Shown in pieces: positions 1-64,000 of a DNA stretch of 64,000 bases. Location of the stretch: contig OZ038378.1 in NCBI GenBank assembly GCA_964036045.1, forward strand, positions 54,498,001 through 54,562,000, written 5' to 3'. Below the pieces are notes generated by a model. That model did not search any database and was not told the DNA's origin. It worked only from the letters and a program-made list of their open reading frames with translations. Source of the stretch: Eutreptiella sp. 'Long Island Sound 2002'. Taxonomy: Eukaryota > Protista > Euglenida. Position numbers and translations under genes: made by a program. How positions within the stretch are numbered: position 1 is the stretch's first letter; the number at the start of each line of letters is the position of its first letter.

Positions 1-150
1 ATGTACCTATGTGGACAACAACCCGTTATGTCAAGGATCCCACCGAAAGCAACATTACCATTGCGCGTCGCTTTCATTGGGTGCACATCACTGCTATGGT
101 GGCGTAGTCACCGATCACTGCTCCCGTCATCAACACTCGACAACAATGTA

Positions 151-220
151 CCCTTCGTGAACGGCCGTTAAGTGGCCGTTTGAATAATTGCGTGAATTTC
201 ACGTGAATTTACCCAAATTT
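151..220 (+). repeat. Left TIR of element A
   Basis: Inverted match to 4255-4316: 12 bp perfect, then imperfect. Confidence 0.85.
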
Positions 221-407
221 TGAGGTTTTTGGGGGGAAATGCCATATTCTTGGTTCATTTCAAGGGCTTTGAGGGGCCAAAATTCCTCCCCTAGCTTTGT
301 TACGCATCATCCAATGAAAGTCCCGCCCCAAAAGCATGCATCATGACCGCACCGTGCCCAAAACGAGAGGTGCCGGAACCCGGCAAGCCTGTAGCCGATT
401 CGCAGCC

Positions 408-490
408 GTGAATTCACGCGAATTCGTACGAAATTCGCACGAATTTCGTACGAATTTCGTACGAATTTCACGTGAATTCACGTGATTTTA
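408..490. repeat. Element A palindromic array A1, downstream of the transposase
   Basis: Tandem 11-bp units GAAATTCGTAC/GAATTTCGTAC with flanking GTGAATTCAC motifs. Confidence 0.9.
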
Positions 491-598
491 CACAAATGTT
501 AACCGTGTGCACCCCCTGATTTGTACTCACACCCCTAGTAAGCCCCCCAGCATGCACCCTGGTCACGGGCAACAATGGTCTGGGTTCGTAAGGTCATC

Positions 599-2362
599 TC
601 ATGTCCGTCTCTTGCGGCACCAGAACCGCCGCTGTAGAGTCTGAAGGTGCTGCATGTCGGTTAGAAGCCGTCTTCTTGTGCGGCTTGCATACGTTTGTAC
701 ACTTATGGGCCCTTGCCCATGTTGAGCCCTTTTGGTCGCATCCCACCCATGCGACCAAAGGCTATCGTCAATGGTGTGGCTGTCCACAACCACTTGCACC
801 CCTAGTCTCCCCCGGAGGAGGCTTAGGCCCCCGCTGTTGCGCAACATGCGCTTCAGCCTCCGGTGACTTCCCTCCGTGGCAAAGCAGGAGAACTTTGACA
901 AGATTCTCCACTTCTTTGCAAAACAATACATGTGGTCGATCCAAAGATGCGTCCACAGAAGTTTGCCCCACTGGAGCTCATTGTGGGCAGCGCCCATGGC
1001 TATGCTACGGTTCCGGAGCCGCCCCAAGTCGGCCCTGGAGAACCATGCGGAACGCCACGCGTATACACACATGCTTGCAAAATTCTCCCACCACGTTTTG
1101 CACACCGACTCCCAACTTTTTCCCCCTACTTGATGCTGCCTGACACTAGGCTGCTCTGGGCAAGCATCTATTATCTTCTCCCAACCCCTATTGCGCATGA
1201 AATGGATGGCAGCAGCACACTCCATCCTCACCTTCCCCTTGCTGTTTGCCTTGTCATTGTTTAATGAGGCACGGGTGCAAGTTCGTGCAGCAAGCCGTGC
1301 CTCATCTAGAACCGGTTGCAGCATGGTGCGTGCCACAGTGGCCGGTGCCTTCCTTGTCAATTGTACAACTAGGTCCCGTGTCCCGTTGACTGCACACAAC
1401 AGGACACGAAGGACCCCATGGAGGCCATAATCAGGCACTCGCCTATCACTCGTAATGGTCCTATATATAGCATTTATGGCAACGGCTGGTTCCCAGTTGC
1501 CGTCTATCGCACTTGCTGTGCCGAAGGTAGCAAGGCACACAGCACGGTTACGCATGCAGACCCAACACACAGTGGCACCAGGGGATTTTGCCTTCCAGTT
1601 TTGGCAGCCCGCCATGAGCACCTGTGCCTTACGATCTGCACACACAAAAAAAAGGGACTGCCTATCGTTCCCTGCCGTATCCTTAAAACTTACGGTTGCG
1701 GCCTTGCGCAACTCATCATCAAAATCAATTTCCTCGGAGGCCGCGTAGATGGTCTCCCACTTTTCACTGCCCCCTAGTAGCCACCAACTAGATAGTTGGT
1801 TGGGATTGGCGGTGCCACCAAGCGTGAAATGGACGTACGAGGCCTCGTGCCTCGATGTACCGTCCACTGCAATAGGCAACCAATGCAGCCGTCGGTCCCC
1901 GGGCTGCATGATGGCCGAGGGTGGGGGTGGTCGACACTTGAATAGGTGGCCGATGCGGTCAGGTAGGTAGCAGGCCGCACCATTGATGGCCATGTCGTCA
2001 CCCGTATAGGCAGTGAACGCCCGGGACTCCGGCAACGCTAGCCGCCGAAGCATGCCGTACACCTGGTCCCATACCACACCGTACGTCATGCTCCCCACTG
2101 GGTACCGGGACTCTCTCCTAGAGAGGTGCAATGACCGGATCCTCCACACGGCCATAATCAACCTCTCCTCCTGGGCGGGCTCGGGCTGGACGGTGGCTAC
2201 AATTTTTGTTTCGGGGGTAAGCACTATTTGCCCCGTGTCGGGCAGGTACTTGACGGTGTAGGGTGCTGCAAGCTCCTTGGTAACAACCTCCTGGAGCTCT
2301 TGTAGGTGCCGCCGTCGTGTACGTTCCGCTACCAGATGGAATGGCTCCTTGGGCCGTGGCAT
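599..2362 (-). CDS. RAG1/Transib-like DDE transposase, intact 587-aa ORF
   Basis: Motifs occur in RAG1-core order: IAVDG (first D), CADRK...G...CWVC (second D plus CxxC), DYGLH, THLWIDH (HxxxxH), then E in ATEGSH exactly 20 residues after the second H, as in RAG1 H942-E962. No stops; lies between TIRs. Confidence 0.85.
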   Translation of the reverse strand: MPRPKEPFHLVAERTRRRHLQELQEVVTKELAAPYTVKYLPDTGQIVLTPETKIVATVQPEPAQEERLIMAVWRIRSLHLSRRESRYPVGSMTYGVVWDQVYGMLRRLALPESRAFTAYTGDDMAINGAACYLPDRIGHLFKCRPPPPSAIMQPGDRRLHWLPIAVDGTSRHEASYVHFTLGGTANPNQLSSWWLLGGSEKWETIYAASEEIDFDDELRKAATVSFKDTAGNDRQSLFFVCADRKAQVLMAGCQNWKAKSPGATVCWVCMRNRAVCLATFGTASAIDGNWEPAVAINAIYRTITSDRRVPDYGLHGVLRVLLCAVNGTRDLVVQLTRKAPATVARTMLQPVLDEARLAARTCTRASLNNDKANSKGKVRMECAAAIHFMRNRGWEKIIDACPEQPSVRQHQVGGKSWESVCKTWWENFASMCVYAWRSAWFSRADLGRLRNRSIAMGAAHNELQWGKLLWTHLWIDHMYCFAKKWRILSKFSCFATEGSHRRLKRMLRNSGGLSLLRGRLGVQVVVDSHTIDDSLWSHGWDATKRAQHGQGPISVQTYASRTRRRLLTDMQHLQTLQRRFWCRKRRT

Positions 2363-2469
2363 GGTGTGAGATACAGGACCTGTTGAACGGGCAGGCAGTC
2401 ATCGCAAAGTTTCTACCATCCCCCTCCCGCAGACAACTCTCTCTACTGTGATTCGCATGCAATGAAAAG

Positions 2470-2655
2470 AAATTCACATAGATTCGCACGAAATTCGTAC
2501 GAAATTCGTACGAATTTCGTACGAATTTCGTGCGAATTTCACGTGAATAGAAATGTGTGAATATTCTAAAAATGTGAAATTCGTACGAAATTCGTACGAA
2601 ATTCGTACGAATTTCGTACGAACTTCGTACGAATTTCGTGCGAATTTCACATGAC
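2470..2655. repeat. Element A doubled palindromic array A2, upstream of the transposase
   Basis: 2483-2536 is a perfect 54-bp palindrome of 11-bp units. A second, similar array follows at about 2577-2650. Confidence 0.9.
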
Positions 2656-2959
2656 TGTCACAGAATTTCTGCCAAAGCCTCATCCTTCTGCCCTCGTTGA
2701 CCCTCACAAAGCAAGCTCAGGATGGTGCTCATGGGCTATCACACACCCAGTCCAGTGGCTGTCATTCCGGCTGTCACTCAGCCAGCAATGTAACACGTCA
2801 GGGGGCATAGCATACCCCAAATAAAATACAAACAGTTCCGCAGAAAAAATCGCAAACAGGTCAGGGGGCACACCGTACCCCAATTAATGTACAAACAGTG
2901 CTGCAGAAAATTTCGCACAGTGGGGGGGGAGTACCCCACATATCGGTCAAACTGCCCAG

Positions 2960-3914
2960 CGCAGGATCCTTGGCCTGCTCCTCACTCCGCGCGGCGTTGA
3001 AAAGGAGCTCAAAATTCTTTGCGACGACTTTTTCGTCGCCGCTGCCCCACGCCTTCATCACCTTGTTCCACCCCACCTCACAATCCCGTGCCTCCACAAG
3101 CCCCCGAAGCACAATGTAGCCGTTCCCATCAACAAAGTTGAGGGGCGGCTGAGAGGGGCCAACCCTGTCGGGGGCGGGGTCAGGGCTGCCCGTCACCCCA
3201 TGAGGGGGGTCGGGAAGTGGTTCGGTGCGGAGGGGGGGTTCACTCGAAATGAAGGGGGGGGCGCATGTGGCACGACGGTACCATTGCAAAGATGTTGTGC
3301 TATAGAAGGTGGGGTGGGTGACGTCGGGGACGTGCACCTGGGGGGGGATGGTTGGATGGAAAGGGGCGACGCCCAAATCATCCCACCACCGGGGGTTGGC
3401 AAGATGCCAAGACAAGGGGAAAAAAGAGTGGTCTGCTGGTGCACCTACAGCAAGATCCTGCAGGCACACCATATCGCAGTGGGGGGGGGGGGGTGTGGAC
3501 GAGGTTAGTGGTGGGGTACACCTGGAGGTGGGCGTCCTTAGGCTTCCCCACAGGGTTATTCCTCATCGAGTTGAGGAGCTGGTCAACACTGGAGGGGAGA
3601 GGGGTTAGATGGAGAAATTTGAGGGTGGGGAGTTGGTGGCGCAGTTCCCTCCACAGGGTTGTGGCCCATCCCCTCCCCCCGAGGTAGCTGTTGCGGGTGG
3701 GGCTGCGCATGTCGATGTGGATGACATCGGGGGAGGGGTCGAGGGAGGCTGCCCAGCCCACGAGGTCATCCACCCCCAGTGCCTCTGACTCGTACGTTGC
3801 CTCCTCCAAATGATGGTGGGCAACGGGGAGGGCTTGGTAGTGGGCGAGGGTGTCGGCTGCGGGGTCGGGGCGCGAGGCCAGGCTTGCGAGTTGAGACATA
3901 GTCTGCTGCGACAT
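2960..3914 (-). pseudogene. Element A cargo gene: unknown N-terminal domain plus the start of a PhyH-like 2OG-Fe(II) dioxygenase; frameshifted and 3'-truncated
   Basis: ORFs 3378..4052 and 2861..3472 join near the poly-G run at about 3480. FVDGNGYIVLRGLVEARDCE resembles the PhyH N-terminal motif and aligns with element B LRGAVEAKECE...LLSNAHSREE..DP.L. The catalytic HxD...H half is absent. Confidence 0.65.
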
Positions 3915-3979
3915 TGTTAAAAGAGAAGAACGCGAGGGCTTTGAGAGCTGTAACAAAGCGAAAGAGTGGAAAGGAGGGT

Positions 3980-4130
3980 AAATTCGTACGAAATTCGTAC
4001 GAAATTCGTACGAATTTCGTACGAATTCGTACGAAATTCGTGCGAATTTCACATTCTCGTGAATCTGTGAATCTAGCGTGAATTTCTGCGTGTATTTAGG
4101 TGCGTGAATTTCACATTCACGCGAATCTCA
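3980..4130. repeat. Element A palindromic array A3, upstream of the cargo gene
   Basis: AAATTCGTACG x3, then AATTTCGTACG units, then GTGAAT motifs. Confidence 0.9.
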
Positions 4131-4254
4131 CCAAATGTGTTAAACCATGCGGGGACTTTAAACCTCTAAATTGCACCTATTTGTGGCATCTTACTTTGGG
4201 CGAAGGTAGCACGACAAAAGCACGCGATAGCACCAAGTTACGAGCAAAACACAG

Positions 4255-4316
4255 CAAAATTGGGTGAAATTCACGGTACCGTGAATCTCGGATTCAAACG
4301 GCCGGTTCACGAAGGG
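4255..4316 (-). repeat. Right TIR of element A
   Basis: Reverse complement of 151-220. Confidence 0.85.
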
Positions 4317-5899
4317 TACAAAAACTGCTCATAGGTCTCAAGATGGAGACTCAATGTGGAATGAAATATTGTTACCCTGCATTGCCCCCCAATGTCCTGT
4401 GGGTCGAGAAGAAAGGTTTCCTTCTTGCGCCCTCACCACTTCTTGGGTTGTTCTTGTTTTTGTTGTTATTGTTGTCGTCCCTGTTGTTGTTCGGGTCTTT
4501 ATTCAACTCAAGTGCTCAGTTTGGTGTAACCGCAATGCAATTTGATTCTTTCGGCCCCTTGTCACCGAAAGTTCCCACTTAAAACGGAGGTTTTGGGGTG
4601 GGCAAGCACGTTGTATTTTAATTCTCTGATTTTTTTCCTCGTAGAGGGAGGTCTTTTGTCCGGACCCAATTCTTGGAACATGCAGCTACAAAGATGGTTC
4701 ACGTGTACGGTCATTTTGTCCCCAATGCGTCCTAGATTGTTGCCTCTATGGCCCCGAATGAGGTCGATCCATGTTTGTAGGCTCTTGCTTATGACTTGAA
4801 CGCTCCACCTACTTTGCTTGTGAGTATGAGGCGATGTGAATGGTCTAGAACACGGCGTTGCGAGCGGTTGTACCGCTCTGGGCCAACGATGAAAGAATTC
4901 GAGGGACAAAATGTGGCCAAGGAGATGTGGATCCTCAAGGAGGACCTCATGTGGTTCACGGGGATCCGAGCAATGTAGAGGTCGATTGTACGAGCGTATC
5001 ACGTGTTGGCCCCGCAACACAATTGCACCCCAAAGCCCGCGTGGAGATACGCGCCAGCATGATGAACGCTTCGATACCCAAAAAGCTAGCAATAAAAACA
5101 CAACCACCTAGCGCACACAAACACATTGCATTCGTCTTTCACAAGTTCCGGTGAAACGCCCCACAAGAACGCCGTATATTCCTTTCTACTCTCCTATCGG
5201 ACCCGCTGTTCCAGACTACATCTTAAGCGGCGCAAGTTGCCCACCTAGGTGAATTGGCGAAGAATACCCAAAATTGGCCACTTTGGCTTGTGTGAAATGT
5301 CAAGGCATTTTTTAACGTCTTGTGAGGTGTACCTCATTATGACCACCTGTGAACATGTTTTCGCGCTGCACTGCCTGTCCATACAAAACCAGCTGCTTGG
5401 GTGGGTTCAGTTTTTAGGGTGCACAACACACGTTTCCCTTTGTGCTATGCATAATTCGTTTCCTTGTGCCTGTCGTTTGGAATTTCAAAAAGAGCTTGGA
5501 ACCAGACACTTTTTGAAAATGCACCCCTGTCAAACACATTGTGTTGACGGATTTATGTATGGTTCCAGACAAACTAAGCAATTTGCACCATTTCAAGTAA
5601 GGTTTCAACGGCTGTCCATCTCGAGTGTCGAACATCATCTTTCAGCCCCCTTGATATTGCAGAGGTGTCTTGTTCTACACACTTCAGTCTAAGTTCGCCA
5701 TTTCGAATACACATTCAACACACATGGATGGCGTCTACTTCCAGACTCTGTCCACCAATTTTCTGGTTGTTGCGCACTGATGTTACGTTACCGTTGAGTG
5801 TTTTGTTTAGTCTAACTCTGTTCGCCCGCTGATGAGCGAGGCACTGGGTACGGTAGCAGATCCCTTTGGTCTCCTGCGTGATTTCTTGCGAGGAGCTAA

Positions 5900-6134
5900 G
5901 TATGGTACACATATGGACTTGATGGATGCGGGATGACGAGCTTGGGGCAGCAATGCTTGTAGACGTCTGTGCACAAATGAGGGCCAACCGACGAACAAGA
6001 TGTGGTATAAGCACATTGGCTGCAGCGCATCGGCAATTCACCCTGGCCAAGGTGGTATGGAGTGTTTGCACACCACGTGTATACAATGTGGCAATTGTGC
6101 GGGAACATGGCTCTCCCAGAGGAGAAGGTTTTTA
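5900..6134 (+). pseudogene. 5' part of a decayed DUF6589/Academ-like transposase interrupted by element B
   Basis: The frame of ORF 5926 (...REHGSPRGEGFY) continues in frame into 13637 (IVGPRKAASRG...) once element B and one 2-bp duplication are removed. Confidence 0.45.
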
Positions 6135-6247
6135 CCTGCGGCTCACTTGGAAATGTGAAGTTGGGGCTCAGTTGGGGCTAAAACGGCTCATTTGGGGCTA
6201 CGTGCTGTTTTTCAAGGGGTTTAACCGGGGGAGTTTCTTTTTTTCGA

Positions 6248-6420
6248 CGGCTCAGTTGACTGAGCACCCCGACTGAGCCGTCACTGAGCCGTCACTAAGC
6301 CGGCTCACTTAGCTCTCACTTAGCTCTCACTGAGCGCTCACTGAGCGCGCCAAATGGCTCAGTGAGCGCTCAGTGAGCGCTCGCTGAGAGCTAATTGGGG
6401 GCTCACTCGGGGCTCACTTA
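6248..6420. repeat. Element B array B1
   Basis: CTCACTGAGCGCTCACTGAGC - short spacer - GCTCAGTGAGCGCTCAGTGAG stem-loop of 11-bp units. Confidence 0.9.
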
Positions 6421-6449
6421 ACATGCACGGGCACAATTCTTCCATCATA

Positions 6450-8010
6450 AGCACTTACTTGGTCCTTTGTCGCAATGCACGTTCAACAATCCTCCTCACC
6501 ATGTTCTCTCTCCCCTTCCTCTGGCACCGGGCACGTGACCAAGTCGTGCACTGTCATTGGAACCCCCTTTGCTGGTCACAGCCCTACTCTCCACCTCCCA
6601 ACCTTCCTTGCGGAGGTTATCATCTAGCGTGTGGTTATCCACCACACACTGCAAGCCCGACCTATCGTTCAGCAAGCTGACCCCCCCCCACTATTCCTAA
6701 GCAGCCGTTTCAGTCGCACATGGCTGCCCTCCAATGCAAAGCAACTAAACTTTGCAATGGTCCCCCACCGTGCAACATACGCATACATGTGGTCAACCCA
6801 CATGTGCGTCCACAAGTTCTTCTCCAATCCCAGGTCAAGGTGCCTTGCCCCCATGGTCAGTTGGCGTTGCAGCAAGGAACGTTGCTCTGCACCACTCAGA
6901 AAGTCGTCCTTCCAGGCCACCTCGGCCATGGCCGCAAATCCCACCACTCCGTGCACACATCAACCCGTGGGCTGCCCCCCACTTGATGGTTCCCGATCAC
7001 CGGTGCAACCAGCTGCAACAGTGGGCCCCACAGCCGGGCCTCGACAAAGTGCGAAGCAGCCCCCAACTCCATGCGCACTTGTCCTTTGGCATTTGCCTTG
7101 TCCGGCCCCACTTTCCAGGCCGCATTGTGCGGGCCACTTTCCGTGCCCCTTTTAGAACCCCTAGCACCATGGTGGCCGCACTCTTCCTAGATACTCCTCC
7201 ATGGGTCACGAGCACTCGCACAATTCCACTGACCCCCGCAATGGCAACACGCATGACTCCATGCGCACCGAAGTCAGGAACGCGGCGGTCCTCCGGGATG
7301 TCACGAAACACCCCGGTCAGACGTACATGGCCCTTAATTCCTTCCAGGGCAACCTCTTGTCCTCCGAACTTGGGCAATACCGTTTCACGGTTTGCGCCGC
7401 AGCAGTGGCACACCATGGCCCCGGGGCTCTTCTTCGTGAAGCCGTCCCCGCCGGCCAGCATGATGTGGGCCTTGCCATCGGCCCAGACGAAGAATAGGGG
7501 GCTGCGTGCCACCCCATCCGCATGCGGCAGTTGCAGGGCCGTAGCAGCGCGGAGCTGAGTATCGAAGTCACACTCCGATTGCACGCTGTGGACCGTGGCC
7601 CACATCTCGCTACCCTCAAACAGCTGGCAAGTTGTGTGGGCCCACAACCCGGTGCAGCCACTACACAGTGCACGTAGGCCCGATTCCAGCGGTTGGTGCC
7701 GTCAACGCCGATGGTCACCCTGGCGTTGCGCTGCACGCCCGGTTGCAAGGCTTCCGGTGTGCGTACGGCAGGCGCTTCATAGAGCAGGGCTAGCCGCTCA
7801 GCAATATTGCAAGACGCCCATTGCATTTCATACTCCCCCTCAAGGATACAAACCAGCTGGCTAGCAGGTTGGCTGAGATGCTTCACCCACGGGGCCACGT
7901 CGGCCCAGCTAACGGTGCTGTCCAGGTCAGGCAGCAGGTGGCATTTTGTGTAGCTCCTGTGGTATAGGTGTAGTGCCACATGCAGTCCCCGTGCTTGCGG
8001 CACAATTATC
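6450..8010 (-). pseudogene. RAG1/Transib-like transposase of element B, frameshifted
   Basis: Fragments are collinear with the A transposase: IGVDGTNR (ORF 7317..8003), FFVWADGKA...SPGAMVCHCC and PDFGAHGV (6997..7647), WTHMWVDH...KFSCFALEGSHVRLKRLLRNSGG (6669..6956), then VVDNHTLDD. Confidence 0.85.
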
Positions 8011-8480
8011 TCTGCTCATATCTCTTTGCTATCCCCCCCACCTGTTTCCCCTTGAATGTTGTCCCTTTCTAGCCTCCCCCCCCCTTGCCCCTACAGGATT
8101 CACACTCTTTGTCGGGGTGGGGTAGTGGGGTTGCACCAAGGTGTTTGTCCCATCCCCCCCCCCCTGGGGATGCCGCCAGGGTGTTTGTCCCGTCATACCC
8201 CCCCCGGGGATGCCGCCCGGGTGTTTGTTCCATCATACCCCCCCCCCCCCCCCGGCAGTGTCTCATCCTTCCCCGTCATAGCCACTCCCATTGCCACCTT
8301 TGATGCCCCCCTCCCCCCGGTTGATGCCGTAATATGGGCTGCACCCCCCCCCCCACCCCACAGCCATGGCACACACCCTATTTGCAGTCCCTGGTGGTAG
8401 GTGGCACATCCCCCCCACACCCTCTGCCCACAACCACCAGTTTGTGGCGGCAAACAATTGGAGGGCCCAGCCATCCGCCC

Positions 8481-8605
8481 GACTGAGAGCTCACTGAGCC
8501 GTTTGGCGCGCTCAGTGAGCGCTCAGTGAGCGCGCCAAATGGCGCAGTGAGCGCTCAGTGAGCTCAATGAGCGCCCAGTGAGCTCTCAGTTACCTCTCAG
8601 TCACT
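8481..8605. repeat. Element B array B2
   Basis: GCTCACTGAGC/GCTCAGTGAGC units around TTTGGCGC and GCGCCAAA spacers, upstream of the transposase. Confidence 0.9.
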
Positions 8606-8679
8606 GCACACCTAAAGACAGGCACTACACAGGCACCACACAAGAGGCCAATACGTGTTACAAAAAGACTGTTTGCTGT

Positions 8680-8930
8680 CTCAACATACCACAGGGGCCA
8701 GATCTGGCCCTTCTCCTGCAAGTGTTGTTGAACACAGGCCCATAACAGGGCTGAAAGTGGTGGCCCCTGGCCAGCTTGAAAAAAAGGCGCAACATACCAC
8801 AGGGGCCAGATTTGGCCCTGTTCTTGAACACAGGCTCCCAACAAGGGTGAAAGTGGTGGCCCCTGGCCTGCTTGAAAAAAGGCCGCACAACAGAGCTGAA
8901 TGTGGTGGCCCCTGGCCTGCTTGAAAAGTT
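8680..8930 (+). repeat. ~116-bp tandem duplication inside element B
   Basis: CATACCACAGGGGCCAGAT...GTGGTGGCCCCTGGCC.GCTTGAAAA occurs about 2.5 times. Confidence 0.7.
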
Positions 8931-9351
8931 TTCAGCTCCGTGAAACAGTTATTTTCAAATTAACATACAACTGCAATTGGTACACGGCCATAATTACGGC
9001 ACATTGACCTGTGAAAAAAAGGCACACAGCAGGGCCCAAGAAGTGCACAGCACGCTGCAATCTGTGGCCCTAGGCCCCCCAGAAGAAATTTCAACACCAT
9101 GAAGTGCTCAACAATAATATATACCATACATATATACGAACCACATAGCGGGGGTCCAGCGGCTACCACAGCGCCGCAGTTCCAGGGAGAAAACCCGGAC
9201 TGCCAACCACGGGATCTGGCTCCCAGCCAGGCTGCCGAGCAGCCGCCACCACATCCGACCGATACCAGCGCTCGGCGTTCTGCAGGCGGGATGCCACTTC
9301 CACCACAACCTTCGGCAGGCTGTGCACGCTCAGTTCCGGCATCGTGGTTGT

Positions 9352-10800
9352 TCAAGCGAGCCCCGCAATGGTCTGCAGCTGCTGGCACGACGACTTGGCG
9401 TCGGCCATCCGCCGCGTGGCCAAGTGGGTGTACGCCAACAGTCCCGATGCCAGGAATTGCATGGATTGCGCGCTGTAGGTTGCGGGGGGTGCAGCCGGAA
9501 CCCCTGACTGGGAGGGGGATGCAGCCCCCGGCCCAGATTCAGGGGGCTTGAAGCCCTTGGACCGCTGCAGCACCTCCGGGCGTGCCTCACTGCCAGCCCG
9601 TTGGCGCTCAGAGTCCACGAGCTGGACCTGCAGGTCGTCCCGCTGCCGCTTGACCGTGTCCAGCTCCTCCTTGAGACGGGAGGCTGCTTCCGCTGCCAGA
9701 CGGGCAGCATCCCGCTCCTGGCGGAACTGGTCACGGTCACGGCATGCCTCCCGGTACACGGTCATGGGCACGGTACCCGGTAACCCAGGCTCACGAAGGG
9801 GGCTCCCCAGAGCCGCCTTTTGTGGTGTGGCTGCATTTCCCTTGCCCACCAGCATTTTTGGGGGGGGGGTGCTGTCCTTGGCTGCCCGCTTTTTCGCTTT
9901 CCCGACACCACTGCGGGCACTCGGATCACTGCGGGCGCCTGCACTGCGGGCGCCTTCACTCTTCCCCCCCTCCGTCACCTCGCCATCACTGACCACCTTT
10001 GGGTCGATGACGCCCCCCCCCCCCCCCCCCAGAGCGCTGCCACGGGAGCTGGCGACGTGGCCACGCATGGCGTGCCAAGCCTCCGAGAAAAACCCCTCCC
10101 CCTGCACTTCCCATGACGCCACGTGCTTAAAAGCAATTGAGCCAGCGCGGGCCAGCAACCCCCCCTCCTCCGTCCCCACGGCTAGGTCCAAGCACCAGTG
10201 TTTGGACCCCAGCCGGTAAGCAAAGCGGGCTACAAAAAAACCCCCCTTCCCTGCCAAAAGCCCACAATCCTCGGTGACGGTCACCCTGCACGGCAGGTGC
10301 ATTTGGGTGGGCGTGGTTGTCTGCGGGGCGGTGCACGCGTGGAGGGTGACGCTCCAATACCACCTCTCGGTGGAGTGCCGCGGTACCCCCTTCACGTTAA
10401 CCGTCCTATTGAGGAGGTACGCCGGTGCGGGCTGCTTGTTGAACGGGGCAATTTAGAGCCCGAAGTAGCCCACGCGTACATCACTGGCCCGGGCTGCCTG
10501 CACCTGGGGGAAGGGGACCGGGGACCCGATGGCCAGGTCGGTGAGTGATGGGCCCACCGGCCCCCGACCCTTGTCAACCGCCGCTGCCCTCTCGTCCCCG
10601 GCTCTCACCATCGCGGGCTCTGCTTCCGATGCCCCCGGCACCGGCTCCTTCGTCACTAACGCCAGTTGCTGTTGCCCTCCAAGCGGTGGTCGTGATGAAC
10701 TGCAGGCACCTTTGCCGGGCGGCGCGAACGTTACCGGACGTTGACTCCGTGTTTTGCTGCCGTGTGCATCAACCAAAGGCTCGTGCAGGGGGAATTGAGC
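9352..10800 (-). pseudogene. Element B middle gene: beta-rich domain, K/G-rich linker, coiled coil; one in-frame stop
   Basis: ORFs 10453..10875 and 9352..10395 share a frame and are separated by one TAA. A coiled coil (RDRDQFRQERDAARLAAEAASRLKEELDTVKRQRDDLQVQL) lies near the C-terminus. The gene is bounded by arrays B3 and B2. Function not recognised. Confidence 0.55.
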
Positions 10801-10900
10801 CTGCAAATGTGGGGGGGGGGGGGGGGGACTCCAAAAGTACCAGTTTCGATAAAGATGCAAACGGCAGCAAAGCACTGCAGCGGCCTGGTCCCGGGTTCCA

Positions 10901-10990
10901 CCTCACTGAGAGCTCACTGAGCCGTCAGCGAGAGCTAATTGGGCTCACTCAGCGCTCACTGAGCGCCAAACGGCTCAGTCATCTCTCAGC
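10901..10990. repeat. Element B array B3
   Basis: CTCACTGAG/GCTCAGT units with a GCGCCAAACGG spacer. Confidence 0.88.
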
Positions 10991-11349
10991 TGCACCTCCA
11001 GACCGGCAACTACAATTGGTGGCAGAATGCTGAAGCCGCCTCAGCCCAGCCCCATGCAGGCCATACACAGGGCCCATACAGGCCCCCATACAGGCCCGGT
11101 AAAGGCCAGCGTCAAACTAGCACGGCCTGTGCAGGAGGCCCACGCGCTGGCCGCCTTGTGCACATGTTAAGCCAACTCGTGGGGGACCTTGTGCACATGT
11201 TAAGCCCGCAAGTGGGGCATTACACGCATAACACACAAAGAACCCCGTGCCAGCCCACAGCCCCACAGGCCCGCAGCCCCGAACCCAGCTTTCCAAACAC
11301 CCTGGTGCACCCCACCACCACCCAGTCTCGCCCCCTACCAATATTCCCC

Positions 11350-13202
11350 CTGACACCCCGGTGTGAATCCTGCAGGGGAGGGGGAGAAGGGAGTAAGACC
11401 GTGCCGCTGCAGATGGAGCGCATCAAAAGCAGGACCTCGGCGCCCGCATCGCTCCTTGTACAGCGCTTCTCCGGCCCGCGATGCGAGGAGAAGTCAAGCA
11501 GCAAAGCCTGTTGTGCAGAGATGGGGCAGAAGGATGGGGCCCAATATTGCTGCAGCATGGCGGCCTCCCTGAATCCACTGTTACCCAGGTTGAGCCATGA
11601 TGGCCCGCTTGTCTTAGGACGTCGCCTTACTGCACGTACACGTGGCACATGGGGTCGGCGGCGCCCAAGGCAGGCCTGGCCAGCAGCAGCGGGTGGCATG
11701 GGCAGCCGGGGCCTGACGGACCCATAGGGGCCAGCCAGTCGTCCAGCTGCTCAAACTGCGGCAGACCGACCGCGCCCTGCAGCCCCTCGCCAAAGGCGAA
11801 GTACTGCCCCTAGTGGCCGAGAGCCCTGGGGTTGGGCAGCGGCCCGTCGCCCCGTGGCCGTGAAGCCAGCTCATCCTTGGCCCATTGCAGAGGGTCAACG
11901 ATGAACCGTTCCACGTCCACCCACTTGTGACGCTCGTCGGGGGTGAGGAAGCGGAAGAGAACAAACTGCTTCCCCACCCCCGGCAGCGCGGCGATAACCC
12001 GATGTCTCAGCGTGGAGGCAAAGAGAACCATGTCCCCAGGCTGAAACTCGAAGGTCTCGACCCGCAGAGCGTCATGGTCTCCCAGGTGGCTGCCCAAGTG
12101 CACCTCCAAATGATGCTTGTCCGAGAGGACAAGCATCATTGAGAGATGCCCGGGCAGGTCACCCATGCTAGGGAGCGTACCTGGCAACTGACCAACGTCA
12201 GTATGCCAGGTCTGCTCCCTAGCATCTTCCCCGGCGGCAATTGCCGACCACTGCGTTGGGAAGATACCCCTCATCTCGGGCCACCGAGCACTGCACTGCT
12301 GACTAGCCCGTTGCAAGGGGTCCCTTCCCAACACAGAGATAAGCTTGCCGGGCCGCGTACCCTAGCGCCGTGGCAGTTTGGGATCAGCCAAGCACTCCTC
12401 GCGAGAGTGTGCATTGGACAGCAGATCCCAAATTGCATCCGGCTGGGTACCGCAGGAGTCGACGAGAATGCGGTACCAGTTCTCGCACTCCTTGGCCTCT
12501 ACCGCCCCCCTCAACGCCCAACTCATCCGACTCAAGGTCATAAGCCGGGAGTTCATGTGAGAACACCGGGGCAGCCAAGGAGATATAGGGGGGAGAGGAG
12601 GCGGCACCGCGGAGTAACACGGACTTCTTGGTCCTGTACAGGGCTGGGGTGGTGTAGTCGGGCACCACATGGCATCACTCGGGAATGATGGGACAAGCCG
12701 AAAGGCTTTCCCACCATTCCCCTGATACCACCCCAACCCCGAAAGGCAGGGCCTCAAGGAGTCCCTTCTTGGGTGCAACGTGGCTGACACCAAGATCTGC
12801 AGTCCAACCGTGCTGCAGGTCTTTGGTGTCATGAACCCGTGTCCCGAACTCCTGGGGGGTACCGATCAGCTTTTCTAAGGACTGCTGCAACAAATCTTGG
12901 ACAACAGCCACAGGAAAGCGGAAGCGTACGGCACGAAGAGCTGGATGCACCTGGCGCCACATTTGGTTGCACCGGTGCATCCAGGTCTTTCCAAGAAGGG
13001 TCACATCGGACACGGTGGTGTGGACCACTTATGGGGAACAGGCAGGGAGCTGCTGGGCCCACGGCTTCAAAGGCTCTAGGTCCGTCGAAGGCACCCCCGG
13101 GTACCCTGCCTCTGTGAAAGTGGTAGGTACCCGGGGGCGACTAAGCAAAGACGTGAGAGCTTTTGAAGCCGCTCATTCCAGGATTAGGGCGACATTAGAC
13201 AT
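11350..13202 (-). pseudogene. Element B cargo gene: unknown N-terminal domain, PhyH-like 2OG-Fe(II) dioxygenase, Cys-containing tail
   Basis: ORF 11810..12334 has QTWHTD (HxD) and FQPGDMVLFASTLRH (distal His). Upstream frames align with the A cargo gene (PWAQQL..VVH vs GWAASL..VIH; WWESL..P..HVVPDYTTP.LY vs WWDDL..P..HVPDVTHP.FY). Several stops and frameshifts. Confidence 0.75.
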
Positions 13203-13295
13203 GGTGTGAAAGAGAGGACCTATGGGAGCGGGAAGGAATGGATGGGTAGGCGGATAGGGGGGCGGAGGAGAGGCGGAAAGTTGGGGGGAACCCTC

Positions 13296-13446
13296 TGAGT
13301 GAGCCCCCAAGTAGCTCTCACTGAGCGCTCACTGGGCGCTCACTGAGCCATTTGGCGCGCTCAGTGAGCGCTCAGTGAGCGGTCAGTGAGCCGGCTCAGT
13401 GACGGCTCAGTGACGGCTCACTCAGGCGCTCAATCAACTGAGCCGT
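13296..13446. repeat. Element B array B4
   Basis: Near mirror image of B1, upstream of the cargo gene. Confidence 0.9.
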
Positions 13447-13636
13447 CACCAAAAAAAGTACCCCCCCCCCTGGACCTTGACCAAGTGAGTATCTAAAACT
13501 TCCAAAAACATTGAATGCACATTACCTAGCATGCAAAAAGCACAACAAACAAGCACAAAGACATCGCAATGCACAACTGAGCCCCAAATGAGCCCCAACT
13601 TCACATTTCCACTTAACCACCAGTGAGCCGCAGGCA

Positions 13637-15100
13637 CATTGTTGGTCCCCGGAAAGCAGCATCACGGGGGATGAGAAGGTTGTTGTCATATGCGGGTCTT
13701 GCTACGGACCGGTTACCGCCTTTGGCGCAACAGGCCCATGCTAGGACAAAGACTGTTTGGAGATCAATGGAACGGAAGCAGGAGGTGGTGGTGTATGACA
13801 ACTGGTATCGAAAAGGGTACTACAGTGATCCTATTCACCGTGATTGCTATTTGAATGTCACTGCCATGTCAGCACTCCATACCACTGAGGTTGCCATGTA
13901 CCTAGTATTCCACACACTTGATGATTTTCTCCAACGCATCGCGGAGGTAGCATAGGTAATAGCATCCACTTATCGGGAGGTCCCACGAGCAATGGAACCT
14001 TTGAGGCGAGATACACCGGAGGCATAATACATACACCCCACATTAGCCCCCCCCCCCCCCCCCGAGATGTGCACTAGGACAACATTCGTTTACTGGAGCG
14101 GTACCCGCTTACACTGGTTGATTTGGTGTAGAGCACATATGAGGACGTGTGTCACATCATGGAACAGCGCCTGGCCATGCAAGTTCACACCCACCACGAA
14201 ATGCCCGTCCTGTTGGATGAAAATATAGTTTACACATTCGCCAGCGCCTGTACTCTCGGACATACAACCCATTCAAGTTAGCCGAGCACTGTACAACCGA
14301 ACCAATGCTGTACGGTTGTTGGGACCCGTGTAAGAAGGTGTGGACGATGATGCACCGCACAAATTCTTTGCCATACTGGGGTACCTTGGACAACAAATTC
14401 GGAAAGTCGATGAGGAGACCATGTTGCACCCAAGCGTACTACACATTGGGGAGCAATTTTGTGCCCTAGTGCTAAAAAAACACCAAATGTTGTGCACCGT
14501 ATTGCACACAAGGAGGCATCAATTATGGCTTTCCCGGAGGTAGCCCGCAAAGTACCCCTAGCCCGGTTGACTAGATTGAAGGACCTTCTGAACTTCTACA
14601 TTCCGGCTGCGTTCCTCCTGGGTAACCAAGTCCGTAACGGCAACTGGGGCGGTTGCCCCGCTGGTACCGGCCGTATAGCACGTCAAGTTTTGGAGTTGAG
14701 CTTGGTATTGATTGTGGCATTGACCATGGCCACCGATTGCAACGTGCCCAACCTATGAACACTGTGTGTTGCCTCTGAATGTTGGCTACCCTTGAATGAG
14801 GGCATCCCGGGTTGTTCTTACTCCGAGGAGGTACTCGAGGCAATGTTGAGTTGTCTTGGATCCAGGCGCCGGGCATACCCACAGATCAAGACCTTGCACC
14901 ACACCTTGCACCTAATCTTGAGCATGAGACCACCAAAGTGGGGAGGGAGGAAGACACTAGGGCAGATTCGCAGTGGGTTGGTCGCAATTGTGTCCGCATG
15001 CTTGCGTAGATTCTTGTTGGCAGTGACGTCAAACCGCATGGTGCATGTCGAGTGGAATAGTGGAAAGAATGCCGCGTTCAACCCCGTTGCGGAGGACATA
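13637..15100 (+). pseudogene. 3' part of a decayed DUF6589/Academ-like DDE transposase
   Basis: Fragments in order: VVVYDNWY (candidate first D), PVLLDENI (second D), YGCW.P.KKVW (CxxH-like region), LKDLLNFYIP..LL...VRNGNW, and EEVLEAMLS. Many stops and frameshifts; the family call is by motif recall only. Confidence 0.45.
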
Positions 15101-18100
15101 AAATTTCCAACGCGGGGACCGGATAATGGTGCAGAGGCTCTGCACCACAAAATCGTCACTAGATCCTTGTCTACACTGACGCGCGGTGCGCGCTGCCCCA
15201 AGTACAATGCCTTGCAAATATTGAGGACCATTCAACCGGGGCGGGACCGCCGTGAGCATACTGGCAGAGATGCACGGGCTCCGTGTTTTCCGGATGCAGC
15301 GATTCCGGTGGAGGACGATGATGATGAGGCATTGGTTGTATTCGTGGTCTCGGAGTCCTGTTCCCACCGTTCTGTGGAACACTTGATGGTGGATGTGGAC
15401 CCTCACGATAATGGACCGGCACCTGTTGTGGTACTTCAAGGAATGGGTGTTTGAGGTTGGGAGTGTTGGTGACAATGCCTCGGAGTGTTGATCTCCCACC
15501 AACACCATCATCTTACATTGAAGATAAGTGTCTCGAACCAAAGACGCCACTACAATTGGGTACTACAAAACTGGTTTCCGCGGCACCCTAGTTCCAAGTG
15601 CCACAACATGGGTGTGTTCAAAGGGTGACGATGGCATGCGCGCATACGTGCAGTACTAGGACAACAGGCCACCCCCCTCCCGCCCCGGCAAGATTGCGCT
15701 TTTGCTGAACATGGAAACCTCTCTGTGTGGCACAGTATTGAATGTTAGTTCACCATCAAATTACCAACCGGAGCTTGTGTGTCTGGAACCAAGCATGATC
15801 TCTTGGTACCCTGGTTATAGCACCGTCATTGGACAAGAGTGTCTGGAACGAAGCATGCATTGCTTTCGCACCCATTTGGAATCCAAAACACCAGCTGTGT
15901 CCACAACCACTTAACCTGGAGTTTTTGCACCCTGTGATTTCCATTATTGTGCTTTGCGTGCCTGGAAAGAGACGGACGTCCAAGACTCCTGCACAAGAGG
16001 GAGATAATCCGTCGACAGCATGGATGGTGGAATATTTAACCCTAAACAAGTGTGCTGGCAACAATTTGTGATGATTGGCGATGGAGAATGGTGTGTAGCA
16101 GTTAGGAACTCAAATGTGCGATGCACTAATGAGGCTCTAAAACACTGCTAATGCTACCGAACCTAAAAGAACCACCTACAACGGGAAGTACCATTGGATA
16201 TGCCAAAAATTAGTACAAACGCATCGGTAAAAGGGAAATACGAAGAACACAATATTTACGACCTAGTGGTTTTGTGATTTGTGATTTTGCGCCGAGGTTC
16301 CTTCCGGGTGTCCGACACTGTGGCAGGGGCCAGTCAGCCAAGCCGGACTTGTGCATTGATCTTGCCTCCAAGTTCAGTGCTATCTACGAGGACCATCCAA
16401 GCACAAGCGGAAACACAATGATCCAGCAAAGGGCAAGGATGGATACCTTAAAACTGGAGACTGTACTGACGACCAAGAGTTACTCCTACAACTATGGGGG
16501 CACCTATGGGAACACGGCCAAATCCGCCTGCTAGATGACGACGAAGTAAAGGACAAAATGGGTGGACTACGCCGCAATCGACCAAGAGCAGCAAAAATGA
16601 GAAATATTGTTTGGCGCGATGGGGTGGGACGAAATTGGATATTGTCTGGGTAGCACATCAACGGAATTTGTCGCCGAATCGCAAAAGAGTACAGCAATTA
16701 CGATTTTGAGCAACCATCCCGGGCATTGCCCTTCCTATCCCAGGTCGTACCCACAGACGTCACTCTACACGTACTAGAATCTGTTGTTGGCATGTGTCAA
16801 GTATTTATGCAATGGCGATGCCCGTTCATGCGTCCAATGATACAATGCTCAAACAGTGTTCATTATCGGGTGCCACCTCATCACTCGTCAATGTTCCTGT
16901 AGACCTGGTCGTGGTGGGTGGGTGTGTGTGTAGGAGAAATTCTATACTGGCAGGGCTCACAATCCAAATATTGACCGGTTCCAAACAAAAACAACAAGTA
17001 TTGTGATCCAATGACCTTCAAAATTCGCTTTTTGTCTCGTTCGAGCCACTTTTATCATGTTATATGACAAACAACGTGTTGGAGCATCATGTATGTCCCG
17101 TTGTACAGCACCAACCATACCAAGGTTCCTGCTTTGGTTGTATACCCGCCCTTCATATACAACACCCCACAATGCTCTCTCAACACCTTTTCCTCCAGCT
17201 CAGCTACATCCGGTCCGACAGGCAAGAGTTGCATTCGGGTACCGAGCTTCGGTAGCGTCGTTGCCGACCGCACAACCTGTGAGCCAACAGGCAGGCACAG
17301 CTGCTGCACCCCCCCCCCCCCCATTGGACGTCATTTCTTGCTCTTTGTGTCTAGAACAAGACAGTGTTTGACTTGAGACCCTTGGCAGATCGGATTTCCT
17401 CACTTTGTTTCTGGAACCAAGCTCAACATGAGATTTGACATAGTTCAGTGCTGGACCGCGCCTATTGTGTCTCGAACCAGACAAAATTTCCGATGACACC
17501 CTTGTAGCGCTCCCATGATAGCCAGTCGCGTTTCCAACCAGACAGGTGTCCTCCACTTAACCCATGGATTTGGTTGTCATGTGGTTTGACCTCGAAGTTG
17601 GTGTGTGCCCACTGTATTATTTGCAAGAAATTGTCAGATTTGGCTGGTTTTCAATTGCCGTATGGTTTTAAGCAATGGGCGGGAGGGCTGTATGAGCTGT
17701 TGACGGCTTGGAGAAGCGTGCATTGCCGTTGAAGCTGTATTTTTGGAAATGCCTAAAGGGACTCATTGCCCGGCACCTTGAGGAATTAACGAAGTACATG
17801 AGCTCCACCGCCGTGACCAAGCAGATGACTTCCGAGACGGCAAAATATCTCAAGACCCAACGTTTTTGGGAGTGGCATCTGTGCCATCCGGATAATGACA
17901 TGGTCCACCCCTGTCGGAAAACACTTGTGGAACGGGCAAGATGTGAACAGTGTGTGCTTTCCAAAACGCACATCACTGTTAAGGTGTACAACTGGAATTT
18001 GTGTCTGCAGAATTAGCCCCCCCCCACCGGAAATATGTAGTAATAGCCGCCATGTGGAGTGATCCCACGTAAAGTGCCCTCAGCGAAACATTGAAGCGCC

Positions 18101-19740
18101 CCATTGTCAATCCTAAACTCAAGATTGCGCCTGTCGTGAGCTGCCTGACTATGAACGTCGGTTCGGATGCCCCCCAGAGGGGGTGGCTGATAGTGAGAAG
18201 CTCGAGGGGGTCATGCATGTAACAGGGATGGTGCATGGTACCCTCTTGCACTCCACTGTTACCAACATGCCATACTCCTGCATCATTGTCGAGCTGCCAA
18301 GGGGAGTTATGGAAGGCAGTGATGTTATGCAGAGCCGAAATTTCGTGTCTGAAACGCTTGTTCCTCTCCTTGGTGATGCCAGCGATGTCACGGGTGTGTT
18401 GGATGTTCTCGGAAGACTGCATGACAACGAGCATTTGACTACAACCCGTATTGGCTGCTTCATTTAGGGGTCGTTGACGCAACAGCGCTCAATGGGTTTC
18501 AGCGAGCTGTGGGTGATGTCAAAAATCCGTTGCCTAAGAAGGCATTCCTGCCAGTCGATGCCATTTGCTGCCAAAGTTTCCATCGGTGCATTCTAAAGTC
18601 AAATTGTTTACCTGGCTCTAGACACCCGAGACCAAAAACCCATTGGTGTGCCCATTATATCTACAGAGTTGTTTGGAACCAGACTGCAAGTGCCTAGAAA
18701 TAGATACCTCGGTTGCTGTTGAGCTGTGACTAGTGGTCGAAAACTCAATATTCCCTTGTGCAGGTGCCCCGATACTTTACTTTCTTTCGTGGCCCAATGG
18801 TTCAACAGATATGTACGGAGGTTGCGGATTCCATGATGCACCACTTGGCAGATGAAGTACCCATGGAAGCAAGCACCTTGTGCTTATTGGTTATTGATAG
18901 TTCTGTGAACGTGGCTCGCAGTCTGGCAATGCGAAGGCCTATGGCTATCAGTGTCGTCCTAGGTTTGCCAACTATGCAAGAGCCAGTGGCAAGCGTTGGG
19001 GGTCAAGTGTGTAGCAGTTTGCGGATCGCTGAAGGAGTGAACCCCATTTCGTGGTCTGGATTCTTGGAGAATTTTGGGAATGGATATCTTGTGGAACGTA
19101 GCCGTGTGCCTGAGAAGGCAGACGCGCAGCACGAGTCCGATGAGGAGCTGGAAACGGTGGGGTCCGTTTCCAAGGACACTATGGCAGGTGGCCACTGTAA
19201 TTTTGTGGCACCTTTGTTGTCCTTTTTGCTTCAATCAGGGCATGACTTTGGCAATGGTGCACATCATAGTCACAAATTTGGAACAACAGCTGGGACGCGT
19301 GCAGGTTCATAATGTCAGGGCCCTACTTGGTGCTGCTCTGTTGCACCTTGGGGTCAACGAGGGTGATGTACTTAGACGGAGCAAGCTTCCCCCCCCCAAA
19401 AAACAAATTGTACCCCCGTAAAAAATGCCACCAAGAAGTGGTCCTGAAAACATTGTGTGAAAGTAGTGGAATTGTAATGTCGTCAAGCGCGCGGACATTT
19501 CGGGTAATTGCTGTCATACGTGAAATATGTTGGCTCCTTGGAGGCAATACAACTTTGATGTTCACCGCTATAGAACATGACAAAAATAGTCTAATTTTGA
19601 GGCGCCACCCCCCAAAACAAATGCATGCGTGTTACCCTTGGCATAGCAAACGACGAACATTGTCATTGCACGTCCATTTGCAACTTGTGTTTTGAAATTG
19701 GTTCAGAGGACAGAGAATTATGGAGATTTGTTTGGAAACG

Positions 19741-19743
19741 CAT

Positions 19744-19774
<31 letters not shown>

Positions 19775-19780
19775 TATATA
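19741..19780. repeat. (CA)n/(TA)n microsatellite at the 5' junction of the LHC retrocopy
   Basis: Seen directly in the sequence. Confidence 0.9.
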
Positions 19781-19794
19781 AAGTAATGAGTTGG

Positions 19795-21975
19795 CCTGAT
19801 GTGCTGAATGGCCGCTGGGCTATGTTGGGTACACTCTGGTGCCTATTCCGAGAGGTGCTGCAAAAGTACACTGCTATCGACAATGGTGCCAGCAAAGGTG
19901 TGTGGTTTAGGGCTGGTGCCATGATCTTTGGGTCTGATGGCTTGAACTACACGGGTACCCCCGTGTTGGTGCGCGCCCAATCCATCCTTGCCGTGTTGGC
20001 CTGCCAAGTTGTCCAGATGGGTGCCATCGAGGCATACCGTGTGAACGGTGGTCCATTCGGTGGACGTGACCTTGATCTGGTGTACCCTAGTGGCAAGCGA
20101 TTTGACCCTTTGGGTTTGGCCGGCGACCCTGATGTGGCTGCCGAGTTGAAGGTGAAGAAGATCAGGAGCGGCCGTTTGGAGATGCTCTCCACGTTCGGCT
20201 ACTTCGTGCAGGCTGCTGTCTCCGGCCAGGGCCCTGTTGGGAAATGGGCCTCCCACATTGCTGATCCGTTTGCGGTGAACAGGGTGACCCTTGAGATTGC
20301 CGCCGCGTACGTGCCATCTGTTGCCATGTTGGCAGCTGCTAGGAAGAAGAAGGCCGCCGCCCCTAAGGTGGACTTGTCTAGCTGGTATGGCCCTGACTGC
20401 AAGCGGTGGTTGGGCCTTAACACTGCGGGCAGCTGCGTCACTTACTATTTGACCGGTGAGTACCTTGGTGTCTACGGTTGGAACAGCGCTGGGCTTGTAG
20501 CAGACCCCAAGACCGTCGAGTGCCTCCGCGAGGCTGAGGTGGTGCACGATCGCTGGCCTATGTTGGGTACTCTCTGGAGCCTGGCCCCCGAGCTGCTGCA
20601 GAAGTACACTGCCATCGACAATGGTGCCAGCAAAGTTGTGTGGTTCGAGGCTGATGCGATGATCTTCGAGTCTTATGGCTTGAACTACATGGGTGCCCCC
20701 GTGTTGGTGCGCGTGCATTCCATCCTTGCGGTGCTGGCCTGCCAAGTTGTGCTGATGGGTGCCATGGAGGCTTATCGTGTGAATGGTGGTCCATTCGGTG
20801 AACGTGACCTTGATCTTGTGTGCCCTGGTGGCAAGGGATTTGACGCTCCGGGTTTGGTCGGCGACCTTGATATGGCTGCCGAGCTGAAGGGGAAGGAGAT
20901 CAGGAGCAGCCGTTTGGTGATGCTCCCCATGTTCGGCTGCTACGTGCAAGGTGCCGACACCAGCCAGGGCCCTAGTGAGAACTGGGCGTCCCACATTGCA
21001 GATCCTTTTGCGGTGAACGGGATGACTCTTGAGATTGCCACCCAGTACACGCCATCCGTTGCCATATTCGCAGCTGCTGGGAAGAACAAGGCTGCCGCCC
21101 CCAAGGTGGATCTGTTTGGCTGGTATGGCCCTGATTGCAAGAAGTGGTGGGGTCCTGACCTTGCAAGCAGCTACGCCCCTTACTACTTGACCGGTGAGTA
21201 CCCTGATGACTACGGGTGGGACAACGCTGGGCTTGCAGCACACCCCAAAACCTTCAAGCGCCTCAGCGTGGCTGAGGTGCTGCACGATCGCTAGGCTATG
21301 TTGGGTACTCTCTAGTGCCTCAATGGTGCCAGCAAAGGTGTGTGGTTCAAGGCCGGTGCCATGATCTTCGGGTCTGGTGTCTTGAACTACACGGGTGCCC
21401 CCGTGTTGGTGCGCGCCCAGTCCATCCTTGCCGTGTTGGCCTGCCAAGTTGTGCAGATGGGTGCCATCGAGGCTTACTGTGTAAACAGTGGTCCATTCGG
21501 TGGACGTGTCCTTGATCTGGTGCACCCTGGTGGCAAGTGTTTTGACTCTTTGGGTTTGGCCGGCGACCTTGATGTGGCTGCCGAGTTGAAGGTGAAGGAG
21601 ATGGGGAACGGCCATTTGGCGATGCTCTCCATGTTCGGCTACTTCGTGTAGGCTGTTGTCACCGGCCAGGGCCCTGTTGGGAACGCGGCCTCCCACATTG
21701 TTGATCCATTTGGGATGAACAGGTTGACCCTTGAGATTGCCGCCCAGTACACGCCGTCTGTTGCCATGATCGCAGCCGCTGGGAAGAAGAAGGAGGCCGC
21801 CCCCAAAGTGGGTTTGTCTGGCTGGTATGGCCCTGACCGCAAGAAGCGGTTGGGCCCCAACACAGCGGACAACTACGTCCTTGACTACTTGAACGCTGAA
21901 TACCCTGGTGACTACGGGTGGGACAACGCTGGGCCTGCGGCAGGCCCCAAGGCCTTCGAGCCAGCACGTGGGTAG
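19795..21975 (+). pseudogene. Lhcb: Intronless, truncated LHCII (chlorophyll a/b-binding) polyprotein pseudogene, about three units plus part of a fourth
   Basis: Repeated WYGPD.K.WLGP, YLTGEYP.DYGW, EV.H.RW.MLG, FDPLGL and ELKVKE...RL.M motifs. Units start at about 20347, 21085 and 21787 (738-bp period; unit 3 has a 36-bp deletion) and are joined by PSVAM(L/I)AAA(G) linkers. TAG stops at 21292, 21313 and 21649. Confidence 0.92.
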
Positions 21976-21987
21976 CATCACCATCTT

Positions 21988-24123
<2,136 letters not shown>

Positions 24124-24254
24124 GCAGGGGGCAGGCAATTTCGTTCAAATTTGAATGTTCCTAATTCAAAAATAGGGCGAAAAAAGTGCACTGACGTGAG
24201 AACTATTTGAATTTGCATGTTTCTTTTTTGAATTTTCAATTTTGAATGTCTCTT

Positions 24255-25420
24255 TTTAGGTGCAAAGGATGCAAGGCATACCAGCGGCGCAGCAAGCAGC
24301 GGCGCCGCAAGCAGCCGTGCCGCAAGCAGGAATAGCACTCCAGCAAGTAGTGACAACACCAGCAACAGCAACAACAGCTGCACCTCAAGCACCACCCCAA
24401 CCCAAACAACTGTCCCCTCGCCGCCGACTCCTCTTCCCCGGTGCCGGAAAGCGGGGCGGAAAGGGGATGCGCGGCTGATGAGCTCCCCAAAAAGAAAAAC
24501 GTCAAAAAAAAGAGAAGAGGCAAAAGGACAACGGGGAAAGGGGGGGAGAGGGGGACAAGAAAGCATAGGGCAGGGCAGGGGAGATCATGGGTGCAGAGGT
24601 GAAACGGCAGGTTGGGGCTGTGGTAAAGGAGTAGGAGGCGTACCAGGTGTTGGGCTAAGCACGGTCCGTGGAGGACATCGGGGAAGCCCCACGCACTAGG
24701 GTCCACCAGATGGTGTCCTCCGGTGCCTTTTCAAAAGGCCTCCCGGTGGCATGGCTGCCCGGGGCTTGTGAAAAGGAGCCACCTGCCCTAGACACCTTGC
24801 TGTTCCGGGGCCTGCTAAAAGCACACGTCACCCTACAGCTTGTGTTGCGGCAGCATGCTGGAGGGTGCCACCCATCACTCGAACACCCGCATCATAGCGG
24901 TGTGGGTGGAGTCCGCGGAAGGGCCTGGGTGGCAGTGGTCAATGGGCAATCCAGCGGCCGCACCGCCTGCAATGGCAGGTTCCTCGGAGAAGTCGGAGTG
25001 CAAGCACATCAAGATCTCCGGGGAGCTGTTGGGTTCGGTGGTATGAGCTTCTGCACCACCAATGGGCATGGCATGGCCTTGGGCATGCTGCACGTTCCGC
25101 CCGAAAAGACGATCTTTGTCTCCGACGGGGGCAAGCTCACGGGGTTTGGGCTGTATCATACTACCCAGGCCCACACATATGGGGGCGGCTCTCCAAGGAC
25201 AACGTTGACGAGGCCGTAGACTACGCGTCACTGTCCCCCGGAGGCGGAGGCTGTCGAGGAGGAGGCCCGTACACCAGAGGGCTTGTTACGCGCCGGAGTG
25301 CCGGCCCTCCTGGCGCGTGCCTCCCGCCAAGAGGTATAACTCTACTTGCCCCCCCCACCCCGGTACCCTGTGGTACCCCATGATGCGCAAATCTAAACCG
25401 TTGTGTCTTAGATTTCGCGG
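24255..25420 (+). pseudogene. Element C cargo remnant (Q/A/P-rich start, unknown product)
   Basis: Begins right after the 24113-24250 motif cluster (MQGIPAAQQAAAPQAAV...). Frameshifted; not recognised. Confidence 0.3.
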
Positions 25421-26475
25421 GTTGATGGGACCTTCCAAAGATCTGGGGTGTTCCAGGCTCGGTCCTCGGCTCACCCACTGGCGGGTTCCACGGGCGCGGA
25501 CGTGGTGGCGGGCTCCGCGGGTGCAGACGCGATGGCGGACTCCGCCCTGGACTCTATCAATTCCGAGCTTTGGGTCTCGATGGTCGCCTCGTATTGCTGT
25601 GGGGGGGGGGGGGGCCTTGCTTCGGTTGCTTCCGCCCCCCCCCCCCTTTGTGGCCTTTTGCCAGTGCGCCGTGGCTGTCGCCTCAATGGCATAGGACAAA
25701 CGTGCTGCCACCTTGTACGGTGTCTCCCCGGTGCCGAACAGTAGCCAATTCTTACGCCCCCCCTACCCCGCCTGCACCACCACCCCTTTCTCCATCCCTT
25801 CTGCGTACGACACCCACCTTGGCCGGCCTCCAAATCCCCCCCCCCTCCTTCCCCTCAACTCCTTTCGGCTGTCTCTCTCCAGCCCCCTTGGCTGCTACCT
25901 GCTTCTCCTTTTTCTCTACTACCCCCTTTGTCGCCTTTCCCCACCCCTCCCTTGTGGGGTTCCCCTTGCGCTTCGTTGCCGCCTTCTTCTTCTTTGGCGG
26001 CTTCCGCGGGCTAAGGTTCAACTCCTCCACCTCCTTTTCGCGCGTGGTGGTGCTCGAGCTAGAAGAGGAAGTGGAGGGGCTGTGTTGGCGGGGCGGCTTT
26101 TCCTCGCGCACCCGCCCCTCTTCATCCGATTCAAATTGGACTCGCGCTAGCTTTGAGCCGGTGTCTTTTCTTGTGCGGTTACGGCAGCTGGCGTGAGGGC
26201 CGCCTTGACCTCAAATGTGATGTTCTTGCCGATTTCCTGAAGGGGGACCCACGGTTGCGGCGGCCTCCTTGACATCGCCCACAAGCTGCCACGCTTGCAA
26301 CCCTCGCATCCATTTGTGCAGGCCGCCCACGATGTGAAGGCCCGCGGTTGGGCTGCTAAAGAGGAGCCGGAAGACGCCGTTGATGTTAACGACGTCTTGG
26401 TTGCCGACGTCATTCCCCTCCAATTGCACACCAACGCCGGCCGCTTGTTACGCATTCGTGTAGATGTCGACATGT
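25420..26475 (-). pseudogene. Element C convergent cargo remnant with a K/E-rich low-complexity region
   Basis: Begins right after the 26490-26520 cluster. Overlapping ORFs 26147..26560, 26211..26429 and 25752..26111 (PRKPPKKKKAATKRK). Confidence 0.3.
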
Positions 26476-29299
26476 CGTCGGGAGGATGTTGAAAATTTGA
26501 AAGTTCAAATTCAAAGACAAGCAACACAATGCAAAACTGCCGTCTTTTTCGGAAGTTCAAGAAGGACTTTGAAAACGGAAAAAATATGCGCCCTCCCTAT
26601 CAAAAATTTTTCTCGCGTCACCGTGACCTTCGAGTACATCCGTGTGACAATGGGGGTGCAGGGTGTGTAGTGTTGTTGTGTTTTGCACATGTGTGCTTAC
26701 GCCAGCGGGTGCTACCGTTTTTACTAAGCGTTCCCGATTGCATTTGTATGGCCACACTGGTGTCCTGGGCCCCGTCAGTCCCTATTATAGCAGGCCTTCG
26801 GTGCAGGCCGGGGGTGCATCCTTGCAATGCCCCTCGACTTGTGCAATATGCACTTGGGCGAGAACCTGGCTTGCTGCCCGAAGAGTACCCTACAAGTGGG
26901 GTGGTAGCTCCGTGGTGTCTGCCGGGCAGCCACACGGTAATAGTTCCACGTGCTTGTCATCGCCATGCCACCCCGTGTGTTGTGTGTGTATTGGAACTTT
27001 CACAGCTTGTGGTGCTCGCGTCAGCGAGGCGGCCTACATGGCCTACTCAATTTGGCGATTTCCCTGAAAATGATGCCCCTGACGCCCAGCAGCCACCGCC
27101 CGCCTCCAAACGTGCCGGTTCCTGGGTTCAATCCCACAACCTTTTGGTTTGGAGATCTACACTAGGTTCGGTTCAGTTAGCCGGGGATCCCAACGCTTAC
27201 GTCAGTGGGAAGGTGGTTCAATTTTGAAAGTTCAAACCTCAAAAAGGAGTGCAAAAACCTATTTTCAAGCACCTTTGCTGGTTTTTTAACGACTTTTCCA
27301 AAATATGAAAAGCGTGAAAAACACCCCCTCCCCACCGGCCGAAAAACACACGGGAATCCATTAACAATCACAAAAACCTGCCACCTCAATAGGTCGCACA
27401 ATTGGTCAAACACACCATGAACACTTTGAAAATAGCGCTCAAACCTTGAAACCTCCCATTTCCTTGAACGATCTTATGTTTCGAATAGGTTCCCGGGGTA
27501 ATAAGGAAGGCAGCGGAGCCAATCTTTAAACTTGGGCCGGTCAAGAGTGGCCCCGAGGATGTGAAAAGTGCTGAACAATAACAGGACGAAGATTGCGATC
27601 AATGAACCTTGAGCAGCCGTTGGCGCCAATCTTTGATGCTTTCAGCGATGCCGTGACCTCGAATTGCCCCAAGAACCACACACTCGTTGTAGAGATCAAC
27701 CAAAAAAAAATGCGCGGTCCCAACAACATGTGAAGGGTTGAATTGAGCTCAGGGAGTTAGGCAGCTCACATACTACAAAAGAATTCTATAGATACCGGCC
27801 ACAATCAACTTATTCGTGCCTTTTTTTTATTCGGCCCACGGCAGATTCTCCATATGCAACATGGTTTACCAGCCTGTAGTGTAGGCTAACGGTCTACATG
27901 GTACCATTGTATGTCCCTATGTGGAGGTGTCCCCGTTCCTGGCCACAACCCGGGGTGTCACGTTCATTCAAAGAGATTCATAGGGAGCATGGCTTTGGCG
28001 GAGGATATGCCAACGTAAGACATGTTCGCCGTCTTTGGGGGTACTTTTCTTTTCCCTTTTACTTTTAGGATGGGGGGATTCTCATGGGGTGCGTTACTAT
28101 AGCCTTTTGGAGACAGGTACTGCAGGCGTACCATAGGCAGGCAAACTCCCGGACCCACCATTGAAATGCCATGGGCATATGTGCTATGGATGCTTGCTTC
28201 TTGTTGTTTTATTAGTATGTGCAATTTGTATACCCCATCTTCCTTTCCAAATTCACTTTTCTTCCATGCAACCGAATGTTGGGTTGCGAGAACGAATCCT
28301 AGGACAATGTGGTGCCCTCCGGTGGTCGGCTGTTGGACGCCTTTGCGCGTGCATCCAAAAGGGTGTGTGCGAAATTGCACAATGTGACAAAGTAGCGTTA
28401 CTCGTCGTATTAAACATATATTCACAGTTATGTGCAAGGAGTTTGGTTGCTGTCACTTCAAGTAGAGAGGGCACCAGCCTCGAAACCTTATAGTTTTCAT
28501 ATGCCTAGGTCTGTGCAGATTTTCAGTTGTGTCAAACTTTAGCATGTTCATTGGTGTAGCCGTTTGCTACACGTGTCATTTACGTTGGTTGCCAACAAAA
28601 CCGCTTCGCATCCCGGATTTTGGGAGAAGGGAGTGAAAGATGTTTACGACACAAGCCATTCTGAACGTTGCAGACACCTCCTAGCAAACATCGCCAAGTC
28701 TTATACTTTGGGATGTCAATATGTACATGCACCTAGGGGAACCTGGGGCAGCAACAAACGTCTGCCTTGCTTGGGTTTTTGAGTGTGTTGTTCGCGAAAT
28801 CGAAATAAAAAGGTGTGTTGCTAGTTTTGGAATCTTACCTCCAACGACTTCTCAAAGTTTCTTTCGAAGCGCGTTTATCGGGATGTGGCGACAGATGTTT
28901 GGATACCGCGATGGGCTTGCGGTATGCTTCTACAAAGACTTGCTTTCCAAGTAAGTGAAGTGTTTGATATCAATCTAAAGATGCGGCCTTATGGCGGCAT
29001 CTCTAACCTCTTACCCTTCCTATCCCATGATTTTGTGTGTTGTCGCCACTTTCCAACAGCACCTCATCTTGGAACAGGTAGGGCGTTTGATTTTAGAGTA
29101 AAAAGAGGTTGTGATGGTTATCTAAGTTTGCATGTTACTTGCCCATCTCCACTTCACCGGATACAGAAATACCAGAGGCGGTTGTTTGCGGCACTTATCC
29201 CCCCCTCCTCGTGACCGTGAAGCGATTACACGTAACCACACATGACCCCCATACACAAAACATACCACAATAAATAACCCAGCGGTAGTTGAAACATTG

Positions 29300-32200
29300 C
29301 ACTATGAAAAGGGATGTCATCCTGCTAGGGGTTCGTTTTACATGCAATGATTGCATCACCGTTGGTGCAACCATTGTGCTTCTCAATTTGCCCTGGTGAC
29401 GAAATGAATTTACGCACTGCATGGTACTTGTTGTGCATTGAGGTACTTGATTTACTACAAAAGCTGGCTTGTTGTTGCAACCCGCATTGTAACTTTTGGA
29501 AATCCCGAAGGTTGTTGTTGGGGATGCATTAAACCTATGATTCAGTGCATTGTAATTCCTTTTTCTTGGTGTACCATTGATTCTCCATAGACAATGTCTG
29601 ACGGTGATCTCCTCGCGACTGTTGCCGCATCCGCCCAAAATCATCTTTTTTTGTGAATTTTCATATGCATGGTAGATCGCATGGACGCACTGCTCAAATT
29701 TCATTGAATGGTCGCTAGCATACTTCTACCCGCTGCAAGCACACATATTGTAGTTCCGGTCGCTAGGCAAAAATATACAATCAATGTCGTAGGTGAACAT
29801 GTTTGAGACATGGCAAGTGTGTACTTGAATTGTCACGTTGATTTGTCCACTCCCTCAGTTTGCGGCCTTCAATATGCACAACAAGTGAAGTTGACACGTC
29901 GGTCTACAAACTTCCAAAGAAAAGAAGCACCGGAAAGACATCCGCACACCAACAAATTCACAACCAGGCTTTTTAATGGCAGTACATTGCAAATCAATTA
30001 ATAACCGTGGGATGGCCTCAGCATCATTCCCAATATATACACCCCTCTCCTCGGGGTCCGGTCGTGTGGTAATGTAGAGTCCTTCCACATGCTGTGCACC
30101 TTGACGGGCATTGCCGCGGCATACTCCCGGTCCGAGCATGGGTCATGGGCCGTGGTAGCGAATGTTCATGGATCTTGTGCGTGTGCGTTCGACCAGACCG
30201 TATACGTTGACATCCTCCGGAGGGTGCTAGGGAAAAAAGCACCTCAAAATGTCTTCCCTTTCCAAGGCCACTGATACTCTTCGAACTAAATCTTGTGCCA
30301 TGTGCCTCAGTATGTAACTTTTGTGGTCTTGCAAAAGAAGGGACAATCAACCCTAAAGAAAATCAAACGCCTAATGCCAAGCCTCCTACAATGAACACCT
30401 TGTGTTGGACGGCTATTTCAAAAGAGGGATGGTTGGCAAATGCAAAATTGCAGGGCACACTTTAGGGATTCTTCGGTGTGCCAAACCCAAAGTAAAATTG
30501 AGGCCCTTTGGGATCTCCACACACACACAATGAAAATGTACAACTTGCTTGCAACAATTAGCCAATGGAAGTTAGTGCGGGCTAGATGGCAAACAACTCA
30601 AAAAGGCCGCTGCATCGCCATATCATGGCGTTTGGCGGGGGAACCAATAAATAGGCCAAGTGGAAGGATATGCGACATCCACATAGCAGATATCTATTGC
30701 ACAATGTTTCGTGAACGAGCAACCAAGCACCACGGACCACCAATTGCAAAACCAAGCCCCCCATGTGGTACCAATTTGACATAATTTCAACACCTTGTAA
30801 TGCCGCACCAAGACACGCAGCACAATCACGGACCATATGTGTTCGTGGAGCACGGACACATATGCGAAAAGGTGTTTCTCGAATACTTTTTGTCCGCCTC
30901 ACAGGGAACCCCTCCGTTCATTTACATTGTCTTCATGCCTAAACGCAACAAATTTGTGCGAGTTCCTCAGTACGCGTAAGGAGGCCACTATTCTTTCGGT
31001 TTAACAGTTTGTGGCAAAAAAGTGATGAGCACCTAATCAGTGGTGTCATGATCGTTATAGTAGTGTCCACTAGTAAGATGACGTGGGATTGGTTGCCCTT
31101 TGACATCAAGAGCACGGTGGCAATAGAGTTCAGCATCTTTGGATTCAACTAGCACCCACCTGCGGATCCTAGCAATCAGTATCGCTTCAAACCTATGGTT
31201 CGTAACCCAAATGAGTGCTCAAGGGTGTGACGGCAACTCTGGAATAATTAGAGTGGAAGAGAAAGCGGAATATGCAAGAGGCTTGAATGCAACACAAAAC
31301 TTGATGGGGGGCTGACCTTTTTCCCGATTGTTGTGTTTTTGGTGGCTTTGAAAAGCTAATGCACATGTCTCTCTGTTGGCGTGCAACATTACACAGCAAC
31401 AGCCTTGGAGCGCACACACTTCAAAGTAGTTACCGTGGCTTCTTTCTTGAAATCCTAGACAAGTTGGCTTCTTGCTTCAACGGCATTGTGACTTTTGCAA
31501 GTCGTGAAGGTTGTTGTTTTGCATGCATCAAACCTGTCATTGAGGATGATGTAATTGCTATTTCTAGATGTACCATTGATTCGCCGTAGACAATGCCTCC
31601 CGGTGATTTACAGGCAAGTGTTGCCGGATCCGCCCACAATTGTTTTTTTTTCTGGGTTTTCATATGAATGGTAGAGCGCATGGAAGCATTTATCAAACTT
31701 CATGGAATGGTCGCCATCATACTTCTAGGCTTATTAGCAACTGGCGTCCTGGTACCTAAGCAAAGGTATGCACCCAATGTCGTAAGCAAACATGTTTAAA
31801 ACGTGAAAAGTGTGTATTTCAAATGTCGCGTTGATTTCCCCACTCCCTCACTTTGCGGCCTTCATATGTACAACAAGTGAAGTGGGCATGTCCGTGTACA
31901 AACTTCCCAACGGGGGAAGCACCGGAAATAAAATCATACTATTTTTTTTATAATAGTGCATTGGAAATAACCTTAATAACCCTGAGATGGCCTCAGCATC
32001 ATCCCCAATATATACACCCCTCTCCTCAAGGCCCGCTCGTGTTGTAATGTAGAGTCTTTTTTTTTCTTCAAATAGGCCAGTTCAAATGTGCCATGGGCCA
32101 CTGTGGGCCAAGTTCAATGCAGAGTGCGGATTTCGGCAAAGCCAGGGTGTGCATACGGGCTGCAGCTCACGACCGCGCCCCCATGGTTTCCCGTTGAGGT

Positions 32201-35200
32201 GGTAGTGGTCATGTCATTGGTATTTCCCACTTGTTTGGATCCCACTGCGTTTTGTGGCGTTTCAGCGGAGGCTGCAATGGGACTTCCCACAAGGTGGGGT
32301 CCCACTGTTCTCGTGGCCGTTTCCGTATGAGGTATATCGTCTGTCGTGCTTGTCGGGTTGTGTGCCAGTATTGTGTTGTCTTATGTTTGCAGGCGTCCAG
32401 CTAGCACTGTGTCATGTTCGCCCACTGTTCCTGCTGGCACCACATGTAGTGTGCCTGTTGTAGGTGATGGTCCACCAGCTTGGCGGTGTTAGCGCACATC
32501 TTCTTGTATCGCCTGCAGAGCAGAGCGATTTTTTTCATCCGCATACCACGTCCCTGTGTCGTACTTTGCTTGCTCGTACCATTGCCTGCGTACCTGGCAC
32601 ATGTATGTGTGCGTGTCGTGCAGTCGTTGTGCAGCCATGTGGTGCTTGATCAGTTTAGTAACCAGCATGTGGTAGTCCGTTTTGGCTGTTAGTGTGTTGG
32701 TGTAGCATGCGTGCAGGGTGCATAGGTGCTGCCAAGCTACCTCAGCGGCGTGTGCACTGTGGTATATGTCGTGTGTTCGCCGTGCGTGTTCCTATGTCAA
32801 CCTGTCGGCGGTCGTTTTGTACTGCTCCCATCGCGGTGCGGCTACCCTGAGACGCCGACGCTTCTGTGTTGGTTCTTCCGCGGCGGTGTCACTAGCTCAC
32901 ATTCTTGTTAGCCATGCCACTGCCTGGTCGTCGTTTGCAGCGCGCGCATCACGAATCCATTGGTCGGGGTCTATGGGCTCCGCCGTTGGGACCTCGTTCC
33001 TACATTTTCGTTTCGTGCCTTTCTCATGGGCGTCCCGACGTGATTGCGTAGGTTTTGTGGCGTTTCTCGCGGAGGCAGTGTATGAGCGACGTACTTTGTC
33101 AGCCAAAGGGGCGACGGTGGCTAGTGTGGTGTTGGGTCAGCGAGTTTCCGTCTTAGTGTTTGGACAGCCTGAATCATGCGAAACTCAAATAGGGCTACCT
33201 CCGTCCGTAGTTTGTGTCGTTCCGTGGTAGGTATGGCGTCAACGAGAGACAGTGGTATGAGCAGCCTGACACAGAGCCAGAGTTCCTGGCTGCTGGCCGT
33301 TTGCTGCCATTGGTGGGCGTGTTGGGCCCAATCAGTCCAGCTCCTGCGCCACAGGTCCCAGAACTCGCCCCAGGCGGGGCATTACGCCAGTCTAGACTGC
33401 ACTGATGCTCCGTGTTGTTGGCCACACTGGGCGCATAGAGTGGGAGTTCGTTCCCAAGGGGCACCTATTCCCCACCATCTTACCTGCCCCCACAGCCACG
33501 GGGTCCACGCATTCCGTCTGTAGTGTTTCATGGGGAGCCGGCTCACCCAGTGCACCTCTGGTCTTTATTTTTGTCTTCGCACTTGCATAATCCATGCCTT
33601 GGCAGGCGTGGGCATGATTTGTCCGATGATGACAATATCATGGGGTTGTGGTTGTTGGGAGTCCATGGGCAAGTTGTCGCCCATATTGGCAAGGACATCG
33701 GAGTGGGTGTTCCCCTGTATGTCCTCATAGTCGTTATACGTAGTGGCTTGTTCTAGGGTACGGTGTCCCGGGGTCCAGCGTATCGTCAGTCGCTTCGTAG
33801 AGGTGTTGTGGTAACCTATGTTGCGGCAGTCCTGGTCTTTGACTACTCCATTTCGTTTTATAGGTGTGGCTTTCACCGCACTTTGGTTGTCTAATATGAT
33901 GTCGTCCCCCGGACTAGCCAGTTCAGAGGCCAGTGCACAAGCGACAGTCTCGGCTCGATACACTTGCTGTGGCCCATGCACCCGAAAGGCTGCGCGGTAG
34001 GTTCCGTTGTATATGCCCCCTCCCGCTCGTCCGTGCCGCTTCGACCCGTTTGTATACCACCGTGTGGTGGTGGGTTCTCCCGTGTAGGGTATGGGGATCC
34101 CGTGGATCTTCTTGTGGTGTGGTAGTGCCTGGTAGACCTCGTGGGTTTCCTCTGGGGTTGGCTCGTCCGGCGGGTTCATCCAACCGTAGTCTACACGGTT
34201 GGTAGCCGGCCGTGACTTCCCTGCGTGTGTCTCTTGGTCCTCCTCCGAGCTCTCCGTCTCGTATAGGCCCGCCGACAGGGGCCGATGTTGCCTAGGTTGT
34301 GATATGCGCTGACCGACCGTGCCCCCTGGGCCTCGGGCAGCGTCAATGTATTTATATTGGGTTGCGGTGAGTTGTTGTGTAGGGCCGTTGTTCTGCCGTT
34401 ATTGCTGACCTAGTGTAACCGACCTGGTGATATAGGACCACCATAACTCACGGAGACCTAGTCCCCCGTTGCTGAGGTTGGTAGACAGTCGGTGCTTGTT
34501 CATTTGTTGTTCTATCCCGGGTGTGTCCCTGATGTACTGAAAGAGTATATGGTCCCAGTGTGCCATCCGTGCCCTGTTCCCGAGGAATAGCGCCCTGTAA
34601 AGCCATCCAGAGATGAGGACGGCGTTTATGATGGCTGTCTTTTTGTAAGCGTTTGGCGGCAGGGTCCTGTATGCCGCTATGTGGTGGTGCAGTTGTGTGG
34701 TAACCATGTCCCATGCCGTGTCTGCTTGTGTGGGGTGGGCGAGTACGTGCCCTAGATACGTCATTATGGGTGGCCGCACGGGGATGAGCTGGTGCTACCA
34801 TGTGATGGGCTCTAGGTTGCAGTCCTTAGCCCAGCGGTACACCTCTGTTTTGTCCTTATTGAAGCGTAGCCTCATTGTGTAAGCCACGTCGTGGAGTGTG
34901 CCTAACGTGTGTAGTAGTGTTTCCTTCGTGGGTGCGCGCAGTCGTGTTGTAATGTAGAGTCCCTCCACATGCTATGCAGCTTGACGGGTATTGCCGCGGC
35001 ATACTCCCTGTTAGAGCATGGGTCTTGAGCCGTGGTAGCAAGTTGCTATGGGTCTTGTCCGTGTGCGTGCGAGCGGAACACACAAACCGACACCCTCTGG
35101 AGGGTGCTAGAAAAAAGCACCTCACAACTTCTTCAATTTTCCAAGGCCAGTGATAGTCTTCGAACTAAATGTTGTGCCATGTGCCTCAACGTGTCACTTT

Positions 35201-36150
35201 TGTGGTCTTGCAAAAGAAGGCACAATGGACCCTAAAGAAAAGCAGACGCCTAATGCCATGCCTCCTGTACCGAACATCTTGTGTCACACAGCTATTACAG
35301 AAAAGGGATGGTTGGCATATGGGAAATTGCATGGCATAATGTAGGGATTCTTCGGTGTGCGGAACCAGGACTGATATTGACGGCTTTGGGATCTCCACAC
35401 ACCCCTATGCATTATGAACAACTAAAATGTACCGCAACTTGCTTGCAACAATTAGGTAATGGCAGTTAGGGCAGGGCAGATGGCAAACAACTCAAAAAGG
35501 CCTCCGTATCCCCATATCATGAGATGTGCGAGGAGAACCAATAAATAGGCCAAGTCGAAGGATATGCGACATGCACAAAGGACATATCTATTGCACAATG
35601 TTCCGTGAATGAGCCACCAAGCGCAACGGAATACCATATGCAAAACCAAGGCCCCCTTGTGGCACCAATGTGGCATCACTTGGACATCTTGCAATCGCGC
35701 ACCAAGACAGCAATCACAGTCACACAACACATGTGTTCATGGAGCAAGCAAGCAAATGCAAAAACGTGTTTCTTGAATACTTTTTGTCCTCCTCACAAGG
35801 ATCCTCTCTATTCATTTACGATGTCTTTCTGCCTCGACGCAATAGATTCGTGTGTGTTCCTCAGTACATGTAAATAGGAAACCATTCTTTCCATTGAAAA
35901 ATCTTTGGCAAATAAATGTTGCACACTCAATCGGTGGTGTCATTATCATTACAGTAGTGTTCACAAGTAACGTGACCTCGGATTTGTTGCAATTTGACAT
36001 CAAGAGCATCGTGGGAATAGAATTGAGCATCTTTGCATTCTACTGCCACCCGCTTGCGGAAGCTGGGAATCAACATCGGTTTGTTGCAATGTGAACTTGT
36101 AGTTCGTAACCGAAATGGGTGCTCGGGGGTGTGACCGTAACACCAGACAA
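29300..36150 (-). repeat. Decayed ~2-kb tandem unit (about 2.5-3 copies) with coding remnants including a SWIM-like CxC...CxH motif
   Basis: 29670-29940 matches 31670-31930, and 30060-31230 matches 34942-36130 after removing the LINE. Minus-strand MCACSG*KY...KFEQCVH lies near 29690-29740. Confidence 0.6.
32057..34941 (-). mobile_element. 5'-truncated non-LTR retrotransposon (RT C-terminus, RNase H, Zn finger) with poly(A) tail and 20-bp TSD
   Basis: TCGTGTTGTAATGTAGAGTC occurs at 32037-32056 and 34942-34961, with T9 at 32057-32065. Protein motifs: LRFNKDKT, TYLGH, GGLGL (RT end/thumb); WYTNGSK, YRAE, ILDNQSAV, WTPGH, GN..SD.LA (RNase H); LCAQCGQQH....CPAW. Confidence 0.92.
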
Positions 36151-39099
36151 ATTGAAGTGGAAAAGGCTTTTGGGTCTTTGAGAGGATGAAATTGGGTGAT
36201 GGTGAGGACGCGTGTTTTTTTCTTGTTTCCCATCTCTTGTAAGCGTCTTTTGTGCCTGCTTGTTAACAATACCTACGGGAAGCGATATGTCCACACACCT
36301 CGTTGTGTTACGAGCAAAACCCTCCTACTATGTGTGTATGTGTGTCTGTGTGTGTGTCATTGCCTTGTGCACCGAAAAATGGTTGGCATTTCTTTTCGAC
36401 ATTTGTTTTCAACAACTGCTATGACCAATGGCGTTGCATCCTGTGCTTGCTTCTTTCCCATATGCCACAACCACCCACGTCTGTTTTTGACAAATACTGT
36501 TGGAAGAATCCATGGTATGTAGCTCAAGGGCCCTAGATGTGTAATGTTGCACGCCTACCGAGAGACATGTGCATTTGCTTTGGAAAAACACACCACGGGA
36601 AACATCGATCGGAATATTGGCACCCCGATTCTTCTTCTCACAACCCTACCATCTCACAAGTCGCCTCAAATGTGCAGATTCTATTTCACCAAATGACATA
36701 TTTATTCATTAAATGGCTTCACAACAATGCATAATCAAAAGTGTCGGAAGAGTGCTTTGTCGCGCAAAAATGACAAAGAAATGACCGTTGAGCCCTAGAT
36801 ATCCCGCGCACGTAATGTGTGGTGTGAGGGGATGGGCCATGTGCTAACCTTTTGGAGGGACATCTTGGCTATGATAGCCTCTAGGGATAAAACCAATGAC
36901 ATGCTAAACGTGCACTGCCTTGCTTGGAAGGGGGGGGCGTGTAATGTATTTGTGGGTTCTGTGCAGAGTGATTGGATAGTACCCAAAGCTAGGAGCCCTT
37001 CAAAACACCCTAAGTCTTCCAATGGCATTGGTAGAACAAGGACACAGGCAATTGCGCCACCACAAAGTATGAGAGAGGAGCAAGCATATGATGCGAGGTG
37101 ATAGGGCATCTTCAGGAGCAAAAGATGAAAAAAAGGGGGGGGGGGGGTGGAGTACCAATGTTGGGTGCATAGGCCAACCACAAAGACACAAGGACGGGAT
37201 TGTGCCCCCGAATTCAACCACAAGTGTGCACATAATGCTTGCGGCGGGCACCGTTAACAAGCAGGCAGAAGAGACCCAAAGGAAGGAAAAGAAGTAAAGA
37301 CCACATGTCTTCATCGTCACCAAACTCCCACGTTGAAAATAACGTCAAAAGTGAAAAGAAAAAAGTATGAGACAGCTCAAAACAGTTGGAGTATCTCGAC
37401 TGCATCCACAACCTTGTAAATTGCAGACGACTTTTAGGTGAAAAGAGGATAGGAAAGTAGTGATAACACAAGCGGTCCCTCCTAAACTTGATAGTCTACA
37501 TGCTTATGATGCAAAGATCAAACCAAGAGCTTCGGCAAGTCAGTTGCACTAAAAGTGAAGGAACGTTGTACGCGAGCGCTGTGTTGGCTTGAAGGGCACA
37601 ATGTACGAGGAGACGGGCAGTGACAGTATGTTGATGAGAGTCGTAACAATAAGCTCACTTCGGTCACGACAAAGCATTCAATGTGCATTGCCATTGGCGT
37701 TAAGAGTGATACCATTAGCAGTAGGTAGTGGTTTTACGGGCAGTGGCTCCAAAAACAACACTCCGAATCAACCGAAGTAACACAAAGGCATTGTCTTTTC
37801 CATGAGGGAGTTTGGAGTTGAGGAATTAGTTAGATCTACATCACAACTTATTCCACAAGAAAAATCAAAAGTTCCTCTGCTGGATGTCCAGGTATCAATG
37901 GCCTAAGTGTATTTAGCTTAGTATACTAGACATCACAAGCAAAGGACCACTGCAACGGCCCTACTTGCCCATGGCATGCAATGGATACAAATCAACCGAC
38001 GTGTGGTTCCAAATAAAGGTGCTAGGCTTCAAATACCATATTGACCAACGGGGACATGGTAAACCATGACGAGCCATCACCATTGATGCACAGCCTTTTT
38101 TTTTCACCATCACCTGTGTTCACTGATTGACTATTTGTGTCGTAGGGGTGCCATTTTGGGGCGTTTCTAGGGTATACTATGGGGAGGTCTTTGTCACAAC
38201 CAAACCAATTAGGTTGGTTCCTACAAATGCCGTCCCTTTTTTTTTTTTTTCATTTTGTCATTGCAACCTCCATTGGTCGCTATTTTGAGCAAACAAATGG
38301 GTGTTTTTGGCTAGAAGTGGGAGATTGCGGGTGCGTACCTCCCCATTTGGTGCATACCTCGGTCGAGAAGGGGGACACAAAATAATCTCCCCGGGAGTAA
38401 AATTTTCTTCAATGTGACACTTGTCCCCCTCCCCCAACCCCTTGAACCATAATTTCTACCTGTCGGGGATGTTCCCAACCTCTCACACCCTACTTTACCC
38501 CAATGGACTCCAAACCTAATTCAGCACCCTGTTTGACCCTGCCCCCCCACCTTCCCTTCGCCCTACAACCCCCCCCCCCCCCCCCGCCTACGCCATGCTC
38601 TACCACGTCCACAGAAATTTAGTGAACTTCTTTGCAGGCTACCCTGGCTACATGGGCAAAGCGGGTTCAATCACAGGCCCCCGATGCTGATACGAACTCA
38701 CGGAGTGCCCCCACGACTCACCGCCGGACCGCCTTGCCTTGCCCCCTTCCCTTTAATCCAACAGTTGTGCACCATCTGGTCCTTTGCCCCCTTTTCGGGG
38801 CAGCTGGACGCAGCCCCGCCCCTTGGCTGTGCTCCCCCGTGGTTATTCTCCGCCTTCTTTTGTCGTGTGCTCCCTTGCATCATCTGCCAATCATCTACCG
38901 ATTGAGTGCCCATTCCTTCGTCAGTCCTTGCCGCTCCTGTGTTTCTACTTCCTTCTTTCTCCTCCTTGCCCTTGACTGCTTGTTTTCCCATGTCCCCCTG
39001 CGCTTTCACTACTCCTCTAGTTTGCATATTCATTGTCTCTTTTGACCCGTGCAGCAGCTTGGTCGGGCTGTAGAGGTGCACTCTTATCGTTTGGCTCTA

Positions 39100-40213
39100 C
39101 TGGTCCAACTCAGCCACAGGACACCTTATGGTGTTCCCTGTCACCACTCCCACCGGTTCTGCCCTTCGAGTTCTCCTCAGTCTTGCAATCCTGGAGGCCA
39201 TCAATCCCAATGGGAATGTGGACCCGTGAGTGTTGTTGTTGTGTGTTAGGTAGTGCACGCATGGCCTAGCCGCCCAAGGCGCTGCGGACCAAGCACAAGC
39301 GCAAGACGTTGGGTCACACCAGCAAATAGACGTCCCCACGTTAGCAACAACCGTTATTGGTCCCTCCGAAAACACGTGCCCCTTGCGTTGCTATGTTCTT
39401 GCCTATGACTCTTGCCAACCATGTCATGTCACTCTTTCTCCTTTGTCTACCTTGCTTTCTTCGGAGAATGGCGCCTAGTCCGCTTTAGCCATGCCCCTCT
39501 TAGATGCCGCCACTGCCTCACTCTTCTGTACCCTCCTCTTTGGTGCTCGCACCGCCCTGATAGACTTTGCAGCTGGCTCCGCCTTGCTTTTCCTTGGGCG
39601 CCCAAGAGGGTTTTTGTATAGGGCCATGTTGATTTCAATCTCGGCGACAAATATCACCGCCCATTTGCTGTTGACGATGTGCTCTTATTTCGAGCTCTTG
39701 CTGATGTGGCGACTTGGGTGCACCAATCTTGCACGCAGGAAATTGTGCAATACCCTCAGTTCAACATCACTACCCGTTGGCTTCAAGACGGGTATGTGGC
39801 CGGCCACTGCACTCTTCATCACATCCGGCCTAGGTCCACCCACATACGCCACCATTGCCTCCTTGTTGAGTGGGGTGTACCCACTCGGGCGTAGTCCCTG
39901 TTGCAGGCTCCTGCGGGCAATGGTGATGGTCCGGTGGCGCCTGGGGATGTACTGCCCAAGCCCCTTCAAGTTGGGCACGGATTTGGTCTTCTGGAAGAGG
40001 TCCGCGTATTTGGGATTCATATGAGAGCCAGTGGGCGGCCCGCGGAGCCACGAAGGAGCAGTTCACGGTCGGTGCAGCCCACGTTCGCCTCGTTGCCGTG
40101 ACGCTGTGGACTTTGTAATCTCGGAACTGAAACTTCGTGGCGAGGTCTTTGGCGGGCTGAAGGCACACCCCATGGACGATCCACATTGGTGTCTTGTCCC
40201 CATCAGCAGCCAC
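39100..40213 (-). pseudogene. Decayed ORF with an AT-hook (LGRPRKSK) and basic region; possibly a TE accessory or gag-like gene
   Basis: ORFs 39830..40213, 39685..40020 and 39475..39657 form a near-continuous frame broken by stops and frameshifts. Family not recognised. Confidence 0.35.
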
Positions 40214-40559
40214 GACGAAGGACTAGTGGCTCCGCTAAGTAGGGCTCAATGGCCCCCCATCTGTTGGGTTGTAGAGCGCAAAGGGGATGTCCGGCAAGCA
40301 TCCCGTGCGTCCGGAGAGTGGCCGGCATGTGCTACTCATCGCACTCTTGAACTTCAGCAGTTGGGCCTATTGGTCGCTTTACTCATGGAGTGCGGTGTCT
40401 GCTAACCCCATGGGGCGCGCAAATGAACACGTTTTTTTCCATTTGTTCGCCATGACTTCGCTGCGCTCGTACTCTACATCACAGGACATCCATATCGGTC
40501 ATCTTTATCCCCCGCGTAGCGCAGCGCAAGGCGCTCCGAACATTAACACGACAAGAAAA

Positions 40560-40960
40560 AAATGCAACAAAAAAAGGGTCCCAAAGCGGCATCGGTGTGC
40601 ACCATGGTTCTGTACGCCTAGGGTCGGATCCCCTTGGTTCCTTTTGCAGGTGATGTGGCATCTTTGGGACTACATAAACCACTCCACTTGGCCATTCATT
40701 CCACATTCCACATTAACATCAATTAGCAACACAAGGGTTTTTGACTATGGCAACCATACGTACTATATAGAGGCAAAAAGAGCAAGAAAGGCCCCAAAAA
40801 GTCCTCCGTGTGCACCGTGGTTCTCTGAGCGGGTCTTACGAATCCCCGAGTTCCGATGGCATGTGATGCAGCGGCTTTAGCCCTCCACAAACCACACTCA
40901 TGTGTCCATGAACTCCATACTGGCGGGGCGCGGTACGTGTTCTATTGGTAGGCAGCAACG
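40560..40960 (+). repeat. ~215-235-bp satellite, left block (about 2 units)
   Basis: GTGCACC.TGGTTCT...CTTACGAATCCCC...GCATGTGATG at 40596 and 40809; same family as 46640-47560. Confidence 0.75.
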
Positions 40961-41539
40961 CCAGTTTTTGGATGTGGTAATAAGGGAGGGGGGGGGTTCT
41001 CAGAAATCGGAGATCCTCCTTAAAAAACTGCCCCCAGTGCCAAATTTAAAAAGGGGGGGGTTGGGGGGGAGTTAAGGGGGTTTTCAGCTGCGTAAGAGTT
41101 TCGTCCGCAGGAAGGGCACGCCGGTCCACCAAATCCCCCCCCACAACCGCCACACGAAATGAAATACATACGGTCGGGCACCTCCAAACGGATGGGTATG
41201 TTGTCTAGGTGTGATCACACAATTCACACCGCCCCTACCAACGTCTCCGTGCATCCCCTTGCGGTCTACAGGGTCCCCAGCCTCAACGTGGCGTGCCGGT
41301 GAACCCACATGGGCACGCTACCAATTTGTTTCATGGCGGCCAATGGGGGTTCCAGTTGAGCCCATTGAGTTGCAAATGACTCGATGGAAGACACACATTC
41401 AGGGACGTGTGCTGTCGACGGTGGGCAGTGCACGAATGGAGAGGCCTAAAGTCACAGCAGAACAGCAACCACAGCCACTGTACGAACAGTGTAGCACTGG
41501 ACACAATTGCTTTTGCTGCAACGAGGGGTAGGGTCTTGG

Positions 41540-41815
41540 CATATGCCACTGGGAGGTTAGGTCGTGCTGCACGATGCCTGCACATGCTTTCCTCAATGAT
41601 TGACTACAGCTGACGAGGTGGCATACCGGCTGCTGCACTGTGCCTGCACCTGCACTCCTGAACCATTGACTACAACCGACAAGGTGGCATACCGGCTGCT
41701 GCACTGAGTCGGCACCTGCACCCCTGCACGATTGACTACAGCCGACGAGGTGGCATACCGGCTGCTGCACTGTGCGTGCACCTGCACCCTTGAACAATTG
41801 ACTACAGCTGGCGAG
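41540..41815 (+). repeat. 66-bp tandem repeat x4
   Basis: TTGACTACA at 41600, 41666, 41732 and 41798. Confidence 0.9.
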
Positions 41816-44544
41816 GTGAGCGGGTGGCTTGGAGAAGAGTGGGCAAAACTAGCCCCCCCCCCCCCCACGGCAGGTCTGAGGTTGAAAACCCTGCCCTGAA
41901 CATTGCTGCACACCAGAGCCAGGACAAACAAGGGCGATGCCCACTGTCACCTCAGCTGCCTGCGTGCTTGTTGTGCAGGTTGCCCATTTTTTGGATGTTT
42001 GCTCACGCAAGGTGCCCGCACTGCGTGTCTCATCCGGAATAGGGATCCAACTGGTGTAGCGGGTACCAGCATGAGACTGTGGTAGTGTTACTACCCCATT
42101 CTAGGATGGGCTCCCAAATCACGACCATTTCTGCATGTTCACATGTGCTATGCACCCGCACTAAGCGTCACACCCAGTATAGTGGTCGAATCGGAGTAGC
42201 GGGCCGGAGTAGCAGCAAGCGAATAGTTGCGGTATTGACGGCCCGATTTGGGGTGGGCTCGCGTGATCTGTATGGTTGAGTTGCCCCGATCTAGAGGTGG
42301 GCCACCACTGTCTCTGCAGCTTTGTGCGATGCCTCTCGTCCGCTTCTGTGGTGCGCAGGAGGCGTGTCCCTGCCCCCCCCCCCCCCGCTCCTGCAGCGCC
42401 TATATGTCCGTACGTGCAGCCACCCCTCCCCATTGGCGCAGTTTGTGCGTGAGTCAGGGTAGACACGGCGGCCTAGCAGCGAGTGTGTCAATCCCCAGCC
42501 GTGACCTTGCGGGAGCACATGATGGCAATGTATCTTCGTGCACTGCCATTCATGCCACGTACATACTTTGAGGTGCCTGATTGCCGTTTCTGTCACATGC
42601 AGGCAGGCAATTGTTAAACCCATGTCATAGTGTGCCCCCGCCTTGTACGTGAGGTCTGGTCATGCATTGCTCGGTGTGAATAACTTGCTGGTTGTTGAGC
42701 TGCGAGCGCAGCTTGTGCAGCATTTAGACGTCCCCGCTGTTTTCCATACTCTAGCTGGAGTTTGTCATGTAGTGGTAGCCCCTGACTTTGACGTGCCTTG
42801 TCTTAGCAAACTACATCCCTCCCCAGTGTCAGAACAATTGGTGATTGTCACGTGGTCCGGTCATGTATGGGCGCGACACTCCGAGCGTCGCCATCCCTTG
42901 ACCATGCATGCGTCCCTGGTTGACGTGTTGTGCACTGAAGTGTTCAGGGTCATGAGCATGCAAATGCCTTTTCTGGCCCCTTGCGTATGCGAGATGTATA
43001 TGGTGCGGGCAAGGCGTTTAGGTCCTTTCAGCATGGAGCTCGGCTGCCCAACAAGTGCTAAGCTCACGGCTGGGCAACTAGCGTCTTGACTCGTGCGGGT
43101 CAACCCAAGAGAGCACGTGTCACCCGAGCAGGTTTGGGACGTCCACTTGCCTGAAGTGGCGCTGCAATCGCCCTCTGCAGGAGACTATACAGTGGTGTAT
43201 TGCACGGCAAAGGTCTGCTGGGCAGCTAACGCTCAGAGCTTGGGCGATGGGACGCTTGTGGTCTGCACATGTTCTGTTCCGATGGCGCCTCATTGGCATG
43301 TTTTGCTGGGGGGCGCAGGGTGGACGGTGCTCGTGGACCATTTTTTCCGGACAACCAACAATCATCGTCTCGGAATCATACGAAAGCCGGTTGCCTTCAA
43401 CGCGTGTCCTAGGGCGGCGGTCAGGGCAGGGCAAGCGCAGCAACGAAACAAACCCGATCTAGAGGTGGGCTCCTGCAGGTGGAAGCGACGGTCCAATCTA
43501 GGTGTGGGCTCCCGAGTGACATCGACGATGGTGTGCGTCACGGACGGAGCGAACAGCGAGGCGCGCAGCCTTGAGGCGCACGGCGGAGCGCGGTCCCAAG
43601 CAAGAGTAACGGGCACAGGCACACGGCGGCCAGAGGGAGGCACAGCAGGGCGAAAAACCAGGGCGCATCCCGGCGCGGAGCCCGGGCAGCACACAGCACG
43701 GAGGGGATAGGGAACGCGACGGCGCAGCGCGCCGCCCGATCATGGGTGGGCCCCTAGGCAGAAGGAGGGTGCGAGAGCACTCCGCAGCAAGCCAACCCGG
43801 TACAGACCCCGGGGAACCTCAACCTGAACCTGAATCTACCGACGTCCATGGTAGGGTTTCGTTCGCTTGCGTATTTCCAGCCATGGGCACCGGAAACCTC
43901 GGGACTATGGGTCTCCGAGGCGGCCATGGGGTTCGAAACACACCATGGGGTTAGAAATGCAACATGGTACTTGAAGCGTATCAAAGGCGGTCATGGAGTT
44001 AAGAATGAACCAGAGGCTTGAAAATACACCATGGGGTGAGAAATGCAGCAAGGGGAGGGCATAAAATAAGGTGTGTGTGTGTGTGTGTGACAATACTGGT
44101 CGTTGATGGAACTCCGGGGGCCCTTAAGGCTACGGCGTGCTAGGCCTCCCTACCCGCGCCATTGTGTGGGCCTTCCAGTCCTAATGTGCATGGTACTATA
44201 GGGGAAGGAGAGGGAGAGGTGGGAGGTATAGGGGGTGGAGGAGGTATCAATTTGTGTCTTGTGTGTGCATGTAGCTCCGCCTGTTTCTTGCGCCCTAACG
44301 TCTTCACCATGCTTCGCTTCTTAGCACTTTGCTTGGGAGCGGTGATGGGCCGCTTGGTGCCCTTGTAGGGCACAACTTCCTTTTTCAGGAGAAATTCCAC
44401 CCCGGAAGAACATGTAGCAGAGGAGGAAGATGAGGAAGAAGAGGAGCTATTACGGTCTTGGAAAGGTGCAAAATTCTCGTTGCCGCTAGACAAATACTTA
44501 TCTGCTAAAGAACCGGAGCCCTTCATCTTCTTTGACCAACACAA

Positions 44545-45000
44545 CAAAGGGGACAAGATCAGAATTGGCTGCCTCACCCCTACCTTCATAGGGGTCCACA
44601 AGTGGGTGGAATTTCTTCGTCACCCTGGCATTCTTGGGGGTCCCCAACAAAGTGGACAAAATCAGAATTGGCTACCTCACCATTGCCTTCTTAGGTGCCC
44701 AGAAGTTGGCGGACTTGCTACGTCACCCCTGCATTCTGGGGGGTTCCAAGCAAAGTGGACCAAAACAGAATTGGCTGTGTCACCCCTGCCTTCGCGGGGG
44801 TCCACAAGTGGGCGGATAGCTACGTCACCCCTGCATTCTCGGGGGTCCCTTGACGTGGGGACAAAATCAAAAGTGGCTACCTCAGCCATGGCCTTCCCCG
44901 GGGCCCACAGCTGGGCGGAGCTGCTATGTAACCCCCGTGTTCTCGGCGGTCCCCCGCGAAGAGGACAAAATCAAAAGTGGCCGCATTGTGGGCAATGACA
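44545..45000 (+). repeat. ~102-bp tandem repeat x5
   Basis: GGACAAAATCA(G/A)AA(T/G)TGGC recurs about every 102 bp. Confidence 0.85.
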
Positions 45001-45169
45001 AAAATTTGGACGTGCAGCCTCAAATAATGTCACCAAAAAATTGGCAAAAAGGGCGTGCTTGCTTCGCAAAACACCCTTAGAAACCCCCCACGGACCATTT
45101 CTTAAAAAGGGGAGGGGTGTCCAAAAAAACCCACGCCATCAGATCTCGGAAAAGCCCCCCCCCCCCCGC

Positions 45170-46625
45170 TACAAGGGGGCGGGGAGTTGCCAGGGGACAA
45201 TTTCGACGGGGATAATTTACGACAGGGGGAAAATTTCGCCACCTCCAGGTGTCCTGAGGTTTGTTGTCATATCCTAGTGGGCTCTGGATGATCCCCGTAA
45301 TTTCTTGGTGGGCTCTCGATGGTTCTTGTTATTTCTTGGTGGGCTTTGGATGGTTCCTGATATTTCCTGGTGGGCTCTCGATGGTTCCTGATATTCCCTG
45401 GTGGGCTCTCGATGGTTCCTGATATTTCCTGATGGGCCTTGGATGGTTACTGTTATTTCCTGGTGGGCTCTAGATGGTTCGTGGTATTTCCTGGTGGGCT
45501 CTGAATGATTCCTAGTGGTTCCTGGTGGGCTCTCGGTGGTTCTTGTTATTTCCTGGTGGGCTCTGGATGGTTCCTCGTAGGGGTGGAAGATCATCAACAC
45601 GCTCAACCTTTGGCACACAATCCAAACCCTTGGCCCAAGAGGCTTTTACCCAAGAGGGAAGTTGTGGGTGCGTAAGCCATTGGGACACCCACAAAGTAGT
45701 TTAAAATCACGTGCCCATGATTCATTGAAATAGATGTTGTCAGCGGCAAATGGTCCGCGGGAAGCCTTTCTAACCTCATGGGCCATAACTAGAATTCCCT
45801 CTTCATCGATTACTGCACCCTGAGGCCGTGTCCCTTGAAAATGTTTCACCACAGCGGCAGTTTCTGTGGCTGACAATTTTGAAGGTCACCCAAGGGGGTT
45901 CTCTTGGCAAAGCGATGTGCCCGATCGCGAAGCATACTCCGAGGAGGGCAAGCATTGCCGTATTGAACCTTGCAACCAGCCATGTTTTTGTGAAGATAAA
46001 GTAATGCTGCATCCTCGCGCTGCTGTTGGTCCCAATCTGCCCACGGCTGTGACTTGTACGACTTGCGCTTCTGCTTTTTTGATTTTGGCGGCAAAGTGGA
46101 TGCAAACGATTTCAAATTCTCCCCAAGGCCATCCACAGCAGTTTCCGTGCTAGACCGTCGACTTTATCCATCTTGAAGCCAAACAGCCAAAAAGCAAAGA
46201 AAAAAAAAGACAATCTAAAGCGCAAGCCCGACAAGTGACAACCATGGGCACAAACGGACCACTATGAGGATGCAACATGTTTTGCATTACAGGCTTGCAA
46301 GTTTGCTGTTTCCGGAAATAATGGGTCATGCGACAGCAAAACGGAAGGTGGTGTTCTCTTGATACCGACCAATGGCGGTTATTTTTCAAAACCTGGGGCA
46401 ACACGGCATTCCAATGCATTCTGGGCACAACCATTGCATGTTGCAAACAAAAACATGCCTGGGCTTCTCTCTGCTTGGTACACCGCTCGTGCATGTCTGA
46501 ACTCACAGTACTCACCTGTCACACGTTGCAAAAATTTAGCCAGGGGGAAAATTTCGCCACTTTTCCTAACGGCGAAAATTTCCCTGCGAAATTCTCCCCT
46601 CCCAAAATTCCCCCCCCACGTATGG
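45170..46625. mobile_element. Element E: small non-autonomous TIR-like element with GGGG-AATTTCG subterminal arrays
   Basis: Left GGGGACAATTTCGACGGGGATAATTTACGACAGGGGGAAAATTTCGCC; right CAGGGGAAAATTTCGCC...GGCGAAAATTTCCCTGCGAAATTCTCCCC. Exact ends and TSD not resolved. Confidence 0.4.
45272..45580 (+). repeat. 31-bp tandem repeat x~10
   Basis: TTTCCTGGTGGGCTCTCGATGGTTCCTGATA at a 31-bp period. Confidence 0.9.
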
Positions 46626-46639
46626 TAATCCTACACGAT

Positions 46640-47560
46640 GGAGGCACAAACACCAAAAAAAAGGCCCCTGAACATCGTCGGTGTGCATTGTAGTTCTCTG
46701 AGCCCGTCTTACGAATCTCCTTGGCTCTTTTGCATGTGATGGAGCGGCTCTGCGCTTACGCCAAACATCCTAACTTGTCCACTCACTCCACATTGGCAAG
46801 GCAAGGCACATGTTCAACAAAGGGGGTCTTGACTTTGGCAATCACACATACTATAGGCAAAAACAGAAAACAAAAAAAAACAAAAAAAGGCCGCAAAACG
46901 CCATTGGTGTGCAACATGGTTCTCTGAGCCCGTCTTACCAATCCCCTCGATTCCTTTTGCATGTGATGGAGCGGCTCTGGTCTTACACAAAACACCCATC
47001 ACTTGTCCATTTACTCCACATTGGCAAGGCAAGGCACGTTTTCTGCGATCAGGCAGCAACGAAGGGCTTTTTGCCTTTGGCAGTCACGCAAACTACAGGC
47101 AAAAACAGCCAAAAAAAAAAAAAAGGCCGCAAAACGTCGTTGGTGTGCACCATGGTTCTTTGAGCCTATCTTACGAATTCCCTTGGTTCCTTTTACATGT
47201 GATGGTACGGCTTTCGGCCTACACAAAACATTGTCACTTGTCCATGAACTCCACATTGGCAAGGCAAGGCACCTGTTCTACCATCAAGCAGCAAAACAGG
47301 GTTTTTTGATTGTGGTAATTGTACACACTATCCGCAAAGACAGCAAAATAGGCCCCAAAACGTCGTCCATGTGCACCATAGTTCTCTGAGCCTATTTTAT
47401 GAATTCCCTTGGTTCCTTTTGCATGTGATGGAGCGGCTCTGGGCCTCAACAAAGGATTCTCACCTGTCCGTTAATGCCACGCTGGCAAGGCATGGCACGT
47501 GTTCTACCACCACGCAACAGCGCAAGAGTTTTGCGTGATTGTTAATTTGAAAAACACCAT
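46640..47560 (+). repeat. ~230-bp satellite, right block (4 units)
   Basis: GTGCA.CAT.GTTCT.TGAGCC at about 46682, 46909, 47146 and 47371. Confidence 0.9.
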
Positions 47561-49899
47561 AGGCAACTTCTTCTTCTTCACAACATGTCACCAAAATACT
47601 CCTCCGCTAGGGAGTCCAGATCATCCAGTGCTGGGAGATCCAAAACTCCCATAAAAAATCCTCCACAGGAGACCAGGCGACCAACGCCTCAAACAAGCCC
47701 TTGAAGAGGCGGCCTTGTCCGTGGATTGTGAACTGGAACAACCATCTCCCCAACAAAAGCGGCGGTAGATGGTTTTTATGTAGATAACAAGTGTGGAAAA
47801 GGTTACGTGTTGGGGAGAGAGAAGATGTTCAACAAGTCTCAGGGGATGGCAGCGACGTGGACTGGGGGGATACACAAGACAGTGAATCCACTCAAAAGGA
47901 GCGCTAGTGGCTCCTGTTCCCAGTTGATAGCCAATGGGGGTGTCACGGGATCTAGGGACAGCACCAGATTGGGTTGCCACCACAACACCATCCATTCCCA
48001 CAAGCACCGAGCTGCAACCGCCAGCCCCCAACGACACCGGAGCACGTTCCTCATCACCTGAGAGGTGAAACGAAAAGGATAAGGGACGGGAACAAGAAGC
48101 AGGCTCCAAGCAGCGCTGGAAGTCCATCAATACCTCGCACTTCCTCCATCCCTGGCGCTAATTGTCCGCACCCCCTTTGTCGCGCAGCCATATGCCGTGT
48201 CCCTAGTGCACCCAGGGCACCTGGATCTCCCAGAACTACCACACCCCGCTGGAGCACGTCCTGCCCCATCGCTGTGCCGCGGTGGCTGGGAGGGGGTGGG
48301 GTTGGGGTGTAAACCGCAGCATCACTGCCCCTCAGGTTGCATGGCCTAAGGGGGCGCAACTCCAAGCCCCCACACCACGGTGAGGTAGGGACCCCTGAGC
48401 AGCAGTGGGGGTCACATGGGGCTGCATCAGACGGTATTGCTGCCTTGGGTTTCACTCTTGTGCAATGAAAAACAGACAGACAGACAGACAGACGGACGGA
48501 CGGACGGACAGACGGATGGGCATTGATACATGGGCACAACAGCAGTGAGTGTACACACGCACACACATGGACACGTGCAAACACATGTGGTGACACCAGA
48601 CAAGTCCTCCAAAACTCAACCTATGTGTTAGCGGCAATCACTTGAGGGGTATCTGCCACAACTGCAGCTGCCACTGCCTCCCCAACTGTCTCTTGTGCAT
48701 TTATATCCTTTACTTCACTCAGTCCTCTGCACCCTTGCCCTTGCCCTTGCCCTTGCCCTTACCCTTGCCCTTTCCCGTGATCGTCCCTGGTGGCATGCCC
48801 ACTAGCAACCCCTTTCCCCTTACCCAAGGGCCCCACATTTCCGTGTATCCCTTGCCACCCGTCATCCCCTTTATACTCCGGGCTTTCTGTTGATTCTTCT
48901 GCAACTGCATTTGGCGGTTGTCGTCGATGACGCCCTGCACATGGGCTGCAAGGTCTGCAAACTCCTGCAAACGAATAGCAAACATTGCCCCTGTTTGGAC
49001 CCATAGCCAAAATCAAATCCATGCATCAGAAATGGGTCTGACCGGAACCCCCCCCCCCTTCTTCAGATGTCTGAGGCCCCAGAACCAACAACTGTGCTAG
49101 GTGTATTATTGGGGATCCCAAAAAAGAAAGATTCGTCCTCGCTATGGCTGATAAGCTTGAGTGATAATTCAGAAAAAAGAGCGCTCTCCTGCAGATTAAA
49201 TGTCCCCAGAGGAATGAGTGGCACATGGGTGCACACAAAAAGCAAATTGGGTGACTCACACCAGAATGTTGCAACACATCGGTGTGCGCGCAAGCCCTCC
49301 CAAGATCAGGCTCCCTATGGTACTGCTGTCTGGACATGCCCGCAGGCTTCAACATCCAGCACTCTTTCTTCCACCTCGACACTGAACTTCACTTCCAACC
49401 ACAGATCTAGCCTTGAGGAATAAATAACCCCTCAGCAATTTCTAGTCCCCTTTTCCCTCCTGCCGTACAACCAATGACCGGGCCATGATACAGTCAGATG
49501 AGAACCATCCTTCGCAATTGCCCCCAGACATGTGTCCAAATGGACTGAATTGCATTCTGCCCTAAGTTCCTGTGCTGGGCCAGACACTGGGATCCAGTCT
49601 ATCAGACCCAACCATTGAGCCCCCCCAGGACAAGGCTAGCCACTACTGGTCCATGTGGTCCCATAGAATAGTTGGAATACTCTGGTGTTTCAACTGATGT
49701 TGCACAGCCTGTGTGTGGTGCATCCCAACACCATTAAGGAACACACACTTATGGCACACTACCAACCGTTCTAAAAGCAAAGGGCGGTGTGCCAAACATA
49801 ATTCGGTGCTTTAAGTGTCAGATTTGCCGGTACTGTCACTGAATCTGTGTCACATTGTTCAGCAGGGAAACAAGACAACTACTGGCACCACCACTGGCA

Positions 49900-50330
49900 T
49901 TCTCACCACTGGAATCATGCCCGCTTGCTGATTCCTGTTGTCAGGATCCTGCATTTGATGCACAACGGAGAGTCACCCTAAATACCCTGCTGTGCCCAGT
50001 GATCTGCCCTCTGTTGCTGATTGTACGGCTGTCATCAACATATGAGTGGGCATGCACTGATACAAGGCCGCGAGAACGTTTGGTTTTGAGAGGGTTTTGG
50101 TGTGCATGACCTGAAACTCCGGATATGGCAGAGCTCTGTTGCAATTAGATTCTATTGAGGCTTGCCTTGTTAGTTCAATCCGCAGTGTTTGGGCGCCTTG
50201 GATTGCAGAATTCTCACTGGTCATGAAGGAGACCCATCATCGAGCCTGTCTGGGGCAAACATAGAAGCGGTGCAAGGCATCAGGCAGGGTGCATTCGTCC
50301 ACCTTGTTCAACTAGTTCCTTCATGCCAGT
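49900..50330 (-). pseudogene. Possible very old reverse transcriptase remnant
   Basis: The minus strand has CLAPLLC followed later by HSYVDD, the order of RT motifs 4 and 5. Heavily interrupted; could be chance. Confidence 0.25.
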
Positions 50331-51329
50331 CATGTTGACCGTCCAAAATTTACAAAAAACACTTAAAGCTCCACAGGACAGCCAGTACACACAAGCAAAT
50401 GCAAGTGGGGATCCAAGCATACTTTGTGCTCAGGGAAAATCAGCTTTAAAAGACGGAGACAACCTTCTGCGCGAGCAGACTTCTTGCTGATACGCGTTGC
50501 AGTAACACTATGCACAGTCCCTGATAGTGGGAAAACATGTCCAGTTCAGTTGCGTGCAAATACAGCGCAGGCAAATCAGAAGTGGCGATGCAAACACATT
50601 AGAAGGAGATCAAACATAGGGAGATGGTCATGTGTCACATGCAGATAGACACTTGCTCACAAAGACAGGCTCATGAGCAGATAGAGACCAATATGTATAC
50701 AGTAAGCTGCAATCAGGGGACATGGGAAGAGGCAGTAGCAAGTACATGTGCAGATTGACCCCAGGACTTAAAAAACCATAGAATTGGAAGACGATTACAG
50801 AGGGAGACAAACCCATTGACACATTAAAAATGCAAACCATGTAGTGAAAGAAGCGTAGCACGTCTGCTGTTGGTTTTTTTGCTGAAATTGCACATTGTGC
50901 TTGTTTTTTCTGAGGCGCTTTTTTTCTTGTATTCGGGTGATTAAAAAAAAAGTGTATTCGGTCATAAAAAAACAGATGGGGTCCCAACAACAGATCGAGA
51001 CGCATACACAACTGCACACCTCGAATTGAAGGATTCACTAGAATGTGTGGAAATTAAAAGCCCAAGTAGATACCCCCTCTGCACTTCCCACGCAGATATA
51101 TTACTCAAACCAACACGAACACTGCACCACAGGCATCACACAAAAGGCACCACCTCCAGGGATATTTGGTTTAGTTCTGAAGTGTTGCACTTCCTTAAAT
51201 TGTTAGGCAACTTCTTCACATGAAATTTCGGAAACCATTTGCGGCCAAACTTCCAGTGAAAGAAAAAAACCAACGCCCATACACCGATCTGGTGCTTTGG
51301 AGCCTGGCTGTACACATTGACATCCGCAA

Positions 51330-51650
51330 GACCTAGGCGATGTGCTCATCTTGGTAAAACACATGGGGTGCTTAAGGCGGTTGGCCCAAGCATTGGAAGA
51401 ATTCTTGACAAAAAGGCGAACAAGTTTTTTCGTAATCATGCCTCAGGCCACATAAGGCTCAGAAAGCTTTTGTGATCTCGGTCATGGAGTGATTTCTAAT
51501 ACCCACAAAATGCTTCAAAAGTGCCCCCGGATTGTTTTGAAAACCAACTGCTCCTCGGTGTGGCCTGAGGTGGTTGAAAGGTGGTTGAAAGAGTCATTGG
51601 AAAGTTGCCATGGGTTTTTGGGCCCCACAGGGTCATCACACCAATGCTGT
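51330..51650 (+). pseudogene. Possible PIF/Harbinger-like transposase remnant
   Basis: SDF*YP...VPP...ENQLL...KVVERVIGKL resembles the D-x-x-Y-P ... R-x-x-V-E-x-x-(F/I)-G-x-L motif. Confidence 0.3.
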
Positions 51651-52899
51651 AGGGGCGGCATCAGCTAGGGTAGCCGGGGTTACTACCCATGCAAAATCCA
51701 GCTAGGATGGAGCGGGGCCTTGGCACCATGATGGTGTCACCGCACTTTAGCTTGCTGTGGCCCAATTGCTGGGACCAGAAAATGGGAGGTGATGGGACAT
51801 GTTGTGCTGGAGCTGGTACCTAGTGCAGAGCTTTGGGTCAGAATAGTTGTGGGAGGGAGGTCATGACACGAGATGGAGCTTACGAGAAGGACATTGCCAC
51901 TTCCTGTTGTGATGGCTGTCTGATGATACGTCTGCCGGCATCCTTGTTGTGTCCACTAGCACGATGTGCACAACCAAGCCATCGTCCCCTAAAACATCGA
52001 ATATGAATATTAAACTGTTTGTTTGAACCGTTGCTTTGATCACTACGGTGATATTCACTCAGTTGTGGCATGTAGCAGAGTTGGCTACAAATAGGGCCAC
52101 CCTATGCCATTTTCCCACCACGAAGAACTAACACGCAATTAGGATCCAACATGCCTGAGCGTAATGGTGGTTGTTGGCTCTGAAAACCCTCGTCCTTAGG
52201 GGGAGTATCTGCGCCGCGTGCACACCGCCCGCTACTTTTCCAGCGTGTCTACCCGTAAGGGGCTGGCCTTGACACACCTCACAAAATGCCCCCCAAGGAG
52301 AGATAACCCTTTGGTACCACACGCCGGGGCTGAGCTTCGAGGGCGGGATCTTCAAAGGGCAACAAACGACATTTGTATAGCGCCTCGTCTTGCACGATCT
52401 GGCGCTCAAAGCATGGACGGTTTGATGGAACAACTTAGTGCAGTAGTTCAACTCAAGAGTATCACGTACTAGGCTCCAAACCCATAGACAGGGGCCCGAG
52501 GGCAGAAGCTGCAGCTGCTTGGTCAGGCCAGACCGCTGAACCTCCGCGCCGCGTGCGCACTGCGTTAGGTGCTCCCCCTTAGGTTAGGTAGGGTTGTGCC
52601 CAGAAATTCTACTTCCATCCCCCCGATGGGGCATTATGCTGTGTCCCGGGCCAAGATAGGAGCGTATCCAAAATGCTAGTCAGACATGAACAGGATGTAC
52701 GAGATGTGTGCTTGCCCTACAATTGATGTCTTTGCATATCTAGGTCCAATAAAGACCACAACCCAAGTCACAATGGGTTGCGGAAGCGGAAGAGAGCCTT
52801 GAGATGCAATGCTACATTGCCATCCAAAGACGGCAAGAGGGCACTTCAAAGCCTTGGAGCCCGAGTATGAGGCTTGCATAGCAATGCCGACAGAGCTAA

Positions 52900-55450
52900 C
52901 CTTGAAACTAGTTCACTTGAACAAAAGTGCCCCCCCCCAAGGGTCAAATGGCCAATAGTAAATTGTTGGGACCTTGTACACCCCTTAGCCAATTAACTCC
53001 TGGATTCTAGTCCCCCAAAAAGGGTTTCTTGGTCAAGAGTTCATTGTCTGGACCTTGTACACCCCTCAAACCATTGGCTACTAAGGTGTAGTGGCCCCCC
53101 GAAGGGTTTAATGGCTAGCAAATATACACCCCAAAAGAGTTCAATGGCCAAGAGTTCACTGCCGGGACCCTGTACATCGCTTAGACAATTAACTCCTAGG
53201 ATGTAGTGGCCAACCCAAAGGGTCTAATGGCGAAGAGGTAATTGTTTGGACCGTGCACACCGCTTAGATAAATAGCTCATGGGGTGTATCCCCCCCGAAA
53301 CAAATGGCAAGGAGTTCATTGTTTGGTTCATGTACACAACTCGGACAATCAAATGCTGAGGTTAACCCACCCCCCCCCCCAAAGGTTTCATGGCAAGCAA
53401 TCAATTCTTCACACCCTACACACCCCTCATACAATTAACGCATGGGGTGCGCCAACCTTCCCGGGGGGCTATTACCCGCACGTCAATTGCTAGCGGCCCC
53501 GCACACGCCTGAGACAATTAATGCATGGGGTGTAGTGGTCCCCCAAGTGGTAAGTTCCACGTGTTAATTGTTGAGAATTGATAACGCCCCAAAGCCCTCC
53601 GAGCACCAACGCTTGGGGTGTGTGCCACCGCTCAAGAGGTAAATGCACACGTGTTAACTGTTGACACCCCCACACCCCTCGGACAATCAACCTTTGGGGT
53701 GTAATGTCCTCCAACGGGGATGAATGCCAACACGTTAATTGTTGGCAACCCCGACAACCCTTGGACAATGAACACATGGCATGTGGTGGCCTACGCACGG
53801 GTTTCATAGTCAGACCTTAATTGTTGACATCCCAACATCCCTCAGAAATTTAGCGCATGGGGTGCATGCCCCACCCCCCAAGGGGTAAATGCCCACGCCC
53901 CAGCCCAGAGGCAATTCTCAACTGAGGTGTAGTGCCGCCCTGTGGAGTAGATGTCCACGCATTCATTGTTGGGACTCTCTCCACCCCTCCGAAAATTAAC
54001 AAATGGGGTGTAGCCACCCCCCCCCTCAATGGGTAAATGCCCACGCACTCATGGTTGCAACCCCGGTTGGACCCCTGAAACAATTAACGCGTGGCGTGCC
54101 GTGGGCCCCCTAAGGGTTTCGTGGCTAGGTGGTAATTGTTGACACCCCCAGACCTCTCACAAATCTAACAATGGGGTTTAGTGGCCTCCCAAAAGGTTAA
54201 ATGGGTTGTTGGCCCCCCATGGCACCCCTCATACAATTAATGTGTGGGGTGTACTGGCCCCCCAACAGGTAAAGGCGCACGCGTTAATTGTCGGGAGCCC
54301 CCACACCCCTCGGAAAAATCACCGTTAGGGGGGGCACTACACCCCGAAGGTTGATTGTGGCGGTTGCTATCAATGAAGGCGTGGGTACTGGCACCCTTCA
54401 AAGGCCACCACACCCCACACGTTGCCTTCTTGATAGGTTGGTCGCGGTTGCCAACGACTAAGGTGTGGGTATTTATCCTCTTTGGGGGCCACTACGCAGC
54501 ACGGCGGAATGATCTGACGGTGGGGGGGCATGCCAGCAATCAACTCGTGCACTAGCCCTATTGGAGGCCACTACACCCGACACGTTGATTTTTTGAGGGG
54601 AGGGGGGGGGGGGGGCTGCCAACGATTGATGTGTAGGCATTTGCCCCCGCGAAGGCGCCACACCCCACGCGTTAATTGTCCGTGGGGTAAAGGACGGCCA
54701 ACAATCAACTTGTGCATTTAAATTCTTTGGGGGCCACTACACCCTAGGTGTTGTTTCTCCGAGGGGTGGCAACGGTGCCAATGATGTACACTTGGGCATT
54801 TACCCCCTAGGGAGGCCACAACACCCCATGTGTTAATCGTCCGAGGGGTGGTGGGTAGGCCAAGAATCTATAGTTGCATTTACACACTTGTGGGCTTACA
54901 ACCCAAGCGTTAATTGCCCTACAGTTCGGTGGTGCGATTAGCTGCCATGTCGGCATTTACCCCCTAGTGAGGCAATTACACCCGACGTAATTATTATTTG
55001 ACACGTGTGGGGCGTGCCAATAGTTAACCCATGGGGATTTACCCCCTGAGGGGGGCCACTACAGGTGACACATCAATTCTTCGAGGGGTGGGTTTTGGGG
55101 TGCCCAGAATTAATGCGCGGGCATATATCCCGTTGGGAAGCAACTATGCCCTTGTGTCAATTGTGTTGAGCAGCGAGCGGGGTGCCAAAGTTTAATGTGT
55201 GGCCATTCACCGCCTATGGAGGCTAGTACACCCAAGTCATTATGTATTTGAGGGGTTTTAGGGGGGTGCCCACATTTGACGCGTAGGGATTCACCCCTTG
55301 GGGATGGGGTCGGCACTACACCTCACACATTAAATTGTTTGAGGGGTTGGGGGAGGGTCCCAACAATTAATGCATTTACGCATTTACCCGAGCACCGGCA
55401 TTGGATCCCACACATTAGTTGTCCAAGGGCTGGTGGTGTGTGCCACACTA
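52900..55450. repeat. Degenerate ~85-bp satellite in foldback arrangement
   Basis: Units read CAATTAAC...GGGGTGTAGTGGCCCC up to about 54320 and GGGGCCACTACACCCC...GTTAATTG after about 54330. Confidence 0.75.
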
Positions 55451-55579
55451 AACACGTGAGTATATGAGTACCCTCAAGTAAAGGTCTAAGGGCAGGGGCA
55501 TGGGGTGAGGGGAACGGGTTTATCCGGCAACTAGAAGTGAGGGCAACACCGGGCATTACCTATACGCCTTCGCACCCCC

Positions 55580-56790
55580 CCCCCCTACTGGTGGTCACAG
55601 CCTGATGCCTCGGTGCCTGGCCCCTGCGTACGAATGGAGACCACCGGCACGGTGAGACATCCCCAAAGGCCGCTGACTGGCGGTCCCGTAATTGGGCAAT
55701 GGCCTCCCCAAATGGCCGCTCCTCCCGGGCAACAACCACGGGCATTGCGAGACATCCCGTCTCCCTCTAGCTGGTGATCCCGCAATCGGGCATGCCATGG
55801 CCTTCCCCAGTGGCCGCTCCTCCCGGGCAGTCATCACCAGCATGGCAAGACAACCCATCTCCCCATGGTTGGTGATGATTTCAGCAGACATACAATGGCC
55901 TTCCGTAATGCCCGCTCCGCTCGGGGACCGACGACAGGCATGGTGAGACAACTCGTCCCCCCCTTGCCGGCAATCTCGCAACCCAACGAACGATGGACTT
56001 CACCGTTGCCCATTCCTCCCCGGCACTGACCTACGGCACGGCAAAACTTCCCGGATCCCCCTAGCCCGCGACAACACAACTGGAAAGATGATGGCCTTCC
56101 TTGTTGGCCGGTCCTCCCGGGAAGGGCCCCACAATGGCACGGCCAGACCACCGGTACCGCCGTGGCCGATAATCTCGAAACTGGGCGAATAATGGCCTTC
56201 CCTCTTGGCCGCTCCTACCGGGCAGTGAGTACCGACATGGCAAGACCTTCCGTCTCCCGCTGTGTAGTGACCCTGCAACTAGGCAAATAATGGGCATCCC
56301 CGTCGGTTGATTCTTTCGGGCGACCACCGGCATGGCAAGACATCCAGTCTCCAACTGACCGCTGATCCAGCAAGCGGGCAAATCTTGGCCATCCCCTTTG
56401 GCCGATCGCCCCTGCCAACCACGTGACTCATCCCGCAACAAGACAAGTGATGGCCTTCCCTAGTGCTCTGCTCGCGGCCAGCGACCACCGGCATGGCGAG
56501 ACATCGCGTCTCCCCCAGGCGAGTGATCCCACAACGGGGCGCATGACGGCCCTCCCCGGTCACCGCTCCATCTATGTAGGGACCACCATCACAACGAGAC
56601 GTCCCGTCTCCCCCCGGCCGGTGCTCCTAAAACCGGGTAGACGGTGGCGTTCTCTTTTGCCTGGTCGCCCGAGCATGAACCTCTGGCACGGCAACGCGTC
56701 CCGTCTCCTTGTGGCCGGCGATCCCACAACGAGACAGAGCATGGGCTTCGCCAAAGGCGATTCCTCCCCGGCAACAACCACTGGACTAGA
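55580..56790 (+). repeat. ~97-bp tandem repeat x~12
   Basis: CACCGGCATGGC.AGACATCCCGTCTCC...GATCCCGCAA...GATGGCCTTCCC recurs about every 94-100 bp. Confidence 0.85.
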
Positions 56791-57948
56791 GAGGCACCTA
56801 TTCGGCGCCTGGCCAATGATCCCGCGTCTGAAGGTGGGCAACAGACCTCAATTGGAGGGAGGGCGCGCAGCTCTCCCAAGTCGCCCCCCTGCTGGCGGCC
56901 CTTTGGGCCTCCGCGTCTGCCGCGCCGGTGCCGCTGCCCCGCGGGCCTGGACCAGCGCCCCCCGGCGCCGGGTCCTCCTGGTCGAGGGGTGGGACGAAGA
57001 GGCAGAGGGCTCCGAGGGCCATTGGGTGCGTATCAGCCACGGCGCCACCGTCAGGTGTCTCGTCCGGGGCGGCAGGCCCCTCGCCCCGCCCCGGGACCCG
57101 CTCGCGGCCGCCGGCGCGGTGCGGGCCTCCGTCCTGCGGGTGTATGTCGTGTGGTATGCGGTGCTGCCAGGCCCGGAAGCTCCCCAACCAGCCCCGCAGC
57201 GCCGGTACCCCTGGGCGGGGGGCAACGCCCACGCTCGTGCGTGGCTCGCGGTCCACAAGCTCGTGGAGGTGTGGCGGCGGCACCGCGGGGTAGTGGTCGT
57301 GTTCCACCTGCCCTGACCCAGGTGCGGAGGCACCGGGCGGCCGTTCCGCTGAGGCCACCGTGGCCCTCCCCCCTTGCACCCTATCGCCCCCCCTGCCCCA
57401 TGTGTTGAGGTGCACAGAGGACGAGCCCACCGACCCTCCCCCCAAAAGCGGCGGTTTCGCACCACTCCCATAGCCCCTCGCTTGGTAACGGGGCGGGGGT
57501 TGGCTGCAGCGGCGCGACACACACCGTAGCCTCCACCCTCTGCTGCTGTGCACAGGGGGGGGTCGGCCCAATCCTTCCACCCCGTGCTAGCATGCAAATG
57601 GGTGGAGAGCGTCCCTCCACCCTGGGCTAAAAGCACAAGGTGGTGCCCATACCTCCCACTCTCAGCACCCGTGCATGGGGCCTCGCCGAAGCCTGCGCAT
57701 CCCCCCCCTCCCCTCCCCCCGCGTGCCTGCCCCCCCCCCCCAAAGCAGCATGCGCGTGACTCCCTCCCCCCTCCCCTCTCCTCACCCAACCCGCGGCACG
57801 GCAACAGGCCTGCCCCCCCCCCCCCCGCCCCGACGACGCGGCCAGGTGTTCACTGCATGCATGGCCGGCCGAAATGCAGAGTCGCCGGGACAGCCATTGA
57901 GCCCCCCCGAGGCGGCCTGTGACCCTCAAGACCTACCCTCAAATCAAA

Positions 57949-58509
57949 TCAAATCAAATCTTGCACTGTCTCCTCCACCTCCACCTCCACCACCTCATCC
58001 ACCACCTCCTTGTTCACCTGTGCCTCCTTCGCCACGATCTCCACCATACTTCCGATTCTCCTCTCCGGGCGGCACATGTTGTCCTCCTTCTCCTTCATCT
58101 TCACCTTCTGCCTCGCCTTCTCAAGGTTGGCGGCGGCCCAACCCTCCCGCTTCTCCTCCCCCTGGGCGCGCAGCGCATCCACCTTGGCCTCCGCCCTGTC
58201 CTTCGCCCCCCGCTGTGCCCCCACGGAAGTGGAGAGACTTTGCACCTCCCCACGCGGCGACTCAACCTCGTCCTCCTCTTCCTCCTCCTCCATCTCCTCC
58301 GCCTTGACCGCCTTGGCCGATTTCTTGGCGGCCAAGGGGTGAGGGGGTGGCAACGGAGGATGAGGATGTTCGGCTTGGGGTTGGGGCTTGGGCTTGGGCT
58401 TGGCCAGGGGCTTTGTCTTGGGCTTGGCCTCGGCCTCGGCCGCCCAGTGGCGCATCACCTCGGCCAACAACTCCGCGGTCTGGCGTTGGTAAAACAAAAA
58501 TTGCGGCAC
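57949..58509 (-). CDS. Low-complexity K/P/E-rich coiled-coil ORF of unknown function, ending in (GATTT)4
   Basis: Open 186-aa frame with biased codons. Preceded by a CGTTCTAGC array (58508-58620). Confidence 0.4.
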   Translation of the reverse strand: MPQFLFYQRQTAELLAEVMRHWAAEAEAKPKTKPLAKPKPKPQPQAEHPHPPLPPPHPLAAKKSAKAVKAEEMEEEEEEDEVESPRGEVQSLSTSVGAQRGAKDRAEAKVDALRAQGEEKREGWAAANLEKARQKVKMKEKEDNMCRPERRIGSMVEIVAKEAQVNKEVVDEVVEVEVEETVQDLI

Positions 58510-59494
58510 CGTTCTAGCACCGTTCCATGCAACTGTTGTAGCGGCGTTCTAGCGACGTTCTAGCGAACGATCGTGCTGCGTAGATAAACACTAAGACGCT
58601 TCCCTAGATCATCGCTAGAATGCACGATACATGTTCCAAGATCAGCTCGATCAAGTCCTGCTCGGCGGAAATGTTCCCGATGCTGAAGAGTCTGTTCGAG
58701 GGAAGCCTGCATGTGGCCCTGGTCCCTCCTCACCTCCACCGCAATCTGCCCGAGCATGGAACTTGCGACCGGGCCCCTCCGTGCACAACCCACGACACGT
58801 CAAAATATGCAAACAACCATGTCATGCATTGTGCTTGCACACCGACGTCCCTGTGCGTGGCCGACCATTTGCGCCCTGACACTTCGTCCACCCCCTAAAC
58901 CTGATACCCCCCCCCCCCGATTGCTATGCTCGTTGTGACCATGTTTCCCAAAGTGGTTGATACTTTGTGAAATGTCGCCGCAGAACATGCCGAATCCCCA
59001 CAATTGTAGGTGAGCTGTCCGCGATGCATTGCATTTGTAATACACAAGGGCATACCGTGCGCCCCTCGGCTGTCGCGTGAGTACCACAAGGGGAGGGGGG
59101 GGGGGTGGACAGTTGACGTTAGACTTCTAATCCTTTTGCTTGTCTTCGTAGGACCGTGACGGGCTAACATTATGGCTCCTCCGGGGGCCGCCCTGCCCAT
59201 GTGGGGACTGCTGCTACCTATGCGTTGGCTGCGCCTCATGGGATTGTTGCCATAGCCAAAAAACCCTGAAAAGTGCCCGTTTAGGGAGCAAAAAAGGGTC
59301 GAAAATGGGCAAAAAAAGCATTTTTCCAAAAGTAATTGTGGACCATTGGGGGTGCAGAAACAAGTGACATGAGCCCTTTTTGGAGCTTGTTTTGACAATA
59401 TTTAGGCCCTTCCGCGACATGTATGCACCAAGTTGTACCCGTCGCACATACCTTACAGCCATGTTTTAAAGCTCCTAGAGTTGGGGAGAGGGGT

Positions 59495-59539
59495 GTAGAC
59501 TAGAGATTATATACATATACATGTACATATATACATACA

Positions 59540-59571
<32 letters not shown>

Positions 59572-59576
59572 CATAT

Positions 59577-59622
<46 letters not shown>

Positions 59623-59625
59623 ATG
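59495..59625. repeat. Compound (TACA)n/(CA)n/(TA)n microsatellite
   Basis: Seen directly in the sequence. Confidence 0.95.
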
Positions 59626-59887
59626 GGTTTGGGGGCTATTTTGGGCGAAAATGGCTGTTTTTGGCCCAAAACAGCGCAGATTTGGGAGGGCACCTTCCGA
59701 CTTGGCGCCACCGCCCCGGGCCGCCACTGGTGAGTTTTTGGCTCAAAACTTGGATTTGGCAAGGACACCACCTAGGCTCCAAGATGGCTACATGGGCAAA
59801 TGATGCGAAGCGTTGGGACGGAGCAATGGCCAAAACGCCAAGGAGGCGTGTTGTTGTTGCTTGTTGCTTGTTGCTTGTTGTTAGCTA

Positions 59888-60057
<170 letters not shown>

Positions 60058-61439
60058 ACCACTTATCATGCCGTCTACTGGAGTTACCGGGCATCTCGCG
60101 CCGACAGGTGGTTCCTGCCTCGCTCGATCCCGTGGGTCCCAGGGCTGCCTGAGGTGGCCCACAGCATGACGGAGGACCCAGAGGACCGGGGATACCGGTC
60201 AACCAGGCTTTGGGGGCAGTGGCAACTGCATAGCGTTAGCATCAGCAACGGCGACGGGCGCTGGCCCGTTTGTTCGCCGGGGGTAAGGAGGCAAGGCAAA
60301 GCAACGCAGCAGCATCGCAACAAGTTGAAAGCAAGGGCTTCTCTGTCCGTCGCAAAGCGGCAACCAAGGAACAAAGCAGCACGCATGCGGCGAAGCGAGA
60401 GCTGACCCTCCGTCGTTCGCGTACCCCCGCCACCGTGGAGACATCCATCACCCATGACCTCATGGAATCCATTGCCGTCTGCGTTCTCGAAATTGCCCAC
60501 CACCCCCGACTCCACGTATCCCTCTGCCAGCACGCAATAGCCCGTATGTGCATAGCCAGGATTTCTTGGGGGCTCCAGCCTAGCCTGGCCCTCAGCTTTT
60601 ATCGCCCCCATGTCTCCACAATGTACGCCGCCGACCCATCCCACCATCCCCCTAGTATAGTACATAAACACGGTACCAATTCCACGTCCCCGTGGCCCTG
60701 AGCTGCTCCCACACCCCAGATATATACCATGCCGGCACTCCATGTCAGGGGCCAGCACCCAATCAGCTTCGAGGCATCCACTTGCCCACGTATAATATAT
60801 CTTGAGGGTCTACAGGGGGGGACGCCGGCCGCTACGCGGCGGGAGTGGCGCAACCCGTCAATATCGCTGGCTGGGATTCGGGCTGGTGGGTGCCGTAGCT
60901 TGGTTATCGACCCCCTGTAGGGGTACCCACCAGAGGCTCGCTCCGGGCTGTGGTAACCAGGTGCACCTCATCTGGCCCACATACATTGCCCTGGCGCCTA
61001 CCCTTGACCCTTACCTGCACTGATTATCCACCTCCCGTGGTTGCGCCTCTTCCGCCACAGCAGCGGCCAGGCCGCAGGTTCGGCCCCCACCGACGACGTG
61101 GCGAGCCTACTTATAGCATTGGCCCGCGCGTCACCCCCCGGACCACTCAGCATGCCGCTCCTCTGCCCTCCTCGCCTCTAGCCGACCGGACTGGCGCCCC
61201 CCAGGGGTAAGCCGTTACAGTGGTGAGGCGACCGCATACTCTTCGCTACGACGCCACGCAGTACCGCTGTCGCCACGCCGACGCCACCTGCGAGCCGCCA
61301 CGACACGCACCACCGCAACCACAAGGCCATGGTCAGAGGTTAGACTATGTACACGCCCGCAGGCACGGTCCCTCTAGTTTGTTGACGGGGCCAGGGGATG
61401 CCCCCGCGCTCCCCCTGAGTTGTTAGAGGAGTCAGGGGG

Positions 61440-61690
61440 ACACCCCAGTACCGCCATGCAACCCCGTAGCGCCCCCACTGTACGGCCCTCCAGTACCGCC
61501 GCGTACCCTCACCATACGGTCCCCAGTACCGCCGCGCATATCCCCACGACGCCAGTACACCGCCATCTGGAACTTCCCCGCTGCACCCCCACTGTACGGT
61601 TCCCCAGTACCGCCGCGTACCCCCACCGTACGGATCCCAGTACCGCCGCGTTTACCCCCAAGACTCCAGTACGCCGTCTCCTGGAACTCC
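61440..61690. repeat. 33-bp CAGTACCGCC units within a ~114-bp duplication
   Basis: 61471-61575 matches 61588-61690. Confidence 0.8.
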
Positions 61691-62205
61691 ACGTGCCCCC
61701 CGTTAGTGCTCCTCCCAGGCTGCCACGCCGTCTCCACGACGCCCGCCATACTGTCCCCCTGACGACCCCACTGTCATAGCCTCCTACGCACACATCTTCG
61801 CCTCGTCGCCGCTCCCGGGGCCTGCAGGCTGTCCCCGCGACCCCGTGTAACACTCCCAGGGGGCGCCGCAGCGTCGCAACCCCCAGACAACTCCGTGCAC
61901 CCCCGGTGTATCCCGAGCAACCACTCCCAATACTGCCGTAGACGGGCCGCCAGTAGAGACCCCGGTGCCATGGGAATACCCTACAGGGGTTTGGGCCTTA
62001 TTACCCTGGTCGGGACGACCCATGACACCTCACTGTTGTATGCGGCGACCCGGGGCAGGCGGGTGAAGCATCCTTGTCCGACCCTCATGCACGGGGGCAG
62101 TACGGCTCACCATCAGGCCGGCACGACCTGTCACATCGCGTTGGCCGTCATACGCCGCCTGCCAGTTCCGCACAATCAGGCCGTGAAGGCACTGCTTCTC
62201 TGGCG

Positions 62206-63987
62206 CTACCCCCTCCGCTGCGTCCAGCGTAGGGACGGTAGCTGGTGCACCCACAATTCCCAACCCCATCTATCTGCACCCCCGGCTCCCACCACGCCGT
62301 CACCATTTCCTCCGCGATGCCACAACCAGAGTATCCGTGAGTCGCCCTCCAGAGCCGCCCACCACAGCATCAGGGGCAGGGCCGCAGACGGCGCTCCAGG
62401 GCACCGTACCCCTTCCACTCGGACGCTCTTGAGGCCACCCTGGATAGTCTTCCAGGCACTAGAGGACATCTGTCCAGAGTGCCGCAGTGCCCACCTCGCC
62501 TTAGGCCATCCCCTATCGGCACGCTCCTTACATGTCCCACACAGCGGGACGGAGGCACACTGATGAACCCAAACTGACACTGTTTCCCCGCACCCGTGGC
62601 ATCGCTGCGGAAGCACAGACCGCGACGGAACGCAGCTACCATCACAACACTGCGACCACAGGTCCTGCCATACATCGCAGCACGCGTCCTGGAGTCCGAG
62701 CAAAGCACCCGCCAGCGTGCGTGCTGTGGCACAACTGAGGAGGCTGCGCCTCGCTTCCTCCCACGTGGACACCGGGCGGAGTATCGGTTGCCCGTCGGGC
62801 ATCACCGGCAGGCTCTCAAGCAGCCGGGGCCACCGCGCCACTTTGGGACTGTGTGTGCCATGTGCCAGGAGCTCCCAACCGTAGTCCCGTAAGACCTCCC
62901 CGATGACATCAACCCCGTCCTGCTCCGGGCCCCTGGCGGAAGCCGGAACCAAGCGTTGTCCTCCCGCCCGAGCCTCAATGACCGCCTCGAGGCCCAGGGT
63001 GTCAAGGGTGTGACGGGCATCGGCAGCCACGTGGTCGTCCCCCTCTGGCAGAGAGAACATGGCCTCCGTGACGTGGCCCTGCGCGTCGTCGCCCTGTACC
63101 CGTGCCAGCTGCTTGGAGCCCACTAACACCGCCATGGACCGCTGCTCCGTGACCGCTGGTACGGCTCGTCGCAGCTGCCGGTCATACAACCACAACGTAC
63201 CCACGTCATGTACGACAGCCACCGCCAGGATTGGGAGACTGCACAGAGGTTGCTGAAGGACCGGCAGCACCTCGCGAGGCCAGCCCATGACGTTCCCCAC
63301 AGCTGGATGGTTGGCGTACACCTGAAGCCAGGGATCACTCTGGCCGTCAGGGCTTCTCACCTTGGTACCACGCACCTGGGCCCACGATTGCGCCGACACC
63401 ACGCGGGACCACTCCCTGAACGTCGTGATGTCCCGCGCCACCCAGGAACCGATCCACAGGTCGAAGGCCTGCGCCACCGCCGCCATCCAGTGAGGGAACA
63501 AGGACAGGGCCTCTTCATGCTCGATGCACGACCGCGACAGCAGCAGTGCGTGCAGCGGTGCCCTCTGAAAGGTTGCCCGCAGGTCGCCGGGGTGGCCGGC
63601 AAACGGGTTCCACGGCGGACGCTGCAGGATCCTCCCTGCCGGCGGGCAGAAGGGTGTGTCACCGCGCAGGAACGCGTATACCGCCCTCCTTCGATCTTGC
63701 ATCGGCAGCTGCATGATCTGGGTGAGCCGATGGTTCCTGCGGGCATACACATCTTCCCCAATCTGGACCATGTCCTCCACAAAGAGCCTGGCCTTGGCAG
63801 GGGCCCGGGACGACGCCGCTCGCACCGCAGCGAACAGCCGCTTCAGGTCCCCGGGGACGACACCCGCCATCAGGGATTCAGTCCACCTGCAGCCATGCTC
63901 CCTCCACGCCACGAACTCCACCGCCCTGTCTGTCAGGGGTAGCTCCGCCGTGAACTCCTCCAGACACCTGCACAGGAGCCCAGCCAC
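62206..63987 (-). CDS. C-terminal 593+ aa of a probable retroelement ORF with a CxxC...C...CxxC finger
   Basis: The frame appears open to the window edge. GVVPGDLKRLF...VYARRN resembles the post-RT tail of LINE ORF2 proteins, and QRCHGCGE....HQCASVPLCGTC is a candidate Zn finger. Confidence 0.55.
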   Translation of the reverse strand: MAGLLCRCLEEFTAELPLTDRAVEFVAWREHGCRWTESLMAGVVPGDLKRLFAAVRAASSRAPAKARLFVEDMVQIGEDVYARRNHRLTQIMQLPMQDRRRAVYAFLRGDTPFCPPAGRILQRPPWNPFAGHPGDLRATFQRAPLHALLLSRSCIEHEEALSLFPHWMAAVAQAFDLWIGSWVARDITTFREWSRVVSAQSWAQVRGTKVRSPDGQSDPWLQVYANHPAVGNVMGWPREVLPVLQQPLCSLPILAVAVVHDVGTLWLYDRQLRRAVPAVTEQRSMAVLVGSKQLARVQGDDAQGHVTEAMFSLPEGDDHVAADARHTLDTLGLEAVIEARAGGQRLVPASARGPEQDGVDVIGEVLRDYGWELLAHGTHSPKVARWPRLLESLPVMPDGQPILRPVSTWEEARRSLLSCATARTLAGALLGLQDACCDVWQDLWSQCCDGSCVPSRSVLPQRCHGCGETVSVWVHQCASVPLCGTCKERADRGWPKARWALRHSGQMSSSAWKTIQGGLKSVRVEGVRCPGAPSAALPLMLWWAALEGDSRILWLWHRGGNGDGVVGAGGADRWGWELWVHQLPSLRWTQRRG

Positions 63988-64000
63988 CTCCTCGTCCCGC

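Follow-up and report, generated by a model that had tools for sequence, protein, structure and literature searches.

The described systems nearest to the elements reported here are the ESTA transposons of rust fungi, EnSpm-like members of the CMCT clade having TA duplications and a transposase found to be RAG1-like by HHpred (Kojima 2025, PMC12730594). ESTA, EnSpm and Plavaka elements of fungi carry TET/JBP dioxygenase genes, for which an escape from element silencing has been proposed; the genes have passed passively from one fungal transposon lineage to another, a Harbinger-type element being the recent source of the one in ESTA-1_PCor (PMC12730594). RAG1 and Transib are the sole CMCT-clade members with solved structures (PMC12730594), so that a structural match to them cannot discriminate within the clade. 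Since ESTA elements with TET/JBP genes are already published (PMC12730594), a RAG1-like transposase accompanied by a dioxygenase is a known theme, so far described in fungi only and with a different dioxygenase family, and the novelty attributed to this pairing in a first-pass annotation of the present locus was overstated.

The window analysed here, 64,000 nt from the euglenid Eutreptiella sp. 'Long Island Sound 2002', contains two elements, A and B (Table 1), which probably represent two long-diverged lineages of a single autonomous cut-and-paste DNA transposon family, abundant in its euglenid host and having three genes, with a RAG1/Transib-fold transposase and a dioxygenase-like ORF1. As in ESTA, a TA duplication (here presumed from the flanks), a transposase seen as RAG1-like by profile or structure methods only and an additional gene of Fe/2OG dioxygenase type (here dioxygenase-like) inside the TIRs are found. 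Unlike ESTA, the host is a euglenid and not a fungus, the cargo gives weak 2OG-FeII_Oxy_3 matches instead of TET/JBP ones, it co-diverges with the transposase whereas that of ESTA-1_PCor was recently acquired, and the family has a third conserved gene, four arrays of 11-bp palindromes and CC..GG termini. The TET/JBP-carrying Kyakuja, Dileera, Zisupton, Plavaka, hAT, Harbinger, IS3EU and Helitron elements of fungi likewise associate a mobile element with a dioxygenase (putative here) and a proposed anti-silencing role, but differ in dioxygenase family (if ORF1 is one), transposase lineage and host kingdom.

The full-length element measures 6–7.5 kb (≈6–7 kb in the A family) and has three co-oriented intron-less genes, in the order TIR-array-ORF1-array-ORF2-array-transposase-array-TIR. 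This three-gene, four-array layout was observed in the full-length A copies L005, L006, L013 and L014 of the same genome, the last with ORF1, ORF2 and transposase all intact (677, 507 and 587 aa), and window B and the copy of a further lineage, B' (in L002), agree with them in gene order and in having four arrays. When compared with L005 and L006 by blastn, window A showed an internal deletion of 2.0–2.9 kb, leading to the loss of the catalytic half of ORF1, which also has one frameshift, and of the whole ORF2; what remains of ORF1 is the N-terminal region with the first part of the dioxygenase-like domain, the HxD...H core being deleted. The first-pass annotation had correctly read the order of TIRs, arrays and genes on one strand in both elements, but window A is a deletion derivative and full-length A copies have three genes, ORF2 included, which had been taken for an extra gene peculiar to B. 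ORF2 (about 350–500 aa) is made of a small domain and a coiled coil, the B protein showing a small conserved domain together with a basic stretch and a region resembling a coiled coil; 88 aa align between A and B at 34% identity (E=2e-10), and Pfam gave weak coiled-coil matches only. Copies of the family number hundreds in the genome, many with an intact transposase, and clustering of A transposases at an identity of at least 90% groups 203 members, mostly of 587 aa.

Table 1. Features of elements A and B (window coordinates; a dot indicates no strand).
Feature	Position	Strand	Description	Basis
Element A	151–4316	-	Internally deleted copy, 4166 bp	TIR search, blastn, flanks
A TIR, transposase-side end	151–210	.	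Pairs with 4257–4316	Sequence read, terminus matches
A array 4	400–499	.	ATTCGTACGAA-type units, subterminal, downstream of transposase	
A transposase	599–2362	-	Intact 587-aa ORF, RAG1-core-like fold (predicted)	AF2 model, Foldseek
A internal array	2460–2678	.	Doubled unit set; array 3 upstream of transposase in full-length copies	
A tandem duplication	2792–2917	.	63 bp, at deletion junction	Junction mapped against full-length copies
A ORF1 remnant	2957–3914	-	aa 1–318 of 677-aa protein	tblastn with intact L014 ORF1; comparison with P0237, P0379, P0314
A array 1	3960–4059	.	Upstream of ORF1	
A TIR, ORF1-side end	4257–4316	.		Terminus matches
Element B	6135–13634	-	Decayed full-length copy, 7.5 kb, sister lineage to A	
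B TIR	6135–6200	.	Pairs with 13575–13634	
B array 4	6259–6421	.	GCTCAGTGAGC-type units	
B transposase pseudogene	6565–8003	-	Broken by several frameshifts/stops, read in several frames; 40–52% identical to A	tblastn, E=5e-75
B array 3	8476–8604	.	Upstream of transposase	
B ORF2	9352–10437	-	347-aa ORF; full-length A copies have a homologous ORF2	
B array 2	10897–10989	.	Between ORF1 and ORF2	
B ORF1 pseudogene	11223–13157	-	Several frameshifts/stops, e.g., near 12335–12364 and 12677	
B ORF1, dioxygenase-like domain	about 11660–12514	-		
B array 1	13295–13432	.	Upstream of ORF1	
B TIR, ORF1-side end	13575–13634	.		

The termini of A are CCCTTCGTGAAC (2 matches across the window versus 0.16 expected) and those of B are CCTGCGGCTCAC; the two TIRs, unrelated as originally described, have in common just the first two bases. 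The arrays, found in A and B at the positions given in the first-pass annotation, are built of 11-nt palindromic units, ATTCGTACGAA in A and GCTCAGTGAGC in B. Each lineage (A, B and B') has its own 11-bp unit, units recur in the TIR tips, and arrays 1 and 4 of B form a 94-nt inverted repeat, 93% complementary. One array lies ahead of each gene and a fourth beyond the transposase, which makes the two outermost arrays subterminal. Co-variation of the unit with the lineage and its recurrence in the TIR tips suggest binding by an element-encoded protein, through which the ends would be recognised and the three genes perhaps autoregulated, the model being En/Spm, where TnpA acts on subterminal repeats.

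ORF1, of about 680 aa, comprises an N-terminal region, the HxD...H domain and a C-terminal region, and resembles an Fe(II)/2-oxoglutarate dioxygenase by its HxD...H motif, with a putative double-stranded beta-helix fold. A-type and B-type ORF1 share the HxD and the distal His, which count among the few columns nearly invariant in lineages otherwise ≈31% identical; the candidate triad residues are H375, D377 and H444/H445 in the L014 protein, and the iron-triad motif already noticed in B lies at 12205–12197 (HTD) and 12004–12002 (distal His). The Pfam model 2OG-FeII_Oxy_3 was matched by 6/17 ORF1 members at sub-threshold level (best E=4.9e-4; window B, E=0.012), further sub-threshold matches being with 2OG-FeII_Oxy_5 and a PiuC-like model (E=0.04); indeed, all weak matches from two independent libraries were Fe/2OG dioxygenase models and nothing else. 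Residues 35–107 of the ORF1 member P0196 match positions 12–81 (of 98) of the 2OG-dioxygenase profile, a range whose length would suffice to take in the HxD and the distal His. The PhyH-type label initially given to this gene is not supported: no PhyH match was retrieved even at E≤1, and no TET/JBP match was found either. No ORF1 match reached a curated threshold in Pfam or NCBIfam, A-type ORF1 had zero family matches in both, PDB profile searches were empty, and no 2OG-binding residue was confidently assignable in A-type ORF1. The AF2 model of ORF1 had a pLDDT of 36.8 and its Foldseek matches, including many AlkB, ALKBH1 and P4H, were not significant (E≥0.29) and did not confirm the beta-helix fold. 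The dioxygenase fold is unproven because the matches are sub-threshold and the structure model is unusable.

These results could also be explained if ORF1 were an accessory protein without enzymatic activity, recognising the 11-bp arrays in a DNA-binding or regulatory role, and its HxD...H likeness were fortuitous or vestigial; TnpA of En/Spm and the Myb-like ORF1 of Harbinger are models for such proteins. The lack of family matches at curated thresholds (complete for A-type ORF1), the low pLDDT and the empty PDB profile searches are in accordance with this explanation, as are the conservation of the large N- and C-terminal regions between A and B and the fact that the lineage-specific arrays must be explained by some element-encoded protein. 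We nonetheless consider it unlikely, because the HxD and distal His are near-invariant despite the low overall identity, the weak matches in the two libraries are all Fe/2OG dioxygenases, and the P0196 match is of sufficient length to cover both motifs. In the favoured reading ORF1 would be an active dioxygenase of help to the element, its likeliest role being the oxidation of a DNA base or of a chromatin protein, which would blunt host silencing in the way suggested for the TET/JBP genes of fungal transposons.

A RAG1-core fold, as proposed for the transposase in the first-pass annotation, is supported by the AF2 model of the A protein (pLDDT 83.2, pTM 0.76): the top 48 Foldseek matches in PDB belonged without exception to RAG1 core, BbRAGL or HzTransib, RAG1 6dbw_C ranking first (E=1.5e-9, TM ≈0.5 across ≈600 columns), and Hermes came as the next fold (E=0.02). 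The putative catalytic residues D167, D243 and E497 and the zinc-type motifs C266-x2-C269 and H472-x4-H477 all fall in invariant or near-invariant alignment columns. Alignable as protein only, the A and B transposases are ≈40% identical, and their DNA similarity is limited to two short stretches of 32–47 nt. Metagenomic relatives of the transposase sit on contigs of about 2 kb, and its association with ORF1 is one observed within this genome. Window A is flanked by TA at 149–150 and 4317–4318, and B by TA on the left and CA on the right; TA was present at both sides in six A copies with both ends read, as well as at the single end read of L001, in the loosely palindromic context ATG-TA-CAT. 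From these flanks we infer a TA target-site duplication, and the transposase would cut at the CC... termini and insert at TA.

A bona fide Transib/RAG family, with ORF2 or ORF1 replacing RAG2, would account for RAG1, BbRAGL and HzTransib being the only significant structural matches, for accessory genes adjoining the transposase and for the H-x4-H spacing, which we take to equal that of RAG1; the catalytic-core fold, DDE triad and CxxC and H-x4-H zinc-type motifs are indeed shared with Transib, ProtoRAG/RAGL and vertebrate RAG1. This assignment is nevertheless quite improbable, since the structural match is non-discriminating within the CMCT clade (PMC12730594), no RAG1/Transib sequence match was found in Pfam or PDB, profile search included, and no Kelch or PHD signal, as in a RAG2-like Kelch partner, was found in ORF2 by Pfam search. 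Moreover, in place of the 5-bp duplications and CAC heptamer/nonamer-type TIRs of Transib and RAG elements, the elements have TA flanks, subterminal arrays and CC..GG terminal bases (CCCTTCG and CCTGCGG). By its traits the family fits the CMCT clade (EnSpm, Mirage, Chapaev, Transib, ESTA), where it is set, by description, nearest the TA-duplicating ESTA/Mirage and not Transib/RAG proper, with CC..GG termini versus the CA..TG usual in CMCT elements. En/Spm (CACTA) elements are alike in having short subterminal repeat arrays in both orientations, more than one element protein and a CMCT-type transposase, but the elements studied here lack their CACTA termini and 3-bp duplications, have arrays between genes too, and have separate, intron-less genes that are not alternatively spliced; no match to the plant CACTA transposase Pfam families was found in them.

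Homology of ORF1 between A and B covers nearly the whole length, including the N-terminal and dioxygenase-start regions for which it had been claimed: the window A ORF 2861–3472 (-) aligned with B 12749–12546 and 12517–12374 (34% identity, E=4.9e-9), and L014 ORF1 aligned with B over aa 268–558 (31%, E=2e-22) and aa 9–222 (28%, E=1.7e-8). The three proteins diverge in parallel, A and B being 40% identical in the transposase, 31% in ORF1 and 30–34% in ORF2, and B and B' 55% in the transposase and 60–62% in ORF1. All full-length copies examined had ORF1 between their TIRs, and it was intact in 3/5 copies sampled via their transposase. ORF1 is under purifying selection, with a dN/dS of about 0.28 (0.27–0.29, B versus B', 199–257 codons) and a third-position excess (mismatch of 0.23, 0.20 and 0.40 at codon positions 1, 2 and 3 in the DNA-level alignment; Fisher p=6e-7). 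Inside family A, dN/dS values of 0.3–0.9 carry little information. A and B have kept no similarity in their intergenic DNA; the retention of the cargo across this divergence, recognised in the first reading, is thus not inertia. DNA transposons commonly capture genes, and ORF1 might be a passenger of this sort, a host gene acquired by Pack-type capture without benefit to the transposon. Passive TET/JBP movement between fungal transposon lineages (PMC12730594) and the transposition or persistence of window A and L001 without a complete ORF1 would agree with such a capture, which is however very improbable given the same position of ORF1 inside the TIRs of A, B and B', a divergence that tracks that of the transposase, its purifying selection and intact copies, and its retention after intergenic similarity was lost.

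Elements A and B lie in the window as a head-to-tail pair on the minus strand, and they represent a transposon family with three genes and four arrays, in which a transposase of the RAG1 fold is accompanied by a conserved, selected, dioxygenase-like partner. The coordinates and the layout assigned to both elements in the first-pass annotation were correct. Comparison of the A and B TIRs showed the first two bases alone in common, and the similarity of the two elements at the DNA level was limited to two short stretches.

Features of elements A and B, of full-length A copies and of the host sequence in the window
Feature	Position in window, or locus	Strand	Details
Element A	151-4316	(-)	termini CCCTTCGTGAAC
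Element B	6135-13634	(-)	termini CCTGCGGCTCAC
A arrays	400-499, 2460-2678, 3960-4059		11-nt palindromic unit ATTCGTACGAA
B arrays	6259-6421, 8476-8604, 10897-10989, 13295-13432		11-nt palindromic unit GCTCAGTGAGC
A transposase ORF	599-2362	(-)	intact, 587 aa
B transposase homologue	6565-8003	(-)	frameshifted pieces, 40-52% identical to A, E=5e-75
LHC polyprotein ORF	19720-21294	(+)	524 aa, intron-less, three chlorophyll a/b-binding domains
Full-length A copy	L005		6044 bp
Full-length A copy	L006		7002 bp
Full-length A copy	L013		9215 bp, with nested insertion
Full-length A copy	L014		6982 bp

The A element of the window is incomplete. Further copies in its own assembly (ENA ERZ25074135) were retrieved through their proteins. 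All four full-length A copies (L005, L006, L013 and L014) displayed the order TIR-array-ORF1-array-ORF2-array-transposase-array-TIR, where ORF1 is the dioxygenase-like cargo gene and ORF2 codes for a protein with a coiled-coil-like region. The three ORFs are all intact in L014 (677, 507 and 587 aa, respectively), ORF1 occupying 3117-5150 of this locus, and introns were needed in none of the genes. The deletion in the A element of the window is equivalent to L005 8236-10265 and removed the catalytic half of ORF1 together with the whole of ORF2; the ORF1 left in place also carries one frameshift. A 63-bp tandem duplication (window 2792-2917) is located exactly at the deletion junction, and the ORF at window 2861-3472 ends, as a result, in sequence from downstream of the full-length ORF2. 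The presence of ORF2 in the full-length A copies indicates that this gene, previously described as an extra gene of B only, is common to both lineages; indeed, the A and B proteins share an 88-aa domain with 34% identity (E=2e-10). A further lineage, designated as B' and found in locus L002, has the gene order of B and likewise four arrays, built from a unit of its own, GCTTTCACTGA. The A transposase cluster alone counts 203 sequences sharing at least 90% identity. One 4.7-kb A copy (L012, 5010-9723) retains intact ORF1 and transposase genes and has wholly lost ORF2, from which ORF2 may be dispensable in cis.

The fold of the transposase was visible by structure prediction only, sequence searches being empty. 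No Pfam match was found for the A transposase at E<=10, and RAG1 and Transib were absent among its PDB sequence matches, with either the single sequence or a 19-sequence profile as query. An exhaustive representative search identified 505 clusters related to the transposase, from which the alignment A1 was obtained, and AlphaFold2 returned on this alignment a confident model (pLDDT 83.2, pTM 0.76). All of the 48 significant Foldseek matches of the model in PDB were RAG1 core, amphioxus BbRAGL or Helicoverpa Transib structures, the best one being 6dbw_C (E=1.5e-9, TM ~0.5 over ~600 columns), and the next fold in the list was Hermes (E=0.02). The model thus contains the RNase-H-like DDE core with RAG1 architecture. 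Moreover, the motifs C266-x2-C269 and H472-x4-H477, situated between D243 and E497, are conserved in the transposase alignment A5. Together, the Foldseek matches and the conserved motifs support, as far as fold and motifs are concerned, the designation of the transposase as RAG1-core-like that had been proposed from the sequence.

These features point to the CMCT clade, that includes EnSpm/CACTA, Mirage, Chapaev, Transib, Plavaka, ESTA, Lanisha and RAG1 and is defined by C(2)C and H(3-4)H motifs, with duplications of 2-5 bp (Kojima 2025, PMC12730594). The family described here resembles the clade in its C-x2-C and H-x4-H motifs and in its TA flanks, which fall within the 2-5 bp range, and differs from most of the members, which have 5'-CA..TG-3' termini, in having CC..GG. 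On the basis of the predicted model, the family is placed in the CMCT clade; its position within Transib is not given by Foldseek, as RAG1 and Transib are the only members of the clade with solved structures (PMC12730594). Assignment to Transib/RAG proper, to which all of the significant structural matches belong, is argued against by the flanks and by the termini: Transib/RAG elements have a 5-bp duplication and CAC(A/T)GTG-like heptamer TIRs, whereas TA flanks and the non-CAC termini CCCTTCGTGAAC (A) and CCTGCGGCTCAC (B) were found here. The literature search retrieved no report linking Transib-like elements with Euglena, and the family adds a likely euglenid to the hosts of RAG1-related (CMCT) transposases. 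With hundreds of young copies, at least one of them with three intact genes, it offers a tractable natural system, suited to the study of a RAG1-fold enzyme with TA insertion and array-type ends.

Relatives of the transposase with 29-44% identity were also detected in aquatic metagenomes on contigs of ~2 kb, as were the diverged proteins P0044, P0050, P0055 and P0096; a metagenome scan for relatives with their context returned one 2.2-kb contig. Several metagenomic contigs start or finish in their own short-period palindromic arrays, and probably break at them. Distant relatives flanked by their own short-period repeats were observed on four aquatic metagenome contigs (L003, L004, L009 and L010), for example 11-bp GCGCGC-type units at ~50-130 of L004; in L009, units containing GGTACC occur at the 3' end.

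TA was found directly outside both termini in all six A copies where two ends could be read (window A, L005, L006, L012, L013 and L014), as well as at the right end of L001, the only end read in this copy; B is flanked by TA at one end and by CA at the opposite end. No 5-bp direct repeat was present at these six A copies. As judged from the flanks, insertion would produce a TA target-site duplication. A 4-bp GTAC duplication is disfavoured, since the young copy L014 reads ...caaTA on the left. Considering the A copies, window B and L001, the sequence surrounding the insertions is loosely palindromic, (T)ATG|TA|CAT(A). In the window, the flanks of A and B are near-identical for 8-10 bp, GTTTTT(G)TA / (T/C)ACATTGTTG, with no wider homology. 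Such likeness could be expected if both elements were sitting in copies of one repeat; this explanation was rejected because the likeness stops ~10 bp from the insertion, a confinement that points to a target preference. The flanks of L005 and L006 are inverted complements of each other over 7 bp.

A unit-like half-site occurs within the TIR tips of both lineages (TTCGTGAA in A, GCTCAC in B), and the array unit differs by lineage, suggesting that an element-encoded protein would read the 11-bp units. The presence of lineage-specific 11-bp palindrome arrays gene by gene is an unusual, putative regulatory and recognition layout and is directly testable.

Homology between the cargo genes of A and B, as claimed in the first-pass annotation, was confirmed by significant alignments of the intact A-type ORF1 of L014 with that of B (aa 268-558, 31% identity, E=2e-22; aa 9-222, 28%, E=1.7e-8). 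The proteins of the lineages diverge in parallel, with identities of 40% for the transposase, 31% for ORF1 and 30-34% for ORF2 between A and B, and of 55% for the transposase and 60-62% for ORF1 between B and B'. This parallel divergence of the three proteins fits a long co-inheritance rather than a recent capture. In the dioxygenase-like region of ORF1, dN/dS between B and B' was 0.27-0.29. Protein-guided alignment being a possible source of bias in this value, a plain blastn alignment was also used, in which the proportion of mismatches was 0.23, 0.20 and 0.40 for the first, second and third codon position, respectively (Fisher p=6e-7). The dN/dS values among A copies (0.3-0.9) are uninformative, since decay after insertion dominates. 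Among five A copies sampled via the transposase alone, ORF1 was intact in three, truncated in one (window A) and absent in one (L001, by a 5' truncation). Of the three findings that would have refuted the first-pass interpretation, two clearly did not arise: the cargo genes of A and B align significantly, and the cargo is neither lacking in most of the sampled copies nor neutral between B and B'. No relatives of ORF1 were retrieved from prokaryotic genomes.

As to the nature of the ORF1 protein, an HxD...H motif was identified in L014 (H375/D377 and H444/H445) and in B, where the HTD is encoded at 12205-12197 and the distal His (RH) at 12004-12002, in agreement with the iron triad already recognized in the sequence of B. 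The HxD and the distal His are among the best-conserved columns between A-type and B-type ORF1. Family matches in Pfam and NCBIfam were exclusively with Fe/2OG dioxygenase models: 2OG-FeII_Oxy_3 was matched by 6 of 17 ORF1 members at E<=1, the lowest E being 4.9e-4 and the highest score 21.4 bits, below the curated cut-off of 27, and other weak matches were with 2OG-FeII_Oxy_5 and a PiuC-like dioxygenase (E=0.04, the sole NCBIfam match). A-type members had no Pfam dioxygenase match at E<=1; likewise, Tet_JBP (Pfam) was not matched by ORF1 sequences at E<=1. The label of PhyH-like is unsupported, as no PhyH match at E<=1 was obtained with more than 25 ORF1 sequences. PDB profile searches with the ORF1 alignments A3 and A4 gave nothing relevant, and the AlphaFold2 model of ORF1 (P0314, on the 17-row alignment A3) was unusable (pLDDT 36.8); its Foldseek matches, all with E>=0.29 and with many AlkB, ALKBH1 and P4H entries, were not used as evidence for the double-stranded beta-helix of Fe(II)/2-oxoglutarate dioxygenases. 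RAG and some Transib elements have a RAG2-like partner with a Kelch propeller; no Kelch or PHD Pfam match was present in ORF1 and ORF2. From motif and profile matches, ORF1 is probably a Fe/2OG dioxygenase, with no subfamily assigned.

An association of this kind is not without precedent, contrary to what had been claimed. ESTA, that shows TA duplications and a transposase RAG1-like at the HHpred level, carries TET/JBP dioxygenases, as do several other fungal lineages, and these fungal enzymes have been proposed to counter methylation-based silencing (PMC12730594). What stands of the first-pass interpretation is therefore the RAG1-like fold and the conserved, selected partner, not the PhyH assignment nor the lack of precedent. 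The family would be a second, independent non-fungal case in which a DNA transposon retains a gene of dioxygenase type. In this family the gene is apparently co-inherited with the transposase over a deep divergence and under selection, and not recently captured, which lends weight to the view that mobile elements bring along chromatin- or DNA-modifying enzymes against silencing. An anti-silencing role of ORF1 is conceivable, because in E. gracilis one study reported that endogenous viral regions are more cytosine-methylated than the DNA next to them (PMC12455990).

A wider reading, which we consider rather unlikely to hold in its entirety, would join these elements as follows. The family would be an undescribed, superfamily-level RAG1-fold (CMCT) lineage of euglenids and other aquatic protists, in which an active Fe/2OG dioxygenase of non-TET type and a coiled-coil protein would have been obligate partners from a time before A and B separated. 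The lineage-specific 11-bp palindrome arrays, bound by an element protein, would control each of the genes, and the dioxygenase would act on the DNA or the chromatin of the element, evading host silencing, for example by oxidation of thymine or methylcytosine in a host with base J and with methylation of foreign DNA.

Outside the two elements, the best PDB match of the LHC polyprotein ORF was the 620-aa LHCI chain of 9vfj, and the ORF fits the euglenid host that had been assumed. An ORF of 715 aa that runs antisense to it (19843-21990) is probably spurious. The region 56000-64000 is GC-rich (0.62-0.67), and long ORFs overlap there on both strands; among them, a 593-aa ORF at 62206-63987(-) had no Pfam match, and no RNA family was found by Rfam over the window. 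C homopolymers of 16-19 were observed at 8231-8254 and 10006-10029, both in B, and at 14041-14064, just outside B, and tandem repeats of 40 bp (8127-8246) and 49 bp (8728-8927) within B. Near other copies, further diverged relatives of the A transposase were found, with 35% and 21% identity (L001 12245-13192, 1122-76), along with a piggyBac-type DDE_Tnp_1_7 gene and a reverse-transcriptase gene (L001 10136-11776; L005 1718-3652), indicating a genome densely packed with mobile elements.

What the first reader, a model, noticed from the sequence alone, without database searches (positions are those of the whole stretch)
408..13446. Element-specific 11-bp odd-palindrome hairpin arrays mark every gene boundary
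Seen: A has arrays at 408, 2470 and 3980; B has them at 6248, 8481, 10901 and 13296, always between genes and never inside them. The units differ (CGAA-W-TTCG+TA vs GCTCA-S-TGAGC) but the design is shared: about 11-bp period, a palindrome with one asymmetric central base, and that base flipping mid-array so the array folds back (2483-2536 is a perfect 54-bp palindrome). Related motifs occur in each element's own TIR. Inference: these are helically phased binding sites for an element protein, acting as promoters or insulators, or as internal recombination signals that make each gene a movable cassette.
Basis: partly seen in the sequence, partly recalled or inferred. Interest (0 to 1): 0.88.

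Follow-up and report, generated by a model that had tools for sequence, protein, structure and literature searches.

The report
Palindromic repeat modules bracket transposon genes
Two DNA transposons of a probable euglenid-like alga, whose transposase has the fold of the RAG1/Transib recombinase, carry a family-specific palindromic array of 11-bp units on each side of each gene; the arrays are real and resemble extended CACTA-type binding-site repeats, but their function is untested.

Summary
Element A (147-4320) and element B (6135-13634) carry arrays of 11-bp near-palindromic units at the stated places and nowhere else in the window. The full 15-base A pattern matches 37 times against 0.02 expected. 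Every array folds as a long hairpin (z -5 to -10.7).

New findings:
- A's 587-aa ORF has no Pfam hit, but its model (pLDDT 84.8) matches RAG1 core, Transib and ProtoRAG transposases (E 1e-10). It has the DDE, C-x2-C and H-x4-H pattern of the CACTA/Mirage/Chapaev/Transib clade.
- The target duplication is 2 bp.
- An intact 7-kb copy (L018) has three genes and six palindromic modules arranged 1-2-2-1, one on each side of every gene. Each 5' module lies 61-120 bp before the ATG.
- The window's A copy is a two-gene deletion derivative (1-2-1). B is an old copy with broken genes and decayed arrays.
- Related families, some from other metagenomes, use the same design with different units.
- A half-unit also lies 6-15 nt from each terminus.

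Best reading (about 0.4): binding-site arrays for an element-encoded protein, like CACTA subterminal repeats, extended to each gene boundary as start/stop modules. Hairpin signals and host-factor sites remain rivals. The recombination-cassette idea has little support. I file this as a new variant of a known kind.

The parts
147..4320 (-). Element A: a two-gene deletion derivative of a 7-kb three-gene transposon family. The genes are on the minus strand.
   Evidence: The 16-nt termini at 147-162 and 4305-4320 are inverted copies. The flanking dinucleotide AA stands on both sides. Full-length relatives are L018 and L014.
147..212 (.). A terminal inverted repeat, transposase-side arm, with two GTGAA-W-TTCAC-type units at 192-212 and the motif GTTAAGTGG.
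   Evidence: The arms are identical for 24 nt and coincide again at the unit 46-56 nt from each terminus.
408..490 (.). A array 1: a single palindromic module, 3' of the transposase gene.
   Evidence: z -9.6; module 432-478.
599..2362 (-). ORF3 of A: intact 587-aa transposase with a RAG1/Transib-like fold.
2470..2660. A array 2: a double module (2482-2548 and 2572-2652), upstream of the transposase ATG by 120 bp.
   Evidence: (z -9.5 and -10.7).
2792..2917 (.). 63-bp tandem repeat in the 3' region shared with other copies.
2861..3914 (-). ORF1 remnant of A. It is broken by one frame change and has lost its C-terminal part, together with the next modules and ORF2, through one deletion.
3976..4125 (.). 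A array 3: a single module at 3976-4053, followed by looser GTGAAT-type units, about 62 bp upstream of the ORF1 start.
   Evidence: (z -8.6).
4255..4320 (.). A terminal inverted repeat, ORF1-side arm.
6135..13634 (-). Element B: an old three-gene copy of a related family with the same gene order and four arrays. No intact target duplication remains.
6135..6200 (.). B terminal inverted repeat, transposase-side arm, with GGCTCA half-units at 11-bp steps.
6248..6420 (.). B array 1.
   Evidence: z -8.7.
6565..8003 (-). ORF3-like transposase gene of B. It is broken by at least four frame changes and is about 40% identical to A's.
8481..8601 (.). B array 2.
   Evidence: z -9.5.
9352..10875 (-). ORF2-like coiled-coil gene of B. 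It is 28-35% identical to ORF2 of the A family over about 120 residues. It is open in at least two pieces.
10901..10990 (.). B array 3.
   Evidence: z -5.2.
11660..13157 (-). ORF1-like gene of B. It is broken by at least one frame change and two in-frame stops. One piece gives a weak, sub-threshold 2OG-Fe(II) oxygenase hit.
13296..13446 (.). B array 4.
   Evidence: z -7.6.
13575..13634 (.). B terminal inverted repeat, ORF1-side arm. It carries about 10 extra bases that include GTTAAGTGG.

Best explanation
Each array is a palindromic module: a few copies of an oriented 11-bp unit followed by the same number of inverted copies. One module stands on each side of every gene of a three-gene cut-and-paste transposon. 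The gene order is ORF1 (unknown function), ORF2 (coiled coil), ORF3 (transposase with the RAG1/Transib fold, CMCT clade).

[quoted passage not shown] The best candidate is the poorly conserved, basic N-terminal part of the transposase, because the transposase is the only protein shared by all families that have such arrays. ORF1 or ORF2 could instead play the part of a TnpA-like binder.

The same protein would read the half-unit that lies 6-15 nt from each terminus. The arrays would then be the counterpart of the family-specific subterminal repeats of CACTA/En-Spm elements.

Here the design has been extended to every gene boundary. The bound module 61-120 bp upstream of each ATG would control the start of transcription. 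The module after each stop codon would act as a roadblock or terminator and shield the gene from read-through.

Shown: the anatomy, the transposase fold, the 2-bp duplication, the recurrence of the design in other families, and the relation of unit to terminus. Inferred: that a protein binds, which protein it is, and the transcriptional roles.
For: (1) The arrays are far beyond chance and confined to the elements.

(2) The intact copy L018 has six modules in a 1-2-2-1 pattern around three genes. The window's two-gene derivative has 1-2-1. The distance from 5' module to ATG is 61-120 bp.

(3) The number of units per array varies from 2 to 6 between copies. The 11-bp step and the single A-to-T switch do not vary.

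(4) The design recurs with other units:
- CGCGAA-S-TTCGCG with a C-to-G switch in a family 56% identical (L002).
- CGAAATTCG-type units on both sides of a 40-45% identical gene from another data set (L015).
- TTAGCG-YR-CGCTAA units upstream of a gene about 30% identical, from lake metagenomes (L010-L012 and L017).
- CGCGATAAC units around the genes of a further family (L001).
The nearer relatives share the GAA-N-TTC core and the farther ones do not.

(5) A half-unit lies next to each terminus: TTCGTGAA at 154-161 in A and GCGGCTCACT at 6138-6147 in B.

(6) The transposase belongs to the clade that includes CACTA (PMC12730594). CACTA subterminal repeats are family-specific and form palindromes. 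They are bound by TNPA, which blocks RNA polymerase and regulates the element both positively and negatively (PMC2613891). Transposases have been reported to act as sequence-specific transcriptional regulators of their own copies (bioRxiv 10.64898/2026.08.24.746577).

(7) In the dead copy B the arrays have decayed along with the genes: 66-82% matches against 90% for A's single arrays 1 and 3. This marks them as features of the element, not of the host.
Against: - No binding, occupancy or transcript data exist.
- No DNA-binding domain was identified in any of the three proteins.
- A homodimer on a palindromic site would not need the strict A-then-T (or C-then-G) order of the central bases. That order is more easily explained by selection for one long fold-back, or simply by descent from one inverted duplication.
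- Two relatives on short contigs show no array within about 340 bp of the gene (L016; the P0148 family is unclear).
- Some units contain hexamers of the kind that host factors bind.
- The co-variation of unit type with transposase lineage rests on only about six families.
Confidence: 0.4

Rival explanations
1. The modules act as nucleic-acid structures, not as protein sites. Each would extrude as a cruciform in DNA, or fold as a 25-40-bp hairpin in a transcript. Either form would mark transcript 3'-end formation, processing between cistrons, or insulation from read-through. This would resemble the hairpin rule of Mimiviridae, or 3' stem-loops in general.
For: All eight arrays fold as single long hairpins with z from -5 to -10.7. 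The ordered central bases (A then T; C then G) penalise pairing within a half and favour a single fold-back at the array centre. Outer variant units are mirrored across the module (2483-2492 against 2527-2536). A module follows every stop codon, and one precedes the first gene, where it could stop incoming read-through. In Mimiviridae, polyadenylation occurs at hairpin-forming palindromes that end the transcripts (PMC4402537). The stretches between the 5' modules and the ORF1 and ORF2 start codons are pyrimidine-rich, as expected for trans-splice acceptor regions if the host is a euglenozoan; that last step is inference.
Against: A hairpin needs only an inverted repeat. It does not need a strict 11-bp tandem unit, or a unit that echoes the element's terminus. 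Two modules at each internal boundary would be redundant for a single processing site. No transcripts were available.
Confidence: 0.25
2. The arrays are clusters of binding sites for host transcription factors. Each family would have recruited a different factor, and the clusters would serve as compact, orientation-free promoters or enhancers for each gene.
For: The 5' modules lie 61-120 bp upstream of each ATG. Palindromic units suit dimeric factors. The outer A units contain the hexamer that stands at 2541-2546, of the class bound by bHLH/bZIP factors (general knowledge). Unrelated accessory genes, and a piggyBac-like gene, are also flanked by their own element's arrays (L001).
Against: This reading does not explain the module after the last gene. 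It does not explain the half-unit beside each terminus, or why closely related families keep the same core while distant ones differ. The arrays decay in the dead copy, as would be expected under any element-level function.
Confidence: 0.15
3. The modules are internal recombination or pseudo-end signals that make each gene an exchangeable cassette.
For: Every gene has a module on each side, in the 1-2-2-1 pattern. Families differ in accessory gene content while keeping arrays of their own unit around each gene (L001: a 680-aa gene and a piggyBac-like gene).
Against: Only one of six deletion end-points in three derivatives lies at an array. The modules lack the outermost bases of the termini. 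The terminal arrays are whole palindromes, not half-arrays.
Confidence: 0.08
4. The arrays are neutral by-products: slippage-prone palindromic minisatellites that expand in non-coding parts of these elements.
For: The number of units varies between copies. Other tandem repeats of 40, 49 and 63 bp also fill the intergenic parts.
Against: The position, the module number per gene, the 11-bp step, the single switch of the central base and the link to the termini are all conserved across copies. The design also recurs with different units in families only 26-56% identical and in other data sets.
Confidence: 0.07

Closest known systems
Subterminal repeats of CACTA (En/Spm) transposons and their binding protein TNPA
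   Same: Both have a short, family-specific motif repeated in direct and inverted orientation, forming palindromes near both ends. In CACTA elements the motif is bound by an element-encoded protein that is needed in cis and trans, blocks RNA polymerase and regulates the element (PMC2613891). [quoted passage not shown] Both have a short target duplication and several proteins per element.
   Different: Here the units form exact head-to-tail 11-bp arrays with one orientation switch. Modules also stand between the internal genes, one on each side of every gene. There are no CACTA termini, no Pfam match to CACTA transposase domains, and the genes are separate rather than alternatively spliced. Binding has not been shown.
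Transib transposons, ProtoRAG and RAG1
   Same: Only these proteins match the model over its whole length (E 1e-10 to 3.5e-5, TM 0.33-0.60). They share the order D, D, C-x2-C, H, H-x4-H, E, and the E lies 20 residues after the second H. One arm of each TIR carries a motif displaced by about one helical turn.
   Different: No sequence-level match was found. The target duplication is 2 bp rather than 5 bp. The termini read 5'-TG...CA-3'. The element has three genes, no RAG2-like gene was seen, and gene-bracketing arrays are not described for Transib.
Hairpin rule of Mimiviridae transcripts
   Same: Hairpin-forming palindromes lie at nearly every gene boundary (PMC4402537).
   Different: Those are single palindromes in a cytoplasmic virus, cleaved by a viral enzyme. 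Here they are arrays of a repeated unit in a nuclear transposon, and the transposase has no viral kin in BFVD.
Phased repeat arrays bound cooperatively by small dimeric regulators on bacterial plasmids, and REP/BIME palindromes between bacterial genes (both from general knowledge, not tested here)
   Same: Short units at about one helical turn, in direct and inverted order, overlapping promoters. Palindromic units in alternating orientation at gene ends, linked to a transposase family.
   Different: These are bacterial systems. There is no homology, and the likeness is one of design only.
TET/JBP-carrying transposons of the CMCT and KDZ groups in fungi (PMC12730594)
   Same: Multi-gene DNA transposons of the same transposase clade that carry an accessory enzyme gene. 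ORF1-like pieces here give weak 2OG-Fe(II) oxygenase signals.
   Different: The signals are below threshold, and the intact ORF1 has no hit. No arrays of this kind are reported for the fungal elements.

Membership tests
CMCT clade of DDE transposons (CACTA/EnSpm, Mirage, Chapaev, Transib and kin; criteria as given in PMC12730594) | DDE transposase on an RNase H-like fold | tested here: met
   The model (pLDDT 84.8) matches RAG1, Transib and ProtoRAG over 520-690 columns. D167, D243 and E497 are kept in 16/17, 23/23 and 17/17 of the aligned relatives that cover them. The assignment of catalytic roles is by motif order, not by superposition.
CMCT clade of DDE transposons (CACTA/EnSpm, Mirage, Chapaev, Transib and kin; criteria as given in PMC12730594) | [quoted passage not shown] | tested here: met
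   C266-x2-C269 (kept in 21 and 23 of 25), H315 (25 of 25), H472-x4-H477 (16/18 and 17/17), and E497 lies 20 residues after H477.
CMCT clade of DDE transposons (CACTA/EnSpm, Mirage, Chapaev, Transib and kin; criteria as given in PMC12730594) | Target-site duplication of 2-5 bp | tested here: met
   The duplication is 2 bp: AC/AC in L013, checked against uninterrupted units of the 103-bp satellite it sits in, and AA/AA in L014, L018 and the window's A. B has none left.
CMCT clade of DDE transposons (CACTA/EnSpm, Mirage, Chapaev, Transib and kin; criteria as given in PMC12730594) | Termini 5'-CA...TG-3' (in most members) | tested here: not met
   A-type termini read 5'-TGTACCC...GGGTACA-3'. B reads 5'-CCTGCGG...CCGCAGG-3'.
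Transib superfamily proper | 5-bp target duplication (established knowledge; Kapitonov and Jurka 2005, cited in PMC12730594) | tested here: not met
   The duplication is 2 bp in four copies.
Transib superfamily proper | Sequence-level similarity to the Transib/RAG1 core | tested here: not met
   No Pfam hit, including the RAG1 families, for 25 relatives. A profile search against PDB sequences finds no RAG1 or Transib chain at E up to 10. The likeness is seen only at the level of fold.
Transib superfamily proper | Asymmetric TIR arms comparable to 12/23 signals | tested here: inconclusive
   One arm of A and one arm of B carry a motif displaced by about 10-11 bp and the string GTTAAGTGG. The arm concerned is the transposase side in A and the opposite side in B, and no heptamer-like end is present.
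CACTA/En-Spm superfamily | Transposase with the Pfam CACTA-type domains, and CACTA termini | tested here: not met
   No Pfam family at E up to 0.1. The termini differ.
CACTA/En-Spm superfamily | Family-specific subterminal repeated motifs able to form palindromes | tested here: met
   Terminal arrays lie at 408-490 and 3976-4125 in A and at 6248-6420 and 13296-13446 in B, with different units per family. Compare PMC2613891.
CACTA/En-Spm superfamily | A separate element-encoded protein that binds those motifs | not testable with these tools
   ORF1 and ORF2 have no recognisable domain other than a coiled coil and are unrelated to the transposase.
Hairpin-defined transcript ends (Mimiviridae type) | Transcript 3' ends fall at the palindromes | not testable with these tools
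   No transcript data for the source organism were within reach.

The most novel reading that the evidence does not exclude
The modules and an element-encoded binder would form a self-contained, family-specific gene-boundary system. A transposon would bring its own start/stop signals, so that each of its genes, and any gene it captures between two modules, is expressed independently of the host's transcription units. This would matter most in a host that may transcribe polycistronically. It would be a eukaryotic, transposon-borne counterpart of a cassette platform, built around a RAG1-fold transposase.
Probability: 0.12. Interest if true: 0.85.

Novelty: new variant of a known kind. Interest (0 to 1): 0.62.

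Why it matters
- It adds a large, unannotated lineage of RAG1/Transib-fold transposases. A profile search found 471 clusters at 50% identity, with no name and no Pfam family. Members occur in a phototrophic protist and in freshwater metagenomes, which bears on how widely the RAG1-like fold is spread.
- The lineage has a three-gene layout and a 2-bp duplication, which no described superfamily combines.
- Its cis-architecture is unusually legible: the same short unit marks both ends of every gene and the termini. Whatever reads the unit could therefore be identified from sequence co-variation and transcript maps alone.
- If the host is a euglenid, where promoters and terminators are barely known, these modules would be among the first candidate signals to test against expression data.

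Tried and rejected
- Pfam on all ORFs of A and B and on 25 transposase relatives gave no family. PDB sequence searches with the single protein and with the profile found nothing.
- The first structure model, from a shallow alignment, was useless (pLDDT 37.7). A deeper alignment of 50%-cluster representatives was needed.
- Rfam found nothing in the window.
- The BFVD fold search gave only a weak hAT hit, so there is no viral kinship.
- The JGI metagenome scan added only two loci.
- I looked for a 5-bp target duplication and for CA/CAC termini and found neither.
- I tested whether the 680-aa gene next to the CGCGATAAC arrays is an ORF1 homologue. It is not.
- I tested whether ORF1, ORF2 or that gene derive from the transposase. 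They do not.
- The 2OG-Fe(II) oxygenase hint did not hold for intact ORF1.
- The weak 11-bp array at 58510-58566 is not palindromic and has no transposase nearby.
- The P0148 family on 2-kb contigs could not be bounded, so I could not settle whether it has arrays.

Slips, which I own up to:
1. I stopped listing such places, and this report gives counts only.
3. One script passed on the consensus-unit column that TRF prints. I used it only as a label.

Full report
**1. The observation**

The window holds two transposon-like elements. Element A runs from 147 to 4320 and element B from 6135 to 13634. Tandem Repeats Finder reports 11-bp arrays at 411-489, 2482-2648 and 3980-4050 in A. In B it reports them at 6259-6418, 8508-8601, 10902-10966 and 13313-13432.

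Laid out in 11-base register, the A unit is the 10-bp perfect palindrome seen at, for example, 2494-2503, plus one base. That base is A in the first half of each array and T in the second half. The B unit is an 11-bp odd palindrome whose central base is C in the first half and G in the second, with a short spacer at the turn.

The stretch 2483-2536 is a perfect palindrome, and it extends to 56 nt at 2482-2537. The 15-base A pattern matches 37 times against 0.02 expected. The B unit matches 21 times against 1.07 expected. Every match lies in an array. All eight arrays fold as single long hairpins with z from -5.2 to -10.7.

A palindrome scan finds nothing comparable in the other 50 kb of the window except AT microsatellites. 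An unbiased scan of 155 kb of the same genome finds arrays of palindromic 10-11-bp units only at elements of this kind.

**2. What the elements are**

A's 587-aa ORF (599-2362, minus strand) has no Pfam or PDB sequence match. It has hundreds of near-identical copies on megabase contigs of one ENA assembly, ERZ25074135. A profile search of 1.84 billion representatives found 471 clusters, all unnamed. The full-length ones sit on 2-3-kb contigs from aquatic metagenomes and one Logan run.

With an alignment of these relatives the AlphaFold model reached pLDDT 84.8. Foldseek's first 49 PDB hits are all RAG1 core, HzTransib or amphioxus RAG-like transposase (E 1.6e-10 to 3.5e-5, TM up to 0.60). The next hit, Hermes, is far behind at 5e-3.

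The conserved residues are D167, D243, C266-x2-C269, H315, H472-x4-H477 and E497. They follow the pattern that defines the CACTA/Mirage/Chapaev/Transib clade and RAG1 (PMC12730594). BFVD gave no viral relative.

Four copies show a 2-bp target duplication. One of them (L013) sits in a 103-bp satellite whose uninterrupted units show the duplicated dinucleotide directly. The termini read 5'-TG...CA-3', which is not the clade's usual ends.

The elements therefore belong to that clade by fold and motifs. They fit neither Transib (5-bp duplication, sequence similarity) nor CACTA (termini, Pfam domains).

**3. Architecture**

An apparently intact copy, L018 6606-13635, has three genes on one strand:
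- ORF1: 677 aa, with no recognisable family.
- ORF2: 505 aa, coiled coil.
- ORF3: the transposase.

L018 has six palindromic modules, at 6871-6940, 8970-9036 plus 9064-9125, 11109-11189 plus 11213-11290, and 13290-13375. That is one module on each side of every gene. The 5' modules end 61-120 bp before the start codons. ORF1's frame runs about 25 codons into the module that follows it.

The window's A copy is a deletion derivative. It has lost the C-terminal part of ORF1, two modules and ORF2 in one deletion, and it has one frame change in what is left of ORF1. Its transposase ORF is open. It accordingly shows 1-2-1 modules for two genes.

B has the same gene order: ORF1-like, ORF2-like, then ORF3-like, at 30%, 28% and 40% identity, with four arrays. 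B is old. Its transposase gene has at least four frame changes, and its ORF1-like gene has at least one frame change and two stops. It has no target duplication left, and its arrays have decayed to 66-82% matches, against 90% in A's single arrays 1 and 3. Long homopolymer runs occur in both elements, so some frame changes may be assembly errors.

Between copies of A the number of units per array varies from 2 to 6. The 11-bp step and the single A-to-T switch are constant.

**4. Generality**

The same design with other units appears in related families:
- A family 56% identical uses CGCGAA-S-TTCGCG with a C-to-G switch, upstream and downstream of its transposase gene (L002).
- A gene 40-45% identical, from another data set, has CGAAATTCG-type arrays on both sides (L015).
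- A family about 30% identical, from lake metagenomes, has TTAGCG-YR-CGCTAA units upstream (L010-L012 and L017).
- In L001 a further family has CGCGATAAC arrays around a 680-aa gene and a distant transposase-like gene.
- Another family in L001 has GGTAAC/GTTACC arrays around a piggyBac-like gene and a RAG1-like fragment.

One relative shows no array within 340 bp (L016). Families close to A keep the GAA-N-TTC core and distant ones do not.

In both A and B a half-unit lies 6-15 nt from each terminus (154-161 in A; 6138-6147 in B). Unit-like repeats also fill the TIRs (192-212, 4266-4276, 6163-6200).

**5. How it most likely works**

The closest known thing is the subterminal repeat region of CACTA elements. 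Those are family-specific motifs in direct and inverted order that form palindromes. They are bound by the element's TNPA protein, which is needed for movement, blocks RNA polymerase and regulates the element both ways (PMC2613891). A recent preprint reports that transposases themselves act as sequence-specific transcriptional regulators of their own copies.

I therefore read the modules as phased binding-site arrays for an element-encoded protein. These would serve at the ends as subterminal sites and at each gene as start and stop modules. The transposase N-terminus is the best candidate binder, for three reasons:
- The transposase is the only protein common to all array-bearing families.
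- Its first 30-75 residues do not align between families.
- It begins with a basic helix.

None of this has been shown, and my confidence is about 0.4.

The main rival is that the fold-back itself is the signal, in DNA or RNA (0.25). The ordered central bases favour one long hairpin, and a palindrome follows every gene, as in Mimiviridae (PMC4402537). Host-factor sites (0.15), recombination cassettes (0.08; only one of six deletion end-points lies at an array) and neutral minisatellites (0.07) follow.

**6. Host**

A 524-aa ORF at 19720-21294 holds three LHCII-type chlorophyll a/b units in one frame. Its named relatives are green plants and chlorarachniophytes. An LHCII polyprotein points to a euglenophyte (general knowledge), but this is not proven. 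A green-plastid dinoflagellate is not excluded. Canonical GT-AG introns occur nearby in the same genome.

**7. Verdict**

The finding is real and its regularity is striking. It is best filed as a new variant of a known kind: subterminal-repeat-type arrays of a CMCT-clade transposon, extended to bracket every gene, in a previously unannotated RAG1-fold lineage. Function remains inferred.

I took no step of the kind barred by the operators and I propose none.

Noticed in passing
window 19720-21294 (+): A 524-aa open frame with three chlorophyll a/b-binding (LHCII-type) units in a row, that is, a light-harvesting polyprotein gene. It is the best clue to the host (euglenophyte-like). A 715-aa ORF on the opposite strand (19843-21990) is probably spurious.
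   Followed up: partly
window 44542-44981; L013 1500-1797 and 7206-7600: A 103-bp satellite recurs in this genome. In L013 an A-type element sits inside it, which let me read the 2-bp target duplication against uninterrupted units.
   Followed up: yes
L001 1250-1440 and 3641-3775: A further family carries 12-bp CGCGATAAC units with inverted copies mid-array. They flank a 680-aa gene (weak, sub-threshold PhyH-type dioxygenase hit) and a distant, N-terminally short transposase-like gene at 124-1122.
   Followed up: partly
L001 9031-9245, 9842-10033, 11870-12140 and 13635-13741: GGTAAC/GTTACC motif arrays lie around a piggyBac-like transposase gene (10136-11776) and a RAG1-like fragment (12239-13447). 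One of these arrays lies in what looks like a GT-AG intron. Beyond them is a different array of TTGGCGCGCCAA-type palindromes. Several families with their own units are packed side by side.
   Followed up: partly
window 11810-12334 (-); L001 1454-3496 (-): There are weak hits to 2OG-Fe(II) oxygenase families (E 0.012 and 0.034, below the curated cut-offs). Intact ORF1 (P0334) gives none. This is of interest because fungal transposons of the same clade carry TET/JBP dioxygenases (PMC12730594), but it is unresolved here.
   Followed up: partly
window 147-212 and 4255-4320; 6135-6200 and 13575-13634: The two arms of each TIR are not equal. One arm carries about 10-11 extra or displaced bases that include GTTAAGTGG, on the transposase side in A and on the other side in B. 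A one-turn asymmetry would be of interest for a RAG1-like enzyme, but the evidence is thin.
   Followed up: partly
window 2792-2917, 8136-8246 and 8728-8927: Other tandem repeats (63, 40 and 49 bp) fill the 3' and intergenic parts of both elements. The 63-bp repeat is shared by other A copies.
   Followed up: no
both elements and elsewhere in the window: There are many homopolymer runs of 16-19 C or G. In a long-read assembly their length is error-prone, so some apparent frame changes may not be real.
   Followed up: no
window 58510-58566: A weak 11-bp array (five copies) that is not palindromic and has no transposase relic nearby. It is probably unrelated.
   Followed up: partly
window 1-146: The window opens with a string resembling the first bases of the A terminus (ATGTACC...), directly upstream of element A. 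It may be the edge of another copy.
   Followed up: no
L018 7001-7060, window 3935-3975 and L001 3600-3640: A short leader motif (GGCTTTGAGAGCT as it stands on the gene strand's complement) recurs between the 5' module and the start codon of ORF1-type and unrelated first genes in different families.
   Followed up: no
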